Positions 1 through 64,000 of a stretch of DNA of 64,000 nucleotides are shown piece by piece; positions within the stretch are counted from its first letter, which is position 1; each line of letters starts with the position of its first letter. The translations under genes were made by a program, and so were the position numbers. The DNA is from Syntrophales bacterium (lineage in GTDB: Bacteria; Desulfobacterota; Syntrophia; Syntrophales; UBA2210), in assembly GCA_963666365.2 (NCBI GenBank), contig CAXXNF010000002.1:2016001-2080000 (forward strand), read 5' to 3'. The notes beneath the pieces were generated by a model. That model was given only the letters and a program-made list of their open reading frames with translations, had not been told where the DNA came from and did no database searches.

Positions 1-35
1 GGAAAAGAGCAATCCGTCCCTTACAAGATACCAGA

Positions 36-248
36 TCATTGAACTGGCGACACCACCTTTTTCAGGAGAGCTGAAACAGCCACAGCAAATGACTCGGGAT
101 CAACTATTTTGTGGATGCTCGCATAGATAAAAAGCGCTCCCATCAAAAAACTGATAACACGACAATATATTTTTTCCCTGTCACAACTCTGCTGCTTCAT
201 GAACCGCAACATCTTTTCAGAGAGGAAGCGACATCGATCTGACCGCAT
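36..248 (-). pseudogene. Truncated MauE/DoxX-family membrane protein fragment
   Basis: Motif lGalFiyAsihKivDPesFa resembles the first TM segment of MauE/DoxX; ORF ends about 15 codons later. Confidence 0.4.
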
Positions 249-581
249 TGACTACAAAACCACATACAAAGGCAATTAATAGAATCAGACCCGCCTGGAA
301 TATGCACACTCATACCTGTCTGTCAATAGCCTTTTTTTCTCTTTTTGTTCTGTCATATGCTAAAAGATATCTTTCATTTTCTCCCCCGAAAAAAAATGAG
401 GAACTCCCATAATATCCCGGGGGATAACAGTCTTTCGCTACATCACAGACCTTATTGCTCTTACCGATTGCTTTTATAGGAAAACCTTTGCCTATTGCAA
501 GAATTTTGTCAACAGCCTTTCTATGAGTGTTTCCTTGACCCTTTAGAGGCAATTAGGTAAAAGAAACTGAAAGGTAAAAAG

Positions 582-1364
582 GTGAATATGAAAAAAGGTC
601 GAATCAGCGCCATTCTCTTTGAACAGGCCCGCACAGCAGGTGAAAATAGAATTGTAACGGACGTAAGAATCGGTCTCGGCTATATCGGCGTTGCCCTCGA
701 CAACGATCGGCTTGGATTGGCAGCGGTCATACAGGAAGATTTTCAGACGAGCTGTACCGCGCTTTCAAAAGCCGGCACACTTGCCGGATTGAGCGCATCA
801 CAGCTGCTGAAGTTTCTGGTGGAAGGACGCAACCCCCTGGAAAAGGCTTTGGGATTGGCCACGGCAAACGCGATCCTGCGCCCCGGCTCTTGTGCCGATG
901 AAGAGGTGGAAGCGATAGAGGCGATGAAGCTCACCGGGCAGGATACTGTGGCCATGGTGGGTTTTTTCGGGCCGCTTGTCGGCAGGATAAAGGCAACGGG
1001 CGCAACCCTTTCCATTATCGAAAAAAACCCTCGCCGTCCGGGCATTACAGATGCGGCGCGCCAGAAAGAAATCCTTTCAGGCGCCACCGTCGCCATCGTC
1101 ACGGCCACATCAATTTTGAACGACACCATCGAAGACATATTGCACTATCTTGATTCCGCCAGAGAGGTAAGCATACTGGGGCCCTCGACGCCACTCTACC
1201 CGGAGGCGTTTCGAAATACTCCGGTCACTCACCTCGGCGGTTCGGAAAGTCTCGATAACAAAAAAATTATGCAGATTATCTCCGAGGGAGGGGGAACGCC
1301 CGCCATGCGCCCCTATCTTCGGTTTATCAATATTTTTTTCACTAAGGATATGCAGCGCCCATGA
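582..1364 (+). CDS. DUF364 family Rossmann-like protein (putative heavy-metal/cofactor chelation)
   Basis: DVRIGLGY...ALGLATANA, VAMVGFFGP, TATSILNDT, GPSTP motifs. Confidence 0.8.
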   Translation: MNMKKGRISAILFEQARTAGENRIVTDVRIGLGYIGVALDNDRLGLAAVIQEDFQTSCTALSKAGTLAGLSASQLLKFLVEGRNPLEKALGLATANAILRPGSCADEEVEAIEAMKLTGQDTVAMVGFFGPLVGRIKATGATLSIIEKNPRRPGITDAARQKEILSGATVAIVTATSILNDTIEDILHYLDSAREVSILGPSTPLYPEAFRNTPVTHLGGSESLDNKKIMQIISEGGGTPAMRPYLRFINIFFTKDMQRP

Positions 1365-1891
1365 CCCCCATTCTGTCGATTGTCGGAAAATCAAACTCAG
1401 GAAAAACAACCCTCATTGAAAAAATCATTCCCCCTCTGCGTGAAAAGGGCTACCGGGTCGCGACCATCAAGCACAACCGTCACGGTTTCGATATCGATCA
1501 TGAAGGAAAGGACAGCTGGCGTCACAAAAAAGCGGGCGCCTTCACCACAGTGATTGCATCCCCCCACAAGATCGCGGTAATAGAAGATACGGACTGCGAC
1601 TATGGGATAGACGAGCTTGCCGCACGGTACATCCGGTCGGCCGATCTGATTCTGGTGGAAGGATTCAAGGACAACCCCTTCCCGAAGATAGAGGTATCGC
1701 TGGTCCGATCGCAGCACGACCTCCTCTGCACAAAAGAGGACAACCTCATTGCAATCGCCGCAGATGCGCATTATGATAGAGGAGTGCCCTGCTTTGACAT
1801 CAATGACATAGGCGGGTTGGTCGCATTTATTGAAGACTGTTTTTTAAACATGAGGGATAAAAACAGCCGCGGATCGTCTCTTGACTGGTGA
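1361..1891 (+). CDS. mobB: Molybdopterin-guanine dinucleotide biosynthesis protein B
   Basis: GKSNSGKTT P-loop, IKH, GKDSWRHKKAGA, ILVEGFK; ATGA overlap with the upstream gene. Confidence 0.92.
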   Translation: MTPILSIVGKSNSGKTTLIEKIIPPLREKGYRVATIKHNRHGFDIDHEGKDSWRHKKAGAFTTVIASPHKIAVIEDTDCDYGIDELAARYIRSADLILVEGFKDNPFPKIEVSLVRSQHDLLCTKEDNLIAIAADAHYDRGVPCFDINDIGGLVAFIEDCFLNMRDKNSRGSSLDW

Positions 1892-1913
1892 GACAAAAAA
1901 ATATCGCTAAAAT

Positions 1914-2192
1914 ATGAGTGACATTGACTGGCTAAAAATTGTAAAGTGGGTATTTATTGTGTTGGTTGCTGGATTTATCGGCCAGTTCGGGAAAATGCTT
2001 GCCAATCATTTCGCCTCCAAGGCAAAGTTGAAAAAGAAGCGCACACCACAGATGCCCGCGGAAAGTGGACCCAATAGAGTAATTGAAGAATCGGCAAGGG
2101 ATAAAGCCAAGGAAGAAAAGAAACTGTTGAAGGCCCGGACCAAACAACAGAAGAAGGAAGCAAAGGCGCTGCAAAAGCAAAATGAATTGTAA
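1914..2192 (+). CDS. Hypothetical small protein, one TM helix plus a Lys-rich tail
   Basis: Hydrophobic WVFIVLVAGFIG followed by a basic coiled tail; fits between mobB and greA. Confidence 0.65.
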   Translation: MSDIDWLKIVKWVFIVLVAGFIGQFGKMLANHFASKAKLKKKRTPQMPAESGPNRVIEESARDKAKEEKKLLKARTKQQKKEAKALQKQNEL

Positions 2193-2212
2193 AAGAAGTG
2201 GAGGGGTGCATT

Positions 2213-2695
2213 ATGGACAAGGTCCCGATTACGAGACCTGGATTTGAGAAACTGAAAAAGGATCTGGATCATATCAAACGGGTTGACGTACCTGAAAACA
2301 TTCGCGACATCGAAGAAGCTCGTGCACATGGAGACATATCGGAAAACGCCGAGTACGAGGCAGCCAAGGACCGGCAGGCCTTTCTTCAGGCCAAGATTCA
2401 GGAAATAGAAAACAAACTCGCCACATCCATGATAATAGATCCCAATGATCTCACGGATGAACGGGTGGTCTTCGGCGCAACGGTCACCATGGAAGATATG
2501 ATCAAGGAAGAGACTGTCGAGTATCTGCTGGTCGGTCCTTTCGAATCGGACATAGAAAGAAACAGGATCTCCGTCACTTCTCCTATTGGAAAAGCGCTGA
2601 TAGGAAAAGAAGTGGGTGAAGAGGTTTCCGTAAAGACACCAGGAGGGCTCCGCCGGTTCGAAATCGTCGACATCTGCATCAAGCCTCACGATTGA
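2213..2695 (+). CDS. greA: Transcription elongation factor GreA
   Basis: AR.HGDISENAEYEAAK and ISVTSPIGKALIG motifs; SD GGAGGGG upstream of ATG 2213. Confidence 0.95.
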   Translation: MDKVPITRPGFEKLKKDLDHIKRVDVPENIRDIEEARAHGDISENAEYEAAKDRQAFLQAKIQEIENKLATSMIIDPNDLTDERVVFGATVTMEDMIKEETVEYLLVGPFESDIERNRISVTSPIGKALIGKEVGEEVSVKTPGGLRRFEIVDICIKPHD

Positions 2696-2980
2696 GTAAA
2701 TGTCCATACCGTTTAAAGGATGCAGGTTGAGGCCTGCCGCAGCAACGGCGGCAGGCTTCAATGGTTCTCATACTATTCATTATTGCCGGAGAATCGGTTT
2801 TCACTGCAGTTTTGCAGAATACACAGAGTGTGCTCCGGCAGAGAATTAAGTCGCATATCTGCAATTATTTTACTTAAGAGAGTATCATTTTTGCATCTTA
2901 TTATTTGTGTGCAATGACAAGGCGGCGCCATATCGCTTCGATATACATGAAGTTTTTATTTTTATCATACTACGTTTCAG

Positions 2981-2996
2981 TGGCATGATTCTTGGT
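2981..2996 (+). promoter_or_regulatory. Putative sigma54 -24/-12 promoter of the Fe-S/ORP-like operon
   Basis: TGGCATGATTCTTGGT versus consensus TGGCACG-N4-TTGC(A/T); ends 36 nt before ATG 3033. Confidence 0.5.
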
Positions 2997-3032
2997 TATT
3001 GTTGCAAAGATCTTACATGAAAGGAATATACT

Positions 3033-3401
3033 ATGAAAATCGCAATTACCTCAACGGGCGAGGGCATGGAAAGTAAAGTGGACAGGAGTTTTGGAAGGGC
3101 AAAATGGTTTGTCACGATCGACAGGGAAACCAAAGCGATAGAAGCCCACTCGAACGCCCAGAACATACACGCCTCCCACGGCGCGGGCATTCAGGCGGCT
3201 CAGAATGTGGCGAACCTCGGCGTCGAAATCCTGCTGACCGGCAATGTAGGCCCCAATGCGTTTCGCACGTTGCAGGCGGCTTCCATAAAGATCTTCATGT
3301 TTGATAACACCGTAGAGACGGTGGAAGAGGCCCTGGCCCGCTGGGAAGCGGGAGATCTGGCGGAAATAGGCGCACCGACCCGCGAAGGCCACTGGGTATA
3401 A
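3033..3401 (+). CDS. NifB/NifX family (orange-protein-like) Mo-Fe cluster-binding protein
   Basis: MKIAITS..., FGRAKWF, GAGIQAAQ, LLTGNVGPNAFRTL. Confidence 0.88.
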   Translation: MKIAITSTGEGMESKVDRSFGRAKWFVTIDRETKAIEAHSNAQNIHASHGAGIQAAQNVANLGVEILLTGNVGPNAFRTLQAASIKIFMFDNTVETVEEALARWEAGDLAEIGAPTREGHWV

Positions 3402-3456
3402 AGAAAAAACGACCTCCATCCCTGTCATATGGAGGAAACCTGGAAGGTAAAAGATA

Positions 3457-4335
3457 ATGAATATAGCAATTGCAAGCGGCAAGGGCGGTACGGGAAAGAC
3501 GACCATTGCCACCAACCTCTCCCTCGCCCGTGCAGAGAAGGGTGAGCGCGTTACTCTGGCGGATTGTGATGTAGAAGAACCGAACTGCCATATTTTTCTG
3601 AAGCCCCGTATTGTCTACTCGGAAGCGGTCACGGTTCAAAAACCGGAAGTCATTGAAGACCGTTGCACAGGCTGCGGCATCTGTGGAGAAGTCTGTGAAT
3701 ATAACGCAATAGCCGTCATAAAAAAGAAGGTGCTCATATTCCCCGAACTCTGCCACAGTTGCGGGGCCTGCAGTCTTCTTTGCCCGGAAAATGCCATTGC
3801 CGAAACACCGAGGCATGTGGGCATGCTTGAAAAAGGAACCTCTTCCAATCTTTCATTCATTCAAGGACTGCTGAACATCGGCGAGCTGATGTCTCCGGCG
3901 GTCATTCATGCCGTAAGAGAAGCTGCAGGAAGTGATGGTCATGTCGTCGTTGACGCACCACCGGGTACTTCCTGCCCCGTGATCGAGGCCGTCAAGGGTT
4001 CCGATTTTGTCCTGCTCGTTACCGAACCGACTCCTTTCGGTCTTCACGATCTTACACTGGCCGTAGGAATGGTCCGCGAGCTTGATATCCCCTTTGCCGT
4101 GGCGATCAATCGATCCGACATGGGAACGGATGAACTTGCGCGCTACTGCGCCTCCGAAGGAATCGATGTCATACTCGAAATACCTGACGACCGGCGAATC
4201 GCCGAGGCCTACTCGCGGGGAGAGATGATTATTCATGCCCTTCCGGAGTATCGCAACCTTTTCGATGCCTGTTGGAATGAGGTGATGTCACGACAGGGCC
4301 TCCCATTGTCAAAACAGAACGAGGAGGTACTCTAA
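3457..4335 (+). CDS. MinD-superfamily P-loop ATPase with inserted 2x[4Fe-4S] ferredoxin domain
   Basis: SGKGGTGKTT, DCDVEEPN, CTGCGICGEVC and CHSCGACSLLCP, DAPPGTSCP, TEPTPFGLHDL. Confidence 0.92.
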   Translation: MNIAIASGKGGTGKTTIATNLSLARAEKGERVTLADCDVEEPNCHIFLKPRIVYSEAVTVQKPEVIEDRCTGCGICGEVCEYNAIAVIKKKVLIFPELCHSCGACSLLCPENAIAETPRHVGMLEKGTSSNLSFIQGLLNIGELMSPAVIHAVREAAGSDGHVVVDAPPGTSCPVIEAVKGSDFVLLVTEPTPFGLHDLTLAVGMVRELDIPFAVAINRSDMGTDELARYCASEGIDVILEIPDDRRIAEAYSRGEMIIHALPEYRNLFDACWNEVMSRQGLPLSKQNEEVL

Positions 4336-4339
4336 GGCC

Positions 4340-5230
4340 ATGAAAGAAATTGTGATAATCAGCGGAAAAGGGGGAACAGGCAAAACAAGCATCGTGGCGT
4401 CCTTTGCCGCGCTGGCGGGGAAAAAGGCACTTGCCGACTGCGATGTCGATGCCGCGGACCTTCACCTTGTACTGAATCCGGTGATTGAGGGTCGTGAAGA
4501 TTTCAGCGGCGGAAAGAAGGCGCGCATACTTGAAGACGCATGTATCGCCTGCGACAGTTGCATCGAGACATGCCGATTCGACGCGATATCCTACGGCGTC
4601 GGAGGAAAAGTCGATGCGGAATCGATTCCTTCAGTTAATCCGATTTACTGCGAGGGATGCGGGCTTTGCGTGCGCATCTGTCCGGCCGAGGCTATCGCTT
4701 TCGAACCGAGGATAAACGGCGAATGCTACGTATCGACCACGAAATATGGACCCATGGTGCATGCACGGCTCGGCATTGCCGAGGGTAATTCAGGAAAGCT
4801 CGTAAGCCTTGTGAGACAAAAAGCACGGGACATTGCGGAACGAGAGGATCTTGACTACATTCTCGTCGACGGGTCTCCGGGAATCGGCTGTCCCGTCATT
4901 GCATCCATAACGGGGGCCGATGTGATAGTGGCCGTAACGGAACCAACGCTTTCGGGAAAGCACGATCTATTGAGAGTCGCCGATCTGGCGGGTCACTTCA
5001 GAGTTCCCCTGCTTGTGTGCATCAACAAATGGGATCTGAACCCTTCAGTTGCGGAAGAAATTGAAAAGGTAACCGGCGAACGAGGCGCCGCCGTGGCCGG
5101 CCGCGTGCGATACGACAGGGCTATCACCATGGCACAGATAGAAAAAACCACCGTCATCGAATATACCGATCAGGGCGCCTCCCAGGACATTAAGGCACTC
5201 TGGGAAAGAGTGAGGGCCGCTCTCCAATGA
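4340..5230 (+). CDS. MinD-superfamily P-loop ATPase with ferredoxin domain (partner paralogue)
   Basis: SGKGGTGKTS, DCDVDAADL, CIACDSCIETC and CEGCGLCVRICP, DGSPGIGCPVIAS. Confidence 0.92.
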   Translation: MKEIVIISGKGGTGKTSIVASFAALAGKKALADCDVDAADLHLVLNPVIEGREDFSGGKKARILEDACIACDSCIETCRFDAISYGVGGKVDAESIPSVNPIYCEGCGLCVRICPAEAIAFEPRINGECYVSTTKYGPMVHARLGIAEGNSGKLVSLVRQKARDIAEREDLDYILVDGSPGIGCPVIASITGADVIVAVTEPTLSGKHDLLRVADLAGHFRVPLLVCINKWDLNPSVAEEIEKVTGERGAAVAGRVRYDRAITMAQIEKTTVIEYTDQGASQDIKALWERVRAALQ

Positions 5231-5316
5231 ACGGGCAGATCAAAGAAAAGGAGCGAAGGAGAGGCCGACCTATGCGTATCGATGCAGTGAGCGCCTGTAA
5301 ACATTTGGGCCATTGC

Positions 5317-5350
5317 ATATAAAAGTCGATTGAAATATATATAAAAGTCG
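5317..5350. repeat. 12-bp direct repeat ATATAAAAGTCG x2, 22-bp period
   Basis: Exact copies at 5317-5328 and 5339-5350 upstream of mrp. Confidence 0.6.
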
Positions 5351-5391
5351 TATAAGGAAGATAGGTTATATGTCGAAAGGAGACAGGGTAC

Positions 5392-6654
5392 ATGAGCGGT
5401 AACGGAAAAGATCAGGAAGGTCGTAGCGGCGAAACGCCGCCGGCCGGCGACAGCACACTGAAATCCTATACGGAGGGTCAGGCTTTGACGAACCGCATGG
5501 GTGAAATACAAAACAAGATTATGGTCCTCTCCGGCAAGGGGGGCGTGGGCAAAAGTACCGTCGCGGCAAATATCGCGGTCGCCCTCGCTATGGAAGGAAA
5601 AAAAGTGGGCCTTCTTGACACGGACTTTCACGGCCCGAGCATTCCCACACTTCTCAACCTTGAGGGAAAGCGGCCGGGAAGCGACGGCACATCGATCCTG
5701 CCCGTGGAGTACGTCGAGGGCATCAAGGTCATGTCCATCGGCTTTCTGGTGCCCAACCGTGATGACGCCGTCATCTGGAGAGGCCCCATGAAGATGAACG
5801 TGATCAAGCAGTTGCTCTCTGACGTGAACTGGGGAACACTGGATTACCTCGTGGTGGACTTCCCTCCGGGAACCGGCGACGAGCCCCTCTCGGTCGCCCA
5901 GCTCATTCCCCACAGCAACGGCGCGGTGATTGTCACAACCCCTCAGGATCTTTCACTCAACGACGTGCGGAAATGCATCAACTTCTGCCGCCAGGTCAAC
6001 ATTCCCGTCCTGGGCGTCATAGAAAACATGAGCGGATTGGTCTGTCCCAATTGTCACCACCTCATCGATGTCTTCAAATCGGGCGGCGGGGAGAAGATGG
6101 CGAAAGAAATGGGCGTCCCCTTCCTGGGGAAAATACCCATCGACCCGAATGTCGTTGAAGCCTCGGACAGAGGAATGCCCTTCGTATACCATTATTCCAA
6201 GTCGGATGCCGGAAAGGCATTTCGCGAAGCCATCGAACCCCTGCTGAATCTCACGCCCTCCGGAGCGTCGGCAGTTTCTGCAGAAACCCTCAAAAAGGAC
6301 AGTGATATGAAGACAACGCGCATTGCGATTCCTGTGGTGCAGGGACGCCTCAGCCCCCATTTCGGTCATTGCGACACCTTCGCCATTTACGACATCGATC
6401 CCGAAAAAAAAGAGGTCCTCTCTGAAACCACAGAGGAAGCCCCTCCGCACGAACCGGGACTTCTCCCCCGCTGGCTCGGAGAGAAGGGCGTACATGTCAT
6501 TATTGCTGGCGGCATGGGGGCGCGGGCCCAGGAGCTCTTTGCCGAACAGGGGATATCGGTTTCCATCGGCGCACCTTCAGATACCCCCGAAGCGATCGTC
6601 AATGCCTTTATGGAAGGCACCTTGACCCTGGGGGATAACATCTGTGACCACTAA
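5392..6654 (+). CDS. mrp: Mrp/NBP35 Fe-S cluster carrier ATPase fused to a C-terminal NifB/NifX domain (MrpORP-like)
   Basis: SGKGGVGKST, VIWRGP, DFPPGTGDE, ENMS..CPNC; C-terminal IAIP...HFGHC...PHEPG.LP...GGMG.RA...CDH. Confidence 0.92.
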   Translation: MSGNGKDQEGRSGETPPAGDSTLKSYTEGQALTNRMGEIQNKIMVLSGKGGVGKSTVAANIAVALAMEGKKVGLLDTDFHGPSIPTLLNLEGKRPGSDGTSILPVEYVEGIKVMSIGFLVPNRDDAVIWRGPMKMNVIKQLLSDVNWGTLDYLVVDFPPGTGDEPLSVAQLIPHSNGAVIVTTPQDLSLNDVRKCINFCRQVNIPVLGVIENMSGLVCPNCHHLIDVFKSGGGEKMAKEMGVPFLGKIPIDPNVVEASDRGMPFVYHYSKSDAGKAFREAIEPLLNLTPSGASAVSAETLKKDSDMKTTRIAIPVVQGRLSPHFGHCDTFAIYDIDPEKKEVLSETTEEAPPHEPGLLPRWLGEKGVHVIIAGGMGARAQELFAEQGISVSIGAPSDTPEAIVNAFMEGTLTLGDNICDH

Positions 6655-7096
6655 TGAACGGCAGAAAGATGACAGGGGAATAATTGAGGCGCTCCTGGGA
6701 ATGGCCTATGAAAAGGCCGCCGAGGTGTATTCCGAAGCCCTCGTGGATGCGGGTATGAACCCACAGCACTACGGCACGCTGCCGAACCCCGACGGATATG
6801 CGGCAGTCACCGGGACCTGAGGAGACACCGTCCAGATCTTTCTTCGGGTAAGAAAGGATATCATCGAGGAAGCAAAGTTTTCCACCGACGGGTGTATGTT
6901 TACCACCGCCGCGGCGGAAACGGCAGCCAGGCTGTGCCTGCACAAATCAATCCGGGACTGCCTTTTTATTAACGAAAGCGCAATTCTTGCGCAACTGCCC
7001 AGGATGCCCGAGGATCACAGGCATTGCGCGCTTTTGGCCGCAATGACATTCCAGAAGGCGCTGAAGGAGTGCATCGGAGGCAAGGGGACACAATAA
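6644..7096 (+). CDS. IscU/NifU-N-type Fe-S scaffold protein with in-frame TGA (probable selenocysteine) at 6818-6820
   Basis: Translation from GTG 6644: ...YSEALVDAGMNPQHYGTLPNPDGYAAVTGT-TGA-GDTVQIFLRVRKDIIEEAKFSTDGC...PEDHRHCALLA; the TGA occupies the Cys of the conserved GxCGD motif. Confidence 0.8.
6835..6862 (+). promoter_or_regulatory. Putative bacterial SECIS hairpin
   Basis: Stem CTTTCTT(6838-6844)/AAGAAAG(6850-6856), loop CGGGT starting after a 24-nt gap from the TGA, with G at loop position 2. Confidence 0.65.
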
Positions 7097-7111
7097 ATCA
7101 GGAGGTATGCG

Positions 7112-8071
7112 ATGGCCGGAACCGCAGCGATCACCGAGGTTGACAAGGTAGAAATCATTACGCTTCAAGACAACTATATCGAGATTACCGCGCAGGACAA
7201 CAGTGCGGTTATTTCGCGGGCCATGGCCGTCCGCAACGGAGAAATCAACAACTCCATCCAGGCGGAGCACGGGTTTTCTGCCATAGTGAGAACCACAAGG
7301 GGGGGCGCCGGACGGACCATGCTCTTCGACTTCGGCTTTTCACCTGAAGGGGCCGCCTTTAATGCGCGGGCCCTCAACATCCCCCTGCAGGAGGTTGAAG
7401 TCATGGCCTTGTCGCATGGTCACAGCGATCACACCGGCAGCATGGGGGAACTTACCCGAATGATCGGTCGAGACGGCATTCCGCTTGTCCTCCATCCGAC
7501 CGCCTTTGCCTATCCCCGCTATCTCAAGCCGATTCCGGATCTCAAAATATATTTTCCCCGTCTGATTCGCGAGGATTTGACTGCCCAGGGCATCGAGGTC
7601 ATCGAAACGAAAGATCCCTATCCCCTTCTTGACACCCAGGCGCTCTTTCTCGGTGAAATAGAACGAATCACTGATTTCGAAAAGGGGTTCCCCATCGCCT
7701 ATCGGGAAGAAGCAGGAAAGGAAATCTGGGATCCCATCGAAGATGATACCGCTGTTGTCATGAACCTGAAGGGAAAGGGGCTTATTGTGCTTTCCGGCTG
7801 TGCCCATTCGGGCATAGTCAACACCGTTGCCTATGCGAAAAAAGTGACCGGTATCGATCAAGTCCATGCAATAATGGGCGGATTTCACCTTTCCGGACCT
7901 TTGTTCGAACCGATTATCGACAGAACCACGGAAGAGATAAAAAAATTTCGGCCTACCTATGTGGTGCCCTGTCATTGTACGGGAAGAAATGCTATTATGC
8001 GCATGGAACGGGAAATGCCGGACGAGTTTATTTTAAATATGAGCGGCACGACGCTGACCTTTACCGCTTGA
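7112..8071 (+). CDS. MBL-fold metallo-hydrolase (COG1237-type)
   Basis: AEHGFS, LFDFG, SHGHSDHTG, SGCAHSGIVN, GGFHL, PCHCTG. Confidence 0.88.
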   Translation: MAGTAAITEVDKVEIITLQDNYIEITAQDNSAVISRAMAVRNGEINNSIQAEHGFSAIVRTTRGGAGRTMLFDFGFSPEGAAFNARALNIPLQEVEVMALSHGHSDHTGSMGELTRMIGRDGIPLVLHPTAFAYPRYLKPIPDLKIYFPRLIREDLTAQGIEVIETKDPYPLLDTQALFLGEIERITDFEKGFPIAYREEAGKEIWDPIEDDTAVVMNLKGKGLIVLSGCAHSGIVNTVAYAKKVTGIDQVHAIMGGFHLSGPLFEPIIDRTTEEIKKFRPTYVVPCHCTGRNAIMRMEREMPDEFILNMSGTTLTFTA

Positions 8072-8095
8072 GGGTTCATACCCTTTGGACCCGGC

Positions 8096-8132
8096 AACGC
8101 TCCCTTCCGCAACGCGGAGAGGGAGCGTTTTT
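8096..8132 (+). terminator. Rho-independent terminator
   Basis: AACGCTCCCT...AGGGAGCGTT stem plus T-tract. Confidence 0.75.
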
Positions 8133-8162
8133 ATGTAAGCCCGCTCTCTGAAGGAAAACGCA

Positions 8163-10169
8163 ATGGATGTGAAAAACGAAACACTGTGCAGTTTATTTCA
8201 CCGGCAGGCGCTTCGCTACGGTGATACATATGTTTTTCTTAAGGCAAAATTCGACGACGAGGGGAAACCCGCTTCCTCATACCACTCTCTCACATGGAAA
8301 GACGTCCGCGATCAGGTGTTGGAGTTTGCCGGCGGACTCTTGTCTTTCGGAGCAAAAAGGGGGGATAGGGTTGCCCTCTTTTCGGAAAGCCGCCCACGAT
8401 GGATCATCGCCGACCAGGCCATACAGGCGGCTGGGTGTATAGGCGTGCCCCTCTATCCCACGCTGACCAGGGAGGAACTGACGTACATGCTCCGCGACAG
8501 CGGCGCCGGCATCATTATCGTCTCAACCGCCGACAAAGCATCCATGGCCCTTGGCGTAAGAACCTCGGAAAAGCTGGATTTAATAATTATTGTCATGGAA
8601 CCCTGGGAAGCGGAAAAACCGGAAGACCTCTATACTTTCTCTGAAGTAAGGGAGATGGGACAATTGGGAATAGTCACCGACGAAGTGGAGCAGCGGATAG
8701 AAGCGGTCAGACCGGAGGATAGCGCCTCCATCATCTATACCTCGGGAACAACCGGGTATCCAAAGGGAGTGGTGCTGACGCAGTCGAACTGGGTGGCCGC
8801 CATGCACCAGGCATCTCATTCCACATTGATTCGCAGGCAGAAAACAAGGGAACTCCATCTCACCTATCTTGTCCATCTTCCGCTCTGTCACGCCTACGGA
8901 CGAACCACGGACTATCATGTGGGGGGGCTTCACCTGGGAGGGATTCTGGTCTTTGCCGAAAGTTACGAAAAACTGGTCAAAAATATCGCCGAGGTCCACC
9001 CCAATGTGATCATCAGCATCCCCAGGTTTTTCGAAAAAACCTATGATATTGTAAAATCGACCCTGGCAAGGCAGCAGCCTTTCACCCGCAGACTTTTCAA
9101 ATGGGCAATGGAGACGGGCACAGATTTTACCAATGCCATGGCCGGAGGCCCGAAGATGTCGCTTTCGACTTCACTCAAGTTCGGGCTGGCTCACCTGCTG
9201 GTGTTCAACAGGATCAGGGAAAACGCGGGATTTGATCGCCTCGTTATCGGCATATCGGGGGGTGGAAGACTTTCCGGCGATGTGTGCAGTTTTATCAGAG
9301 CGCTGGGCATTCAGCTCAATGAAGGATACGGACTTACGGAAACCTGTGCGCTCCTCAATTTCAACGAACCCGAACTTTACGATATTAAAGAAAAGAAGCT
9401 CACTGCATGGGAACACAGGATGATCGATTGGATCGTCGATCTTCTGGTGGCCAGGCAGGCGCAGGGGAATAGTCCCTACGCCAACCCCTTCAGCGCGCTG
9501 AAAATGCTTATTGCCTATTACAGTATCGGCTACCGGCTGAGGGTAAAGCCGGGAACGGTGGGAAGACCGGTTGCTCTTACGGAGGAAATAATCGCCCCCG
9601 ACGGTGAGATCCTGGTCAAGGGACCCCAGGTATTTCAGGGGTACTGGAACCTGCCGAAGGAAACCGAGGCGGCCTTCAACGAAGAAGGCTGGTTCATGAC
9701 AGGCGATATCGGCGCATTCGACTCAGAGGGGTTTCTGACCATAAAGGACAGAAAAAAAGAACTCCTTGTCACCTCCGGAGGAAAAAATATCGCCCCGCAA
9801 CCTATCGAGCACGCTCTTGCAACCCGCCCCTACATCGATCAGGCCGTCTGTACCGGCGATGGCAGAAAATATCTGACGGCGCTTATTGTGCCGGATTTTA
9901 AAAAACTTCGGGCCTATGCAAAATCCAGGAGTCTTAAAGCGGATTCGGAACAGCAGCTTCTTCAAATCGATGAAATTAAAACACTGATCAGAGGCGATGT
10001 GGCCGAGGTGAACCGCCGCCTCCCCCGCTACGAACAGATCAAATACTGCACCATCCTGACAAAGCCCTTCCTCATCGAAACGGGAGAACTGACACCGAGC
10101 ATGAAGATCAAACGCCGGATCATCGAAGAGAAGTACAGGGAAGAAATCGAGGCCATGTACGAAGAGTGA
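8163..10169 (+). CDS. Long-chain-fatty-acid--CoA ligase (FadD15/ACSL-like)
   Basis: YTSGTTGYPKG, GYGLTET, TGDIG, DRKKELLVTSGGKNIAPQ, ELTPSMKIKR. Confidence 0.9.
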   Translation: MDVKNETLCSLFHRQALRYGDTYVFLKAKFDDEGKPASSYHSLTWKDVRDQVLEFAGGLLSFGAKRGDRVALFSESRPRWIIADQAIQAAGCIGVPLYPTLTREELTYMLRDSGAGIIIVSTADKASMALGVRTSEKLDLIIIVMEPWEAEKPEDLYTFSEVREMGQLGIVTDEVEQRIEAVRPEDSASIIYTSGTTGYPKGVVLTQSNWVAAMHQASHSTLIRRQKTRELHLTYLVHLPLCHAYGRTTDYHVGGLHLGGILVFAESYEKLVKNIAEVHPNVIISIPRFFEKTYDIVKSTLARQQPFTRRLFKWAMETGTDFTNAMAGGPKMSLSTSLKFGLAHLLVFNRIRENAGFDRLVIGISGGGRLSGDVCSFIRALGIQLNEGYGLTETCALLNFNEPELYDIKEKKLTAWEHRMIDWIVDLLVARQAQGNSPYANPFSALKMLIAYYSIGYRLRVKPGTVGRPVALTEEIIAPDGEILVKGPQVFQGYWNLPKETEAAFNEEGWFMTGDIGAFDSEGFLTIKDRKKELLVTSGGKNIAPQPIEHALATRPYIDQAVCTGDGRKYLTALIVPDFKKLRAYAKSRSLKADSEQQLLQIDEIKTLIRGDVAEVNRRLPRYEQIKYCTILTKPFLIETGELTPSMKIKRRIIEEKYREEIEAMYEE

Positions 10170-10230
10170 AAAAAGGGTCCAGTATGCGCACAACGCGGTC
10201 GTACGACTGCACATAGCACACAAGAATGAT

Positions 10231-10267
10231 AAAAAAAGGTCCTTTCACTCTCGGAAAGGACCTTTTT
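10231..10267. terminator. Bidirectional terminator between convergent genes
   Basis: AAAAAAAGGTCCTTTC-loop-GAAAGGACCTTTTT. Confidence 0.85.
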
Positions 10268-10285
10268 AATTAACCTGTTTATCGG

Positions 10286-11953
10286 TTACTCCGGATCCTT
10301 GAACACGGCCCCCGTGCTGGCAGAAGTGACCATCTTGGCATAGCGTCCCAGGTATCCCGTTTTGATGAGCGGTTCCTTGGGCGTAAATGCTTTTTTGCGA
10401 CGGGCCAGTTCCTCCGCATCGACCTTCAGATCGATCGTCTTCCCCGGAATGTCGATGGCGATGATATCGCCTTCTTCGATGAGGCCGATGGGTCCGCCTT
10501 CGGCCGCTTCCGGTGATATGTGGCCGATGGCGGCGCCGCGGGTCCCGCCGCTGAATCGCCCGTCAGTCAAAAGGGCCACCGACGTGTCCAGTCCCATGCC
10601 GACAATGGCCGACGTGGGCGACAGCATCTCGCGCATGCCCGGTCCTCCCTTGGGACCCTCGTAGCGGATCACCACCACATCGCCCGGCTTTATCGTTCCT
10701 CCAAGAATCGCCTCAATGGCGTCATCCTCGGAATCGAAGACCCGGGCGCGCCCCTCGTTTTTCATCATGTCGGGCGACACGGCGGACTGCTTCACCACCC
10801 CTCCGTCAGGGGCGAGGTTTCCGCGCAGTATGGCGATTCCCCCTTCCGTTCCGTAGGGATCGTCAGCGGATCTGATGACGGTGCGGTTTTTGACGCGGGC
10901 CTTTTTCAGATTTTCTCCCACCGTTTTCCCCGAGACCGTAAGCGCATCGAGGTTAACGACGCCCTTCGCGCTTATTTCCTTCATTACCGCCTGAATGCCC
11001 CCGGCGCCGTCAAGGTCTTCCAGGTGGTGGGGCCCGGCAGGACTGAGGTAACAGATGTTGGGCGTTTTTCTGCTGATATCGTTGAAAAGGTCGAGATCGA
11101 GGTCGATGCCCGCCTCGTGGGCGACGGCCGGAATATGAAGCACCGTATTGGTGGAACAGCCCAGGGCCATATCGACGGCGATGGCGTTTTTGAAGGCGTC
11201 GAGCGTGGCGATGTCACGCGGCTTGATATCCTTTTTTACGAGATTCATGACGGCCATCCCCGCCTCTTTTGCAAGCCGTCTGCGGGCGGCGGTAACGGCG
11301 GGAATGGTCCCGTTCCCCGGGAGTCCCAGTCCGAGGGCCTCGGTGACGCAGTTCATGGAGTTCGCCGTAAACATGCCGGAACAGGAACCGCACCCCGGAC
11401 AGGCGCAATCCTCCAGTTCGCCAAGCCCCTTCCGGGTCAACGTCCCCGCCTTGACCCTTCCTACGCCCTCGAACACATTGATCAGGTCGACGGGATCACC
11501 GTCATGGACTCCCGCCATCATGGGCCCTCCGCTTATCACCACGGCGGGAATATTGAGACGCAGCGCCGCCATAAGCATGCCCGGCACTATCTTGTCGCAG
11601 TTCGTCACAAGCACAAGACCGTCGAAGGGATGGGCCGTGGCCATGATTTCGATGGAATCGGCGATCAGCTCCCTGCTGGCCAGGGAATATTTCATGCCGG
11701 CGTGGCCCATGGCGATGCCGTCACAGACGCCGATCGTGGGAAATGTCACCGGCGTTCCGCCTGCCATTCTGATTCCCGCCTTCACATCCTCCGTAATAGT
11801 GTTGAGATGTACATGGCCGGGAATAATTTCGTTGGCCGAATTTACTACCCCGATTATCGGCCGGGACAGCTCTTCGTCGGTATAGCCCATGGCCTTGAAG
11901 AGCGATCGGTGCGGCGCTCGCTCAAGACCCTTTTTCATAAGATCACTTCTCAT
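10286..11953 (-). CDS. ilvD: Dihydroxy-acid dehydratase
   Basis: [48 protein letters not shown]; start MRSDL at 11953. Confidence 0.96.
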
Positions 11954-12081
11954 TTCATCGTCCTTTTTTGTGTCGTTGAGGGGTAAAGCGATGAATATGG
12001 TTTCATGGAGAGGGCAACGGAACCACTGCAGGGAATACTCGGTCTTTCCACCCTCTCCACACTCGGATCTGGCAATGCCGC

Positions 12082-13140
12082 TTACTTCTTGCCCCGCCGC
12101 TCCGGACGAAGCTCTCGTAGGACGGTTCCGGCCTGCCACATCTCCATAGTGCGCATCGCGCTCAGCTCTTCCTCAAGCCGTTCGCGGTAATCGGGGGCGC
12201 TGTTTACCCGCAGGACAATTTCCGTCTCTTTTCCCGATTTCACACTTTCATAGAGTTCATCGAATACCGGATCAACGGCCTCGCGGAACCGGCTTTTCCA
12301 GTCGAGGGCGCCGCGCTGCGCCGTGGTGGAACAGTTTGCGTACATCCAGTCCATACCGTTTTCTCCCACAAGACGGATCAGGCTCTGGGTCAATTCTTCC
12401 ACCGTCTCATTGAAAGCCTCGCTGGGGCTGTGGCCGTGTTTCCTGAGACAGTTATACTGGGCTTCCATTACGCCGGCCAGGCATCCCATAAGGACGCCGC
12501 GCTCGCCGGTCAGGTCGCTGAACACTTCGTTCTCGAAGGTGGTGGGGAAAAGGTATCCCGAACCGACGGCAATGCCGATCGCCTTCGTCCTGTCCATGGC
12601 ACGGCCGGTGGCATCCTGAAACACGGCGATGCTGGAGTTGATGCCGCTTCCATCAAGGAAATTTCTTCGAACCGTCAAACCCGATCCCTTGGGCGCCACC
12701 ATGATGACATCGATGTCGGCGGGAGGGACAATCCCCGTCTGTTCCTTGTAGACAATAGAAAACCCGTGTGAAAAATAGAGGGCCTTCCCTGCGGTCATTA
12801 AATCCTTGATTTTCGGCCATACCGCCGCCTGGCCCGCATCGGAAAGCAGCAGCATGACAATGGTGCCTCGCTTCGCCGCCTCTTCCAGGGAGAAGAGACT
12901 CTCGCCGGGCACAAACCCGTCATTGATCGCCTTGTTCCAGTAGAACTCTTCGCTCTCCCGCTGTCCCACAATGACCTTGAATCCGTTGTCCTGCATGTTG
13001 AGCGCCTGTCCCGGTCCCTGCACACCGTAGCCGAGCACGGCAATGACCTCGTCTTTCAGCACTTCACGAGCCATTTCCAGAGTAAATTCGTCCGCCGTGA
13101 TCACCTCTTCGACCACATCTCCGATTTTTATTTCCGCCAT
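12082..13140 (-). CDS. ilvC: Ketol-acid reductoisomerase (Ilv5/Bacteroidota-like type)
   Basis: [50 protein letters not shown]. Confidence 0.95.
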
Positions 13141-13169
13141 CTTTCATCTCCTCACTTTTTATTATTTAT

Positions 13170-13643
13170 TTATAATACAACCATTCCCGATCTGCTCATG
13201 TCCTCAATGCCAAGTGTCTCGAAATATGCCAGGGCCCGATCGATATCCTTCTTGACCCCCGTCAACTCGAACAGAAAACAATCAGGACCCTCCGCCACGA
13301 CCCTGCTCCCGAATTCTTCAATGGCTTTGATGACCTCTCCCCGGTTGTCCCGTGTGACGCTCACACGAATCAGCACCATCTCCCGCTGTATCGACGATCT
13401 CGCCTTTACGTGGGTCACCTCGATGACATCCACCAGTTTCTGCATCTGTTTTTCTATCTTCACGACGGTGTTCGCGTCGCCCTTTGTCACCATGGTAATC
13501 TTGGTCACCTCGGGATTCATGGTCACGTTGGCGCTTATATTTTCTATATTGAATCCCCGGCCGCTCAGAAGTCCTGAAATCCGGGCAAGCACGTCGGGTT
13601 TGTTATTCACCAGAAGTGAAATCGTATGATCCTTTACTTCCAT
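13170..13643 (-). CDS. ilvN: Acetohydroxyacid synthase regulatory subunit (copy 1, Gly-to-Asp in the ACT Val site)
   Basis: ACT domain LVNNKPDVLARISGLLSGRGFNIE, KLVDVIEV, RSG. Confidence 0.92.
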   Translation of the reverse strand: MEVKDHTISLLVNNKPDVLARISGLLSGRGFNIENISANVTMNPEVTKITMVTKGDANTVVKIEKQMQKLVDVIEVTHVKARSSIQREMVLIRVSVTRDNRGEVIKAIEEFGSRVVAEGPDCFLFELTGVKKDIDRALAYFETLGIEDMSRSGMVVL

Positions 13644-13758
13644 AGGTTTGCAATCCTTTCATCAATCAGAAAATCACAGGGCCCGATAGAGACAGGCCGA
13701 CCTTCCGGTACAGGTTCTGCAAGCGACGGACATCGCATACTATCCGCACGCGGGCTTT

Positions 13759-15465
13759 CTAAAGCCCTGTATCCCGCACCAGTTTCATTTCCGTCAAGGC
13801 CGCCCCGGGACCTACCATGGGATAGACGCCCTCCTCGGCTTCGACTATAAATTCCATTACCACCGGTCCCGGCGTCTCCAGACCCTTTCGAAGCGTCGCT
13901 TCCACTTCATCCGGTTGTGTCGCCCTCAAGCCCACGATGCCGTATGCCTCGGCGACCTTCACAAAATCGGGCCTCTGACTGCTGCCGATATCAGTGTGGG
14001 AATAGCGTTTTTCATAAAAAAGTTCCTGCCACTGGCGCACCATTCCCAGATATCCGTTGTTCAGGATCACGATCTTGACGGGAAGGTTATAATTTGCCGC
14101 TGTGGCGAGTTCCTGAATGTTCATCTGAATGCTTCCGTCGCCGGCGATGTCCACCACCAATTTATCGGGAAAGGCCACCTGAGCGCCAATCGCCGCCGGA
14201 AAGCCATAGCCCATGGTCCCCAATCCTCCAGAGGTAAGAAAGGTATTTGGCTCATTGAACCGAAAGAACTGCGCCGTCCACATCTGGTTCTGTCCCACCT
14301 CGGTGGCGATAATGGCGTTCCCCTTTGTGAGTTCGTAGAGCGTTTCGATGACCTTCTGCGGTTTGATGGTAGTGCTCTTACAGTAGCTCATAGGACCCTC
14401 GAGCCGCCAGCGCTCGATTTGTGCGAGCCACTCCTTTCGTCCTTCCCGAAGCGCGGAAAGACCGTTCTTATCCAGTATGGTGTTCAGTTGCACAAGGGCC
14501 GACTTGCAGTCGCTTACGATGGGCACATGGACGAGCACATTTTTATTAATCGATGCGGCATCAATATCGATCTGCACGATGGTCGCATTCGACGCGAAGG
14601 AAGAGAGCCTCCCGGTGACGCGGTCGGAAAATCGCACGCCCAGGGTGAGCAGCAGATCGCAATTGCTTATGGCCATATTCGCATAGTAGGTGCCGTGCAT
14701 CCCAAGCATCCCAAGCCAGAGGGGATCGGTGCCGGGAAACGATCCCAGGCCCATAAGTGTTGAAGCGACAGGCATGTTGAGCTTTCGCACAAACTCGGCA
14801 AGCTCAGCACTCGACCGGCTGTGAATGATACCGCCCCCTACCAGCACCACCGGCTTTTTCGCCCCCTTGATCAATTCAAGTGTTTCTTTGAGCTGTTTCG
14901 GATCGGGAAGATAGACCGGTTCCGCCATAGTCGATCGGGAAAGCCCTCCTTCGCGATATTCGGCCTTCGCCTGAATGACATCCTTGGGAAGATCGACGAG
15001 GACCGGCCCGGGACGGCCGGAGCGGGCAATGTAAAAAGCCTCCCTTATGGTTTTTGCCAGCTCGTCCACGCGTCGCACCAGCATATTATGCTTGGTGCAG
15101 GGCCGAGTGATGCCGGTGATATCGGCCTCCTGAAAGGCATCGGTCCCGATAAAAGGAGTCGGCACCTGTCCCGTCAGAATAACCATGGGGATAGAGTCCA
15201 TATAGGCCGTAGCAATGCCGGTTACCGTATTTGTGGCGCCGGGACCTGAAGTTACGAGACAGACGCCTACCTTTCCCGACGATCTGGCATACCCGTCGGC
15301 GGCATGAGCGGCCCCCTGCTCATGGCGCACCAGTATATGGTGTATTGAGGACCTGTACAGTTCGTCGTATATATCGAGAACCGAACCACCGGGATAGCCG
15401 AAAATCGTGTCGACACCCTCTTCAAGCAATGACCGGATTAATATTTGTGCACCTGTGAATTCCAC
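13759..15465 (-). CDS. ilvB: Acetohydroxyacid synthase catalytic subunit (copy 1)
   Basis: FGYPGG, RHEQGA, SGPGATN, GDGSIQMN, LGMVRQWQ; GTG start with AGGAGG SD. Confidence 0.95.
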   Translation of the reverse strand: MEFTGAQILIRSLLEEGVDTIFGYPGGSVLDIYDELYRSSIHHILVRHEQGAAHAADGYARSSGKVGVCLVTSGPGATNTVTGIATAYMDSIPMVILTGQVPTPFIGTDAFQEADITGITRPCTKHNMLVRRVDELAKTIREAFYIARSGRPGPVLVDLPKDVIQAKAEYREGGLSRSTMAEPVYLPDPKQLKETLELIKGAKKPVVLVGGGIIHSRSSAELAEFVRKLNMPVASTLMGLGSFPGTDPLWLGMLGMHGTYYANMAISNCDLLLTLGVRFSDRVTGRLSSFASNATIVQIDIDAASINKNVLVHVPIVSDCKSALVQLNTILDKNGLSALREGRKEWLAQIERWRLEGPMSYCKSTTIKPQKVIETLYELTKGNAIIATEVGQNQMWTAQFFRFNEPNTFLTSGGLGTMGYGFPAAIGAQVAFPDKLVVDIAGDGSIQMNIQELATAANYNLPVKIVILNNGYLGMVRQWQELFYEKRYSHTDIGSSQRPDFVKVAEAYGIVGLRATQPDEVEATLRKGLETPGPVVMEFIVEAEEGVYPMVGPGAALTEMKLVRDTGL

Positions 15466-15484
15466 ACAACACCTCCTCATTATT

Positions 15485-15520
15485 AAAAAAAAACCGCTAC
15501 CGGGGAGCCGGTAACGGTTC
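15485..15520 (-). terminator. Attenuator terminator upstream of ilvB copy 1
   Basis: mRNA GAACCGUUACCGG-CUCC-CCGGUAGCGG-U9. Confidence 0.85.
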
Positions 15521-15543
15521 TTAGTTCTCCTATGGTAAAAAGA

Positions 15544-15624
15544 TCAGACCATTAGCCAGCCCCTCGTATGGGAGGAGATAATTATAATTACGCCGCTAAT
15601 TATAAAATTTCTCTCAGTAGTCAT
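15544..15624 (-). CDS. Ile-rich attenuation leader peptide MTTERNFIISGVIIIISSHTRGWLMV
   Basis: 26-aa uORF with 6 Ile and 2 Val codons just before a terminator; its 3' part GGGGCUGGCUAAUGGU can pair with the terminator 5' arm (antiterminator). Confidence 0.8.
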   Translation of the reverse strand: MTTERNFIISGVIIIISSHTRGWLMV

Positions 15625-15718
15625 GCCGACAAATCTGATCTTTCCGATTCGTATTGAAATAACTGCGCTTAGCTATCAGAAATGTCGTGTACTGTCAAGC
15701 GATTTTATCGGCTCCTTT

Positions 15719-16201
15719 TTATTTATTTTCCAGCGCAATGGCGCCTGTCCGGCAGATATCCTTTACGCCCAGCGGTTTCAAATAATTGAGCACCGTTTCC
15801 ACTTCTCCCTTGTACCCCACCGCCTGGATTATCAGATAGTCGTCCTTCATCGACACAATTGAACACCCGAACAGGGAAATCGCCTGCGTGATTTCGGCCC
15901 GATGGGCCTTGTCGAAGGGAAGGCCTATAAGCATCATCTCCCGTTTGACCGAGTGCGTATCTTCCAGTTCCGTCACCTCGATCACGTCAACCAGTCGATT
16001 CAGGGCCTTTCTGACCTTCTCCATGAACTGCGAATCTCCCTTGCTCACCGAGGTAATGCGCGACACTTTCGGTGAAATGGTTTCGGCCACACAGAGACTC
16101 TCAATGTTGTAACCAAGACGGCCGAACACACCGGAGACCCGCGCCAGAACGCCCGGTCTGTTGTTGACCAGCATTGATATCACATGTTCTCTAATTTCCA
16201 T
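15719..16201 (-). CDS. ilvN: Acetohydroxyacid synthase regulatory subunit (copy 2, canonical PGVL)
   Basis: LVNNRPGVLARVSGVFGRLGYNIESL, RLVDVIEV, RTG. Confidence 0.92.
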   Translation of the reverse strand: MEIREHVISMLVNNRPGVLARVSGVFGRLGYNIESLCVAETISPKVSRITSVSKGDSQFMEKVRKALNRLVDVIEVTELEDTHSVKREMMLIGLPFDKAHRAEITQAISLFGCSIVSMKDDYLIIQAVGYKGEVETVLNYLKPLGVKDICRTGAIALENK

Positions 16202-16250
16202 TGTTCCTTTCCACTCCTCTCAATTCTGAATCGCCTGTATACCATCTTAC

Positions 16251-17927
16251 TTAATCGGAACGCCCGTAAATCATCTGCACATTCGATCTTCCCGGGGGTA
16301 TGATCGGATAGACATAGTTGTCCGGGTCCACGAGCACCTCCAGCAGGAAGGGTCCGTCGGTACTGCACATCTCGTCTATGCCCGCTCCGGCATTGGCGAC
16401 ATCGACTTTCTCCGATGCAATGCCGAACCCCTTGGCAATTGCCGCTATATCAACCTTTCCACCAAGCTGGCTGTCACGAAAGCGCGAATTATAGAAAAGA
16501 TCCTGAATCTGGCGTATCATTCCCAGGTTGCCGTTGTTGAAGACCACGATCTTTACAGGCAGATTATAGCAGCTGATCGTTGCCAGCTCCTGAATGTTCA
16601 TAAAAAATCCGCCGTCACCGGTAAAGACGACTACGCCCCGGTCGGGAGCGCCGACCTTGGCACCCATGGCCGCGGGCACGCTGAATCCCATGGTGCCCAT
16701 CCCGCCGCTGGTGATCAGTCCCCTCTGAATGCCGACTTTCCATGAACGCACCGTCCAGATCTGATTCAGACCCACATCGGCGACGGCAATCGTTTCTTCC
16801 GGCATTGCGCTCTGCACCTGTTCGATGAAATCGCCTGCAGGACCACATCCACCAGCGCCGCCGTTCTGCTGCAGTTTGGTCCGCTCATTCTGTATCCTCG
16901 ACAGCCATTCGGCCCTGTCCTTTTCATCAATCAGTGTAATCATTTCTTCCAGCGCCAGCTTCAAATCACAGACTACGGACATATCCGTTTTGATGTTCTT
17001 CCCGATCGAAGTCGGATCGACGTCGATCTGGGCAATCTTTGCCAAAGGAGCGAATTCTTCGATAACGGAGGTGCTGCGATCACTGAAGCGCGCACCAATG
17101 GCAAGAATGAAATCTGATTGATGCACCATGCGGTTTGCCAGATCGTTGCCGTGCGTGCCGATAAATCCGAGATTGTAGCCGTTCGTCGTCGCCACCGACC
17201 CGATACCCATCATTGTGGTGACGAAGGGGAGCTTCCCTTTCATAATCACATCGGCCATCTCCGTAAAGGCGGATGCCAGCTTGACTCCACCGCCGATAAT
17301 AAGCACGGGCTTTTCCGCCTCGTTCAGGTACCGGGTGATCTGCTGCAACTGACGTTTGTCCGGACCGGTCAGGGGGGTGTGATCCGTGCTTGGCAGTTCT
17401 ATATCGCGCTGTTCCTTCTCTTGGGTCCGCGCGGCCATAATATCCCTGGGCATGTCGATAAGCACCGGACCGGGACGGCCTGTCGTCGCAATATGCAGGG
17501 CTTCCCGTACCGTGGCGGCGATGTCATTGACATTATGCAGCAGAAAACTGTGCTTCGTAATCGGCATGGTAATACCGATTATATCCGTTTCCTGAAAGGC
17601 ATCGCTTCCCAGAAGATTGGTGGTGACCTGCCCCGTAAGGGCGATCATGGGTGTGGAATCCATGTAGGCGGTGGCGATTCCCGTCACCAGATTGGTGGCG
17701 CCCGGCCCCGATGTGGCCATGCACACGCCTACCTTGCCGGTGGCTCGGGCATACCCGTCAGCGGCATGCGCCGCTGCCTGTTCGTGCCGCACAAGCAAAT
17801 GTTCTATGCAGCTTTCGTTCAGACAGTCATGAACGGGCAGAGTGTTCGCTCCGGGGTATCCGAAGATATGCTGGACCCCTGCTTCTTTTAATGTTTGCAG
17901 CAGTATTTCTGCTCCTGAACGTTCCAT
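16251..17927 (-). CDS. ilvB: Acetohydroxyacid synthase catalytic subunit (copy 2)
   Basis: FGYPGA, RHEQAA, SGPGATN, GDGGFFMN, LGMIRQIQ; SD GAGGGAG. Confidence 0.93.
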   Translation of the reverse strand: MERSGAEILLQTLKEAGVQHIFGYPGANTLPVHDCLNESCIEHLLVRHEQAAAHAADGYARATGKVGVCMATSGPGATNLVTGIATAYMDSTPMIALTGQVTTNLLGSDAFQETDIIGITMPITKHSFLLHNVNDIAATVREALHIATTGRPGPVLIDMPRDIMAARTQEKEQRDIELPSTDHTPLTGPDKRQLQQITRYLNEAEKPVLIIGGGVKLASAFTEMADVIMKGKLPFVTTMMGIGSVATTNGYNLGFIGTHGNDLANRMVHQSDFILAIGARFSDRSTSVIEEFAPLAKIAQIDVDPTSIGKNIKTDMSVVCDLKLALEEMITLIDEKDRAEWLSRIQNERTKLQQNGGAGGCGPAGDFIEQVQSAMPEETIAVADVGLNQIWTVRSWKVGIQRGLITSGGMGTMGFSVPAAMGAKVGAPDRGVVVFTGDGGFFMNIQELATISCYNLPVKIVVFNNGNLGMIRQIQDLFYNSRFRDSQLGGKVDIAAIAKGFGIASEKVDVANAGAGIDEMCSTDGPFLLEVLVDPDNYVYPIIPPGRSNVQMIYGRSD

Positions 17928-17956
17928 CGTCGTCTCCCTCAAAGTTCTCGTAAATT

Positions 17957-17990
17957 AAAAAAGCCGCTTTCTTCTGCAAAGCGGCTTTTT
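17957..17990 (-). terminator. Second (downstream) terminator of a tandem attenuator
   Basis: mRNA AAAAAGCCGCUUU-GCAGAAG-AAAGCGGC-U6. Confidence 0.8.
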
Positions 17991-17996
17991 CGAAAT

Positions 17997-18030
17997 AAAA
18001 AAGCCGCAGGCTTTACGGGGCCTGCGGCTC
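17997..18030 (-). terminator. First attenuator terminator upstream of ilvB copy 2
   Basis: mRNA GAGCCGCAGGC-CCCGUAAA-GCCUGCGGC-U6. Confidence 0.85.
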
Positions 18031-18046
18031 GTTTTCGTGATTTATG

Positions 18047-18130
18047 TCAGCGCGATCGAGCAGCAGTCCCCGTAAGTACTACTACGAGTACATATACGCT
18101 GCTAAGTACGACCCCAAACCGACCTGTCAT
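18047..18130 (-). CDS. Val/Leu-rich attenuation leader peptide MTGRFGVVLSSVYVLVVVLTGTAARSR
   Basis: 27-aa uORF with SD GAGGAG, 7 Val and 3 Leu codons; CUUACGGGGACUGCUGCUCG is complementary to the terminator 5' arm and loop. Confidence 0.85.
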   Translation of the reverse strand: MTGRFGVVLSSVYVLVVVLTGTAARSR

Positions 18131-18159
18131 TTAACACTCCTCATTATAGCTAAAGTGTG

Positions 18160-18187
18160 ACTATACGCGAAAAATATCTCTTGTCAA
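18160..18187 (-). promoter_or_regulatory. sigma70 promoter of the ilv leader
   Basis: TTGACA-16 nt-TATAGT on the minus strand. Confidence 0.65.
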
Positions 18188-18230
18188 GCATTTTTTTACT
18201 TTATTTTATTCCACACCTGCTGAACCAGTT

Positions 18231-18611
18231 TTACGTGCGTACAAGAAGATAACTGCCTCCGTCATCTCTGCGGATCTCCCAACGAGTAGACTCCATTGCC
18301 TGCTCTGCAGCGGTAACGCTGTAATCAATCCGCCATTTGTTATCACACCATACTCTGATCCTGGTAGGATGGTAATGCCAGTCGAAGACAACATTAACAC
18401 TGCCGCCTGGATCAATTGACGCTTCATCTGTATCCGTGCCATACCCGGGAGCATCAAAGTCGCTATCAATCATCACATAGGCATGCTGGTCTAACGTGTT
18501 CTTAACACTGATATTTTTATACGCCCCGCCCGCCATGAGTGGTGCCGCCGCAAATAACACAAACAGGGGGCACAATAGAAATACCGCAGTAATCTTTATC
18601 GATCTTTGCAT
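18231..18611 (-). CDS. Hypothetical secreted protein
   Basis: Signal-peptide-like N-terminus, SD GGGAGGGG, beta-rich mature part; no family recognised. Confidence 0.6.
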   Translation of the reverse strand: MQRSIKITAVFLLCPLFVLFAAAPLMAGGAYKNISVKNTLDQHAYVMIDSDFDAPGYGTDTDEASIDPGGSVNVVFDWHYHPTRIRVWCDNKWRIDYSVTAAEQAMESTRWEIRRDDGGSYLLVRT

Positions 18612-18642
18612 TTTCCCCTCCCTAATTTGTCATTTAAAATAA

Positions 18643-21081
18643 TCATCGCGACAACTCCTCCTTATCACTCTTCATAAAACTGTCGAGGTCGATTTTTTGC
18701 GAATCCGATTTTGGCGCATCACGCAGGGTCATCATATCGGTGTGAGACGGTTCGGTCCCTTCGAGAAAACACTCGAATACGCTCTCTTCCGCTCCCGGCT
18801 TTGCAAGCGTTCCCGTTTCAGGATCGATACGGGCGAATACAATCCCGTCGGGCGGCGCAAAGGATTCCACCGGTTTTGACTCAAGCGCCTTTTCCATAAA
18901 ATAGAGAAAGATGGGGCTTGCGGCACGGGAACCCGTTTCATGCCTCCCCAGGGGTCTGAGATCGTCGTATCCCACCCATACTCCCGTGACCAGTGACGGA
19001 GTAAAACCGATAAACCACGCATCGAAAAGATCGTTCGTCGTGCCCGTCTTTCCCGCCACGGGTCTTTTCAGGGCCTTCACCCGCCAGCCGGTACCGCGCT
19101 GGACCACCTCCTGAAGAAGATGACAGGTGATATAGGCAATTCTCGGATCTACCACCTGTTCAATATTGGGCTTTGTCTCCTCCAGCGCCGTCCCGTTTCT
19201 CTCAACAATTCTTTTTATGGAGAAGGGCTCGGCTCTTTTCCCGTTGTTGGCAAAAGTACTATAGGCCTTTACCATTTCGAGCAGCGTAACGCCGGAACTC
19301 CCCAGCGCCATGGAGAGATCCCGCGCAAGGGGAGAGGAAATGCCCAGGTTCCGGGCGTAGTCGGCGGCATAATCGATCCCGATATCCTTAAGCACCTTAA
19401 TCGTGACAAGATTGCGCGACTTGATAAGGGCGGTGCGCAGTGGTGTGGGACCGTAAAACTTTTCCTCGTAGTTGTGCGGCTTCCAGGAACTGTCTTTCAG
19501 CGTATCCCGAAAAATTATCGGGGTGTCCATCACTATGGATGCCGGGGTCATGCCTTTATCAAAGGCAGCGGCATAGATGAACGGCTTGAATGCGGAGCCG
19601 GGCTGGCGTCTTGCCTGTGTCGCCCGATTGAACTCACTTTTTCCATAACTTCTTCCACCCACCATTGCCTTTATTTCACCGGTTTTCGCATCCAGACAGA
19701 CAAGGGCGCCCTGGACTTCAGGCTCCTGCTCCAAGGCAAGCATAAACAGGGAATTCCCCTCCTCCTCGACAGTATCGACAATCAACGCCTCCACCACATC
19801 CCCGACCCTCACTACGTCTGCGGGGTCCTGTACCGGATCGGCCTTGTAGGCGACATCAGGATCGGGTTTTCGGGCCCAGGCCATGTCTTTCAGTACCATG
19901 GTCCCTCGATGGGCGCCCACCCTCAGGGACACAATCTTTTTCTCGCTGTTTACATCGACCACAAGGGCCTTGACGATTTCACCTTTTTCATATGCCCTGC
20001 CGCCTCCTTGTTCCATCGTAGACGTCTCCAGATAGCCGTCAAAGCGATCCAGGGGGATATGTTCCAAAGGCCCTCGATATCCCTGCCGTTTGTCCAGTTC
20101 ACGAAGTCCCCGCACGACCGCGCGGCGCGCCGCTCTCTGCATGGCCGCGTTCAGCGTCGTATACACTTCAAGCCCTTCTTTGTAGAGCACATCGCTGCTA
20201 TAGGTGGTCTGGATATAACGGCGCACATTTTCGGTAAAATAGGGGGCGATTTTTTCTTTCTCTTCATCTCTGAGCACCACAAGGGGGGCATCAATGGCGT
20301 CCTTTCGCTCTTTTTCCGTAATATACCCGTCTTCCGCCATTCTCCTGAGCACATAGATCTGCCGGTTTCGCGCCAGATCGAAATGATACAGGGGGCTGTA
20401 CCTGCTGGGCGCCTTCGGAAGTCCTGCCAGAAGCGCCGCCTCCGTGAGCGTCAATTCCTTCGCCTGTTTTCCGAAATACCGTTGCGAGGCCGATTCGACA
20501 CCATAGGCGCCGTGGCCCAGGTAAATCTGGTTCAAATAGAGGTTCAATATCTCGTACTTACTTAAATATCGCTCAATCTTACTGGAAAGCATCGCTTCCT
20601 TGAGTTTCCGAATATAACTCTTTTCCGGCGTCAGGAAGAGCGATTTGGCAACCTGCTGCGTAATGGTGCTTCCACCCTGCACAATGGCGCCGGCCTTGAG
20701 GTTCTTTAAAAAGGCCCGCACAATGCTTTGCAGGTCAATGCCGCTGTGCTGGAAAAAACGGGCGTCTTCGGCGGCCACAAAGGCCTGTATGACGAAACGG
20801 GGCAGATCCTCGATCCGGATAAGCTTACGGTCTTCGAGATAGAACTGGTCGATCAACTCGCTGTCGTCGTCATAGACGCGGGTGATGATGCTGGGCCGGT
20901 AATCCTTCAGTGCCGCAATGCTGGGAAGATCGTTGTTGAGAGAGTAAAGTGTCCATGCTCCGAAGGCAGCGACGATGACAGCGGCAAGAAAAAGGCCGAT
21001 CAGAAGTTTTATGATTAGAGATGCTGCCGACCTTTTCTTTTTACCGGCATCGTCTCCCTCCAATTTATTCCTTTTCTTCAT
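18643..21081 (-). CDS. mrcA: Penicillin-binding protein 1A
   Basis: EDARFFQH, GGSTITQQ, RKLKE transglycosylase motifs; SAFK, SRN, KTGT transpeptidase motifs. Confidence 0.95.
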   Translation of the reverse strand: MKKRNKLEGDDAGKKKRSAASLIIKLLIGLFLAAVIVAAFGAWTLYSLNNDLPSIAALKDYRPSIITRVYDDDSELIDQFYLEDRKLIRIEDLPRFVIQAFVAAEDARFFQHSGIDLQSIVRAFLKNLKAGAIVQGGSTITQQVAKSLFLTPEKSYIRKLKEAMLSSKIERYLSKYEILNLYLNQIYLGHGAYGVESASQRYFGKQAKELTLTEAALLAGLPKAPSRYSPLYHFDLARNRQIYVLRRMAEDGYITEKERKDAIDAPLVVLRDEEKEKIAPYFTENVRRYIQTTYSSDVLYKEGLEVYTTLNAAMQRAARRAVVRGLRELDKRQGYRGPLEHIPLDRFDGYLETSTMEQGGGRAYEKGEIVKALVVDVNSEKKIVSLRVGAHRGTMVLKDMAWARKPDPDVAYKADPVQDPADVVRVGDVVEALIVDTVEEEGNSLFMLALEQEPEVQGALVCLDAKTGEIKAMVGGRSYGKSEFNRATQARRQPGSAFKPFIYAAAFDKGMTPASIVMDTPIIFRDTLKDSSWKPHNYEEKFYGPTPLRTALIKSRNLVTIKVLKDIGIDYAADYARNLGISSPLARDLSMALGSSGVTLLEMVKAYSTFANNGKRAEPFSIKRIVERNGTALEETKPNIEQVVDPRIAYITCHLLQEVVQRGTGWRVKALKRPVAGKTGTTNDLFDAWFIGFTPSLVTGVWVGYDDLRPLGRHETGSRAASPIFLYFMEKALESKPVESFAPPDGIVFARIDPETGTLAKPGAEESVFECFLEGTEPSHTDMMTLRDAPKSDSQKIDLDSFMKSDKEELSR

Positions 21082-21847
21082 GCTCCTCGCCGGACCCCTC
21101 TTTATTGAGTGCCCCCCCTTTCTTCTCTCCCATCCTGACGACCCACACGCTGATTTCGTAAAGAATGATCAGCGGCACCGCCATCATGCATTGCGTCACT
21201 ACATCGGGAGGGGTCAAAAGCGCAGCGGTTATGAAGGTGAGAAGAATAGCATATTTTCTCTTCTTGATCAACGTCGTGGAATCCACCAGACCAATGCGGG
21301 CGATAAAAAACATAAAGATAGGAAGTTCAAAGATGACCCCGAAGGCAAGCAGAAGCTTCATCGAAAAGGCAAGATACTCCTTCATGGAAAGCATCGGTTT
21401 TATCAGATCGGTTCCGAAGGCCACAAAAAATTTAAACCCCAGAGGAAAGACCAGAAAGTACGCAAAACAGGCGCCGCCGACAAAAAACAGGGTGGAAAAT
21501 GCCACAAAGGGCACAACATATTTTTTTTCCGACTGATAGAGGCCGGGAGATACAAATTGCCATATCTGATACAGGACGAAGGGGCTTACCAGAAATATGC
21601 CAGCAAAAAACGAGATCTTGAGGTAGGTAAAAAAGGCCTCGGGAAGACTTGTAAAGATCATGGCGCTCCCCTCAGGCATTATGTCGGCAAGGGGAAGCAG
21701 AAGGAGTGAAAAGAGCCGCTCCTTGAAAAAATAGCATGCCACGAAACCGATCCCGATTGCCGCCAGACTTTTCATCAGCCGGCTGCGCAGCTCATCCAGG
21801 TGGGAGGTAAAGGGCATTTTTTCTTCGTCAATAGCAGTATTTTCCAT
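21065..21847 (-). CDS. tatC: Twin-arginine translocase subunit TatC
   Basis: HLDELRSRL, QIWQFVSPGLY..EK, FELP, LTPPD. Confidence 0.95.
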   Translation of the reverse strand: MENTAIDEEKMPFTSHLDELRSRLMKSLAAIGIGFVACYFFKERLFSLLLLPLADIMPEGSAMIFTSLPEAFFTYLKISFFAGIFLVSPFVLYQIWQFVSPGLYQSEKKYVVPFVAFSTLFFVGGACFAYFLVFPLGFKFFVAFGTDLIKPMLSMKEYLAFSMKLLLAFGVIFELPIFMFFIARIGLVDSTTLIKKRKYAILLTFITAALLTPPDVVTQCMMAVPLIILYEISVWVVRMGEKKGGALNKEGSGEEHEEKE

Positions 21848-21898
21848 GGGCGGATGCTTTTATCAGGCTAATCTGTGAATTTGCAGGAAATGAACCAC

Positions 21899-22159
21899 TC
21901 ATTGCTCCTTCTTTTCGGCACTTTTTGTATCACCCTTTTCCTTATCGCCTGTGCCGTACAGAAGGGAGTCCTTGATTTCGCTTGCATCATCTTTAAATTT
22001 ATCGACATTGATCGATTCTTTCACATCATCGGTGGCCCGCCGGAACTCGGCCAACCCCTTTCCCAGAGATTTTGCCAGGTCGGGCAGTTTTTTAGGACCG
22101 ATGATGATCAGGGCAACTATTAAAATTACAATTAGTTCAGGCATTCCGATGCCAAACAT
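21899..22159 (-). CDS. tatA: Twin-arginine translocase TatA/TatB family subunit
   Basis: [40 protein letters not shown]. Confidence 0.85.
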
Positions 22160-22187
22160 ACCAATCCCTCGTTTCGTAAGATAGGTG

Positions 22188-22217
22188 ACTATATATTCAG
22201 TGTTCCTTCCTTGTCAA
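22188..22217 (-). promoter_or_regulatory. sigma70 promoter of tatA-tatC-mrcA
   Basis: TTGACA-18 nt-TATAGT on the minus strand. Confidence 0.5.
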
Positions 22218-22381
22218 TCTGTTTCATGGCCTCATTGATGAAGAGGGCGCCTGCAGCGGCTGTTCAAATAATATTTCATTCTGCAATCAATATAGCAAGG
22301 ATTCTTTTTAAATCGGCCCTTCTCGGTTTGCATTTCAATCCGGCTTGTGATAAAAAAATCCGTCATTTATCAGGGGGTCTT

Positions 22382-23458
22382 ATGGAGTCTCGGGTGTGTT
22401 CCCGCACAGGCATTGTAGTCGATGAACGGTATCTCCGCCATGATCCAGGCGCCTACCACCCGGAAGCATCTCAGCGACTTGAAGCCATATATGAAATGCT
22501 CGAGACCTCTGAGATGCGATCCGCATTCACTCGCATCACACCGCGAATGGCTTTGGTTGAAGAGATTGAAATGATCCACCGGTCTTCTTATATTGCACGT
22601 GTGGCCGCGACTGCCGGGAAAAAATCCACAACCCTGGATCCCGACACGGTGACATCTTCGGATTCCTACGAAGTGGCGCTGCTTGCCGCCGGCGGGCTTC
22701 TCAGCGCGGTGGACGCCATCATGGCGGGAAACCTCGGAAACGCCTTTGCACTGATACGACCTCCGGGACACCATGCCGAGTCAAATCGTTCGGCCGGGTT
22801 TTGCCTCTTTAACAACGTGGCCATTGCCGCCGCTTATGCGCGGGCAACCTACGGACTTACACGAATTCTTATTGTCGACTGGGATCTTCACCACGGCAAC
22901 GGCACCCAGCACGCCTTTTATGAAAGTCCGGAGGTGCTGTACTTCTCGACCCATCAATACCCCTTTTATCCCGGGTCGGGCAGCATCAATGAGACAGGTC
23001 GGGGGAAGGGGGAAGGATACACGATAAATGTACCGCTTCCCCGGAGGCAGGGTGACGGGGAATTTCTCACTATTTACAAAAAGATCCTCGAACCCGTGGC
23101 AGTCGCCTTCAACCCCCAGTTCGTGCTCGTTTCGGCCGGCTTTGACATCTGCGCAAAGGATCGTCTCGGCGGAATGATGAAGGTGTCGCCGCAGGGATTT
23201 GCCGCCCTGACCCGCGTGGTGCTCGACATTGCGCAGCACTGCTGCGGGGGACGCCTGGCGGTCACTCTGGAAGGCGGATACAACATCGAGGCGATGACCC
23301 GGTCCATCGAGGCGGTCCTGATGGAGATGAGCGGATGGGTTCACACATCGACGGACTATCTCGAGGCGACAGTGAAAGAGGCCGATCCGTCAGTGGACGC
23401 ACTCATTGCAAAGGTTATAAATAGAATCGCTCCCTATTGGAATGTAGTTAATCATTAA
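22382..23458 (+). CDS. Histone deacetylase family (class II-like) protein deacetylase/amidohydrolase
   Basis: HPE...RL, RPPGHHA, GFCLFNNVA, DWDLHHGNGTQ, SAGFD, LEGGY. Confidence 0.92.
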   Translation: MESRVCSRTGIVVDERYLRHDPGAYHPEASQRLEAIYEMLETSEMRSAFTRITPRMALVEEIEMIHRSSYIARVAATAGKKSTTLDPDTVTSSDSYEVALLAAGGLLSAVDAIMAGNLGNAFALIRPPGHHAESNRSAGFCLFNNVAIAAAYARATYGLTRILIVDWDLHHGNGTQHAFYESPEVLYFSTHQYPFYPGSGSINETGRGKGEGYTINVPLPRRQGDGEFLTIYKKILEPVAVAFNPQFVLVSAGFDICAKDRLGGMMKVSPQGFAALTRVVLDIAQHCCGGRLAVTLEGGYNIEAMTRSIEAVLMEMSGWVHTSTDYLEATVKEADPSVDALIAKVINRIAPYWNVVNH

Positions 23459-23489
23459 TGTAATCACGTCACACAGGAGGAAGGGACTT

Positions 23490-23777
23490 TTGAAGATAAC
23501 AAAAAACGAGGTCGCCTACGTGGCTCATTTGGCGCGCCTTAATTTCACCGATGAAGAAAACGAAAAATTCACTTCACAGCTTAACGATATCCTGCTCTAC
23601 ATGGATATCCTCAATAAGGTCGACACCACCGGAGTAAAACCGCTGACCCATGCAATTGCCCTCACCAATGCATTCAGAGACGATGAGGAAAAGGGGTCGC
23701 TTCCCATTGAAATATCGCTGGCTAATGCGCCCGATGATGACGGAGCCTCTTTCAAGGTTCCCAAGGTTATTGAATGA
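23490..23777 (+). CDS. gatC: Asp/Glu-tRNA amidotransferase subunit C
   Basis: VAHLARL...[11 protein letters not shown] start. Confidence 0.93.
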
Positions 23778-23785
23778 GGAATCCC

Positions 23786-25243
23786 ATGAAACTTTACGAA
23801 TCGACGATTCACGAATTAGAAAAGAAATTGCGTAACGGCGACACATCCTCGGTGGATATCACTGCCTCGGTCTTTGAACGAATTGAAGCCGTTGAGGAAA
23901 GGGTTCATTCCTACATCACAATTCTGAAAGAGGAGGCCCTTGAAACTGCCCGCAGGGCCGATGAAGCACTACAAAAGGGAAACGCTTCCCCCCTTATGGG
24001 GATCCCCATCGCCATAAAGGATCTTCTTTGCACCAGGGGGATCAGGACCACCTGCGGTTCCCATATACTGCACAACTTCATACCCCCCTACGATGCCACG
24101 GTGATCACAAAGCTGAAAGAGGCGGGCGCCGTATTTCCGGGTAAAACCAATATGGATGAGTTTGCCATGGGATCATCGACGGAGACTTCCTATTTCGGCA
24201 TTACACGAAACCCCTGGGATCTGGAAAGAATCCCCGGAGGTTCCAGCGGCGGTTCAGCGGCAGCCGTTGCCGCTGACGAATGCATCGCCTCTCTCGGTTC
24301 GGATACGGGTGGTTCCATTCGGCAGCCGGCGGCGCTCTGCGGCGTTGTGGGGTTAAAGCCGACCTACGGAAGGGTTTCCCGCTTCGGTCTCGTTGCCTTT
24401 GCATCGTCGCTGGATCAGATCGGCCCTTTCACCAAAGATGTGGAAGACTGCGCTATCATGATGAATGCGATCGCGGGATATGATCCGAAGGAATCCACCT
24501 CCGTCCCCATTGAGGTTCCCGACTATCGGAGCTTTGTAAACAGAGACATCGAAGGCTGGACCATCGGCATCCCCAGGGAATATTTTATCGAGGGAATCGA
24601 TTCGGAAATAACGGCTGCCGTTGACAGGGCCATTGCCTCCATTGAAAAGCTCGGCGCAAAGTGCCTCGACATTTCTCTTCCCCACAGCCGCTATGGCGTT
24701 GCCGCCTATTACGTGGTGGCGCCCGCCGAGGCAAGCTCGAATCTTGCCCGTTATGACGGCGTGAAATACGGCTTCAGGGCGCCCGGGAACCACGACCTCA
24801 TGGATATGTATAAGATGAGCCGTTCCGCGGGATTCGGCGCCGAAGTCAAGAGAAGGATCATGATCGGCACCTATGCCCTCTCCTCGGGATACTACGACGC
24901 CTACTATAAAAAGGCGTCAAAGATCCGCGCACTCATGAAGCAGGATTTTGACGAGGCCTTCAAAACCTGCGACGTGATTCTTACACCCACAACCCCCACG
25001 CCGGCCTTCAAGGTTGGTGAAAAAACGGATGATCCCCTTCAGATGTACCTTTCCGATGTTTTTACCCTTCCCGTAAATCTCGCAGGTATTCCGGGGATAT
25101 CCATTCCCTGCGGGCACACGGAACGCGGCCTGCCGATCGGCATGCAACTCATGGCGGGACACTTTCAGGAAGGCACACTGATTCAGGCCGCTGCTGCCTT
25201 TGAACGGCATCTCAAAACAGAAAAAAGGAGACCTTTGCTATAA
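23786..25243 (+). CDS. gatA: Asp/Glu-tRNA amidotransferase subunit A
   Basis: [39 protein letters not shown]. Confidence 0.96.
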
Positions 25244-26672
25244 TGGAATATGAACCGGTAATAGGGCTTGAAGTACACGCCCAGCTCCTCACGAACACCA
25301 AGATATTCTGCGGCTGTTCCACCCGTTTCGGTGCCGCGCCCAACAGTCACACCTGTCCGGTGTGCCTCGGCATGCCCGGCGTGCTGCCGGTGCTTAACAA
25401 GAAAGTGGTCGAATTTGCCATGAAAATGGCCCTGGCAACGAATTGCCGCATCAATCCCTCCAATGTGTGGGCGCGAAAAAATTATTTTTATCCCGATCTT
25501 CCAAAGGGCTATCAGATATCCCAGTACGCCTACCCACTGGCCGAGCATGGCTACGTCGATGTGGATGCCGACGGCGCAAAGAAAAGAATCGGCATCACCC
25601 GGATTCACATGGAAGAGGATGCGGGTAAATTGATTCACGACGAGAGCACGCCGGTAAGCTTCGTCGATTTCAACCGTACCGGAGTGCCGCTGATAGAGAT
25701 TGTAAGCGAACCGGATATGCGAAGTCCCGAGGAAGGGGCAGAATATCTGCGAAGACTGCACGAAATCCTCGTATACCTGGAGATCTGCGACGGCAATATG
25801 GAGGAGGGAAGCTTCCGATGCGATGCCAATGTATCGCTTCGACCCAAGGGCCGGGAAGAATTCGGCACCAGGGCTGAGTTGAAGAACATGAACTCCTTCA
25901 GAAACGTGCAGCGGGCACTGGAGTATGAAATAAAGCGCCAGCAGTATATCCTGGAAAGCGGAGGTTCAGTGGTGCAGGAAACCCGCCTCTGGGATGATGC
26001 GCAGGGGGTCACCCATTCCATGCGCGGCAAGGAAGAGGCCCATGACTATCGATACTTCCCCGACCCCGATCTTGTGCCCGTCGTCGTCTCCGATCAATGG
26101 ATCGAGGAGGTGCGGGCATGTCTGCCCGAACTTCCTCTGGTAAAGCGGGAGCGCTTTATCAGAGACTACGAGATTCCCCCCTATGATGCGGGCGTCCTCA
26201 CGGCTTCACGGGCCCTTGCCGACTATTATGAAGCGACGGCTGCACGCTGCGGCAAGCCGAAGAGTGCCAGCAACTGGGTAATGGGCGACATCCTGGGCCA
26301 CCTCAAGGAGGACAAGCTTTTCATGTCGGAGTGCCCCATCACACCTCAATCGCTGGGAGACATGATCGGTCTGATAGAAGACGGCACCATCAGCGGCAAG
26401 ATCGCAAAGGATGTATTCGAAGAAATGTGGAGATCCGGCAAGGAACCGAAGATCATAATAGAGGAAAAGGGGCTGGTGCAGATTACCGATGCCGGGGCCC
26501 TCGAAGCGGCCATCGCCGAGGTTCTTAAGGCAAATCCCTCTCAGCTTGCGGAGTACCGGCAGGGCAAAGACAAGCTTTTCGGATTCTTTGTGGGACAGAC
26601 CATGAAGGCGACCAAAGGGAAGGCAAATCCAACGCTTGTGAATGAAATTTTAAAAAAGAAGCTTTCCGAAAG

Positions 26673-26676
<4 letters not shown>
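25243..26676 (+). CDS. gatB: Asp/Glu-tRNA amidotransferase subunit B
   Basis: [41 protein letters not shown]. Confidence 0.97.
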
Positions 26677-27713
<1,037 letters not shown>

Positions 27714-27726
27714 GAATCGTTTTATC

Positions 27727-28341
27727 ATGAAGAATCTCTATCTTTTCGATTTCGACGGGGTCATTGTCGATTCTCTCGATCTCTATGAACATTCGATCCG
27801 TACCTGCCTTGAAGCAATCAATCGGCCCATTATTCAGACACGGGAAGATTTCCTGGATCTGTTTGAGGAAAATTTCTACGAGGCGATCGAGAAAAAGGGG
27901 GTTTCGCTGGAGGCGTTTGCACGGGCTTCCGCATCAATTGCTTCCTCCATCGATTATGCCCAGGTCCGCGTTATTCAGGAAGTAAAACCCCTGCTGCAAC
28001 AACTTTCCGGCGCCAATGTTCTCGTCGTCATTACTTCGAACAGGAAAGAAGTGGTGGAAAACACCCTTCGCCGGGAGCACATGGCCAGTCATTTTATCGA
28101 CATTCTGGGCGCCGATTTCATGTTGAGCAAAACCGCAAAGATCACCTACGCCATGGATCGATGGAATAAAAGTCCGGCCGAGACATTCTACATAGGCGAC
28201 ACGGCCGGCGATATAAGAGAAGCAAAATCAGCCGGGGTGCATACCGTCGCAGTGACCTGGGGCTGGCACCCGGAAGCGCGGCTTCAGGTCGCCGGGGCCG
28301 AGTACGTGGCACGAACACCGGGAGATCTGCTCCTCCTGTAA
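27727..28341 (+). CDS. HAD-family hydrolase (phosphoglycolate phosphatase-like)
   Basis: FDFDGVIVDS, ITSN, YIGDTAGDI, VTWG. Confidence 0.88.
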   Translation: MKNLYLFDFDGVIVDSLDLYEHSIRTCLEAINRPIIQTREDFLDLFEENFYEAIEKKGVSLEAFARASASIASSIDYAQVRVIQEVKPLLQQLSGANVLVVITSNRKEVVENTLRREHMASHFIDILGADFMLSKTAKITYAMDRWNKSPAETFYIGDTAGDIREAKSAGVHTVAVTWGWHPEARLQVAGAEYVARTPGDLLLL

Positions 28342-28391
28342 CTGAAAAACGGGAAGAGAAGGACTGTTCCTCTTCCCGCGTCACGAGTGCA

Positions 28392-29177
28392 CTAGCGTCG
28401 TGTTATCGGGGTAGAGGTAAGATGGAATCCCCCGTCCAGGATCAGGGTCTCTCCCGTCACAAGAGGCGCCCCTGTGATAAAATACATAATCGCCTCTGCC
28501 ACCGTTTCGGGCGTCGCCGTCATGCGAAGCGGCGTCGTAGATTCCAGGTATTGCTTCGTAAATTCATAGGTTTCTTCTCCCATACCCTCGCGAAGCCAGT
28601 TCCCCTGAATAAACCCGGGGCATACAGCATTCATTCTGATTTCCGGACCGAGCACACGGGCAAGCGAAAGCGTCATGGTAATCAGCGCCCCCTTGGAGGC
28701 GGCATAGGCAACGGAACTTCCTATGCCCGTTACTCCTGCGATGGAAGCTACATTTACAATCGATCCCTTCCCGGCCTCTTTCATATGGGGCGCCGCGGCG
28801 CGGACCATCTGATAGACCCCGACGACATTGATCCCATAAATATACAAAAAGTCTTCTTTTGATAGACCCTCCAGATTGTCATGGGCACAGAATTTGGTGG
28901 TTCCCGCATTGTTGACCAGAATGTCAAGACGTCCCCACTTTTTTACCGCTTCCGCAACCATCCGCCGACAGTCTCCATCATCGGCCACATCGGCCTTACA
29001 GAGCAGTGTGTCTGCCCCGAATCCTCTGCAAAGCTCTTCGACCTCCCGTGCCTGGGCATCGCTTTTCGAGTAATTGATGACTACATTGCACCCTTTTTCC
29101 GCACACATTTTTGCCGTGGCCGCGCCCACACCCCGCGCCGATCCGGTTACAATGGCCACATTGCCGGAAATATCCAT
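28392..29177 (-). CDS. SDR family oxidoreductase
   Basis: TGSARGVG, NNAG, YAASK. Confidence 0.9.
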   Translation of the reverse strand: MDISGNVAIVTGSARGVGAATAKMCAEKGCNVVINYSKSDAQAREVEELCRGFGADTLLCKADVADDGDCRRMVAEAVKKWGRLDILVNNAGTTKFCAHDNLEGLSKEDFLYIYGINVVGVYQMVRAAAPHMKEAGKGSIVNVASIAGVTGIGSSVAYAASKGALITMTLSLARVLGPEIRMNAVCPGFIQGNWLREGMGEETYEFTKQYLESTTPLRMTATPETVAEAIMYFITGAPLVTGETLILDGGFHLTSTPITRR

Positions 29178-29216
29178 TCAGTATCTCCTTTCATACGAGG
29201 GATTGTTCTTCTTACG

Positions 29217-30071
29217 TCATTCATGACGGCCCACATCGGGCCTATCCGCTGCGGACGTTACCACAGGCGAGGCATCCCGGTCAAAAGGATTGGTCCGCAT
29301 GGCCAGGGAAAAGAGATAGGGGTAATTGCCTTTCAAATACCGCATATACTCAAGCCATTGGTACACCAGCAAGCGGTAGGCCCGCCTTATATCGCTCGTG
29401 ATATGCGCTACATCCGAGTCAGGGAGACACGTCACATCGCCCCTGCAATCCAACTCCTCCGTAATATGAAAAACCGCGCGCAAGAGCTCGGTAAATCGTT
29501 CGTGTTCAAGAATCGCCGGATTCTCCAGAAGGCGAAGGAAAAAATCCCTCTTGCCGCCCAGCACGTCCCGCAGCGCTTCGAGATTGAGCGTATCAGGCAG
29601 CACCTGGCAGTCATAGTCAGTGAGCGCCGCCTCGACTCTTCGGAACTCCTTGTCGTTCCAGCTTCCTTTGACAATGAGATTCGTGCGAATGTGATCAATG
29701 TCGGGATCACAGGCGGAAAACGCGGCGAGAAGCTTAAGTCCCACTTCGCTGAAAAAGGCGCCGATCACCAGATTCAGTTTTTCCATCCTCTGGTCTTGCT
29801 CACGCCGGCTCAGCATGAGTTCCGTTGTGTTGGCCACTACCCCGAGAAAGGTTCCCGCCCCCAACACAATGATCAACAGGACCAGTATCTTGCCGGCCGT
29901 CGTCACGGGGTGGATATCGCCGTATCCCACGGTTGCAACGGTTACGATACTGAAATAGAAGGCATCTGCAAGCGTGCCCCCTTCGAGTGCCTTGAAGCCG
30001 AGGGTCCCCAGCGCCATAACCGCCACAAAACCCGCAAGGGCAAACTTCAAGCGCATACGAATCTGATTCAT
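29217..30071 (-). CDS. Potassium channel family protein (2TM pore plus an uncharacterised cytoplasmic domain)
   Basis: FYFSIVTVATVGYGD selectivity filter; start MNQIR at 30071. Confidence 0.85.
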   Translation of the reverse strand: MNQIRMRLKFALAGFVAVMALGTLGFKALEGGTLADAFYFSIVTVATVGYGDIHPVTTAGKILVLLIIVLGAGTFLGVVANTTELMLSRREQDQRMEKLNLVIGAFFSEVGLKLLAAFSACDPDIDHIRTNLIVKGSWNDKEFRRVEAALTDYDCQVLPDTLNLEALRDVLGGKRDFFLRLLENPAILEHERFTELLRAVFHITEELDCRGDVTCLPDSDVAHITSDIRRAYRLLVYQWLEYMRYLKGNYPYLFSLAMRTNPFDRDASPVVTSAADRPDVGRHE

Positions 30072-30154
30072 TGCAGTGTACCACCCGTTACCGCAACCCG
30101 ATGGGGACGGCGCCGTCCCTGCAGCCGTCCCCCGGACACATCGGGCATGTTCGA

Positions 30155-30658
30155 TCAATCCACCCTTCTGAACATCTTCCCCTTCGCCCCGCATACGGGA
30201 CACAGGTCGGGCGCATCTCTCTCTGCCGTATATCCGCATACAGGACATACATAGTAAGGATACTCTTCCGGTTCCGAAGCCGAATCAAGCGTATTTAAAA
30301 GACCTTCGTAGAGGGCGGCATGAATCTTTTCAACATCCAGGGCATACTGAAAACTCCGCTCGGCCGCTTTGTGTCCCTCGGCCTTTGCCGTTTCTATCAT
30401 TTCCGGGTACATGCTTCTGAACTCATGAGTCTCGCCCGCTAAGGCTTCCCCGAGATTTTCTTTGGTACTTTTTACAGCCTTCATCGCCCTGAGGTGATTG
30501 TGTGCATGCACCGTTTCGGCATCGGCCGCCGCTCTGAATAAACGCGCCACCTGATGGAAGCCCTCTTTATCAGCCTGCTCGGCAAAGGCAAGGTAGGTTC
30601 TGTTCGCCTGGGATTCTCCCGCAAAGGCCTCTTGTAAATATTCTTCGGTTTTCGACAT
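30155..30658 (-). CDS. rbr: Rubrerythrin
   Basis: FAGESQA, AETVHA, GETHE, EKIH di-iron ligands; CPVC...CPVC rubredoxin domain. Confidence 0.92.
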   Translation of the reverse strand: MSKTEEYLQEAFAGESQANRTYLAFAEQADKEGFHQVARLFRAAADAETVHAHNHLRAMKAVKSTKENLGEALAGETHEFRSMYPEMIETAKAEGHKAAERSFQYALDVEKIHAALYEGLLNTLDSASEPEEYPYYVCPVCGYTAERDAPDLCPVCGAKGKMFRRVD

Positions 30659-30706
30659 ATATTCCGCCTCCTTCTATCTACACGTTAATAAATATAACTG
30701 CCATCA

Positions 30707-31462
30707 TCATGTTTCCTCTTTCACCTCCGCAGTCGCTTGGGGATCGAAGGGATTGGTCCGCATTGCCAGGGAAAAGAGATAGGGGTACTCACCTTTCAGG
30801 TGTTTCATGTAGGTAAGCCATTCGGAAACCAGCAGGGTATAGGCCCTTTCCATGTCGTGGGCGAGGTGCCGGTAGTCGGTTTCAGGCAGACAATTCACAT
30901 CCTCTCTCTCCGCAAGCTCCTCGGTAAGGTGAAAGACCGCCCAGAGAAGCGTGGTGAAGGTCTCGTGTTCGAGCAGGTTGGAATTCTGCAGCAGATTCAG
31001 GAGAAATCCCCTTTTACCAACCAGGTAATCCTGCAAATCCGGCATATCACCCCTGTGGCAATCAATGCGACACTCGTAGAGATGACGTTGGGAGGAAGCG
31101 CTTTGAAATTTATCCTCCGGCCACTCACCGCATGCAATCAGCCATTCCTTTATCTTGTCGCCGTTTTCGTTGAATTTGTTAAATCTGCGCAATAATCCGG
31201 TACCCACTTCGCTGAAGAAAGCGCCGATTACCATGTTGAGCTTTTCGAGCATCCTCTTTTTATCCCGATAATTCAGAAGCTCATGGATAATCATGCTTAC
31301 GATGAGCACTTCGATAAACACAAAGGCCACGTCGCCCACCAAAAAAATAAAGAGGTGGTGCGGATCGCGAAAGATGAAAAAATGCACAACGTAGGCAGCC
31401 GCCGACAGGATCACCAAAACAATTCCCCATGCCACCTTCCATCTATCGAACTCAATCTTCAT
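30707..31462 (-). CDS. Hypothetical 2-TM membrane protein sharing its cytoplasmic domain with the K+ channel gene
   Basis: EKLNMVIGAFFSEVG, LLEHETFT.LL.AVFH.TEEL, YPYLFSLAMRTNPFD also occur in 29217-30071. Confidence 0.8.
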   Translation of the reverse strand: MKIEFDRWKVAWGIVLVILSAAAYVVHFFIFRDPHHLFIFLVGDVAFVFIEVLIVSMIIHELLNYRDKKRMLEKLNMVIGAFFSEVGTGLLRRFNKFNENGDKIKEWLIACGEWPEDKFQSASSQRHLYECRIDCHRGDMPDLQDYLVGKRGFLLNLLQNSNLLEHETFTTLLWAVFHLTEELAEREDVNCLPETDYRHLAHDMERAYTLLVSEWLTYMKHLKGEYPYLFSLAMRTNPFDPQATAEVKEET

Positions 31463-31477
31463 CGCAGTGTACTCCTT

Positions 31478-32305
31478 TCATTGTGACGAACATTCTGTCC
31501 GTGCAGCCGCACGACAGGCATCGACAAATCCTTTTGCATCCAGCTCGGGACAGATTCCCAGCCGCGTTAAGGCAAAGTCATACCTCACCGGATCATGCGG
31601 CAGAATCGTTTTGAAGGCATTCGTAATTTCCAGCGCCGTCTTCATGTCTGCCTGTCGCCGTTGCGTCATGCCCAGCGCACACCCAAGTCTGTACATGTGC
31701 GTATCCAGCGGCGTTACCAGCATTGACGGGGCAATTCCCTCCCATCCCCCCGGATCGACGTCGTCCTTTCTGACCATCCATCGCAAAAACAGATTGAGAC
31801 GCTTACAGGCACTCCCTCCCACGGGAGAGGGAAGCAGACTGTTATATGCGTCCACACCGCCGCCGTGCCTTATCTCGTCGATAAGAAAGGAAAGGGCCGG
31901 GATAATTGTCTCCCTGTCGCTGTCAAGGGCGGTCGCCATACAGGCCCGAAGCGACCCATGCAGTTCGAGCACATGTCTCATGCCGCACAACATGTCAGCC
32001 AGTTCATGTCCCGTGGTAAAGCGATGCTTGAACTTCCCGAAAATTTCAGTGAGCCTTTCCCTTGAGGCGCCTGCAACAAACCGGCGGGGAGAAGGGCCCA
32101 TTTTTTCAAGAACCGCGGCGATGCTCTTGTTGATTTGCGCCACTCTGCCATAGGCAAGAGAGGCAGCCAGAAATCCGACGACTTCCCGATCGCCGGGATC
32201 GTCGAATCGATAAAGAAAGACCAGTGGATCGGTGACCACAAGATCCCGTCGGGCATACCTCTCGTAGACCTCATCGAAGAGCGGCATTAAGAGACGCAGG
32301 TTCAT
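31478..32305 (-). CDS. TIGR02757 family protein (HhH-GPD glycosylase-like)
   Basis: DP..F, LAYGRV, SACKRLNLFLRWMVRKD.VDPG.W, PLDTH, DPVRYDFAL. Confidence 0.88.
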   Translation of the reverse strand: MNLRLLMPLFDEVYERYARRDLVVTDPLVFLYRFDDPGDREVVGFLAASLAYGRVAQINKSIAAVLEKMGPSPRRFVAGASRERLTEIFGKFKHRFTTGHELADMLCGMRHVLELHGSLRACMATALDSDRETIIPALSFLIDEIRHGGGVDAYNSLLPSPVGGSACKRLNLFLRWMVRKDDVDPGGWEGIAPSMLVTPLDTHMYRLGCALGMTQRRQADMKTALEITNAFKTILPHDPVRYDFALTRLGICPELDAKGFVDACRAAARTECSSQ

Positions 32306-32907
32306 GGAACGAGCGCATCCAAGGCCTTTACGATGCTTTCAAGAGATGGCCGCTGATTGATATCATGGACATCGATATACCGAATGATCCCCTTGGAATC
32401 GATGACGAAAATTGCCCGTTCCGCCATGCCGTCGGAGCGCAGCACCCCAAAGGAATCGGCCGCTTTGCCATGGGGCCAGAAATCGGACAGTACGGGGAAC
32501 CACAGATCCCCCATCTGCGCCGTCCACGCAAAAAGTGTGGGGATATTGTCCACTGTGATACCCAGCAGTAGTGCATTTCGTTCTTCAAAAATATCCTTCA
32601 CAATATTATATCCGGGCCACTGATCGGAGCAGACCGGCGTCCAGGCCGCCGGCACGAAAGAGATTATGACGTTTTTCCCACGAAACTGACTGAGGGACAA
32701 CGTCTCTCCCGACAGGGCGGGCAGGGTGAAATCGGGTGCCTTGTCGCCGATCTTAACCTTGAGCGCGCTGTCGGTGGGCTTGAGGTTCTTCGGACTGTAG
32801 ATGTTCGCCTTGAAGGCATCGGACAAACCGTAGGCCGGCGATAGGGAAAGGCCCACCAGGAGGACGCTTGTGAGTATCCCCCGGATAAGATTTCCTGTCG
32901 TTTTCAT
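32302..32907 (-). CDS. Exported peroxiredoxin-like redoxin (AhpC/TSA, AhpE-like)
   Basis: Signal peptide, APDFTLP, FVPAAWTPVC (PxxxTxxC), LSDFWPHG, ERAIFVID. Confidence 0.85.
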   Translation of the reverse strand: MKTTGNLIRGILTSVLLVGLSLSPAYGLSDAFKANIYSPKNLKPTDSALKVKIGDKAPDFTLPALSGETLSLSQFRGKNVIISFVPAAWTPVCSDQWPGYNIVKDIFEERNALLLGITVDNIPTLFAWTAQMGDLWFPVLSDFWPHGKAADSFGVLRSDGMAERAIFVIDSKGIIRYIDVHDINQRPSLESIVKALDALVP

Positions 32908-33497
32908 TTCGCACTCTCCTTTCCGCTCAACCCCGATTCTCTTATCATCATATCCAAAAATGCGTCCACTGCTTCGAAGGCGCCCAGCTTTGAATAAAAG
33001 ACTCGCGTCGTTCCCTTTTCGCTGCGAATTCCTATGAAGTAGGGTGTCCGTACGTCGCCCAGGGCCCTGTGAATGGAAAAGTCGCCGTCTGCAAAAATCG
33101 GGAAGGGAACACGGTATTTCTTTCTGAACACATCCGCCTCATAGGGAGAGTTGCCCGCGGCAATGCCCAGTATTTTTATCCTCCCTCGCAGGGCGGCATC
33201 ATTTTCAATACGGTCATAGAGCTCGTTCATTTTAGGGGCCTCTGCCTGGCAATGGGGGCAGTACATGCTGAGGACTTCCACAATTATCATATCGGCCTTG
33301 ATGTCCGGCACAGTCATACTTTTTCCCCGCGTGACCCCCAGATAGTTCCTGTGCATGGAATCTTTCGGCACTGTCAAAGTAATTGCCGGGAATTCCTCCC
33401 CCACCGCGGGCGGCTTATCGGCGCCTTTCACATAACAGGGTGTAATGATGATACAGGAAATCACCACTACACACAGCGTCCTTAGTATTCGTCTCAT
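32904..33497 (-). CDS. Exported TlpA-like thioredoxin-fold redoxin
   Basis: Signal peptide, SMYCPHCQ CxxC motif, RTPYF cis-Pro; SD GGAGGAG. Confidence 0.82.
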   Translation of the reverse strand: MRRILRTLCVVVISCIIITPCYVKGADKPPAVGEEFPAITLTVPKDSMHRNYLGVTRGKSMTVPDIKADMIIVEVLSMYCPHCQAEAPKMNELYDRIENDAALRGRIKILGIAAGNSPYEADVFRKKYRVPFPIFADGDFSIHRALGDVRTPYFIGIRSEKGTTRVFYSKLGAFEAVDAFLDMMIRESGLSGKESAK

Positions 33498-33662
33498 GAC
33501 TCCTCCTTGCGGCATATCCCGAGTACCTACCTCTCACTCCGCGCACTATCATCGCTCCCGCGGCATTGACGTTGCCCCTGTGCCCTCGAATCGCCGCACC
33601 ACAGGTATGAGGGATGGTGTTGTGCGATGCGCCCTCTCTGCGAAGGGTGCACCGCCTGTCCA

Positions 33663-34037
33663 CTATTTTTTCCACAATCCATGGATGTTGCAGTATTCAC
33701 GCGCCGTCACCTCATCGGCCTTGATGCAGAACTCCGCTTCGGGGACTTCCCCCGGTTTGAGGAACTGTCGATAGGCCTTTCCGTCGGCAATCACTTCGAT
33801 CCATTCTATATAGTGTTTTTCCTCCATGGGATGAGCCGCGCTTCCCACCTTCACTTTGAATCCATCGGCGGTTTTTTCTACCACAGGCACATGCTTCTCA
33901 AGCGCCGCGTCAACTTCTCCCTCCTTCATACGTTTCATGGGCTCGTTGCAGCAGACAAGCGCTCCCTTGCCCCCATGAACGACCTCAACAATATTCCCGC
34001 AGATTGCGCACTTGTAAATCTCCATTTTTTCCGCCAT
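33663..34037 (-). CDS. dfx: Desulfoferrodoxin (2Fe superoxide reductase)
   Basis: [10 protein letters not shown]...[25 protein letters not shown]. Confidence 0.95.
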
Positions 34038-34056
34038 GACTTGTTCCTCCTTATTA

Positions 34057-34539
34057 TTATTTCGCGTATTTTTTCTTCTGTTCCGACAAAATTTTGAAGT
34101 GCTTTCTCTCTTCATTGATGATCATGTCGATTTCCTCGTGCTGACTCTTCGCAATAAACCCTTTGATCTCCTGGTAATAGAGGATTGAATCCAGTTCCCT
34201 TCGAATGGCAAATTCAATCGCCGAAGGGGCGTCCTTTATTCCGGCCAGTTCACGATCCATCACCTCTTTGGTGAAAATAAGGTTATTGTCGGCATACTCC
34301 CGCAGATAGGCGCCGTATTCGCCGGGATAACTTTCAGGCGGATCACTTCGTTCAATACCCGAAAGTAACTTCTTAAAGATTTCTTTATGCGTGTCCTCTT
34401 CGCCGGCAAGCAATTCGAACAGGGCTTTCGCTTCCTGATTGTCCGCTATCTGAACTGCATAGCGGTAAAAATTGCTTCCGTTTTCCTCGATTCTCATGGC
34501 AATCTCAAAAATATCGCTCGCTTCAAATTCACTGCCCAT
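34057..34539 (-). CDS. Ferritin-like/rubrerythrin-family di-iron protein
   Basis: [29 protein letters not shown]. Confidence 0.85.
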
Positions 34540-34610
34540 GGTGTGCTCCTTTTCATTAAGCCTTTAGATTTTTTCTCCTTACAGTGTATGACTCTTAAGA
34601 TAATCTCGAA

Positions 34611-35315
34611 TCACTCCTTGTCAAACTCATCTTTGGAAGCCCCGCAGACGGGACAGGTCCATTCATCGGGCAGATCCTCAAAAGCAGTACCTGCGGGTAT
34701 ATTCCCTTCAGGGTCGCCCTTTTCAGGATCATACACATAGCCACAGACGGAACAGACATACCGGACCGGAGAGTCTTCTGCGGCTTTTGACGTCGCGGTC
34801 GCCGTCGCCCTTTCCTCTATGTAGGTGGCGGCATTCCTGGGTGTCTTGCCCCCTTTAATTTCGTGATAATAGGCATAGGTCATCGGTTCTCCTTCACTCA
34901 GCACATCAGCCTCGACGACTTCACCGACAAAAAGAGTGTGCGTGCTGAGTTCCACCTGTTTCGTCACTTTTACCTCGAGATAGGCGACCGTGTTGTCCAG
35001 CACGATGGGGGCTTTCGTAACGCCGGTTTTGTACCGCACATGTTCAAATTTGTCGATATCGCGACCGCTTTTGAATCCGAATGTGCCGATAAGGGTGAGC
35101 GGGGCATCCTGTGCCAGAATGGACATGGTGAAGACACCGCTTTTTTCTATGTATTCGTGGGTAAGATTGCCTTTGTTGATGCTGACGGCAATGGTTATGG
35201 GATCAGAAGTCGTCTGAAAGGCCGTATTGGCTATCTGACCATTGATCTTTTCTCCCGACAGAGACGTGACGATATACACGCCGTAACTCAGTTTGAAACA
35301 GGCTTTCACATTCAT
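34611..35315 (-). CDS. Flavin reductase-rubredoxin fusion (high-molecular-weight rubredoxin)
   Basis: [37 protein letters not shown]-terminal [10 protein letters not shown]...WTCPVCG. Confidence 0.9.
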
Positions 35316-35788
35316 GGGAACTTTCCTTTCACTGTCTGTATTGTAAACCGGCGACCGCCCTGCGGTCTCTTCTCGCCATATCGGGATTTCCGGAATACCT
35401 GAAATTGATAAAGGCGAATTCCGATACAATCCCCACCTTTCGTCAAGGTTTTATTCAATGTACCAAAAAAAAAAGGAGAAGGATACTCCATTCACGGGGC
35501 AGTAAATTTTTTCTGGACAATTAAGGGGCTTTATGCAACATTACCAAGCTCGGTGAAGGGGGAAAAGATTGCTGTTTGGGGCACATCATTGAGGTGCCGG
35601 GTCTTTTCTTCATTTTCACAGTTGTTGACGGTGCAGGTTTCGCAGGAAGCATCCGGTGCGCACGGACACGCAATATTCGGTTTCTTCCGAGTTTCTACGC
35701 GATGCTTCATCGGAAATTGCAGCGGCCAACGACGCATGGTAAGAAAAAAAGTGGAACTCTTAATACTAAACAGGAGGATATGTAAGAA

Positions 35789-36994
35789 ATGAGTGAACAA
35801 GAAGTTGTAATTGTAGAAGGCATGCGTACCGCATTCGGCAGAATGGGCGGAACACTGCGGGATATCTCGGCTGAAGAGCTGGCCGGTATCGGCATCAAAG
35901 GCCTGATCGAAAAAACAAAGATTCATGAGAAAGCCCACGTTGACTGCGTGTTCCTCGGATCGGCGGCCCATTGCTCCCGCGCCATGAACCCCGCCCGCTG
36001 GGCGCTCCTTTATGCCGGACTTCCCTACGAGACATCGGCAAGCTACATCGAAATGCAGTGCGGTTCAGGTATCGACTGTATTAACCACGCCGCCTGGAAA
36101 ATCCTTTGCGGCCATGCGGAAATCGTCATCGCCGGCGGCATGGAAGCCTACAGCCAGATCCCGGTAAAATTCTCCATGAGCCAGCCCCCCTATAAGCTGA
36201 TTCCGCCGATGCCGATGGAAACCCAGCTTTCACCTGTTCCGGAAGAGTGTATCGGAATGGGGCTCACGGCGGAAAATCTGCAGGTCATGTACGACATTCC
36301 CCGGCTCGCGTCTGATGAATTTGCCTTCCGTAGCCAGGTACTGGCCAAGAAGGCCATGGATGCCGGCTACTTTGACGAGGAAATCATTCCGGTAACCATT
36401 CCCCAGGGCAAGAAGAAACCCCCGATCGAGTTCAAGGTGGACGAGCATCCCCGCGAGACCTCCATGGAACTCCTGGCCAAACTGCCCGCAGTCTTCAAGC
36501 AGGGTGGCACCGTCACCGCCGGCAACTCCTCCGGCCGTAACGACGGCAGCGCCTTCGTGCTGATGATGACCGCGGAAAAGGCCAAGGAACTCGGCTACGA
36601 ACCCATGGCAAAGTGGATTGCCGGCGCCGACTGGGGCGTCGATCCCAAGATCATGGGTATTGCTCCCGGATACGCCATGCCCCAGGCGCTCAAGCGGGCG
36701 GGCCTGAAACTTGCGGATATGAACGTCATGGAATGCAACGAAGCCTTTGCCGTCCAGAATCTGGCCGTTATCAAGGAAATCGAAAACCAGACCGGGGAAA
36801 AGGTCAACATGGATGACTGGAACCCGAACGGCGGCGCCATCGCCTTCGGCCATCCCAACGGCGCATCCGGACCCCGTGTGTGCATGTTCACCATGCGCGA
36901 ACTGATCCGCAGAGGCGGCAAGTACGGCATCTTCGGCTCCTGCTGCGGCGGCGGTCTCGGCGTGGCCACGGTCATTGAAAACCTGAAGCGGTAA
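35789..36994 (+). CDS. Thiolase (acetyl-CoA C-acyltransferase)
   Basis: MRTAFG, CGSG, VTAGNSS..NDG, NEAFA, GHP.GASG, CCGGG. Confidence 0.93.
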   Translation: MSEQEVVIVEGMRTAFGRMGGTLRDISAEELAGIGIKGLIEKTKIHEKAHVDCVFLGSAAHCSRAMNPARWALLYAGLPYETSASYIEMQCGSGIDCINHAAWKILCGHAEIVIAGGMEAYSQIPVKFSMSQPPYKLIPPMPMETQLSPVPEECIGMGLTAENLQVMYDIPRLASDEFAFRSQVLAKKAMDAGYFDEEIIPVTIPQGKKKPPIEFKVDEHPRETSMELLAKLPAVFKQGGTVTAGNSSGRNDGSAFVLMMTAEKAKELGYEPMAKWIAGADWGVDPKIMGIAPGYAMPQALKRAGLKLADMNVMECNEAFAVQNLAVIKEIENQTGEKVNMDDWNPNGGAIAFGHPNGASGPRVCMFTMRELIRRGGKYGIFGSCCGGGLGVATVIENLKR

Positions 36995-37016
36995 CCATCG
37001 TTTTGCAGTATCTCGG

Positions 37017-37059
37017 GCAGTCTCCCTTCCCCGGGAGGGAGAAGGGAGACTGCTTTTTT
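37017..37059 (+). terminator. Rho-independent terminator
   Basis: GCAGTCTCCCTTC...GAAGGGAGACTGC plus T6. Confidence 0.8.
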
Positions 37060-37141
37060 ATGTGTATTGTTTCTGATGGACGAATCACATGCGAATCGGC
37101 CGATTCGCACCACAAAATATTGAGCGGAAGGAGAAAATGCT

Positions 37142-38014
37142 ATGAAGATTGAAGACATTAAAAACATTTGTGTTGTCGGCGCCGGGAATATGGGGCATCA
37201 GATCGCGCTTCAGTGCGCTATTTCCGGTTACAAGGTAAAATGTACCGATGTAATTCCCGAAATTCTTAAAAAGGCCGAAGATTTTGCCGGCAGCTATCTG
37301 GAAGGCCGCGTGAAAAAAGGTAAAATGACGGAAGATCAGGCAAAGGAAATCAGGGGAAACATCTCCTTCACCCCAAGTCTGGAAGAAGCATCCAAGGACG
37401 CCGACTATGTAATCGAAGCAATCCTGGAGAGACTGGCGCTGAAACGAAAGGTCTTCGCCGACCTTGACAAATTCGCCCCGGCCCATGCCATTCTGGCAAC
37501 GAACAGCTCCATGATCGTAAGCTCCAAAATCGCCGACGCGACCAACCGTCCCTCCCAGGTCTGCAACCTCCACTTCTTCAACCCCGCACTGGTGATGAAG
37601 CTCGTGGAAGTCGTCCAGGGTCCCCATGTCTCCGACGAGACCGCCCAGATCTCGATGCAGCTCTGCGAAAAGATCGGCAAAGTACCCATTCACATCAAGA
37701 AAGAGGTCTGGGGATTCGTGCTGAACAGAATCTTCTCGGCCATTTCAAAGGAATCAATGTGGATGCTCGAAATGGGCGTGGCCTCCTTTGAAGATATCGA
37801 CAAGGCCTGTGTATACGGCGCCGGCCATCCCATGGGTCCCTTCCGCCTCAACGATCTGACCGGTCTGGATCTCTCCTACGACATCGGCATGGAACTGTTC
37901 CAGGAGACCGGCGACAGAGCCAACCTGCCGACACCGGAACTGGTCAAGAGAGTCTCCCGTGGAGATTTCGGCCAGAAGACCGGCAAAGGCTGGTACGATT
38001 ACACCAAAAAGTAG
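37142..38014 (+). CDS. 3-hydroxyacyl-CoA (3-hydroxybutyryl-CoA) dehydrogenase
   Basis: GAGNMG, EAILE, TNSS, HFFNP, HPMGPF.L.D..GLD, G.KTGKGWYDY. Confidence 0.93.
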   Translation: MKIEDIKNICVVGAGNMGHQIALQCAISGYKVKCTDVIPEILKKAEDFAGSYLEGRVKKGKMTEDQAKEIRGNISFTPSLEEASKDADYVIEAILERLALKRKVFADLDKFAPAHAILATNSSMIVSSKIADATNRPSQVCNLHFFNPALVMKLVEVVQGPHVSDETAQISMQLCEKIGKVPIHIKKEVWGFVLNRIFSAISKESMWMLEMGVASFEDIDKACVYGAGHPMGPFRLNDLTGLDLSYDIGMELFQETGDRANLPTPELVKRVSRGDFGQKTGKGWYDYTKK

Positions 38015-38054
38015 TGATCAGGCGCGCAGACGCACCCGATTGACAGGATATTCT

Positions 38055-38101
38055 CTCATGCCGCCCTTACCACGGGGCGGCATGAGCGCATAGCCTTTTT
38101 T
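38055..38101 (+). terminator. Hairpin, possible terminator
   Basis: CTCATGCCGCCC...GGGCGGCATGAG stem; T-tract is offset. Confidence 0.5.
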
Positions 38102-38178
38102 ACACTACGCTGGAAGCGAAAACCACCTGAATGCACGGGTGGTTTTTCTTCATGGCCCGGACCAAGAAAGGAGCGCAC

Positions 38179-38472
38179 ATGGTTGCAATAATAGCAAAAA
38201 TGAAACTTAAGGAAGGCAACGTCGACGAGGCAATCAAACTTTTTGAGGCGGTGGTCCCCAAAGTACGGGAAGAGGAAGGCACGCTGGCCTATGGCATCTG
38301 CCGCGACAAGGCAAACCCGAATGTACTGGTGGTCATCGAACGGTACCGGGATATGGAAGCGATACAAGCGCACTCTTCGAGCGCCCATTTCAAGGAGTTT
38401 TCCAGGGCCATCGGACCGATTCTCGACGGCAAACCCGAAATAAGTGTTCTCGAGGAAGTTGTTTCGATATAA
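38179..38472 (+). CDS. Antibiotic biosynthesis monooxygenase (ABM/YgiN-like) protein
   Basis: EEGTLAY, VIERY.D..A...H....HF; SD AAGGAG. Confidence 0.85.
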   Translation: MVAIIAKMKLKEGNVDEAIKLFEAVVPKVREEEGTLAYGICRDKANPNVLVVIERYRDMEAIQAHSSSAHFKEFSRAIGPILDGKPEISVLEEVVSI

Positions 38473-38525
38473 CGCAGGATTCGGGAGGCCCGGCGCCATC
38501 AAGGGCCCAAGGGAAAAAGGGCATC

Positions 38526-38556
38526 AAAAACCCCGTCTCGAGAGGCGGGGTTTTTT
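38526..38556. terminator. Bidirectional terminator
   Basis: AAAAACCCCGTCTC-GAGAGGCGGGGTTTTTT between convergent genes. Confidence 0.8.
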
Positions 38557-38595
38557 GTGTACCGGCCGTTGACGGAAAAACTGGCACTGCCGTCA

Positions 38596-39384
38596 CTATT
38601 TCGCCAGTTGCCCCCCATCGTTTACGAGCACGTGACCGGTCATAAAGGCCGAGGCATCGGAAGCGAGAAACACCGCCACGCCCTTCATGTCATCTTCGCC
38701 GCCGATCCTGTGCATGGGCACAACACTCAAGATCGCTTCCCTGACCTCTGCAAACTCCGGCTTCTCCACATAGGACATCATGTCGGTACCGAAAAATCCG
38801 GGGGCAATTGCATTGACCCTTATGTGGTACGGCGCAAGCTTTATAGCCAGATTCATGGTAAGAAGATTTATGGCTGCCTTGGTTGAATTGTAGGGAACCG
38901 CCGGATGACCCAGTTCGTCAGAACCCCTGAACCCCATGACGGACGAAATATTAATGATGTTCCCGCCACCCTGTTCCTTCATGACATTGGCGACTTTCTG
39001 TGTGAGAATCCATACGCCCCGCACATTGACGTCAAAGAGGTAATCCCATTTGTCCAGGGGAAATTCCAGCGTCGGCGCGCCCCAGGTGGCGCCGGCGTTA
39101 TTGACCAGGATGTCGATACGGGGAAACGTATTCTTCACCGTTTTCAGCATCTCATCGATATCCTGCTCTTTGCTCACATCGCAGGCAATGGGAAGCACCT
39201 TTACACCGCACTGCGTTTCAAGGTCCCGGGCAGTCGCTTCAAGATTTTTCATTTTTCGGGACGTAATCACGACATTCGCACCCGCCTCCGCCAGCCCCGT
39301 GGCGATGAATTTCCCTATTCCGCGGCCGCCGCCCGTCACTATGGCAACCTTTCCGTCCAGCCTGAAAAGATCCTGTAATTTCAT
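38596..39384 (-). CDS. SDR family oxidoreductase
   Basis: TGGGRGIG, NNAGATWG, YNSTK. Confidence 0.9.
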   Translation of the reverse strand: MKLQDLFRLDGKVAIVTGGGRGIGKFIATGLAEAGANVVITSRKMKNLEATARDLETQCGVKVLPIACDVSKEQDIDEMLKTVKNTFPRIDILVNNAGATWGAPTLEFPLDKWDYLFDVNVRGVWILTQKVANVMKEQGGGNIINISSVMGFRGSDELGHPAVPYNSTKAAINLLTMNLAIKLAPYHIRVNAIAPGFFGTDMMSYVEKPEFAEVREAILSVVPMHRIGGEDDMKGVAVFLASDASAFMTGHVLVNDGGQLAK

Positions 39385-39725
39385 TGGTATCCTCCTGTTT
39401 GGTATTTACAGCTCCCTCGCACAACCGCACAATGAGCTTTCACTTTTCACGTCTCGCGATTGTCTTTACCTCAACTGAGGGAAAGATGCAAAGTAATTTA
39501 CATGATTCCCCCTGCCATAGACCGGCCGTTCTCGAGTCACGTTCCTCTTCGCACTAATCCATTACTGTGGACCTCCGGGAACACCTTTCGATAATCACAG
39601 TGACTGCTGCGGTTGCGGGAACGTAAAAAGAACTTGACAATGGTGTGGTCCTATCTTAATACTCAGCACAAGTGTAAGATGAGTCGAGGCGGGCGCCTGA
39701 TAAAAATTGCCTACCTGAGAGAGTG

Positions 39726-39798
39726 TTCACAGGTGATCTTGATTTATTCATATATTGACCTTGCAATCGTTCACAGGGCATGATGTTTCCTTCACAGG
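39726..39798. repeat. Direct repeats TTCACAGG x3 in the divergent promoter region
   Basis: Copies at 39726, 39770, 39791; partial copy GTTCAC at 39831. Confidence 0.5.
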
Positions 39799-39912
39799 TC
39801 ACACATCTTTTATGGAAACAGGTTGACTTCGTTCACCAATTTTTCGGCATGCCCTTTTCAGTACTTATAATGCCGGGAAGCATCCCGGCACACATTAAAA
39901 GGAGGTATGTGT

Positions 39913-41256
39913 ATGAATTTTTTCGTAAAAAGATGTGCAATTCTTACCTGTATCTGTGCCCTGGCCCTCTGTTTTCTGGGGACCAGCGCAACGGCCATGC
40001 CGGCCTTCGACATTTACAAAATGTCCGATATGACCGGCTTTGACCCCAATACGTACAAAAACCCCGAAGGTGATGATGTCGTCAAGATAGGCCTGCTTCA
40101 GATTTTTTCGGGTCCCGCCGCGGGAAACGGTGAAATTTTCTGGGCCACCTGCACCTGGAACGCCTACGACATCAACAAGCGGGGCGGTCTTATGGTAGAC
40201 GGGAAGAAGAAAAAGGTCGTTATTCTCAAAGGCGACACCCAGGGAAAACCGACCACCACGAAAAAAGAGGCGGAAAAGCTCTGCCTCGAAGAGAAGGTGG
40301 ATGTCCTCTGGGGGACCTCGGGCAGCCACAACTGCCTCGTCATTCAGAATGTGGCAAAAAAATACAAGACCATTTTCGTCAACACCCTCGGCCTTGCAGA
40401 TACGCTTATGGACGGCAAGAATTTCAATCGCTACACCTTTAAAACTATTCAGTCAACTCAGATGCATGGTGCGGCACTTGCCTACTTCTATTCAAAACGG
40501 CCCGAAAAGAAATTCTACATTCTCAATCAGGACTATGTGTACGGTCATGATATGGCTGCAGGATTTAAACGGGGACTCAAACTGTATAAGCCGGACGCTG
40601 TTATTGTCGGCGAGACCTACCATCCCCTTTTCATGAAGGATATCGCCCCCTACGTCACCAAGATCACGGCCTCCGGCGCTGAGGTGGTCTTCAGTTCTGA
40701 CTGGCTGCCCGACGGCGGCAATCTGCTCAAGACCATGCGCGAACTGGGCGTAAACCTGCCTATCGCCAATATTTACGTCGATGAACCGAACGCACTCACG
40801 GCGGTCGGTATCGAAGGGACGAAGGGTCTGGTCAACCAGAAGGACTTTCTCATCGGCTTTGATACGCCGGAGAGTACCAAGTGGCTTACCGACTGGAATA
40901 ACTGCTGGAAAACATGGTCGAAACCCTATGACAGCCAGCTCTATAAGTGGAATTCGGGAACCCTCGGCCAGGTCATCGAAGACACCTATTGGCTTTTCGA
41001 CGTGATGGAACGCGCGGGCAGCACCGACCCCGAAAAAATCATCGCCACCTGGGAAGGCGATGAATACAAGGCCATCTCTAGGGTGCGTAAAATGCGCGCC
41101 TGTGACCACCATGCGGTAAACGACACCTTCGTCACCGAATACGTATTCCCCAATCCCTTCTTTGACGGCATGGCCGCCGGAAAAGACATCATACGGATCC
41201 CGGCTGAGTATTGCACCCATCCCATACCGGAAGATCTGGACCGATGCAAGAAATAG
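39913..41256 (+). CDS. ABC transporter substrate-binding protein (Liv/HAAT family)
   Basis: Signal peptide, KIG....SG, IN.RGG, QDYVYGHD, MRACDH; SD GGAGG. Confidence 0.88.
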   Translation: MNFFVKRCAILTCICALALCFLGTSATAMPAFDIYKMSDMTGFDPNTYKNPEGDDVVKIGLLQIFSGPAAGNGEIFWATCTWNAYDINKRGGLMVDGKKKKVVILKGDTQGKPTTTKKEAEKLCLEEKVDVLWGTSGSHNCLVIQNVAKKYKTIFVNTLGLADTLMDGKNFNRYTFKTIQSTQMHGAALAYFYSKRPEKKFYILNQDYVYGHDMAAGFKRGLKLYKPDAVIVGETYHPLFMKDIAPYVTKITASGAEVVFSSDWLPDGGNLLKTMRELGVNLPIANIYVDEPNALTAVGIEGTKGLVNQKDFLIGFDTPESTKWLTDWNNCWKTWSKPYDSQLYKWNSGTLGQVIEDTYWLFDVMERAGSTDPEKIIATWEGDEYKAISRVRKMRACDHHAVNDTFVTEYVFPNPFFDGMAAGKDIIRIPAEYCTHPIPEDLDRCKK

Positions 41257-41283
41257 ACCGGTAACGGAGCGGCAATTCACCCC

Positions 41284-41321
41284 GTGGGGATTTCCCTTCT
41301 CCTTAGAAGGGGAATCCCCAC
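41284..41321 (+). terminator. Stable hairpin after the binding-protein gene
   Basis: GTGGGGATTTCCCTTCT-loop-AGAAGGGGAATCCCCAC. Confidence 0.6.
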
Positions 41322-41548
41322 ATGAAAAATTGATGCCTTCATAGCGCGAGAGGGGTGTTTTTTTGCAATGGCCTGTGTTGGAAAAAACGCAAACGTCTCA
41401 AACCTTTTCCATCCTACAGAATATTGAAAATTCATTAACCCATTGCCGGCACAATTATTCCTTTTATGTTTCATATATACATATAGTTACGCTCATAATA
41501 CTGACCCAGGGTCATATTTTTTTTATTTCAGGTATTTTAATTTTTTAC

Positions 41549-41577
41549 TTGACAAGCATCGTCTCTTTGGCTAGGTT
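41549..41577 (+). promoter_or_regulatory. sigma70 promoter with AT-rich upstream element
   Basis: TTGACA-17 nt-TAGGTT preceded by a T-rich tract. Confidence 0.55.
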
Positions 41578-42121
41578 CACCCGGTACCGTAACGCTGAAC
41601 GATCGACCTGTCGGCTCAGGAATGCAGGAGCAAGATCGGCGGTACAGTGAAAGATGTGGGGATGCAACGCAATTCGATCTTTCTCGCTATCAGAAAGTGC
41701 TTCGAAGAGTGAACCGCGGGTATGCAAGGGACCAGAGGATTTTTTGTACCCTTAATCCGATCGAAGACCGAATACATCGAAAGATGGACGTCCCTCTGCT
41801 CGGGATGCGGGTGCAGTGTTTCCCGGCTTCGACTGAACGGCCGGGAAGAGGCATCCTGTGAGCGGTGCAGGGTGGCGCCGCATCATTTCGGACAGAAGAT
41901 GGGCAATGCAGCTCTCTTGGCGGTCTGAATGTGCAACTCGACAAGCGCTCTCCCTTTCTTTCGTACGATTTCCGCGTTAATAGAAGAACGTAGCATTATG
42001 AAATTAGTCATTGCATGACGATACACATGGAAACAATAGCATTTGCCACCTGGACTACAGTGGAAAATGTTATGTTGCGTTTATGATTTTACACAATTAA
42101 CAAGAAAAGGAGATTTAGCGT

Positions 42122-43000
42122 ATGAGTTCGGTTGCTGGGATGTACATCACTCAGGGAATTCACGGGCTGGTTTACGGGATGCTGCTCTTTCTCGTTTCAT
42201 CCGGTCTTACCCTGATATTCGGCATGATGGGTATTTTAAACCTCGCTCACGCCTCGTTCTTCATGCTTGCGGCATATTTTTGTTATGCCGTGCTGCAGGT
42301 GACGGGGAATTTTTGGCTGGCCCTGATTATCTCCCCCGTGGTCGCTGCCTTTTTCGGCGTGCTCGCTGAACGGTTCCTTCTCAGGAAGGTCCATTCCATG
42401 GGTCACGTGGCAGAGTTGCTGCTGACTTTGGGGTTGTCGTTGGTCATTCTCGAGGCCGTCAAGGTGTTCTGGGGAACGGAATCCCTGATCATTACGGTTC
42501 CGGAAACCCTTCAGGGCCTGATAAGCATGGGACAGCACATTCAGTATCCGATATACCGGCTCTTCATCATCGTGGTCGCCTGCGTCGTCCTCCTCTTTAT
42601 GGCACTGATTCTCTTTAAAACGAGACTTGGAAAGATTGTGCGCGCCTCGGTGACCAATTCCGAAATGGTAAGCGCACTGGGAATCAACACGCCCATCGTC
42701 TTCATGCTCGTCTTCGGCATCGGAACCTGGCTCGCCGGTGTCGCCGGCGTCTGCGCCGCCCCCCTGCTGACGGTCTTTCCCGGTATGGCAGACCAGATGG
42801 GAATGGATTGCTTCGTCGTTGTCGTCACAGGAGGCCTTGGAAGTCTTTTGGGCGCCTTCATAGCGGCATTCTCAATCGGGGAGTTGAACGCTTATGGCGT
42901 CCAGTTTGTTCCCCGCCTGGTACCGGTCATTACCTTCGGCTTTATGGTTATTGTTCTGGCTATTAAACCGACCGGGTTCTTCGGCGAAAGGGAGGCATAG
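42122..43000 (+). CDS. livH: Branched-chain amino acid-type ABC permease (LivH-like)
   Basis: GLTLIFGMMGILNLAH, KTRLGKIVRA, GGLGS..GA. Confidence 0.88.
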   Translation: MSSVAGMYITQGIHGLVYGMLLFLVSSGLTLIFGMMGILNLAHASFFMLAAYFCYAVLQVTGNFWLALIISPVVAAFFGVLAERFLLRKVHSMGHVAELLLTLGLSLVILEAVKVFWGTESLIITVPETLQGLISMGQHIQYPIYRLFIIVVACVVLLFMALILFKTRLGKIVRASVTNSEMVSALGINTPIVFMLVFGIGTWLAGVAGVCAAPLLTVFPGMADQMGMDCFVVVVTGGLGSLLGAFIAAFSIGELNAYGVQFVPRLVPVITFGFMVIVLAIKPTGFFGEREA

Positions 43001-43002
43001 CA

Positions 43003-43971
43003 ATGAGCAGAAAGACAAGACTCATAATAGCCTGGATTATCGGCCTTATTATTGCGATCGTACTTCCCCACGTGGTCGGCATCGTCTATACCAACGTCGT
43101 CGTCACCTTTATGATGGATGCCACCTTCGCACTGACCATTAACCTGCTTTTGGGCTTTACGGGGTTGCTTACCTTCGGGCACGCCATGTTTTTCGGCATC
43201 GGCGGCTACGCTGCTGCGCTGGCGCTGACCCATATACCGGGGTTCCCCCTCATCGGCGTGATTTTTTTCTCCGCCATAGCCGCGCTCGTGCTCGGCTTAA
43301 TCGTGGCGCCCCTTCTGGCACGCGTCACCGGCACGGCCTTTGCCATGCTGACCCTGGCATTCGGCCAGCTCCTCTACGTGATCTGTCTTAAATTCAGAGA
43401 AATCACCGGAGGTGAAGACGGCATCGCCGGCTACGACACCCCCCCGATCCATCTCGGATTCACCAATATCGACATCACCGACCCGACCAACTTCTATTAC
43501 TTCGCGCTTGTGGTCATGGGTCTGCTGACCTTCTTTATGTGGTGGCTCACGAAAACGCCCTTCGGCACCGTGATGGTCGGTATCCGCGACAACGCCCTCC
43601 GCGTGGAATATCTCGGCTATCGCGTCAAGCATAGCAAGGCTACAGTTCTGATCATTTCAGGAACGGTCGCCGGTGTGGTGGGCGGCGTCTATGCCCTCTT
43701 TCACAACCTGGTTTCCACCGACGGCGTTCTTACGATATTCGTGTCCTTCTACCCGCTGATGGCCGCCTATATCGGCGGTGTGGCAAGCTTCTTCGGACCC
43801 ATCCTCGGCGCCGCCATTCTCCATATCCTGGACGAACTCACTTCCCGATATACAGAGCGTGTAGACCTTGTGAACGGCATCGTGTTCATCCTGGTGGTCA
43901 TGTACGCTCCCTACGGCGCAATAGGGATCTGGTGGTCCATCAAGGCGCGACTGTTTAAAAAGGCTAACTAA
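43003..43971 (+). CDS. livM: Branched-chain amino acid-type ABC permease (LivM-like)
   Basis: NLLLGFTGLLTFGHAMFFG, FAMLTLAFG, TGGEDG, IRDN..R. Confidence 0.88.
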   Translation: MSRKTRLIIAWIIGLIIAIVLPHVVGIVYTNVVVTFMMDATFALTINLLLGFTGLLTFGHAMFFGIGGYAAALALTHIPGFPLIGVIFFSAIAALVLGLIVAPLLARVTGTAFAMLTLAFGQLLYVICLKFREITGGEDGIAGYDTPPIHLGFTNIDITDPTNFYYFALVVMGLLTFFMWWLTKTPFGTVMVGIRDNALRVEYLGYRVKHSKATVLIISGTVAGVVGGVYALFHNLVSTDGVLTIFVSFYPLMAAYIGGVASFFGPILGAAILHILDELTSRYTERVDLVNGIVFILVVMYAPYGAIGIWWSIKARLFKKAN

Positions 43972-43983
43972 GGAGGATATCAG

Positions 43984-44730
43984 ATGAATATATTAGAGAC
44001 CAGAGGGCTCTACTTCGATTATCACGGTTTGGAGGTGTTGTTCGACATCAACCTCCAGGTTGAAAAGGGTGAACGGCATGCATTGATCGGTCCCAACGGC
44101 GCCGGAAAGACAACGCTGTTCAACGTCATTATCGGCGGATTGATTCCCCGCCGCGGACATGTCATATTCAAAGAGCATGACATCACCCGCGCCACACCGC
44201 ACGAACTGTTCCGGCACGGAATGGGCCGGTCCTTTCAGATCACCAGCACCTTTCAACGGCAGACACCCTTTCAGAACATCAGGTCCGCCATTCTCTCAAA
44301 GCGGGGCATCCGCTTCAACATGTGGCGCCTCGTCGATAAACTGCACGACGTCACGAAAGAGACAGACGATGTCTTGAAGCGGCTCAATTTGTATGCCGAA
44401 CGGGATTTTCCCGCGTCCGCGCTGTCCTATGGGAAGAACCGCTCGCTGGAATTCGGCATGGCGGTGGCTTCCGATCCCGACCTTGTCATGCTGGACGAAC
44501 CGACCGCCGGTATGTCGCGTGACGAGACCCACGCAGCGGTCGAGCTGATCCGCACCCTTACCGAGGGGAAGACACTGGTGATCATCGAGCATGACATGGA
44601 CGTGGTGTTTTCACTGGCCGATCGGATCACCGTGCTCCATCACGGGGAGATTCTGGCGACGGGAGCTCCCAGCGATATTAAAAACAATCAACAGGTAAAA
44701 GATGCCTATCTGGGTGAAACGGAGGTATAA
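43984..44730 (+). CDS. livG: ABC ATP-binding protein (LivG-like)
   Basis: GPNGAGKTT, LSYG, LDEPTAG, IEHDM, AYLG. Confidence 0.9.
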   Translation: MNILETRGLYFDYHGLEVLFDINLQVEKGERHALIGPNGAGKTTLFNVIIGGLIPRRGHVIFKEHDITRATPHELFRHGMGRSFQITSTFQRQTPFQNIRSAILSKRGIRFNMWRLVDKLHDVTKETDDVLKRLNLYAERDFPASALSYGKNRSLEFGMAVASDPDLVMLDEPTAGMSRDETHAAVELIRTLTEGKTLVIIEHDMDVVFSLADRITVLHHGEILATGAPSDIKNNQQVKDAYLGETEV

Positions 44731-44732
44731 GA

Positions 44733-45446
44733 ATGCTTCTCGAAGTAAAAGATCTTAATACATACTACGGCGAAAGTCACGTGCTGCAGGGCATCTCCTT
44801 GACTGTTGACACCGGTGAGCTTGTATGCCTTCTCGGAAGAAACGGCATGGGAAAGAGCACCACGCTCAAAAGCATAATGGGAATTGTGAAACCGAAATCC
44901 GGGTCCATTGTATTCAAGGGGCAGGAGATTCTTCAGATGCCCGCCCATAAAACAGCACGGGTCGGAATAGGCTATGTTCCTGAAACAAGGGAAATATTCC
45001 CCAATCTGACCGTTACGGACAATCTACTTCTCGGAATTAAAAAAGGAAAATACTCTCATGACCTTGCCGACGAATGGACGCTCGAGCGCATTTATGAGCA
45101 TTTTCCCATTCTGAAGACACGGGGAAGCAATAAGGGGTTTCAGCTCTCCGGCGGCGAGCAGCAGATGCTGACCATTGCACGCACGCTGATGGGCAATCCC
45201 GAACTGCTCCTTATCGACGAACCGACGGAGGGATTGGCGCCGGTTATGGTGGAGGAGGTGCGCGACGTGCTCATCGAAATCAATAAAGCCGGCGTTGCCA
45301 TTCTCCTGGTCGAACATAACATCAAGGTTGCCCTTGCCATGGCCCACCGTCTGTACCTCATGGGTAAGGCCCATGTGGGATTTGTGGGGACTCCGGAAGA
45401 TCTGGCAAAACAGCCCGAAATCAAGCAGCAGTATCTGGAAGTATAA
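44733..45446 (+). CDS. livF: ABC ATP-binding protein (LivF-like)
   Basis: GRNGMGKST, LSGGEQQML, DEPTEGLAP. Confidence 0.9.
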   Translation: MLLEVKDLNTYYGESHVLQGISLTVDTGELVCLLGRNGMGKSTTLKSIMGIVKPKSGSIVFKGQEILQMPAHKTARVGIGYVPETREIFPNLTVTDNLLLGIKKGKYSHDLADEWTLERIYEHFPILKTRGSNKGFQLSGGEQQMLTIARTLMGNPELLLIDEPTEGLAPVMVEEVRDVLIEINKAGVAILLVEHNIKVALAMAHRLYLMGKAHVGFVGTPEDLAKQPEIKQQYLEV

Positions 45447-45461
45447 GTAATTACGTGTACC

Positions 45462-45502
45462 GAGGCGAGGTCCTCTACCTGGACCTCGCCTCTCTTTCTC
45501 TT
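45462..45502 (+). terminator. Rho-independent terminator
   Basis: GAGGCGAGGTCC-loop-GGACCTCGCCTC followed by a pyrimidine tract. Confidence 0.65.
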
Positions 45503-45720
45503 CTAATGCTCGGCAGAACTGGATGCGCCTGTGGATGATCAGTATATCTATACCACTTCAAGGAAGGCTCTCTTCGGTCGCCGGTATTTTCATTCCCATC
45601 ATCAACACACTGATTTCTGTGCACCAAGGGTGTCCATGAGGGCATCGCCGTGGAACCCCATATCGACGACCTCGGCGCCGTCATCGGGATCACCCGTAAT
45701 CAAATACGTGAGGGGGTAGT

Positions 45721-47397
45721 ATGATGCAAGACAGACCATGGCAACGGCACTACGACTATAATGTGCCCGCGGAAATTCGTTATCCACGCTTACCTGTTTC
45801 GGAACTTCTTCAAATCCCTGCGAACGCCTATCCGGATAAGGCGGCATTGAGTTTTTTCGGAACGGAAATCACCTTCTGGGAATTACGCCAGCAAGTGCTG
45901 AGAATGGCAAACGCCTTGGGGAAACTGGGTATCAAAAAAGGGGATCGTGTGGGCATTCACCTCCCCAATTGCCCGCAATATCCCATCGCATATTACGCAA
46001 CCCTTTCGCTGGGGGCGATCGTCGTCAATATGAATCCCCTGTATACGGCGGAAGAATTGAAATTAATTTCCGAAGTGACTGAGATAAAGGCCCTCATCAC
46101 TTTTGATATGGCCTTGGCCACTATCCGTGCATTGGCAAAGCAGGTAAAAATACCAAAGGTGATTGTCACGGCGGTAACCGATTATATCCAGGGAATGCCG
46201 CTCAGCTCTGCGAAAAGCCTCGACCTTGAGGAAGGATGGCTCCATTTTACTACACTGCTTGAAGATAGTTCCGACACTCGGCTTTCCCGTGTCATGATTT
46301 TACCTGACGATCCGGCGGTTATCCAGTTTACGGGCGGGACTACCGGTGTGCCCAAAGGCGCCGTTCTCGCCCATGGCACCATCATATCCGGTGTGCTGAA
46401 CTGCGCTCTCTGGGGAAACCCGACGATTTCGCTGACTCCTCCTGAAAAACGCAATGTGCTGGCCGTGCTCCCCTACTTTCATGTATACGGGAATATCGTC
46501 GTGATGAACTGGGCGATTTGGAGCTGCGCGACACAGATACAGGTGCCCCGTTTCGAAATTGACGAACTCTTTGCCACCATGGCAAATTTTGAACAGATTA
46601 CGTTCTTCCCCACCGTTCCCACACTGATTACGGCCCTGGTAAACCATCCCAAGGCAGCGGAACAGAATCTCGGCAAAAAGCTGGGGCTGCTCAACAGCGG
46701 GGCCGCACCAATGCCGGTGGAACTCATTGAACGGGTGAAAGACATGGGCATCTTCTTCAGCGAAGGGTGGGGTATGAGTGAAACGACCTCCGTGGGCATG
46801 TCAAACCCGATCCTGGGCCTCAAAAAGGCTGGAAGCATTGGAATACCGATCCCCGGCGCCAATATTCGGCTGGTAGATCTTCAGGATGGGACCGAAGATG
46901 TAAAGAAGGGGGAACCAGGTGAAATAATCATCAATGCCCCCTTTGTCATGAAGGAGTATTGGAACAATCCGGAAGAGACCGCAGGGCAGCTCAAGGATGG
47001 GTGGCTTTACACGGGCGATATCGCTGTCCAGGATGAAGATGATTACTTCTTTATCGTTGACCGTAAAAAAGACATGATCATCGCCGGCGGCTTTAACATT
47101 TACCCCCGCGATGTGGATGAGGTTCTTTATCAGCATCCGAAAATACAGGATGCCGTTACCGTCGGCGTTCCCCATGAATACAGGGGAGAGACGGTAAAAG
47201 CCTTCGTCGTGGCCAAAGAAGGAGAGACGGTGACGGAAGACGAGGTCATTGCCTTTTGTAAAGAAAAACTTACTGCCTACAAGGTTCCCAAACTTGTCGA
47301 GTTCAGAAAGGAGCTTCCCAAATCCGCCGTAGGCAAAGTGCTTCGCAAGGTCCTTCGGGAAGAGGAGATTGCCAAGCAGAAGGCACAGAAAGAATGA
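45721..47397 (+). CDS. Long-chain-fatty-acid--CoA ligase (FadD-like)
   Basis: FTGGTTGVPKG, GWGMSET, TGDI, DRKKDMII.GGFNIYP, LPKSAVGK. Confidence 0.92.
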   Translation: MMQDRPWQRHYDYNVPAEIRYPRLPVSELLQIPANAYPDKAALSFFGTEITFWELRQQVLRMANALGKLGIKKGDRVGIHLPNCPQYPIAYYATLSLGAIVVNMNPLYTAEELKLISEVTEIKALITFDMALATIRALAKQVKIPKVIVTAVTDYIQGMPLSSAKSLDLEEGWLHFTTLLEDSSDTRLSRVMILPDDPAVIQFTGGTTGVPKGAVLAHGTIISGVLNCALWGNPTISLTPPEKRNVLAVLPYFHVYGNIVVMNWAIWSCATQIQVPRFEIDELFATMANFEQITFFPTVPTLITALVNHPKAAEQNLGKKLGLLNSGAAPMPVELIERVKDMGIFFSEGWGMSETTSVGMSNPILGLKKAGSIGIPIPGANIRLVDLQDGTEDVKKGEPGEIIINAPFVMKEYWNNPEETAGQLKDGWLYTGDIAVQDEDDYFFIVDRKKDMIIAGGFNIYPRDVDEVLYQHPKIQDAVTVGVPHEYRGETVKAFVVAKEGETVTEDEVIAFCKEKLTAYKVPKLVEFRKELPKSAVGKVLRKVLREEEIAKQKAQKE

Positions 47398-47465
47398 AAG
47401 CAGCAGCCTCACAGTGTTCAGGGAAGGCAGTAAGAATCCGCGCATTGTGAAATAAAAATCATGTA

Positions 47466-47497
47466 AAAGGCCGCATGATTCACTTCATGCGGCCTTT
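47466..47497. terminator. Bidirectional terminator hairpin
   Basis: AAAGGCCGCATGA...TCATGCGGCCTTT between convergent genes. Confidence 0.7.
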
Positions 47498-47524
47498 CAG
47501 CATCCTGTGCAGTTATTTCCCTGC

Positions 47525-48349
47525 TTACATCTTGCCCCGTTCCTGGGCACGCTTGAAGACAGACGTAATGGCCAGCTCGGTGCCCAGCTCTCTTCCGGCA
47601 GCCTCAGTGGGCGCGAAGTGCCGCACGAAATCGATTTCCTTGTCCGTGGGACGCTCCGTCACCGATAAATCGGGAGACACTTTTAGTTCCCAGGGAATAT
47701 CCTTCTTTATGTCTTCCACGGTGATCCCGGGGTGGATCTTGTCGAGATACATCTCTTTCGTCTCAGAATCGAATCGGAAGACTCCCTTGGTGGTCAGCAG
47801 CATGGATGGTCCCGAATCCTTCGGGAACAGTCCCGAATCGTTCCTGCTTGTACCGCCGGTGAGGTGCCCCGGGGAGGTAAAGTATTCGAGCTTCTCCACA
47901 AACTGACCGCCCCGCATGGTAAGAACGGTGCGCTTCGCATAGGAAATAAAATCGGCGGCGCCGCCTGAGCCGGGAAGTCTGAGGTCGGGCTTGTAATAGT
48001 CTCCAATGCAGGTTGTGTTGAGGTTTCCGTACTTGTCCATCTGCCCAACCCCCAAAAAGCACACATCGACGAAGCCGCGATAGGTCATGGTAAATGCGGA
48101 AAAGAGATCGGTGGAGTAGGAAAACCCCCTGCATGAATGGGCGTCGGCAATGTGGTTGAGCGGCACCAGCGGTTCGAAATCGATGATCCCCGATTCCATC
48201 ATCAGGGTGGCGTGGGGCGCATAGAGCGCCTTGGCCAGTGCGCCTGCCGTAGTGGGAAGTCCGACGCCAAGAATGACGTTCTCGTAGTCTTTGATCTCCT
48301 TGGCACAGGTGATGATCAAAAGTTCGTTCAGCGTATATTTTTTACTCAT
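47525..48349 (-). CDS. Family I CoA-transferase beta subunit (GctB-like)
   Basis: GVGLP, MESG catalytic Glu, Q.DKYGNLNTT, RLPGSGGAAD, TSPG; start MSKKY at 48349. Confidence 0.88.
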   Translation of the reverse strand: MSKKYTLNELLIITCAKEIKDYENVILGVGLPTTAGALAKALYAPHATLMMESGIIDFEPLVPLNHIADAHSCRGFSYSTDLFSAFTMTYRGFVDVCFLGVGQMDKYGNLNTTCIGDYYKPDLRLPGSGGAADFISYAKRTVLTMRGGQFVEKLEYFTSPGHLTGGTSRNDSGLFPKDSGPSMLLTTKGVFRFDSETKEMYLDKIHPGITVEDIKKDIPWELKVSPDLSVTERPTDKEIDFVRHFAPTEAAGRELGTELAITSVFKRAQERGKM

Positions 48350-49391
48350 AGAGCATGTTCCTTTCTTCGAATGTCTTCTCAAGCTCTTCCAGGGTGATGC
48401 CCATGGTCCGCTCCAACCCGTTTTCATCCCAGGCGGAGCCGAAGGCCGAGCCGTAGTTTGCCGGCGCTGAATAGAAGGCCTTGGCCTTGAGTTTGTCCAG
48501 CATACCCATCCCGAATTTTTGTGCATAGTGATCGAGATAGGCCTCCCGATCCTGGCAGCCGTAGACCCATTCGTCCATCCAGGCTTTTGCTCCGTCACCG
48601 GTGGCATTGGCCATCATGAACATGCCGTAAAAGAAACGATCCATATTATAGTATCCCAACACCTCCGTGGGGTGGGCGCCCCAGGGAACCTCAACAACGG
48701 CATTCACCCTGTAGGCGGGAATGATCGTTAAATGGGGGCTTGACTGAATGATGTCGTGCTCGACGATTTCTTCGCAGGTGACAATGATTTTTTTACTGCA
48801 GAGCGCCGCGGCGGCAACGCTTCCCATGGAACCCCAGTACTGGGCGTTGCCCTGTCTGTCCGCCCGCTGTACATGAATGATGCACACATCGGGGTTGGCC
48901 GCGGGTACCGTGAGAATATCCTTCCCCGTATAGGGGCACTTGATGACGCGGTACTTGTCTTCCCCCATAAAGCCGCGCTTTCTGAACAGATCCGTGGCCA
49001 TCACGCCTTCCAGAACCTGAATGAAGGGGAATCCGTGCATCCCGGCAACCAGCCGGGCATTGTAATTGAAATTGGTGTAATCCTCCCATTCGAGCGTTCC
49101 CGCCTGCATCGCCCGCTCGACGGCGCCACCCCCTTTTTTACCGCCGGAGCGCAGCACATAGGTACTCACCAGACGGTCCACGGCGCCGGCATTGACCAAC
49201 ACATCGACATCGAGAATACCTGACTGTGAAAAGATGGTGAAACCCTTCTTCCCTTGTCTGCAAATCTCGTAGATAAGTTCGCAACAGGTGCCGACCGTGT
49301 AATTGCCGATGATCAGCTCATCGCCGTCATTGACAAACCGGCTGACCGCCTCTTTGGCGCTCATCACTTTGTTTCCGTTGTTCTGTGACAT
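48342..49391 (-). CDS. Family I CoA-transferase alpha subunit (GctA-like)
   Basis: EAV..FV.DGD, CPYTG, PDV.IIHVQRAD..GN, VTCEEIV, PWGAHPT. Confidence 0.88.
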   Translation of the reverse strand: MSQNNGNKVMSAKEAVSRFVNDGDELIIGNYTVGTCCELIYEICRQGKKGFTIFSQSGILDVDVLVNAGAVDRLVSTYVLRSGGKKGGGAVERAMQAGTLEWEDYTNFNYNARLVAGMHGFPFIQVLEGVMATDLFRKRGFMGEDKYRVIKCPYTGKDILTVPAANPDVCIIHVQRADRQGNAQYWGSMGSVAAAALCSKKIIVTCEEIVEHDIIQSSPHLTIIPAYRVNAVVEVPWGAHPTEVLGYYNMDRFFYGMFMMANATGDGAKAWMDEWVYGCQDREAYLDHYAQKFGMGMLDKLKAKAFYSAPANYGSAFGSAWDENGLERTMGITLEELEKTFEERNMLYE

Positions 49392-49545
49392 AGAACCTCC
49401 TTTTCCTGGATCTTCTTATGATCGTGAAACGACCTTCAAGGCGGAACGTTGCCCTGCCTCAGCAGGGAGTTCCCCCCTTTTACCCTGCAACATACCGGAA
49501 ACAGCGCTGTCGCACGCTTTTATCCTGCATATACCCGAAGCCCCC

Positions 49546-50370
49546 TCATTTCGACGCAACGAGATTTCTGAATATTCGACCGTCAGGGGCATGCTCCTCT
49601 ATTTCTTCATTTTCAAACACAAGTCGCGTCATGACACTTGTGATCTTTTTCCCCCTCGTCGACTCTATGGCATCGGCACTGCAGTCGAAACGGGACAATT
49701 CTTCAAGTGTCACAATGGTGGGAACCACCATGTGAAATTTATTACACCTGTAGTGGGCAAGCGCCTCTTCAGGGGTTGTCCAGATATGAGTGGTCAATTC
49801 GTGTCCATCGTGGAGCGCCTCCTGACAGTCCGGCGCCTGAGCAATAAAAAACCTTGTGTCGTACCTTTTCGGCGACAACTCCGGAGTAATCCAACGGGAG
49901 TAGTAGAAAAGACGGTCAAGGGCCAGTGTCAAGCCTTCTTTATGAAGCATTTCGGCAAATCGCAGGCGCCCCTGCCCTATTTGTCTCCGGTATTCAGTAA
50001 ATCGCTGTGCGCACTCATCCCTGCTGTTAAACCTGACAAGAGATCCGTTGCTCCGGGAGGCTAGCAGCAGTCCCATTTCCTCAAACGTTTCCCGGATCGC
50101 GGCTATCCAGATACCCAGCTTTTTTTCAGGGTGCAGCATCTCGTCGGAAGTCTCCCGCACCCTCTCGACATCCGAATCCTTACAGAAGTCGGTCATACCG
50201 GGCCGGCAGTCCTCTTCGTCGACCCGCCCACCGGGGAATACGTAAGAACTGGGAACGAAACTGCTTTTACTGCTCCTTCGCGCCATCAGCACCTCGAACC
50301 CGCTGCCTTTATCGGTCTTCGGCTCGCGAAGCAGAATTACTGTTGCTGCATCACTCGGTATCACTGTCAT
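49546..50370 (-). CDS. Nudix hydrolase (NUDT19-like, putative acyl-CoA diphosphatase)
   Basis: AATVILLR, VFPGG.VD..D, AAIRETFEE.G, RWITP...KRYDTRFF. Confidence 0.85.
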   Translation of the reverse strand: MTVIPSDAATVILLREPKTDKGSGFEVLMARRSSKSSFVPSSYVFPGGRVDEEDCRPGMTDFCKDSDVERVRETSDEMLHPEKKLGIWIAAIRETFEEMGLLLASRSNGSLVRFNSRDECAQRFTEYRRQIGQGRLRFAEMLHKEGLTLALDRLFYYSRWITPELSPKRYDTRFFIAQAPDCQEALHDGHELTTHIWTTPEEALAHYRCNKFHMVVPTIVTLEELSRFDCSADAIESTRGKKITSVMTRLVFENEEIEEHAPDGRIFRNLVASK

Positions 50371-50651
50371 GTATGCCCCCGCTCATCCGGCAAGGCATCC
50401 TCCTGGCACACCCCCCCATCTCCCGCTGTCGCCCCGAGCTTCCGGAAAATATCCCCCCTTCACGGACCCCATGTTCAGCGTGCAACGGCTTCACAGTCGA
50501 GGGATTGCCATTCCGACAAAAAAGTTGCCTGCCTGTTTACTTTTTTCGTGTATTTTTTGAGGGCTCACTCATTAAAGCCGACCTTTTTCACTCATAGCCC
50601 TTATCCTTTTTTTCCCTTGTGGGTCAAGCAATATTTTTTCCATTGGATCTA

Positions 50652-51845
50652 TTATTCTTGATAGGGCGAACTGTATCGAAGCTGCGCGATATTCTCCACA
50701 TGTTTCGTACGAGGAAACATATCGAAAGGTCGCACCCTGTCCAGTACGTAGCCCTGCTGGAGAAGACGTCGGATATCCCGAGCCTGGGTTGCGGGATTGC
50801 ACGACACATAGACTATTCTGTCCGCCTGCAGGGCTGCGATTTCATCAAGCACAGCGGCCGCACAACCGATGCGCGGAGGATCGAGAATCACGCTATCGAT
50901 GTGAGGCATTGACTTTCCACGGATCTTTTTTAACACCCCTTCCATCTTTCCCGCGTAAAAACGGGCCCGTGAAAACCCCTGGGCTTCAAGGTTACCCTTC
51001 GCACACGTGACTGCTTTCTCGTCTGCATCACCGCCGAAAATCCGCCTTGCTCTCAATGCAAGGAAAAGGGTGAATAGACCCGATCCGCAATAACAATCGA
51101 TAATCGTCGTATCTTCAAGAGGATGGCATGCCTCTACGACGGCATCGACCAACTGACCGACAAGAGCGCCATTTGCCTGAAAGAATCCCCCATAGGGCAC
51201 TTTCAATGATTTCGCATTGACCGTTCTCGTAATATACTCATCTGCCTTATAGGCAACATCGGACCAGAAGGTCATGCGTTCTCGGGAAATAATTTTCGCC
51301 GTTTTACCGTGCTTCACCATCGCGTATTCTTCATTGATCGATTCTTCGACAAGCTCACACCGCTCGATTTCGATGATGTCGGACCCTTCACCCTTCATAA
51401 ATCCGGTCATGATCCGGCCGTTTGTATCACGGGTGCAGTGGTACTCCGCCTTCTGGCGATAGTGGTATATTTTCGGCGATGGAACCACATCTTCGACAGG
51501 GGGAGACGACAGGCCTCCGATCCGCTCCAGGACATCCACAATCTGTTGTTTTTTGATCTTCAGTTCATGGCCGTACTCCATATGTTGGTAGTGACACCCC
51601 CCGCAGGACATATAATAGGGGCACGGTGGAGCAATCCGGAAGGGTGATGCATGAATGAGTTCTTGCATTTCCGCCAGAAGATACCGCTTTTTCACCACCT
51701 TCAGCGCAGCCTCTACCACATCGCCGTCCACTGTGAAAGGGACGAATACCACCCTGCCGTCAATTCTCCCCACACCGGCGCCTCCGAAGGCAACTCCTTC
51801 AATCTTAATCCGGATTCTGTCTTTCGGCGCAAATACTTTATCCAT
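50652..51845 (-). CDS. rlmD: 23S rRNA m5U methyltransferase (TRAM domain, RlmD/RumA family)
   Basis: CPYY..CGGC, FFQAN, D.YCGSG, DPPRIG, YVSCNPATQARD, DMFP.T.HVE. Confidence 0.88.
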   Translation of the reverse strand: MDKVFAPKDRIRIKIEGVAFGGAGVGRIDGRVVFVPFTVDGDVVEAALKVVKKRYLLAEMQELIHASPFRIAPPCPYYMSCGGCHYQHMEYGHELKIKKQQIVDVLERIGGLSSPPVEDVVPSPKIYHYRQKAEYHCTRDTNGRIMTGFMKGEGSDIIEIERCELVEESINEEYAMVKHGKTAKIISRERMTFWSDVAYKADEYITRTVNAKSLKVPYGGFFQANGALVGQLVDAVVEACHPLEDTTIIDCYCGSGLFTLFLALRARRIFGGDADEKAVTCAKGNLEAQGFSRARFYAGKMEGVLKKIRGKSMPHIDSVILDPPRIGCAAAVLDEIAALQADRIVYVSCNPATQARDIRRLLQQGYVLDRVRPFDMFPRTKHVENIAQLRYSSPYQE

Positions 51846-52001
51846 CAAGAAGCCTTTCAATAATATTATTTTTTGGCTTTTATATCTTGAAGTCCTTTGG
51901 CGCACAAGTAAATTGACCATTCGCTTGCGGTCTCTTCATTTTCCTTTACAAGAATGCCAAATATTGTTAGCGTGCCGCAACGACCCTCAAAAAAGGCTGC
52001 A

Positions 52002-53162
52002 ATGGATAACGGAAACATCAATCGAGTGCACCTCGATGGAAAAGAAATTATTATTATAGGAACGGCTCACGTATCCCGTGAAAGCGCCGACCTGGTGGAA
52101 CGAATAATCGAAGAAGAAACGCCTGATACGGTCTGTGTGGAACTGTGCCGTTCCCGCTATGATGCGATTACGCAGAAAGACGCCTGGGAAAAAACGGACA
52201 TCGTCAAGCTTGTCCGAGAGAAGCGAACCTCCCTCCTTTTGTCACAACTTCTCATGGCATCGGTGCAGAAAAAAATAGCCGATAAATTCGGCATCAAGCC
52301 GGGTGAGGAAATGCTGCGGGCCATTGAAAAGGCAGAGTCAGTCGGAGCGCACCTGGTTCTGGCCGACCGCGACATTCGCACGACGCTGACACGAACATGG
52401 CGGAAGATCCGGTTCATAAGCAAGCTACGGCTCCTGTTCGAGGCCCCCCTCTCCTTTCTCATGGCTGACGATATTACCGAAGAGGAAATTGAGGAACTCA
52501 AACATAAGGACGGCCTCGAACTTGCCCTCAGCACCTTCGGGAAAAAACTCCCTGAGGTCAAGACCACTCTGATCGATGAACGGGACCAGTACCTTGCCGA
52601 TTCCATTACCCGTGCGACCGGCGCCAAGATCGTGGCGGTCGTGGGGGCCGGCCACGTGCCCGGCATTCTGCATCATCTCGGAAAACCGGTCGATATTGCA
52701 CGCATTTCAGAAATACCCCCCAAAGGCCCTCTGGGAAAAGCAGTGGCCTGGGGGATATCACTTGTCGTCATCGGATTGATTGTTTTCGGATTCTTTCATT
52801 CCGGAAGCGAGGCCAGTCTCAATATGATTAAATGGTGGATCGCGGTGAACGGCATACTTGCCGGCGCGGGCGCGCTCATTGTTCTTGCCCATCCCCTTAC
52901 CGTGCTCGCCTCCATCGCGGCGGCCCCGCTCACCTCTCTGAATCCCATGGTGGCCGCGGGGTGGGTGGCCGGCCTCACGGAAGCGTCGCTTCGGAAACCG
53001 CAGGTAAAGGATTTTATGGCGCTTCGCACCGATATTGCCACGGTCAGAGGATTCTGGAGAAACAAGATTACGAGGATTCTTCTGGTGGTGGTCTTCGTCA
53101 ACATAGGAAGCTCCATCGGCACCTTTGTGGCCATACCCTTGATGATGAAGTATCTGGTATGA
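52002..53162 (+). CDS. TraB/PrgY/GumN family protein
   Basis: IGTAHVS, VCVELC..R, PG.EM, LIDERD, VVGAGHVPG, C-terminal TM helices. Confidence 0.9.
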   Translation: MDNGNINRVHLDGKEIIIIGTAHVSRESADLVERIIEEETPDTVCVELCRSRYDAITQKDAWEKTDIVKLVREKRTSLLLSQLLMASVQKKIADKFGIKPGEEMLRAIEKAESVGAHLVLADRDIRTTLTRTWRKIRFISKLRLLFEAPLSFLMADDITEEEIEELKHKDGLELALSTFGKKLPEVKTTLIDERDQYLADSITRATGAKIVAVVGAGHVPGILHHLGKPVDIARISEIPPKGPLGKAVAWGISLVVIGLIVFGFFHSGSEASLNMIKWWIAVNGILAGAGALIVLAHPLTVLASIAAAPLTSLNPMVAAGWVAGLTEASLRKPQVKDFMALRTDIATVRGFWRNKITRILLVVVFVNIGSSIGTFVAIPLMMKYLV

Positions 53163-53174
53163 GGTACCCTTTGC

Positions 53175-54020
53175 ATGTCGCCTGTCGAACGCACATCGAT
53201 CATATGCCCCAATTGCCGTAAACTGATCAGCTCCTATGAAGAGCGCTGCCCCTATTGCGGCATGAAAAATCCGGGAAGCCGATGGCGGATCGATATCCTT
53301 GCCTCCCTCTTTCAAAGATACGACCTGATTTCCGTGATCATCGGAACCAATGCGGCCTTCTATATTCTTTCGCTCGTGCTCAACACCTCATCGGTGGGCA
53401 TGTCGGCCAATCCCATGGCCCTCCTGTCTCCCTCCAACAACAGTCTCCTGCTGCTGGGCGCGACGGGCGCCATTCCCATCGATCACTTTCACTGGTGGTG
53501 GACGTTGATTTCGGCATCCTATCTCCACGGCGGCGTGCTTCACATTTTTTTCAATATGATAGCGCTCTACCAGATCGGACCTTTTGTCCGCAACGAGTAC
53601 GGTCCCCATCGTTTCTTTATCATCTACAGCATCGCCGGGATTGCAGGATTTTTCATATCCTATCTGGCGGGGGTCTCTTTTACGATCGGCGCCTCAGCGA
53701 GCCTTTGCGGCCTGATCGGCGCAACGCTTTTCTATGGAAAAAGCCGGGGGGGCAGCTTCGGTACCGCAATCTATCGGCAGGTCCTGGGGTGGGTTGTGGT
53801 CCTCATTGTGTTCGGATTCCTTGTGCCGGGCATCAACAACTGGGCCCACGGCGGAGGGATTGTCACCGGGATCGCCGGAGGATTTCTTCTGGGATATAAT
53901 GATACACGATTAGAAACCGCGGCGCACCGCCTGCTGGCGAATGCCTTCCTGTTCCTGACCGTCCTCGTGCTCATCTGGGCGGTTCTTCAGGCCCTTTACC
54001 ACACCCTTTTTTCCTTTTAG
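53175..54020 (+). CDS. Rhomboid intramembrane serine protease with N-terminal Zn ribbon
   Basis: CPNC...CPYC; H.G.LHIFFNM, GAS, AHGGG. Confidence 0.9.
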   Translation: MSPVERTSIICPNCRKLISSYEERCPYCGMKNPGSRWRIDILASLFQRYDLISVIIGTNAAFYILSLVLNTSSVGMSANPMALLSPSNNSLLLLGATGAIPIDHFHWWWTLISASYLHGGVLHIFFNMIALYQIGPFVRNEYGPHRFFIIYSIAGIAGFFISYLAGVSFTIGASASLCGLIGATLFYGKSRGGSFGTAIYRQVLGWVVVLIVFGFLVPGINNWAHGGGIVTGIAGGFLLGYNDTRLETAAHRLLANAFLFLTVLVLIWAVLQALYHTLFSF

Positions 54021-54081
54021 CGACGAAAAGAACCATGGAGGCAGTGCTTGTAGACGGCCGTTTTTAAAGGCCTCAAAGCGA

Positions 54082-54110
54082 TTGACAGACGCTCAATATT
54101 CCCCTATAGT
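54082..54110 (+). promoter_or_regulatory. sigma70 promoter
   Basis: TTGACA-17 nt-TATAGT. Confidence 0.65.
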
Positions 54111-54200
54111 GATGCCCGTCGCTGTCTAGACAATCCTCTTTTCAGGAGTCCCTTACGCATCCCTGCAAAGAGGCTGCCAAAAACCATGAGGGGGTGCAAA

Positions 54201-54611
54201 ATGAACCATCGAGTTGCGGCAGGGTGCTTGGTAATTGTCCTTTTCTTATTTTTGACGGGGTGCAATACGGCTTTCATGGTAGGTGATAAAGTGGTCGGCA
54301 TCCATTCGGGCAAGTTCTTCTATACCGACGGCACCCTGAGAACCGATTACAATGTTTCCTTCGAGCATGCCTGGACTGCCTGCGAAAAAACCCTGCAGGA
54401 CATGAAGGCAACCGTCCTGGAAGTGGAAAAGAAGATATCGAAGGGTAAATTTGATGCGACAATGGAAGGGGAAGATGTGAGCATTTCCGTAGAGTATGTG
54501 GAAAGCACCGTCACCCGAATAGCCGTGCGTGTGGGACTTGCGGGAAACAATGTCGCCTCCAGGCTTATTCACGATAAAATCAAAATGCACCTGTCGGAAA
54601 ATCGAACGTAA
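54201..54611 (+). CDS. Lipoprotein (DUF3568-like)
   Basis: Lipobox LTGC; G.L...Y...., T...VRVG..G. Confidence 0.7.
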   Translation: MNHRVAAGCLVIVLFLFLTGCNTAFMVGDKVVGIHSGKFFYTDGTLRTDYNVSFEHAWTACEKTLQDMKATVLEVEKKISKGKFDATMEGEDVSISVEYVESTVTRIAVRVGLAGNNVASRLIHDKIKMHLSENRT

Positions 54612-54631
54612 CGTTTCCAACCGAAACCGGC

Positions 54632-55837
54632 ATGTCATCCTCTTCCACCCCGACCCTTCACCTCTTTCCGCGCACGAGAAGGGGCGTGTTCACGAGAAGG
54701 CTGAACCGCTTCGTCATCGAGTGCAGTGTCGACGGGAGCTTGATGCGGGCCTATCTTCCCAACCCGGGCCGTCTGCGGGAGCTTCTTCTCCCCGGACGAA
54801 CGCTCTATCTGGCTGAAAATGCCCCATCAGGAAAATACCGCTACACCGCCGTCGCCGTAGTACGGGACGGGCGACCGGTTCTCCTTCATACCCATATGGC
54901 AAACCGAGCTGTGCAATGGCTTTTGATACACAGGGCCATCCCGGAACTGAAGGATGCCACGGTAGTGCGTCCCGAAGTGACCGTCGATCGCAGTCGTTTC
55001 GATTTCCTGCTTGAAAAAGACGGGATGCCTTTTCTGCTGGAGGTAAAATCCTGCACGCTCTTTGAAGACGACATCGCCCTTTTTCCCGATGCCGTCACCG
55101 ACCGGGGGAGACGCCACCTTCTGGAGCTGGCGGAAAGCGCCCGCCAGGGAACCCCGGGCGGGGTTGTCATACTGATCAACTGGCCCCGGACTCGCTACTT
55201 TCTTCCCGATTATCACACCGATCTTGAGTTTGCCCGCGCCTTTCTTGAAGTAAAAAAAGACATCGCCTTCATCCCAATAGCCGTGGAATGGAGCGATACT
55301 CTGTCCCTCATTCCTTCTGTGAGGCGCGTGGCCATTCCCTGGGCGCTCATCGAGCGCGAGGCTGCGGATAGCGGAAGCTACGTTCTTATACTCCGGCTTT
55401 CCCACGATGAGACGATCGAGGTGGGAAAGCTCGGATCGCTACACTTTCGCAGGGGCTATTATCTTTATGTGGGCTCGGCAAAAAAGAATCTGACCCGGCG
55501 CATCAATCGTCACCTGCGAAAGCGAAAGAACTTTCACTGGCATATCGATTATCTGCGGGACCGGGCCGATTACGCACAGGCACTGGCAATCCGGTCGAGC
55601 GATACCCTGGAATGCGCATTGGCAAAGGCGATTGAAAAAATCGCCCATTGGAAAACGCCGGCCTTCGGCTCGTCGGACTGCGGCTGCGACACGCACCTTT
55701 TCGGCATGACGCACGATCCCGCACAGGATCCCGCCTTTGTGGAAATACTCCAGTACTTCAGGATCGGTCGTCTTCGCGAAGAACTTCAGAAAATCAAAAA
55801 AAGCTCTCGCGCGGAGCCGCAGGGGCGTAGAGATTAA
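54632..55837 (+). CDS. sfsA: SfsA nuclease fused to a DUF123/GIY-YIG endonuclease domain
   Basis: R.NRF, LPNPGRLRELL, SRFDFLL, EVKSCTL, FPDAVT.RGRRHL; C-terminal GSY.L...GYYLYVGSA...R..RH...HWHIDYL...FGSSDC.C.THL. Confidence 0.88.
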   Translation: MSSSSTPTLHLFPRTRRGVFTRRLNRFVIECSVDGSLMRAYLPNPGRLRELLLPGRTLYLAENAPSGKYRYTAVAVVRDGRPVLLHTHMANRAVQWLLIHRAIPELKDATVVRPEVTVDRSRFDFLLEKDGMPFLLEVKSCTLFEDDIALFPDAVTDRGRRHLLELAESARQGTPGGVVILINWPRTRYFLPDYHTDLEFARAFLEVKKDIAFIPIAVEWSDTLSLIPSVRRVAIPWALIEREAADSGSYVLILRLSHDETIEVGKLGSLHFRRGYYLYVGSAKKNLTRRINRHLRKRKNFHWHIDYLRDRADYAQALAIRSSDTLECALAKAIEKIAHWKTPAFGSSDCGCDTHLFGMTHDPAQDPAFVEILQYFRIGRLREELQKIKKSSRAEPQGRRD

Positions 55838-55954
55838 AATGAAATTAATAATGGGTTCACTGCGTCTCAGCGCTTCGGCGGGAGAAAGAAATATGGACAG
55901 ATTCCCCGGAAATCCGCTATAGTACTTTCAATTATTCGGGATAATTGATTAACA

Positions 55955-56476
55955 ATGATAACTTTTACCATCAATACGAAATCTATCATCGTCGGCGTCA
56001 TCGGAAGCAATCATGACGACAGCCCCGCCATGGCCGAGGCCTTTCGAATCGGCGAAGAGATTGCAAAGCGGGGACATGTGCTCCTTACGGGAGGGGGAAC
56101 GGGAATCATGAAGGCGGCCTCCGAAGGCGCATACCGCGCCGGCGGGCTCGTCATCGGCATTCTGCCCAACGAACGGGGGACGGGGCCTTCGGGATACCCG
56201 AATGAATTTGTCCACATTCCTATCTATACGGGAATGTCCGACGGGAGGAATGTCATCAACGCCAAAACCCCGCATGCCATCGTGGCCCTCTCCGGAGGAT
56301 TCGGCACCATTTCCGAAATCGCCATCGCCCTTAAATCGGGAACACCGGTTATCGGAATAAAGGCGCCTTACCTTAATTCCCCGGGCGGTGCGCCCTTTCA
56401 TCAAGCAAGCTCCGTTGAAGAGGCCATGAAGATACTGGACAGGCTTCTCTCAAGTAGAAACAGTACACATACTTAG
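55955..56476 (+). CDS. TIGR00725 family SLOG/LOG-like nucleotide-binding protein
   Basis: GVIG, TGG.TGIM.AAS.GA, IGILP, TGM...RN.IN, GG.GTISEI. Confidence 0.88.
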   Translation: MITFTINTKSIIVGVIGSNHDDSPAMAEAFRIGEEIAKRGHVLLTGGGTGIMKAASEGAYRAGGLVIGILPNERGTGPSGYPNEFVHIPIYTGMSDGRNVINAKTPHAIVALSGGFGTISEIAIALKSGTPVIGIKAPYLNSPGGAPFHQASSVEEAMKILDRLLSSRNSTHT

Positions 56477-56509
56477 CACAAATTACGAAGCATCTATAAG
56501 GCACATACT

Positions 56510-57760
56510 ATGAATAGAAAGCAAATATCTATTATCGATTCAAATGACGAATACCTCCTTCGTTTCATCTCCGAAAATGTTCATGAAGCCATAAATATCT
56601 CGCAAGACGGAAGAGTAAAATTTGCCAACAGGAAAGTGCTGGAACTCTTTGGATGCACACTCGATGAACTCACAAGCAGACCTTTTGTCGATTTCATTCA
56701 CCCCGATGACAGAGACATGGTGTACGAACGCTACCAGAAACGATTAAAGGGCGAGGAAATCACAAGTTATCCCTACAGGATTATCGACAAAGAAGGCAAT
56801 GTTAAATATATGGAAATGAAAGGAGCCGTCGTTCTATGGAACGGCAGGCCCGCCACGCTCAATTTTGTCATGGATATCACCGCACGCCTCCAGGCGGAAG
56901 AAGAATTGAGAAAGTCCGAAAAAAGGTTCTTTGATATTATCAATTTCCTCCCCGATGCAACCTTCGCCATAGATAACAAAGGAACGGTTATCGCATGGAA
57001 CAAGTCAATAGAAGAACTGACGGGAGTGCCCGCATCCCACATGCTGGGTCAAAAAGATTACCTCTATGCCGTACCATTTTACGGCAAAGCCAGGCCGATG
57101 CTCATTGATCTTATTTTTTGCCCCTTTAAAAAATACGAGACCCTCTATCCCAGGTTCAGGCGTGAAAAAGATATATTGTTTGCAGAAACGATCGTCACTA
57201 TGAACGGATCCGAGTTATGTCTTTGGTGCAAGGCGAGTGCAATTTACGATGAAAATAATGCCAGAATCGGGGCAATAGAATCTCTTCGAGATATTACGGA
57301 ACCCAAAAGAGCAAGGGAAGAACTTAATATAAAAACAAAAAACTTGGAAGAACTCAATACCGCTCTCAAGGTACTTCTTTCTCACCGAGAACAGGATAAG
57401 AAAGAAATAGAAGAAAAATTTATTATGAATATGAATAAATTGATTATTCCTTATGTGGAGAAACTGAAAATAAGCAAGTCAGATTCAGAAAAATCAAACT
57501 ACATAGAAATCCTTGAAAAAAATCTCGAAGAAATAACGTCCAGCTTTGTCATGAACATCGGTTCGCAATCGACAGGCTGCACACCTCGTGAAGTAGAAAT
57601 AGCCCAGCTCGTCAAAACCGGAAAAACATCAAAGGAAATCGCAGACATTTTAAACATATCGGTCAATACCGTGAATGTGTGCCGGGGACGAATCAGAAAG
57701 AAACTCGGGCTTAATAAAGAGAAAACGAACCTGCGCCTTCATCTCTCATCTTTCCAATAA
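56510..57760 (+). CDS. PAS-PAS-LuxR transcriptional regulator
   Basis: FIHPDD and DITAR/DITE PAS-PAC motifs; C-terminal TPREVEIA...GKTSKEIA..LNIS..TV...R.RIRKKLG. Confidence 0.9.
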   Translation: MNRKQISIIDSNDEYLLRFISENVHEAINISQDGRVKFANRKVLELFGCTLDELTSRPFVDFIHPDDRDMVYERYQKRLKGEEITSYPYRIIDKEGNVKYMEMKGAVVLWNGRPATLNFVMDITARLQAEEELRKSEKRFFDIINFLPDATFAIDNKGTVIAWNKSIEELTGVPASHMLGQKDYLYAVPFYGKARPMLIDLIFCPFKKYETLYPRFRREKDILFAETIVTMNGSELCLWCKASAIYDENNARIGAIESLRDITEPKRAREELNIKTKNLEELNTALKVLLSHREQDKKEIEEKFIMNMNKLIIPYVEKLKISKSDSEKSNYIEILEKNLEEITSSFVMNIGSQSTGCTPREVEIAQLVKTGKTSKEIADILNISVNTVNVCRGRIRKKLGLNKEKTNLRLHLSSFQ

Positions 57761-58068
57761 TCATTACAAATAATAATAAAAATATATTCAATTTTGAATT
57801 ATTCCATTTTCCGGACACCTATGTTCTTATACTCCTACCACTTAAGAAAATCAGGAAACGGCACGTATATCTGACCAGTTACTTGTAGTTAAAGAAATCC
57901 GGATATTCTAAGAGAATGTTGAAGAGACTATGTTCTCATCCTAACCTTTGAATTCTGATTCAATTATTGAACTCAAAACGGTTGTCGCCATTAGATAAAG
58001 GAAAGGGAAATCTTGTTTTTCTTAATTTTCCTTAATAACAATGAAACTACAATCAAAGGAGATGGGAA

Positions 58069-59421
58069 ATGAGGGGAAAAATGTTAAATTTTAAGCTGCT
58101 TTTTATGTGTGTTTTGTTCGTTTGTGTATGCGGTCTTTTGGGTCTGCCCGATAAGGCTCTGTCCATACCGGCATTTGACGTAAGCAAGATGTCGGACATG
58201 TCGGACTTTGATCCAACGGCGCCGATGGAACCGGAAGGCGATGTCGTCAAGATCGGATATATGAACATTTTTTCCGGAGCCGGAGCAGGGGTCGGTGAAC
58301 TCAGTGTCATCGGAATGAAGTGGGCCGCCTATGACTACAATAAACGAGGGGGCATTCTCGTCGATGGAAAGAAGAAAAAAATAAAGGTCTTGCTCGGCGA
58401 TACGCAAGGCAAGCCTGTCACCACCAAAAAGGAAGCAGAGAAACTATGCCTCGAGGACAAAGTCGATATCATCGTAGGCACCCCAGGCAGTCATACCGCA
58501 TTAGTGATTCAAAACGTTGCCAAAAAACATAAAACGCTTCACCTTAACGATCGCGGGGTTGCGGAAGCGTTGATGAACGCAAAGAATTTCAGCCGCTATA
58601 GCTTCCGAACTTGCCTGACAACGAGGATGTTCGGACAGGCCATGGCCTATTACTACTCTAAACGGCCGGAAAAGAAATTTTATATTCTCTGCCAGGATTA
58701 TTCCTACGGCCACGATATCGCCAATGCTTTTATGGAGGCTCTCAAGGTCTACAAGCCCGATCACGAAATAGTGGGCGAGTCGTATCATCCGATTCTTTTG
58801 AAAGATTTCGCACCTTATATTACAAAAGTAAAGGGTTCGGGAGCGGAAGTGCTCTATACGGGGGACTGGATGCCCGACAGCCAAAACCTGGTTGTCCAGG
58901 CCAACGACCTCGGTCTCGAAACACAGATCGCAAATATTTACTGCGATATATACCAAGTGCAAAAGGCAACCGGAGTGGAAGCGGGAAAGCGTATAATCAA
59001 CGGCAATTCACATATGATAACCGTTGACACCCCTGAGAACAAAGCCATAAATCAGATCTGGTACGATCAATGGAAAAACTGGAAAAAACCTTATGATACT
59101 CCATACTACAAATGGCCCGGCGGCACTCTTGGCGAAAATATGGTAAGCTATTATTGGCTGCTCGGCATTCTTGAAAAGGCTGGCACAACCGATCCTGAGA
59201 AAATCATCGAAACCTGGGAGAATGATGAATACAGGGCCTTTAATGGTGTCGTTAAAATGAGAGCCTGTGACCACCAGATTGTTCGAGAACTGTTTATCTC
59301 TCAATTTGAATATCCTAACCCGTGGTACGATGACGCTGCATCCTATGGAAAGGCATTTGTAGTTCCGCCTGAATACTGCACCCAGCCGATTCCCGAAGAC
59401 CTCGACAGGTGCAAAAAATAA
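58069..59421 (+). CDS. ABC transporter substrate-binding protein, paralogue of 39913-41256
   Basis: Shares PAFD..KMSDM..FDP, GDTQGKP.TTKKEAEKLCLE, MRACDH and PIPEDLDRCKK; start could be 58081. Confidence 0.88.
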   Translation: MRGKMLNFKLLFMCVLFVCVCGLLGLPDKALSIPAFDVSKMSDMSDFDPTAPMEPEGDVVKIGYMNIFSGAGAGVGELSVIGMKWAAYDYNKRGGILVDGKKKKIKVLLGDTQGKPVTTKKEAEKLCLEDKVDIIVGTPGSHTALVIQNVAKKHKTLHLNDRGVAEALMNAKNFSRYSFRTCLTTRMFGQAMAYYYSKRPEKKFYILCQDYSYGHDIANAFMEALKVYKPDHEIVGESYHPILLKDFAPYITKVKGSGAEVLYTGDWMPDSQNLVVQANDLGLETQIANIYCDIYQVQKATGVEAGKRIINGNSHMITVDTPENKAINQIWYDQWKNWKKPYDTPYYKWPGGTLGENMVSYYWLLGILEKAGTTDPEKIIETWENDEYRAFNGVVKMRACDHQIVRELFISQFEYPNPWYDDAASYGKAFVVPPEYCTQPIPEDLDRCKK

Positions 59422-59441
59422 ATAAACCCGGCGCACAGCCT

Positions 59442-59477
59442 ATAAAGCGGCCATTGTGATCACAATGGCCGCTTTAT
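59442..59477. terminator. Perfect 36-bp palindrome, likely bidirectional terminator
   Basis: ATAAAGCGGCCATTGTGATCACAATGGCCGCTTTAT between convergent genes. Confidence 0.7.
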
Positions 59478-59538
59478 CATACCCAAGGACAAGCAACAAT
59501 TTTATAGGAGCTTTAAACGCCTGTCACTCAGACACGTG

Positions 59539-61206
59539 CTATCCCTCGCTGCGCTTTTTAGCTATCTCCTCTTCCCTCAACGCTTTCCTCAATATCTTGC
59601 CGACAGCCGACTCCGGAAGGCTTTCGCGAAATTCGACAATTTTAGGTACCTTGTAGGCAACCAGTTTTTCTTTGCAAAAGGCAACTATCTCTTCTTCCGA
59701 AATCATCTCGCCATCTTTGGGAACAATAAATGCTTTGACTGTTTCGCCTCGATACTCATCGGGGATGCCTACCGCCACGGCGTCCTTTACTTTCGGATGG
59801 CGGTGCAGGATTTCATCGATTTCCCGGGGATAGATATTGTAGCCGCCTGCGATAATCATATCTTTCTTTCGATCCACGATATACACATACCCGTCTTCGT
59901 CTCTGACCGCCACATCTCCCGTATGGAGCCACCCGTCTCGTATTTGTTTTTCCGTCTCTTCGCTGTTATTCCAAAAGCCTTTCGTCACATTGGGCCCGCG
60001 AAACAGTATCTCTCCCGGCTCGCCATCGGGCACGTCCTCGGCGCCTTCCTCAAGATCCACCAGACGAGCATCCATACCGGGCGCCGGAATACCCACACTC
60101 CCTGGTTTCCTCGGGCCAATGATGGGAGTCGTATGACCCATCGCGGCCGTTTCCGTCATACCGGCGCCTTCCAGGAAGTATAAGCCCATATCATCTATCT
60201 TCTCTATCAACGATACCGGCAGAGGCGCCCCTCCCGAAGCGAGAATACCGATTTTCTTTCCCAACTGCAATTCACCGGCCCGCCTGTGATTGAGAATGGC
60301 GGTGATCATCGTGGGCACGGCCGGAAAGTACGTAATTTCATTGAATCGGGAAATAATGTCCATGGTTTCGTCTACCTGGAATCGTGGAACCAAGATTTGC
60401 GTGTGCGCCCCAAAGATCGACATAACCAATACCAGGTTTCCAAATACATGAAACAGGGGAAGGCTGAGGAACGTGCTGCGTTTTTCAATGGGAACGTATT
60501 GGGTGATCGGCGTTATCCAGAGGGCAAATTGAAGTGTCGCAGCCACTATGTTGCCGTGTGTAAGAATTGCGCCTTTCGGCACCCCCGTCGTTCCACCCGT
60601 AAATTGGATCACCGCGGGATCTTCGGATGACACCATTACCCGTGGACGAATTTCTTTATTGGATTCCTGAAGCAACTGCATGAAATCATACCAGTCTTTT
60701 TCTGAATCATAGGAACCCTTACGTCCCTCTTTGCCCCAGGAAACATCGTTTATATCGGTGATAATGACCCTCATGCCGGGTATATCAGTACATAGCTTTG
60801 TGACGTTGGAAAGCGCGGTATCGACCGTAATAAGCGTTTTCAGACCCGTCGTGAGCACTATCTCCTTCATTTCGTCGACGGTGTACAGCGGATTGATATT
60901 CACCACGATCGCACCCAGTGAAAGCGTCGCGAAATAGGCGATGATATAATGAGGGGACGTGGGAAGGTGAATCCCTACCCGTGATCCCTGCCGTACCCCC
61001 TTTTGTGCCAGCACCCCGGCAAATCGAAATACCAGTCTGCGCAGCTCCCAGAAGGTTGTTTTATGCTCGCCGAATATGAAAGCCGCCTTGTCGGGGCAGG
61101 CGTTTGCAGGGATCTGCAAAAGGTCGTGAACGGCAATACGGGGAATTCGAATGGAAGCAGGTACACAATAATCGTAATGACGATACCATGGTCTTTCATA
61201 ACTCAT
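59539..61206 (-). CDS. Long-chain-fatty-acid--CoA ligase, paralogue of 45721-47397
   Basis: RPW.RHYDY.VPA, FTGGTTGVPKG, GMTET, DRKKDMIIAGGYNIYP. Confidence 0.92.
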   Translation of the reverse strand: MSYERPWYRHYDYCVPASIRIPRIAVHDLLQIPANACPDKAAFIFGEHKTTFWELRRLVFRFAGVLAQKGVRQGSRVGIHLPTSPHYIIAYFATLSLGAIVVNINPLYTVDEMKEIVLTTGLKTLITVDTALSNVTKLCTDIPGMRVIITDINDVSWGKEGRKGSYDSEKDWYDFMQLLQESNKEIRPRVMVSSEDPAVIQFTGGTTGVPKGAILTHGNIVAATLQFALWITPITQYVPIEKRSTFLSLPLFHVFGNLVLVMSIFGAHTQILVPRFQVDETMDIISRFNEITYFPAVPTMITAILNHRRAGELQLGKKIGILASGGAPLPVSLIEKIDDMGLYFLEGAGMTETAAMGHTTPIIGPRKPGSVGIPAPGMDARLVDLEEGAEDVPDGEPGEILFRGPNVTKGFWNNSEETEKQIRDGWLHTGDVAVRDEDGYVYIVDRKKDMIIAGGYNIYPREIDEILHRHPKVKDAVAVGIPDEYRGETVKAFIVPKDGEMISEEEIVAFCKEKLVAYKVPKIVEFRESLPESAVGKILRKALREEEIAKKRSEG

Positions 61207-61607
61207 ATCACAATTGCTCCTTAAAAAATCGTCTATCCCCGCACTACAACATATTGCACGTGAGCCTATTTAGTGAAATAATTCCTTCTCCGTTGCGAAT
61301 GCGGGAATGTAAAGGTTATTAATGGAAATTATTCGAAAAAATAAATTTTCTCGATTTATTTCGTGGACATGGTAGATTGAAAAATAGATAAATGAAATAA
61401 TAATATATTTATTATACATTCAGTATAATATTTAATAACTTTTCAGATTTTAATTCGGTTTGGAATGACAAGCTTTTTCAGGGTGAGATTTATCCTCATT
61501 AGGTTTTCAATGACCTTGCCTGGAAATGAAGAGGATGTAAGTGAAAAAACCTTGGTGAGCAGAGGCGGTAAGGATGGGATTATTTTTTGCTAATCCAAAT
61601 AAATACC

Positions 61608-61636
61608 TTGACATTCTCCCGCGCATACGATAGGGT
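61608..61636 (+). promoter_or_regulatory. sigma70 promoter of csp
   Basis: TTGACA-17 nt-TAGGGT. Confidence 0.55.
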
Positions 61637-61679
61637 CCGAAATGAAAGTAGGATAGAGACATTATGAAGTGCGATAACC

Positions 61680-61718
61680 AGCCGCCATGTCCTTACTGAA
61701 CGCATGGCGGCTTTTTTT
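61680..61718 (+). terminator. Intrinsic terminator within the csp 5' leader
   Basis: AGCCGCCATG-loop-CATGGCGGC plus T7. Confidence 0.75.
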
Positions 61719-61775
61719 ATGTCTTTCACGATGGCAATCCGACTTTGAAATATGCAAGAAAGGAGGATACCAGCG

Positions 61776-61976
61776 ATGTCAGAAGGAACAGTAAAATGGT
61801 TCAACGAGCGAAAAGGTTTCGGGTTCATTGAAATGGACGGCGGGAACGATATTTTCGTTCATCACAGCGCGATCAGAGCCGAGGGGTTCAGAACCCTGAA
61901 CGAGGGTCAGCGCGTGCGTTTCGATATCCAGCAGGGCCAGAAGGGTCCGGCTGCCGATAACGTCACAACCCTGTAA
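61776..61976 (+). CDS. Cold-shock protein
   Basis: [38 protein letters not shown]. Confidence 0.95.
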
Positions 61977-62069
61977 AAAAAGCCTAAATGAGCCCCCGAC
62001 GCAACCGGCAATCAGCCGGCTGTGCCGGGGGTATCGTTTTTCAGGTTCATCTATCTCATGTCACCGAGC

Positions 62070-63281
62070 CTATCCCATGGGATAATAGCCGTTGGCCACC
62101 TCGATACGGCCCAACTGGCCGCCGCCCTCCCAGATTTGTATAATTTTGAAGTCCCTGAGATATTTCTCCACGTGGTATTCCTTGATGTAGCCGTAGGCGC
62201 CCATCAGTTCCATGCCTTTGTTGCAGACCATTTCCGTCACATCGCAGGCGTAGACCTTGGACCCCGTCGCCTTTCCCATGAGGTAGCTGTCGCCGGGATC
62301 GCCGAATTCATCGCGCTTGTCGAACATGGAGGCAACGCTTAAATAATAGGCCCGGGCGCTCTCTATCCCCATGGCCATGTCAGCGATCATGGCCGCCTGC
62401 AGCGTGTGCTCCCTCACCGATTTCCCTTTGTAGAAGCGATTCGCCGTATAGTCGATGACACTTTCCAGCACGGCCTGGGCATTGCCTATGGCGAAACCGG
62501 ATGAACTGAGGCGCCCCCAGGACAAGGCCCCCCGAAAGAGACGCCAGTCCTCGCCGGGTCCCGCCGCACGGTATTCTTTGGGTACCCGCACATTATCAAA
62601 ATAGATATCGGCATTGACATCGCTGAATCTCATACCCAGCTTGTTTTCCGGCTTGCCGAAGGTCAGGCCGGGGAGCCCGTCGGGCACATAGATGAGTGCA
62701 ACCCCCTCTTCTCCCAATTCGGGATCGGTGGTGCAGAGCACGCCGTAAATTTCGGCGATGCCGGCGCCGCCGGGCCACCGTTTCGCTCCGTTTATCACCC
62801 ATTCGTCGCCATCGAGTTTGGCCGTGGTCCGCAATGACATGCCGTGCTGCGTGGGATCCTCGCCGTTGCATCCCCCGCCCGTTTCAGTCAGGGCAAAGCA
62901 GGCGGTGTGCCGTTCGTCGGAACAGAAAGGCGCCATGAATTTTTCGAGGACTGTCTTATTGCGCCCCCTCATGGCAGGACCGAAGAGCCATTCCGGACAG
63001 GTCATTTCCGTGGCGATGCCGGAATCGCCGCGGGCAAGTTCCTCGCAGACCGCGCAGTACTCGGCTGCAGAGCCTATGGGCACCCCCCCGTACTTGGGAG
63101 AAAGGCCGTATTTCTGCATCCCCAGATCGACCAGTTTTTTGATCACTTTTTCGCAGGCCTCACGGCTCTCGTCAAGCTCGAGTCTGACCGGCATGATTTC
63201 CTTGTCGACAAAATTTCTCACATTCTGCAGCAAGGTTTTGCTCTCATCACTGATAAACGTCCCGTACCGTTTCATAGGCAT
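62070..63281 (-). CDS. Acyl-CoA dehydrogenase
   Basis: CEELARGD, FALTE, WVING.K.W, ENKLGMR, GAYGY.KEY.VEKYLRD.KI.QIWEG. Confidence 0.92.
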   Translation of the reverse strand: MPMKRYGTFISDESKTLLQNVRNFVDKEIMPVRLELDESREACEKVIKKLVDLGMQKYGLSPKYGGVPIGSAAEYCAVCEELARGDSGIATEMTCPEWLFGPAMRGRNKTVLEKFMAPFCSDERHTACFALTETGGGCNGEDPTQHGMSLRTTAKLDGDEWVINGAKRWPGGAGIAEIYGVLCTTDPELGEEGVALIYVPDGLPGLTFGKPENKLGMRFSDVNADIYFDNVRVPKEYRAAGPGEDWRLFRGALSWGRLSSSGFAIGNAQAVLESVIDYTANRFYKGKSVREHTLQAAMIADMAMGIESARAYYLSVASMFDKRDEFGDPGDSYLMGKATGSKVYACDVTEMVCNKGMELMGAYGYIKEYHVEKYLRDFKIIQIWEGGGQLGRIEVANGYYPMG

Positions 63282-63565
63282 TCCCTCCTTCTGTTTGTAT
63301 ATACTATGAATATTCGGGGTGTCCTCTTGTAAACCTGAATACCTGGTACGTAGGGAGCAGGGCCAGGTTATTGTTCGGCAAGGAGAAAGAACAGAGGTTA
63401 ATATTTTTCAACTATAGGAAGCAACCGTCAACCTGTCAAGGATATTGAAAAGTATGGCCGAATTTTCTTTCCACAGGGACGAGCATACAAATATATTGAC
63501 AAACAAAACTCGATACGCGAAGAATGTTTCGCAACAGAAATAAATGGAAGGAATAGCACCATTCA

Positions 63566-64000
63566 ATGTTTCGGGAAAAGTATCAATCCAAACTGAAAAC
63601 CATAGGCGCCGTTGCCATCCCCTCCAGATATAAAGGCCCGCCGGACATCGCCAACGGCGGGTATGTCTGCAGTCTCTTTGCCGAATACATCGACGGCGTC
63701 ATCGACGTCATGATCAAACGCCCCACGCCGCTTGACCGGGAACTGCACATGTGCACAGACGGCGATGGAGTTCATTATCTGATGGACGGCGATCAGATGA
63801 TCATACAGGCCAGGCCGGGCGTCCTGGATCTCCCGGCGCCGAATGCCCCGGGGTATAAAGAAGCCCTCCGGGCCTCAAAAACGTCCCTTGCGCTGAAACC
63901 GACACCTTATGCCCACGTGACCGGACGCGGTATCCATCCCATCTGTTTTTGCTGTGGCGCCGATGTGCCGGATGGGGAAGGCCTCAAGATTCACCCCGGC
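63566..64000 (+). CDS. Hotdog-fold-like protein, 3' truncated at the window edge
   Basis: Open frame from ATG 63566: IPSRYKGPPDIANGGY...KRPTPLD...HPICFCCG...GLKI; missing from the ORF track because it has no stop. Confidence 0.65.
   Translation, partial: MFREKYQSKLKTIGAVAIPSRYKGPPDIANGGYVCSLFAEYIDGVIDVMIKRPTPLDRELHMCTDGDGVHYLMDGDQMIIQARPGVLDLPAPNAPGYKEALRASKTSLALKPTPYAHVTGRGIHPICFCCGADVPDGEGLKIHPG

Follow-up and report, generated by a model that had tools for sequence, protein, structure and literature searches.

Does the single in-frame UGA of a small gene beside mrpORP, in the genome of a Syntrophales bacterium, end the protein, or is it read as selenocysteine (Sec)? The gene lies in a 64,000-nucleotide stretch of contig CAXXNF010000002.1 (GenBank assembly GCA_963666365.2, positions 2,016,001 to 2,080,000, forward strand), here called the window, whose own numbering is used throughout. 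From the letters of this stretch alone, an earlier note had proposed a hidden selenoprotein, an IscU/NifU-type Fe-S scaffold with Sec at the first cluster ligand. Few metallochaperones have been studied as closely as Fe-S cluster scaffolds, and no such scaffold is known to use selenium. Here, we report a computational follow-up of this locus; the joint explanation that we favor, and hold to be very likely, is that UGA codon 59 is recoded to Sec in an IscU-fold protein serving MrpORP as a second scaffold.

Results

The gene (6644-7096, + strand; 150 codons followed by TAA when read through one UGA) encodes a protein of the NifU_N/IscU fold. Its GTG start (6644-6646) lies inside the end of the 420-aa upstream gene, mrpORP, whose stop TAA is at 6652-6654, and stands 8 nt downstream of a Shine-Dalgarno-like GGGGGA (6630-6635; the start region as a whole spans 6630-6646, + strand). 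Before residue M20, this GTG is the sole start in the open frame; residues 13 to 20 (IIEALLGM) are conserved among orthologues, and the true start therefore lies upstream of residue 13. The one in-frame TGA (6818-6820, + strand), the proposed Sec codon U59, stands at the first Cys of the GxCGD motif (context G-T-TGA-G-D), and the frame holds no further stop or frameshift. The codons of C84 (DGC, the second cluster ligand; 6893-6895, + strand) and of H127-C128 (HC, the third Cys ligand with a His; 7022-7027, + strand) are both invariant in alignment A1. The earlier note had read the coordinates and motifs correctly, from the overlap with the mrp stop and the position of GGGGGA, where every coordinate matches, to the 150-codon frame with its single TGA and the intact DGC and HC motifs. 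Elsewhere in the window, 56 frame pairs are joined by a TGA; the 15 that were checked with Pfam proved to be neighboring genes or antisense frames and gave no domain spanning the TGA.

Pfam NifU_N (PF01592) matched residues 29 to 142, spanning U59, at 69.4 bits (cut-off, 22). The AlphaFold2 model (pLDDT, 91.9) was matched by Foldseek to the IscU structures 7c8m and 4eb5 (TM, 0.84 to 0.86; rmsd, 1.1 to 1.5 Å), with an E value of 5.1e-12 and a TM of 0.86 for 7c8m_A and an rmsd of 1.1 Å for 4eb5_C. The assembly-site set of U59 (for Cys), D61, C84, H127, and C128 is invariant across the 31 sequences of alignment A1. Set beside human ISCU2 (residue numbers from passages of PMC11021402), C69-D71 corresponds to U59-D61, and H137-C138 and H127-C128 both fall at +68/+69, with the middle Cys at +26 in ISCU2 and at +25 here. 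NCBIfam equivalog scores were 47.6 against a cut-off of 192.4 for IscU (TIGR01999) and 72.4 against 187.9 for clostridial NifU (TIGR03419). No cysteine desulfurase (Aminotran_5) gene was found in positions 1 to 16000 of the window, and the housekeeping three-domain NifU, with its adjoining NifS, is encoded elsewhere (G000:C1, about 1068 to 1070 kb). MPEDH stands in place of the LPPVK-type chaperone motif of IscU. We class the protein as a distinct, MrpORP-linked NifU_N subfamily and not as an IscU equivalog; of the scaffold proposed in the earlier note, the fold, the NifU_N match, and the site residues stood, and membership of IscU or NifU proper did not, given scores below both equivalog cut-offs and no adjoining desulfurase.

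Relatives were searched for in 339 Syntrophales genomes, from which the best 150 matches were listed and 22 weaker ones left out. Among the 150 matches listed, TGA stands at the same column in at least 14 orthologues, drawn from 3 families and 13 species genomes of Syntrophales, and each one read shows G-T/S-U-G-D, with U aligned to the Cys of GxCGD. Orthologues have one or the other codon, as the earlier note had suggested that homologues might: TGA in 14/14 Sec forms and a Cys codon (TGC or TGT) in 23/23 Cys forms read. Metagenomes searched by pattern yielded 14 TGA contigs, some of which duplicate the 13 genomes, and all were open through the TGA. TGA-form relatives are kin and not independent samples; judged from the aligned sequences, the placing of TGA at a Cys column is far beyond chance. 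The Sec group was not resolved as one clade in the tree, where 4 changes were needed; the well-supported branches are compatible with the Sec form having arisen once, and all outgroup rows carry Cys. One genome (G316) holds both a Sec form (L053) and a Cys paralogue (L059).

Both sides of the TGA are under purifying selection. Over the 82 codons that follow it, dN/dS was 0.07 to 0.31 in the 7 of 12 pairs for which dS was computable, synonymous sites being saturated in the other 5, and the relaxed selection that the earlier note had named as a possible refutation did not appear. A short gene broken by one in-frame stop ordinarily points to a pseudogene or to a sequencing or assembly error, but a reading of that kind is refuted by the comparative data and retains next to no probability: the same TGA recurs in the 13 species genomes and the 14 metagenome contigs, other stops and frameshifts are absent, selection is purifying on either side, and the 49 to 73% identities of TGA-form proteins to the window's protein exclude a shared contaminating sequence.

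Under table 11, gene calling splits the gene into a 58-aa ORF (6644-6820) and a 66-aa ORF (6896-7096), and public protein sets hold TGA forms only as fragments of 58 to 78 aa, much as the earlier note had predicted for standard pipelines (a 66-aa fragment). These calls speak for a true stop, yielding a 58-aa N-terminal peptide, a separate 66-aa C-terminal protein from ATG 6896, or both (a split gene). We regard that as very improbable, since codons 60 to 84, which lie between the two ORFs, are conserved and include the invariant D61 and D-G-C84, the dN/dS values above were measured from codon 60 onward, M85 (the ATG of the 66-aa ORF) gives way to L, A, I, or V in orthologues, and the IscU fold and ligand set require both halves.

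Behind the UGA, a SECIS-like hairpin of 8 pairs (6837-6844 with 6850-6857, + strand) carries the loop CGGGU (6845-6849); the core (CTTTCTT/CGGGT/AAGAAAG) occupies 6838-6856, and an additional U.G pair extends it to 6837-6857. Its loop begins 24 nt past the TGA, which is 27 nt counted from the U of UGA. The criteria of bSECISearch place the apical loop about 16 to 37 nt from the UGA with a G among the first loop bases, and by hand the hairpin fits them, its G-bearing loop lying 27 nt from the U. In this single sequence, the hairpin is not beyond chance. Folding of 6812-6880 gave a z of 0.86, with 163/200 shuffles folding as well or better; from 5000 synonymous recodings of the gene, 1493 gave a hairpin of at least 7 bp with its loop 16 to 37 nt from the UGA, and 2964 folded as stably. 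With no signal from the single sequence, it is the comparison of relatives that argues for a SECIS.

Among the 152 cells of 19 distinct TGA forms, 96.1% were paired in register, a value that 0/500 shuffles equaled; slid registers on the same 19 rows gave 56 to 66%, and the Cys forms had 125/184 cells paired. Six or more of the seven inner pairs were in register in 14/14 genome Sec forms and 14/14 metagenome forms but in only 5/23 Cys forms, and all 8 pairs in 7/14 and 9/14, respectively, against 1/23. Two pairs covary over the 19 TGA rows, namely, 27-45 (AU 7, CG 4, GC 3, GU 2, other 3) and 30-42 (UA 14, CG 2, other 3). The hairpin is mostly missing from Cys forms, the Cys paralogue L059 included, and the peptide IFLRVRNG, hairpin-coding in Sec forms, is hairpin-free in that paralogue. 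The loop consensus is NGKGN, with G at positions 2 and 4 in 19/19 rows and a varying residue (V, E, G, or A) coded at the loop G positions. Given the peptide and the codon usage of the genome, 7/7 in-register pairs have a chance of 0.008 to 0.14 per sequence. As far as these related sequences can tell, the hairpin is kept in register far beyond chance; its stem complementarity is partly a product of the conserved peptide F-L-R-x-R/K (pyrimidine-rich versus purine-rich codons).

The hairpin has little stability (about -5 kcal/mol), and a C.A mismatch lies mid-stem in 5/14 genome Sec forms and 2 metagenome rows. An Rfam scan of 6600-7100 returned three chance-level matches and no SECIS family. 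A competing helix in which the UGA takes part (UGAGGNGA with UUYCUUCG) was 88.5% paired and was not preferred, because 7/11 of its pairs never vary and its variable pair 12-30 is broken in 10/19 rows. The SECIS put forward in the earlier note was thus present as described and conserved, with covariation, in the TGA relatives where the note had said that it should recur; the part that fell away was the weight of the hairpin in the single sequence, which is none.

A search for the Sec genes named in the earlier note found selA (608 bits), selB (361.5), selD (382.8), and tRNA-Sec (76.3), all above curated cut-offs, and each of the 13 TGA-form genomes has selA. As a stop codon, TGA is in ordinary use here and terminates 865/2111 long open frames of this genome. 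Six other genes of selenoprotein families bear a TGA: selD, four fdhA-like genes with a single TGA each, and one HesB-like gene, also with a single TGA, whose score of 39.8 bits is below the cut-off of 66.35. In the genome's own fdhA, selD, and HesB-like genes, hairpin loops start 21 to 28 nt from the UGA (here, 27), and the hairpins reach -11.7 to -19.6 kcal/mol (folded stretch).

Conservation downstream demonstrates a full-length product only, and a near-cognate Trp, Cys, or Arg tRNA could read the UGA without Sec, with the hairpin slowing the ribosome or being incidental; the weakness of the hairpin and its lack of significance in a single sequence suit such a reading. We nevertheless think it improbable. 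Cys, the chemical twin of Sec, stands at exactly this column in homologues, whereas Trp or Arg would not be tolerable at a metal-ligand position; the hairpin resembles a bacterial SECIS in its position and its G-bearing loop and is mostly missing where the codon is Cys; and the Sec machinery is complete in this genome, with selA accompanying every TGA-form genome. From these sequences, we infer that Sec is inserted at residue 59.

Directly upstream, mrpORP (5392-6654, + strand) encodes Mrp/NBP35 P-loop and Nitro_FeMo-Co domains (Pfam ParA and Nitro_FeMo-Co) and scored 541.8 bits against the cut-off of 450 of the MrpORP equivalog NF041136. It is preceded by genes for a Nitro_FeMo-Co protein (3033-3401, + strand; Pfam) and two CbiA/MinD-like ATPases with 4Fe-4S ferredoxin inserts (3457-4335 and 4340-5230, + strand; Pfam), ORP-type genes that bear out the Mrp/ORP operon recognized in the earlier note. 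A metallo-beta-lactamase-fold gene (7112-8071, + strand; Pfam Lactamase_B, 1.9e-6) begins 15 nt downstream and is syntenic in many orthologous loci (tblastn). mrpORP adjoins the scaffold gene in 13/14 Sec loci and is present in 20/25 Cys loci, and in a Cys-form genome NifU_N and Mrp are naturally fused in one protein of 431 aa (L049). The IscU-type partner of mrpORP occurs in Syntrophales and a few other Desulfobacterota. According to passages of PMC6345978, MrpORP binds Fe-S clusters and, in vitro, passes these on to aconitase and to Orp3/Orp4.

With Sec inserted, the protein could still be something other than an Fe-S scaffold for MrpORP, handling sulfur, selenium, or a Mo/W-containing heterometal cluster, with Sec as a SufU-like relay for sulfur or selenium. 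In favor of this, the neighborhood (within 6 kb) includes MobB, a DUF364/DUF4213 “heavy-metal chelation” gene, and three Nitro_FeMo-Co domains, the scores of the protein fall short of the NCBIfam cut-offs for IscU and NifU, and the equivalent residue of SufU, Cys41, is described in passages of PMC11021402 as a sulfur/persulfide acceptor. We consider this rather unlikely, as all five ISCU-type assembly-site residues are retained, the protein most resembles, in structure and in sequence, cluster-binding archaeal-type IscU and not SufU, and MrpORP is a demonstrated Fe-S carrier.

Discussion

In the reading that we favor, UGA codon 59 would be translated as Sec via SelB and Sec-tRNA(Sec), guided by the short, A/U-rich hairpin with its NGKGN loop, and Sec would replace the first assembly-site Cys, equivalent to Cys69 of human ISCU2 and Cys41 of SufU. 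The protein would be a second, specialized scaffold besides the housekeeping NifU/NifS, translated together with MrpORP, and would most likely build or receive Fe-S clusters, with a putative hand-over to MrpORP for the ORP complex. The first assembly-site Cys of ISCU2 is an Fe(II) ligand in the free scaffold and is then exchanged for the desulfurase Cys. Compared with Cys, Sec has a lower pKa and is a better nucleophile and leaving group. The selenium may serve as an exchangeable Fe ligand or as a sulfur acceptor, ligating the nascent cluster. More tentatively, selenium at the exchangeable ligand might accelerate the building of clusters or their release to MrpORP through Fe-Se bonds or Se-S intermediates, in a selenium-dependent Fe-S (or ORP heterometal) branch of syntrophic anaerobes that was gained once and later lost in part to Cys reversions with decaying SECIS elements, a scenario that we find possible and somewhat doubtful.

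A 2026 review tabulates 119 selenoprotein families, none of them IscU/NifU_N, in line with the earlier note, and no paper on a selenoprotein of this kind came up in a literature search combining IscU or NifU with selenoprotein terms. On the comparative evidence, this is very probably a real and unlisted selenoprotein family, one that would add to the selenoproteins missed by present lists and gene callers. Pipelines cut the gene to pieces of 58 to 78 aa, and a family model permitting U at the column would mend its annotation. Sec and Cys, alternating naturally at the first assembly-site residue, offer a ready-made experiment on the role of the mobile ligand, in which the two can be compared between orthologues and even between paralogues inside one genome. 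The finding would also connect the supply of selenium with Fe-S or ORP maturation in syntrophic bacteria that live in digesters and sediments.

As in bacterial SelB/SECIS genes (fdhA/fdhF, selD), the UGA stands at a Cys/Sec column, with a G-bearing apical loop 3' of it. The hairpins of the genome's own fdhA, selD, and HesB-like genes are G/C-rich and two to four times more stable, whereas the present one has 7 to 8 bp and is A/U-rich, and the host family, NifU_N (PF01592), lies outside the 119-family table. The review-listed HesB-like selenoprotein (A-type carrier related, TIGR01911) is likewise tied to Fe-S cluster handling but has another fold, belongs to the carrier step and not to a U-type scaffold, and carries the motif UxGP in place of GTUGD. 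Like the Desulfovibrio MrpORP/ORP cluster (PMC6345978), the present locus has an MrpORP, here with Orp3/Orp4-like ATPases and a Nitro_FeMo-Co protein upstream, but the passages of that source name neither an IscU-type gene by mrpORP nor selenium. With IscU, archaeal-type IscU (7c8m, 4eb5), and human ISCU2, the protein shares its fold (TM, 0.84 to 0.88) and the site set of Cys/Sec59, Asp61, Cys84, His127, and Cys128; it departs from them in the predicted Sec in place of the first Cys, in an extra 28-residue N-terminal helix, and in a gene that pairs with mrpORP and not with a desulfurase.

The IscU-fold (NifU_N) gene at 6644 to 7096 of the window (+), a GTG-initiated frame of 150 codons with one TGA (6818 to 6820), is very probably a genuine selenoprotein gene. 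GGGGGA lies 8 nt before the GTG, the start overlaps the end of the upstream gene (stop, 6652 to 6654), and the TGA stands in the context G-T-TGA-G-D, with D-G-C84 and H127-C128 intact; downstream is the hairpin CUUUCUU/CGGGU/AAGAAAG (6838 to 6856, +). What the earlier note states about the sequence was confirmed throughout, as was the 66-aa fragment expected from standard calling, since translation table 11 splits the gene into 58-aa and 66-aa open reading frames (ORFs). One more U.G pair extends the hairpin to 6837 to 6857. The Pfam NifU_N model matches across the TGA (residues 29 to 142 of the read-through product; 69.4 bits against a cutoff of 22).

Orthologues (E ≤ 1e-25) were found in 147 of 339 Syntrophales species genomes. 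Among the 150 matches listed (22 weaker Syntrophales matches lie outside these), 14, from 13 genomes in three families, carry exactly one TGA, and a fifteenth candidate, in genome G003, is interrupted by masked bases. The TGA sits in G-T/S-U-G-D in 14/14, aligned to the GxCGD cysteine of Cys-form orthologues; the proposed selenocysteine (Sec) column thus holds TGA or Cys in homologues, and the TGA is not unique to this assembly. Residues invariant in an alignment of 12 Sec and 19 Cys forms include U/C59, G60, D61, G83, C84, H127, and C128. Metagenome contigs scanned for the pattern yielded 14 hits, several of them duplicates of the genome loci; in all 14 the frame continues past the TGA and gives a full-length protein. 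A phylum sample of 401 genomes contained 12 with an orthologue (E ≤ 1e-28), and the TGA was seen in none but the window's genome, itself a member of Syntrophales, so the Sec form is confined to Syntrophales among the genomes searched.

Read as two ORFs, the locus would be a split gene or a pseudogene. Of 12 Sec-form pairs, 7 had a computable dS and gave a dN/dS of 0.07 to 0.31 over the 82 codons 3′ of the TGA (the remaining 5 showed saturation at synonymous sites), and constraint over these codons equaled or exceeded that 5′ of the TGA; selection downstream is purifying, not relaxed. Codons 60 to 84 fall between the two ORFs yet hold the invariant D61 and DGC, and where the 66-aa ORF has its start methionine, orthologues have L, A, I, or V. 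Both readings are therefore ruled out for practical purposes.

The Sec machinery whose presence the earlier note proposed to check was found in the window's genome: selA (608 bits), selB (361.5 bits), selD (382.8 bits), and tRNA-Sec (76.3 bits), all above curated cutoffs. One TGA is also carried by selD and by each of four fdhA-like genes. A HesB-like frame outside the window (G000:C2:368292-368531, −), with one in-frame TGA in GG-U-GGP, scored 39.8 bits against TIGR01911 (cutoff, 66.35) and may be a divergent HesB-like selenoprotein. Elsewhere in the genome TGA is an ordinary stop, ending 865 of the 2,111 open frames of 300 codons or more. Since selA occurs in 309 of 339 Syntrophales genomes (all 13 TGA-form genomes among them), Cys forms are also present in Sec users. 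A TraB/PrgY-family gene and a rhomboid gene (window 51954 to 54017, +) share one frame with a single TGA between them; this pair was rejected as a read-through gene, as no domain crosses the TGA and they look like two ordinary adjacent genes.

The window hairpin in isolation proves nothing. It is A/U-rich and weak compared with the hairpins of the genome's own fdhA, selD, and HesB-like genes, and when the gene was recoded synonymously, 1,493 of 5,000 versions had a hairpin of 7 bp or longer in the allowed zone. The G-loop hairpin of the earlier note accordingly fails as a single-sequence signal, its 69-nt stretch being no more stable than its own shuffles (z = 0.86), but it is present and in register across Sec forms. 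At least 6 of the 7 inner pairs are kept in 14/14 genome Sec forms, 14/14 metagenome forms, and 5/23 Cys forms, and all 8 pairs in 7/14, 9/14, and 1/23, respectively. Across 19 distinct Sec rows, which are related and not independent, 96.1% of 152 cells were paired (0 of 500 shuffles as high; slid registers, 56 to 66%), and in Cys forms, 125 of 184. Two pairs covary in the Sec rows, 27-45 (AU 7, CG 4, GC 3, GU 2, unpaired 3) and 30-42 (UA 14, CG 2, unpaired 3). The F-L-R-x-R peptide accounts for part of the complementarity, and with peptide sequence and the genome's codon usage taken into account, the chance of a full in-register stem was 0.008 to 0.14 per sequence. IFLRVRNG is encoded as UUUCUU-CGNGU-AAGAAA in Sec forms and as UUUCUU-CGGGU-GCGAAA in the Cys paralogue L059, which shares genome G316 with Sec form L053, so genome codon bias is not the explanation. 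G occupies loop positions 2 and 4 in 19/19 Sec rows, with the residue encoded at position 4 varying (V, E, G, or A); the corresponding codon begins with G in 12/23 Cys forms. Counted from the U of UGA, the distance to the loop is 27 nt, within the 21 to 28 nt seen in the genome's other UGA genes. Five genome Sec forms have a central C.A mismatch in the stem, and an Rfam scan of window 6600 to 7100 gave no match to the hairpin region. An alternative helix (6815 to 6849), in which UGA and the next codons (UGAGGNGA) pair with the hairpin 5′ arm and loop (UUYCUUCG), was 88.5% paired over the 19 rows; as this pairing lies almost entirely in invariant columns, the helix can be neither supported nor excluded.

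A tree built after masking the Sec/Cys column placed every Sec form in a single 31-row clade. That clade also holds three long-branch Cys rows and a Cys clade, well supported, from the window's own family; the seven rows that branch outside it are all Cys. This topology allows a single Sec gain followed by reversion to Cys. Basal members of the Cys clade retain 6 to 8 in-register pairs: all 8 in L039 (genome G029; TGT of GICGD) and 6 of 7 in the related L025, L027, and L028. These may be SECIS elements decaying after a Sec-to-Cys change. In G316, the Sec form lies beside mrp and the Cys paralogue away from it. Genome G314 (family f6) has two Sec copies (L054 and L055) on short contigs, grouping with family f20, which suggests transfer or bin contamination.

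The upstream neighbor is mrpORP (NF041136, 541.8 bits), which directly precedes the scaffold gene in 13 Sec loci out of 14, the exception being a locus that begins at a contig end; a Mrp homologue lies in the flank of 20 of 25 Cys loci. In Syntrophales genome G038, locus L049 (1483 to 2775) encodes a Cys-form NifU_N followed by a Mrp/NBP35 ATPase in one 431-aa frame, a Rosetta-stone link between the window's scaffold and Mrp neighbors. Genes for a Nitro_FeMo-Co protein and for two MinD-like ATPases that carry ferredoxin inserts lie upstream, the layout of an ORP cluster, and just before them are a DUF4213/DUF364 "heavy-metal chelation" gene and mobB (582 to 1891), which hint at a link with Mo/W cofactor handling. 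Desulfovibrio MrpORP binds a [4Fe-4S] and a [3Fe-4S] cluster and transfers clusters in vitro to aconitase and Orp3/Orp4 (PMC6345978). The scaffold may supply MrpORP.

Judged by spacing, U59, D61, C84, H127, and C128 match Cys69, Asp71, Cys95, His137, and Cys138 of human ISCU2. In free ISCU2, Cys69 is an Fe(II) ligand; in the complex the desulfurase residue Cys381 takes its place, and persulfide transfer does not require Cys69, whose SufU equivalent, Cys41, is the sulfur acceptor (PMC11021402); Sec thus falls at a mobile, exchangeable position of the site. Selenium at U59 could act either as an Fe ligand that exchanges readily or as an acceptor of sulfur. With Sec at so chemically interesting a site, the role of the first scaffold cysteine becomes directly testable.

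The AlphaFold2 model of the scaffold is confident (pLDDT, 91.9) and superposes on IscU structures (7c8m, TM 0.86; 4eb5, rmsd 1.1 Å), and a family profile search matched archaeal-type IscU chains (E = 2e-37). The protein does not qualify as an IscU or clostridial NifU equivalog: its scores fall below both NCBIfam cutoffs (47.6 versus 192.4 and 72.4 versus 187.9, respectively), and no NCBIfam model claims it. It differs from both in an extra N-terminal helix and in having no desulfurase beside its gene, and from IscU proper in carrying MPEDH at the expected position of the chaperone motif. A housekeeping three-domain NifU with NifS, accompanied by probable cysE and cysK genes, is on the genome's other contig. 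In a 5.8-billion-protein collection, the nearest full-length relatives were Cys forms (identity, ≤60%), and TGA forms appeared only as fragments of 58 to 78 aa, some named NifU-like. No publication describing a selenoprotein of the IscU or NifU type turned up in full-text literature searches. The earlier note's view that IscU is not among the classical bacterial selenoprotein families agrees with Table 1 of a 2026 review, whose 119 prokaryotic selenoprotein families and subfamilies include HesB-like and several Fe-S-binding entries and none for NifU_N/IscU. The MrpORP-linked NifU_N protein very probably represents a new selenoprotein family; the recoding system itself is of a known kind.

Follow-up and report, generated by a model that had tools for sequence, protein, structure and literature searches.

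We analyzed a window of 64,000 nt from a Syntrophales bacterium (GCA_963666365.2, contig CAXXNF010000002.1, positions 2,016,001–2,080,000 of the forward strand) in which two AHAS gene pairs follow one another on the minus strand, each with adjacent large- and small-subunit genes. In the order of transcription, a Val-rich leader with tandem terminators precedes a divergent AHAS pair, hereafter type A, and an Ile-rich leader with one terminator then precedes a canonical AHAS pair (type B), ilvC, and ilvD (Table 1). A genome search found no AHAS pair beyond these two. A preliminary description of this DNA had assigned a Val/Leu-codon leader, MIRQIQ, and NRPGVL to the upstream pair, and an Ile-codon leader, MVRQWQ, and NKPDVL to the downstream ilvBN-ilvC-ilvD unit, and all of these are present.

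Table 1 Features of the tandem AHAS locus, in window coordinates
Feature	Position	Strand	Remarks
Sigma-70-like promoter of Val-leader unit	18160..18187	-	TTGACA, 16 nt, TATAGT; 11/12 consensus matches; top site of 9-kb scan
Leader peptide 1	18047..18130	-	MTGRFGVVLSSVYVLVVVLTGTAARSR; 27 codons: 7 Val, 3 Leu, 0 Ile
Attenuator RNA of leader 1 (predicted)	17953..18072	-	Antiterminator, terminator 1 (18030..18001), terminator 2 (about 17990..17957)
Type A large subunit	17942 (TTG)/17927 (ATG)..16251	-	MIRQIQ; Ile at Trp464/W574 position
Type A small (regulatory) subunit	15719..16201	-	160 aa; NRPGVL, canonical Gly
Possible own promoter of Ile-leader unit, -35 only	15693..15698	-	Perfect TTGACA, read from the sequence; -10 TAGCTA poor
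Leader peptide 2	15544..15624	-	MTTERNFIISGVIIIISSHTRGWLMV; 26 codons: 6 Ile, 2 Val, 1 Leu
Attenuator RNA of leader 2 (predicted)	15481..15575	-	1:2 hairpin (CCUCC/GGGG), antiterminator, terminator (15522..15489 + U-run)
Type B large subunit	15480 (ATG)/15465 (GTG)..13759	-	MVRQWQ; GTG 15465 preceded by GAGGAGG
Type B small subunit	13170..13643	-	157 aa; NKPDVL; Asp at IlvH G14 position, Asn at A36 position
ilvC (ketol-acid reductoisomerase)	12082..13140	-	Single genome copy
ilvD (dihydroxy-acid dehydratase)	about 10286..11953	-	Likely start Met63 of the listed ORF
Intrinsic terminator closing the operon	10233..10267	-	From terminator scan

The type A large subunit scored 645.6 bits against TIGR00118 (cut-off 538.35), which identifies it as a biosynthetic-type AHAS large subunit. 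Its top PDB match was E. coli AHAS I (6lpi, 427 bits), and the Ile of MIRQIQ aligned with the Gln of that enzyme (LVHQQQ) and with the Trp (W574) of Arabidopsis AHAS (MVMQWE). In the tree, type A formed an isolated clade on a long branch, with many changes besides the one at the Trp position and no specific affinity to AHAS I. The small subunit matched TIGR00119 (156.9 bits, cut-off 56.9) and NF008864 (167.6 bits, cut-off 119) over residues 4–159, and both score and two-domain length (about 160 residues) place it within the IlvH type. It is thus a full-length protein, unlike the small subunit of AHAS I; E. coli IlvN has about 96 residues. Type A was rejected as an orthologue of E. coli AHAS I (IlvB/IlvN), based on Ile instead of Gln, a score of 38 bits against the single-ACT small-subunit model NF006036 (cut-off 128), and a tree placement support of 0.49. 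Among relatives, the Gly at the IlvH G14 position was found in 24/24 type A small subunits, along with the usual ACT-domain residues N14, N32, A39, and E40. In the phylum samples, type A was restricted to one order.

With 822.3 bits on TIGR00118 (cut-off 538.35), the large subunit of type B also qualified as biosynthetic-type; it shares about 60% identity with AHAS from the phylum's other families. By score and length, its small subunit belongs to the IlvH type as well (TIGR00119, 139.7 bits, cut-off 56.9; NF008864, 149.2 bits, cut-off 119; residues 4–156), but the conserved Gly of this type is replaced by Asp17. By alignment, the counterpart of Asp17 in E. coli IlvH (2f1f) is the Gly within NESGAL, a residue we take to be G14. 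Orthology with E. coli AHAS II (IlvG/IlvM) was rejected even with the Trp present, since scores remained below the cut-offs (675.6 against 738 bits for NF006524, 36.6 against 68 bits for NF008362). All 29 type B small subunits from the order carried the Asp, while 75/75 from outside carried Gly, and the Asp-type subunit, like type A, was limited to this order in the phylum samples. Additional conserved changes were found at positions 39, 40, and 59: of the 29 sequences, 26 have Asn and 3 have Asp at position 39 (outgroup: Ala in 63, Gly in 10, and Asn in 2), and Thr59, invariant within the order, is Ile or Val in the outgroup.

These substitutions recall known feedback-resistant mutants. In the available text of PMC5727371 and PMC8406616, IlvH loses its Val sensitivity when its conserved Gly is changed and G20D-containing IlvN variants are feedback-resistant, respectively, and such mutants (E. 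coli IlvH G14D; C. glutamicum IlvN G20D/I21D/I22F) share both position and substitution with the type B small subunit. The mutant Asp alleles are, however, laboratory or selected ones, whereas in type B the Asp occurs naturally and without exception throughout an order. This leaves room for a site that is not simply feedback-dead, in which the Asp and the Asn/Asp at A36 would accommodate a different ligand (e.g., Ile or Leu) or hold the subunit in a self-liganded, constitutively activating state. An inactivated site would be expected to drift, yet these residues are invariant or nearly so, which suggests that the subunit may have been re-tuned; moreover, given a catalytic partner that is 60% identical, its 37.6% identity to the outgroup is lower than expected. 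Such a re-tuned site nevertheless seems unlikely to us, as the same Gly-to-Asp change confers insensitivity in the variants covered by the two sources above (PMC5727371, PMC8406616), and a structurally conserved Asp would account for the invariance equally well.

Both leaders are predicted from sequence to act as ribosome-mediated attenuators, combining an ORF rich in regulatory codons directly upstream of the genes, a strong intrinsic terminator, and a mutually exclusive antiterminator. For leader 1, the antiterminator predicted by folding pairs GGGGACUGCUGCUCG with CGAGCCGCAGGCCCC, and the RNAalifold consensus of 22 Val leaders comprised antiterminator and terminator 2, with compensatory changes (pair 58–91 is CG in 14, UA in 6, and UG in 2 leaders). 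For leader 2, single-sequence and alignment folds both predicted pairing of GGGGCUGG-C-UAAUGGU with ACCGUUACCGGCUCC; here, 93.4% of cells pair, compared to 17–65% in slid controls, and four pairs are changed on both sides. In constrained folds, the antiterminator formed when a ribosome covered the Val run of leader 1 or the Ile run of leader 2. Homologous leaders, rich in Val and with ..VVV(L)TGTAAR at their end, were found ahead of 25/25 type A large subunits, and at least one terminator-like hairpin upstream of 25/25 type A and 31/31 type B genes, with at least two, mostly about 40 nt apart, in 21/25 type A regions. Neither leader matched an Rfam family, and in 19 further genomes from the phylum, no such attenuator was detected ahead of ilvB.

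Next, we evaluated the conservation of this arrangement across 41 genomes of the family and order (relatives named Syntrophales), 34 of which encoded AHAS. The Trp was found in 32/32 type B large subunits and in none of the 25 of type A (19 Ile, 3 Met, 1 Val, 1 Tyr, 1 Leu), and the two subunit genes were adjacent in all relatives for which the small-subunit region was retrieved. Overall, Trp/non-Trp and Asp/Gly segregate perfectly with isozyme type in the survey that the preliminary description had called for. Its central observation of two isozymes behind different amino-acid-specific attenuators extends to 22 two-isozyme genomes, with covariation in both antiterminators and leaders kept across 13 genera: Ile codons outnumber Val codons in 23/23 type B leaders of these genomes, and Val outnumbers Ile in 21/22 type A leaders, with one tie (G037). 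The pattern is not due to chance; it recurs in every relative examined. In nine other genomes, type B was the only AHAS found, and in 6/9 of these the leader was mixed or Val-type, which fits a specialization of the leaders when a second enzyme is present. In the tree, some of these lineages branch within two-isozyme groups, suggesting secondary loss. Finally, one genome (G031, 98% complete) yielded type A alone, followed by ilvC-ilvD.

This distribution bears on the possibility that the isozymes differ mainly in the condition they serve, e.g., low pyruvate, with the leader difference being secondary and the residue differences without effect on product partitioning. AHAS I proves most useful under pyruvate scarcity (PMC5727371, available text), the long branch of type A involves many changes beyond the Trp position, and non-Trp AHAS-like proteins are common (53 of 145 length-filtered aligned representatives, from 150 returned), all of which would be compatible with such a role. 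We nonetheless regard it as very unlikely, since amino-acid-specific leaders retained across so many genera would be difficult to account for if they had nothing to do with the supply of Val and Ile, and type A has kept a full canonical regulatory subunit.

The arrangement closely parallels the pairing of AHAS I and AHAS II in E. coli and thus, by analogy, varies a known logic instead of introducing a new one. In the available part of PMC8406616, Val and Leu control the attenuation of E. coli ilvBN, all three amino acids control that of ilvGMEDA, and AHAS II is described as resistant to Val. The preliminary description had relied on a Trp-conferred preference for 2-ketobutyrate and on the loss of Val feedback upon change of the IlvH Gly, and both are documented in PMC5727371, where, in the portion available, this Trp is the key 2-ketobutyrate residue and AHAS I, with Gln in its place, shows no such preference. 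AHAS I (ilvBN, with the ivbL leader) resembles type A in its lack of Trp and its Val- and Leu-attenuated bicistronic operon (PMC8406616, same portion). The Val sensitivity of AHAS I is mediated by an ACT subunit that carries the Gly, and the type A small subunit carries this Gly as well. Unlike the Gln of AHAS I, however, type A has Ile, Met, Val, Leu, or Tyr at the Trp position, and its attenuator further differs by its tandem terminators. AHAS II (ilvGM) resembles type B through Trp464 and an attenuated operon shared with pathway genes including ilvD, and its 2-ketobutyrate preference and Val insensitivity would have their counterparts in type B. The type B small subunit is, however, of the IlvH type with a point-like Gly-to-Asp change instead of an IlvM, its leader is almost purely Ile as opposed to the three-amino-acid control described in that same text for ilvGMEDA (PMC8406616), and its operon includes ilvC and ilvD without ilvE or ilvA, 2-ketobutyrate being reached via citramalate synthase. 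In Corynebacterium and other Actinobacteria, the ilvBNC attenuators described in the available text of PMC10272879 and PMC11857589 consist of a short Ile/Val/Leu-rich ORF and alternative hairpins before ilvB. A single AHAS is served there by one mixed leader, whereas two enzymes with separate single-amino-acid leaders are found here.

We consider it probable (roughly 65%) that the locus comprises two tandem biosynthetic AHAS operons, each behind its own ribosome-mediated attenuator, in which type B is the general enzyme and type A a Val/Leu booster, with overlapping roles. Scarcity of Val-tRNA, and less so of Leu-tRNA, would stall the ribosome in leader 1, thereby favoring the antiterminator and letting transcription pass two tandem terminators into the type A genes, i.e., an order-restricted and strongly diverged AHAS without the 2-ketobutyrate-selecting Trp, partnered by a conventional Gly-type regulatory subunit. 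Scarcity of Ile-tRNA would stall it in leader 2 and open the type B operon, with a presumably ancestral AHAS that bears the Trp, a regulatory subunit whose effector site is putatively remodelled (Gly14 replaced by Asp, Ala36 by Asn/Asp), ilvC, and ilvD. Type B would then be a general, acetohydroxybutyrate-biased enzyme, probably not inhibited by Val, and type A an added acetolactate-biased booster of the Val/Leu branch, probably inhibited by Val. We infer substrate preference, Val sensitivity, and leader response, with preference and inhibition extrapolated from mutant forms of enzymes from E. coli and Corynebacterium that are about 40% identical to these. The rest of the pathway is consistent with this division: citramalate synthase, encoded by cimA (TIGR00977, 728.7 bits), is the entry step to 2-ketobutyrate here, and no ilvA was found in the genome. 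An Ile leader (MMRILITIIIISGIIREACRRPT) and a terminator precede cimA, a Leu-rich leader and a terminator precede leuA, and both would complete an amino-acid-specific attenuation regulon.

The preliminary description had gone further, proposing that one enzyme makes acetolactate and the other acetohydroxybutyrate, with attenuator, specificity, and allostery matched at three levels. In its strict form, type A would provide acetolactate only, for Val and Leu, and type B acetohydroxybutyrate only, for Ile, as a co-evolved triad. This appears distinctly improbable, even though leader type, Trp/non-Trp, and Asp/Gly segregate perfectly in the 22 two-isozyme genomes, Ile control is common to cimA, the nested type-B-only lineages point to secondary loss, and the confinement of Asp and type A to the same order means that they may have arisen together. 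Type B cannot be Ile-only, being the sole AHAS found in nine genomes and sharing its operon with the only ilvC of the genome, and type A can probably supply acetohydroxybutyrate too, and thus all three amino acids, as G031 yielded no other AHAS. Moreover, at the substrate levels found in cells, the Trp-bearing AHAS II and III yield both products in the required ratio (PMC5727371, available text), so that Trp does not make an enzyme Ile-only. The one-enzyme-one-product assignment is therefore not supported in this form. Of the three-level match, the different attenuators and the segregation of the residues with isozyme type are supported, but the Asp, also present in the nine type-B-only genomes, is an order-wide trait not matched to the two-isozyme arrangement. 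It may not mean in type B what G14D means in IlvH, or feedback may be absent in type-B-only genomes. In addition, the synthesis of Val and Leu requires ilvC and ilvD, but both genes lie behind the Ile attenuator, hence Val starvation alone would not obviously raise them. Taken together, the Asp in type-B-only genomes, G031, and the position of ilvC and ilvD indicate that the isozyme split is one of regulation and bias, and is not exclusive.

If the booster reading is correct, these strictly anaerobic syntrophs would represent an independent evolutionary answer to the problem that AHAS I and II solve in E. coli, namely one shared enzyme step for two pathways with different demands, with single-amino-acid attenuators cleaner than those of E. 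coli. The order would also offer natural candidates for Val-insensitive AHAS regulatory subunits and acetolactate-biased catalytic subunits, both of interest to valine, isobutanol, and isoleucine production, and would add a set of leader-peptide attenuators (Val, Ile twice, and Leu) without an Rfam counterpart. As for its origin, we can offer a tentative and somewhat doubtful scenario, in which the order fixed a feedback-resistance-type Gly-to-Asp along with Ala36-to-Asn/Asp as wild type, and the ancestral subunit was re-tuned to another effector or to a self-liganded, always-activating state. Val feedback and attenuation would have passed to a newly acquired, acetolactate-biased second AHAS, maybe inserted between the original leader and enzyme, with the cimA leader as the possible source from which the new Ile attenuator was copied.

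The two units are likely not transcriptionally independent. The 9-kb promoter scan did not call the TTGACA ahead of the Ile-leader unit, the associated -10 is poor, and the terminator scan found none between the type A small-subunit gene (ilvN-A) and leader 2, hence read-through from upstream into the Ile-leader unit is possible. Behind the Ile attenuator, no internal promoter was seen ahead of ilvC or ilvD. A paralogue of ilvD, 49% identical, is encoded elsewhere in the genome.

Every relevant gene of the window lies on the minus strand, where two acetohydroxyacid synthase (AHAS) pairs, an upstream divergent one (type A) and a downstream canonical one (type B), are each preceded by a leader peptide ORF (see table). 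Both large subunits exceeded the NCBIfam cut-off for TIGR00118 (645.6 bits for type A and 822.3 bits for type B; cut-off 538), both small subunits exceeded the NCBIfam cut-offs of TIGR00119 and NF008864, and no third AHAS pair was found in the genome. The preliminary description had assigned the motifs MIRQIQ and NRPGVL to type A and MVRQWQ and NKPDVL to type B, and all four are present in these pairs. The residue equivalences it had drawn are also borne out when the subunits are aligned with solved structures by HMMER. The counterpart of the second Ile of MIRQIQ is the middle Gln of LVHQQQ for E. coli AHAS I (6lpi) and, for Arabidopsis AHAS, the Trp of MVMQWE; in E. coli IlvH (2f1f), the Gly of NESGAL stands where type B has the Asp of NKPDVL, and Gly holds this position in 5/5 small subunits with printed alignments (both Arabidopsis repeats counted). 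Sections of PMC5727371 describe the Trp as the key 2-ketobutyrate residue of AHAS, report that AHAS I has Gln at this position and no preference, and note that substitution of the conserved small-subunit Gly renders AHAS III Val-insensitive; feedback-resistant IlvN variants listed in part of PMC8406616 include those containing G20D. Taken together, the motifs, their equivalent positions in the structure alignments, and this mutant literature confirm the initial observation.

Features of the AHAS locus and of the leuA-like leader region
Feature	Coordinates	Strand	Remarks
Sigma-70-like promoter TTGACA-16-TATAGT, type A unit	18187..18160	-	11/12 matches
Val leader ORF, 27 codons	18130..18047	-	MTGRFGVVLSSVYVLVVVLTGTAARSR
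Two strong hairpins	18030..18001 and ~17990..17957	-	U-run after each
Type A AHAS large subunit, 558-563 aa	17927/17942..16251	-	TIGR00118
Type A small subunit, 160 aa	16201..15719	-	TIGR00119, NF008864
TTGACA hexamer	15698..15693	-	poor -10
Ile leader ORF, 26 codons	15624..15544	-	MTTERNFIISGVIIIISSHTRGWLMV
Single strong terminator after Ile leader	15522..15489	-	
Type B AHAS large subunit	15465/15480..13759	-	TIGR00118
Type B small subunit	13643..13170	-	TIGR00119, NF008864
ilvC	13140..12082	-	
ilvD	~11953..10286	-	
Terminator, 3' of ilvD	10267..10233	-	
leuA-like leader region	C1:68030-68330	-	own genome, outside window (L051/L052)

The window shows no terminator between the two AHAS units, and the second promoter has a poor -10 element. 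In the type B unit, the genes for the large and small subunits are 115 nt apart (13644-13758, minus strand), and this gap includes a short GC-rich hairpin (13698..13680), which is followed by a weak U tail. About 22 kb from the ilv locus, on the plus strand (39907-45446), lies a Liv-type branched-chain amino acid ABC transporter of five genes, encoding a periplasmic binding protein, two permeases, and two ATPases.

The preliminary description had called for a survey of related genomes. We searched 41 genomes from the family and order of the window's genome, itself included, and detected AHAS in 34, with scores falling into two classes (~600-660 and ~790-835 bits); all 44 loci were taken for scripted analysis. 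Both residues segregated with isozyme type: Trp was found in 0/25 type A large subunits (19 Ile, 3 Met, 1 Val, 1 Tyr, and 1 Leu) and in 32/32 of type B, and the small subunits carried Gly in 24/24 cases for type A and Asp in 29/29 for type B. The two types co-occur in 22 genomes from 13 genera and 7 families, in tandem in 11 and at separate loci in the others. In G017 and G014, whose two AHAS loci lie apart, type A forms a stand-alone bicistronic unit, with ileS-lspA downstream in G017 (locus L053) and a transposase gene downstream in G014 (L055). Type B alone was found in nine genomes and type A alone in three, namely G003 (75% complete), G015 (with an incomplete type B at the end of a contig), and G031 (98% complete), the last yielding only a non-Trp type A with a Val leader, followed directly by ilvC and ilvD (L041, L059). 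Type B is followed by ilvC-ilvD in the window and in 4/4 relatives examined downstream (three two-enzyme genomes and one with type B only). Close homologues come from sources named as Syntrophales or Deltaproteobacteria MAGs. In G001, a member of the same genus, the type B large subunit occupies two overlapping ORFs (471 and 121 aa) owing to a frameshift, which may be genuine or stem from misassembly (L007).

The leaders follow the same division. The Val/Leu-codon leader upstream and the Ile-codon leader downstream reported initially are both present, and their types are kept in two-enzyme relatives. Each of the 25 type A genes follows a Val-rich leader whose last residues are ..VVV(L)TGTAAR and which has 6-10 Val, 0-7 Leu, and 0-2 Ile (5 in G037), and all 23 type B leaders of the 22 two-enzyme genomes are dominated by Ile (6-11). 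The nine type-B-only genomes have an Ile-type leader in three cases, two of them in a genus whose other members carry both enzymes, and a mixed or Val-type leader in six, of which four bear the ..GTAAR tail typical of type A leaders. Among 19 outgroup genomes, i.e., Desulfobacterota outside the order Syntrophales, no Ile/Val/Leu-rich leader with a terminator was found within 400 nt upstream of ilvB, although the operon start may be further upstream, since ilvB comes after ilvD in some of these genomes. Neither leader was matched by any Rfam family in a scan of positions 9000-22000 at E up to 1, which returned only sub-threshold hits (Thr_leader on the ilvD terminator and an unrelated sRNA). 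Across the genome, most matches to a leader scan were noise, and convincing leaders preceded only cimA, leuA, and the two ilvB genes; one Leu-run match (C2:1075723) was rejected as it lies on the wrong strand of a signal-peptide gene.

The predicted RNA switches also differ between types. At least two terminator-like hairpins, mostly ~40 nt apart, were found in 21/25 type A leaders (window 17953-18030, minus strand; relatives L007-L041), and exactly one terminator in 22/31 type B leaders. In folds of the nascent transcript constrained by a ribosome sitting on the Val or Ile run, an antiterminator formed in both leaders. The RNAalifold consensus of 22 Val leaders combines the antiterminator (GGGGACYGCYGCUCG with CGAGCCGCGGGCCCC) with terminator 2 and includes compensatory changes (pair 58-91 is CG in 14, UA in 6, and UG in 2); that of 22 Ile leaders consists of a 1:2 hairpin and the terminator, again with compensatory changes (pair 107-125 is GC in 12 and AU in 9). 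For the antiterminator specified for the Ile leader, which is somewhat favoured in this test because its structure was taken from the window's own row, the share of paired cells is 93.4% vs 17-65% for slid controls, both partners change in four pairs, and the covariation score was reached by 0/500 shuffles. The two terminators of the Val leader have complementary arms, namely the 3' arm of terminator 1 (GCGGCUUUUUU) and the 5' arm of terminator 2 (AAAAAGCCGC), and this complementarity suggests a relay whereby a single antiterminator would disable both terminators: it would free the 3' arm of terminator 1, and this arm would in turn block terminator 2. The complementary arms are invariant in the 22 Val leaders, and these columns provide covariation evidence neither way.

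The pathway context would tie Ile attenuation to 2-ketobutyrate. The genome encodes a single ilvC, a second ilvD paralogue (49% identical), and a citramalate synthase (cimA; TIGR00977, 728.7 bits) adjoining a leuA-like gene; no ilvA was found in a TIGR01127 search at E up to 1e-30, and citramalate is probably the source of 2-ketobutyrate. The region upstream of cimA (C1:69948-70150, minus strand; locus L051, outside the window) comprises a dedicated promoter, a leader rich in Ile (MMRILITIIIISGIIREACRRPT), and a terminator; the leuA-like gene downstream has the same layout, with 11 Leu in a 38-codon leader between promoter and terminator. The leaders of cimA and of type B ilvB have a 19-of-21 nt stretch in common and similar terminators, which may reflect a common origin or just Ile codons. 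Since Ile leaders precede both cimA and type B, Ile attenuation would control both the entry step to 2-ketobutyrate and the Trp-bearing AHAS, and this predicted coupling is the strongest support for the proposed division of labor.

The Asp of the type B regulatory subunit is an order-wide trait, also present in the nine genomes with type B as the sole AHAS found. In an unbiased phylum sample of 71 genomes, the position is Gly in 75/75 small-subunit genes from 68 genomes outside the order, and Asp occurs beyond the window's own genome only in one other in-order genome. A word-indexed search with the type B small subunit as query had returned Asp in 118/119 clusters, a count rejected as a frequency measure, and replaced by the phylum sample, because the sharing of 5-residue words, the Asp motif among them, determined which candidates were picked. 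Other sites changed as well: the position of IlvH A36 is Asn or Asp in type B (26 and 3 of 29) vs Ala or Gly in the outgroup (63 and 10 of 75), and Thr59 is invariant in type B and mostly Ile/Val in the outgroup. As the Asp never drifts, the site may have gained a new role rather than being simply dead.

These results bear unevenly on the claim that attenuation, specificity, and allostery match at three levels. The regulatory split is well supported by sequence and by comparison, with leaders and attenuators kept in relatives, and a catalytic and allosteric split is a reasonable prediction from the residues; the claim of a three-level match is weakened because Asp is order-wide, including the nine type-B-only genomes. 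A strict split of products is unlikely: type B must supply acetolactate too, since it is the sole AHAS found in nine genomes and shares an operon with ilvC-ilvD, and G031 yielded type A only.

According to portions of PMC5727371 and PMC8406616, E. coli AHAS I lacks the Trp, has no preference, and is Val-sensitive, with ilvBN attenuated by Val and Leu, and AHAS II has the Trp, is Val-insensitive, and shares one attenuated operon with ilv genes further downstream. The pair in Syntrophales would work alike, yet it belongs to neither group: type A has neither the Gln nor the short IlvN of AHAS I, type B lacks the IlvM of AHAS II, and the pair differs from E. coli in its almost pure Ile leader, tandem terminators, citramalate route, and point-like natural Gly-to-Asp change. 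The two-AHAS finding is real, conserved, and coherent, and varies a regulatory logic that is itself already known. As the preliminary description had supposed, we found no account of this arrangement in Syntrophales or Desulfobacterota, possibly relevant subscription-only papers on proteobacterial attenuation aside; none of the terms searched for delta-proteobacterial ilv leaders occurred in PMC4833913.

Type A could in principle be a recent duplicate of type B, which we rejected as the two are 44% identical vs ~60% between type B and the outgroup, and type A is long-branched. Nor is it a catabolic acetolactate synthase, given 298.8 bits vs a cut-off of 510 for the AlsS model, a regulatory subunit, and a Val leader. 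At 50% clustering, type A forms one full-length cluster and one fragment, with next relatives ≤43% identical. It was detected in the window's genome and two others of the same order in a 401-genome phylum sample, and in 0/387 genomes of that sample outside the order. Type A is a clade with support of 1.0 and a branch of 0.61 substitutions per site, with weak support for its placement. FastTree topologies from 453 trimmed alignment columns, for which the outgroup large subunits are incomplete, show broad congruence between the two types and set some type-B-only genomes within groups of two-enzyme lineages, which suggests that type A was acquired early and later lost in some lineages. Outgroup large subunits are closer to type B (60.1% identity vs 39.2% to type A; 29/29 nearer type B), and outgroup small subunits lean slightly towards type A (40.3% vs 37.6% to type B; 67/75 nearer type A). 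By these identities, type A combines a diverged catalytic with a conservative regulatory subunit, and type B a conservative catalytic with a remodelled regulatory subunit. Elsewhere in the phylum, two genomes of another family (G094, locus L129; G052, locus L130) carry two small-subunit-like genes with a spacing of ~150-370 nt, one of them very divergent (CENKPGVTANV), and genome G056 has its small subunit in two identical copies 2.2 kb apart.
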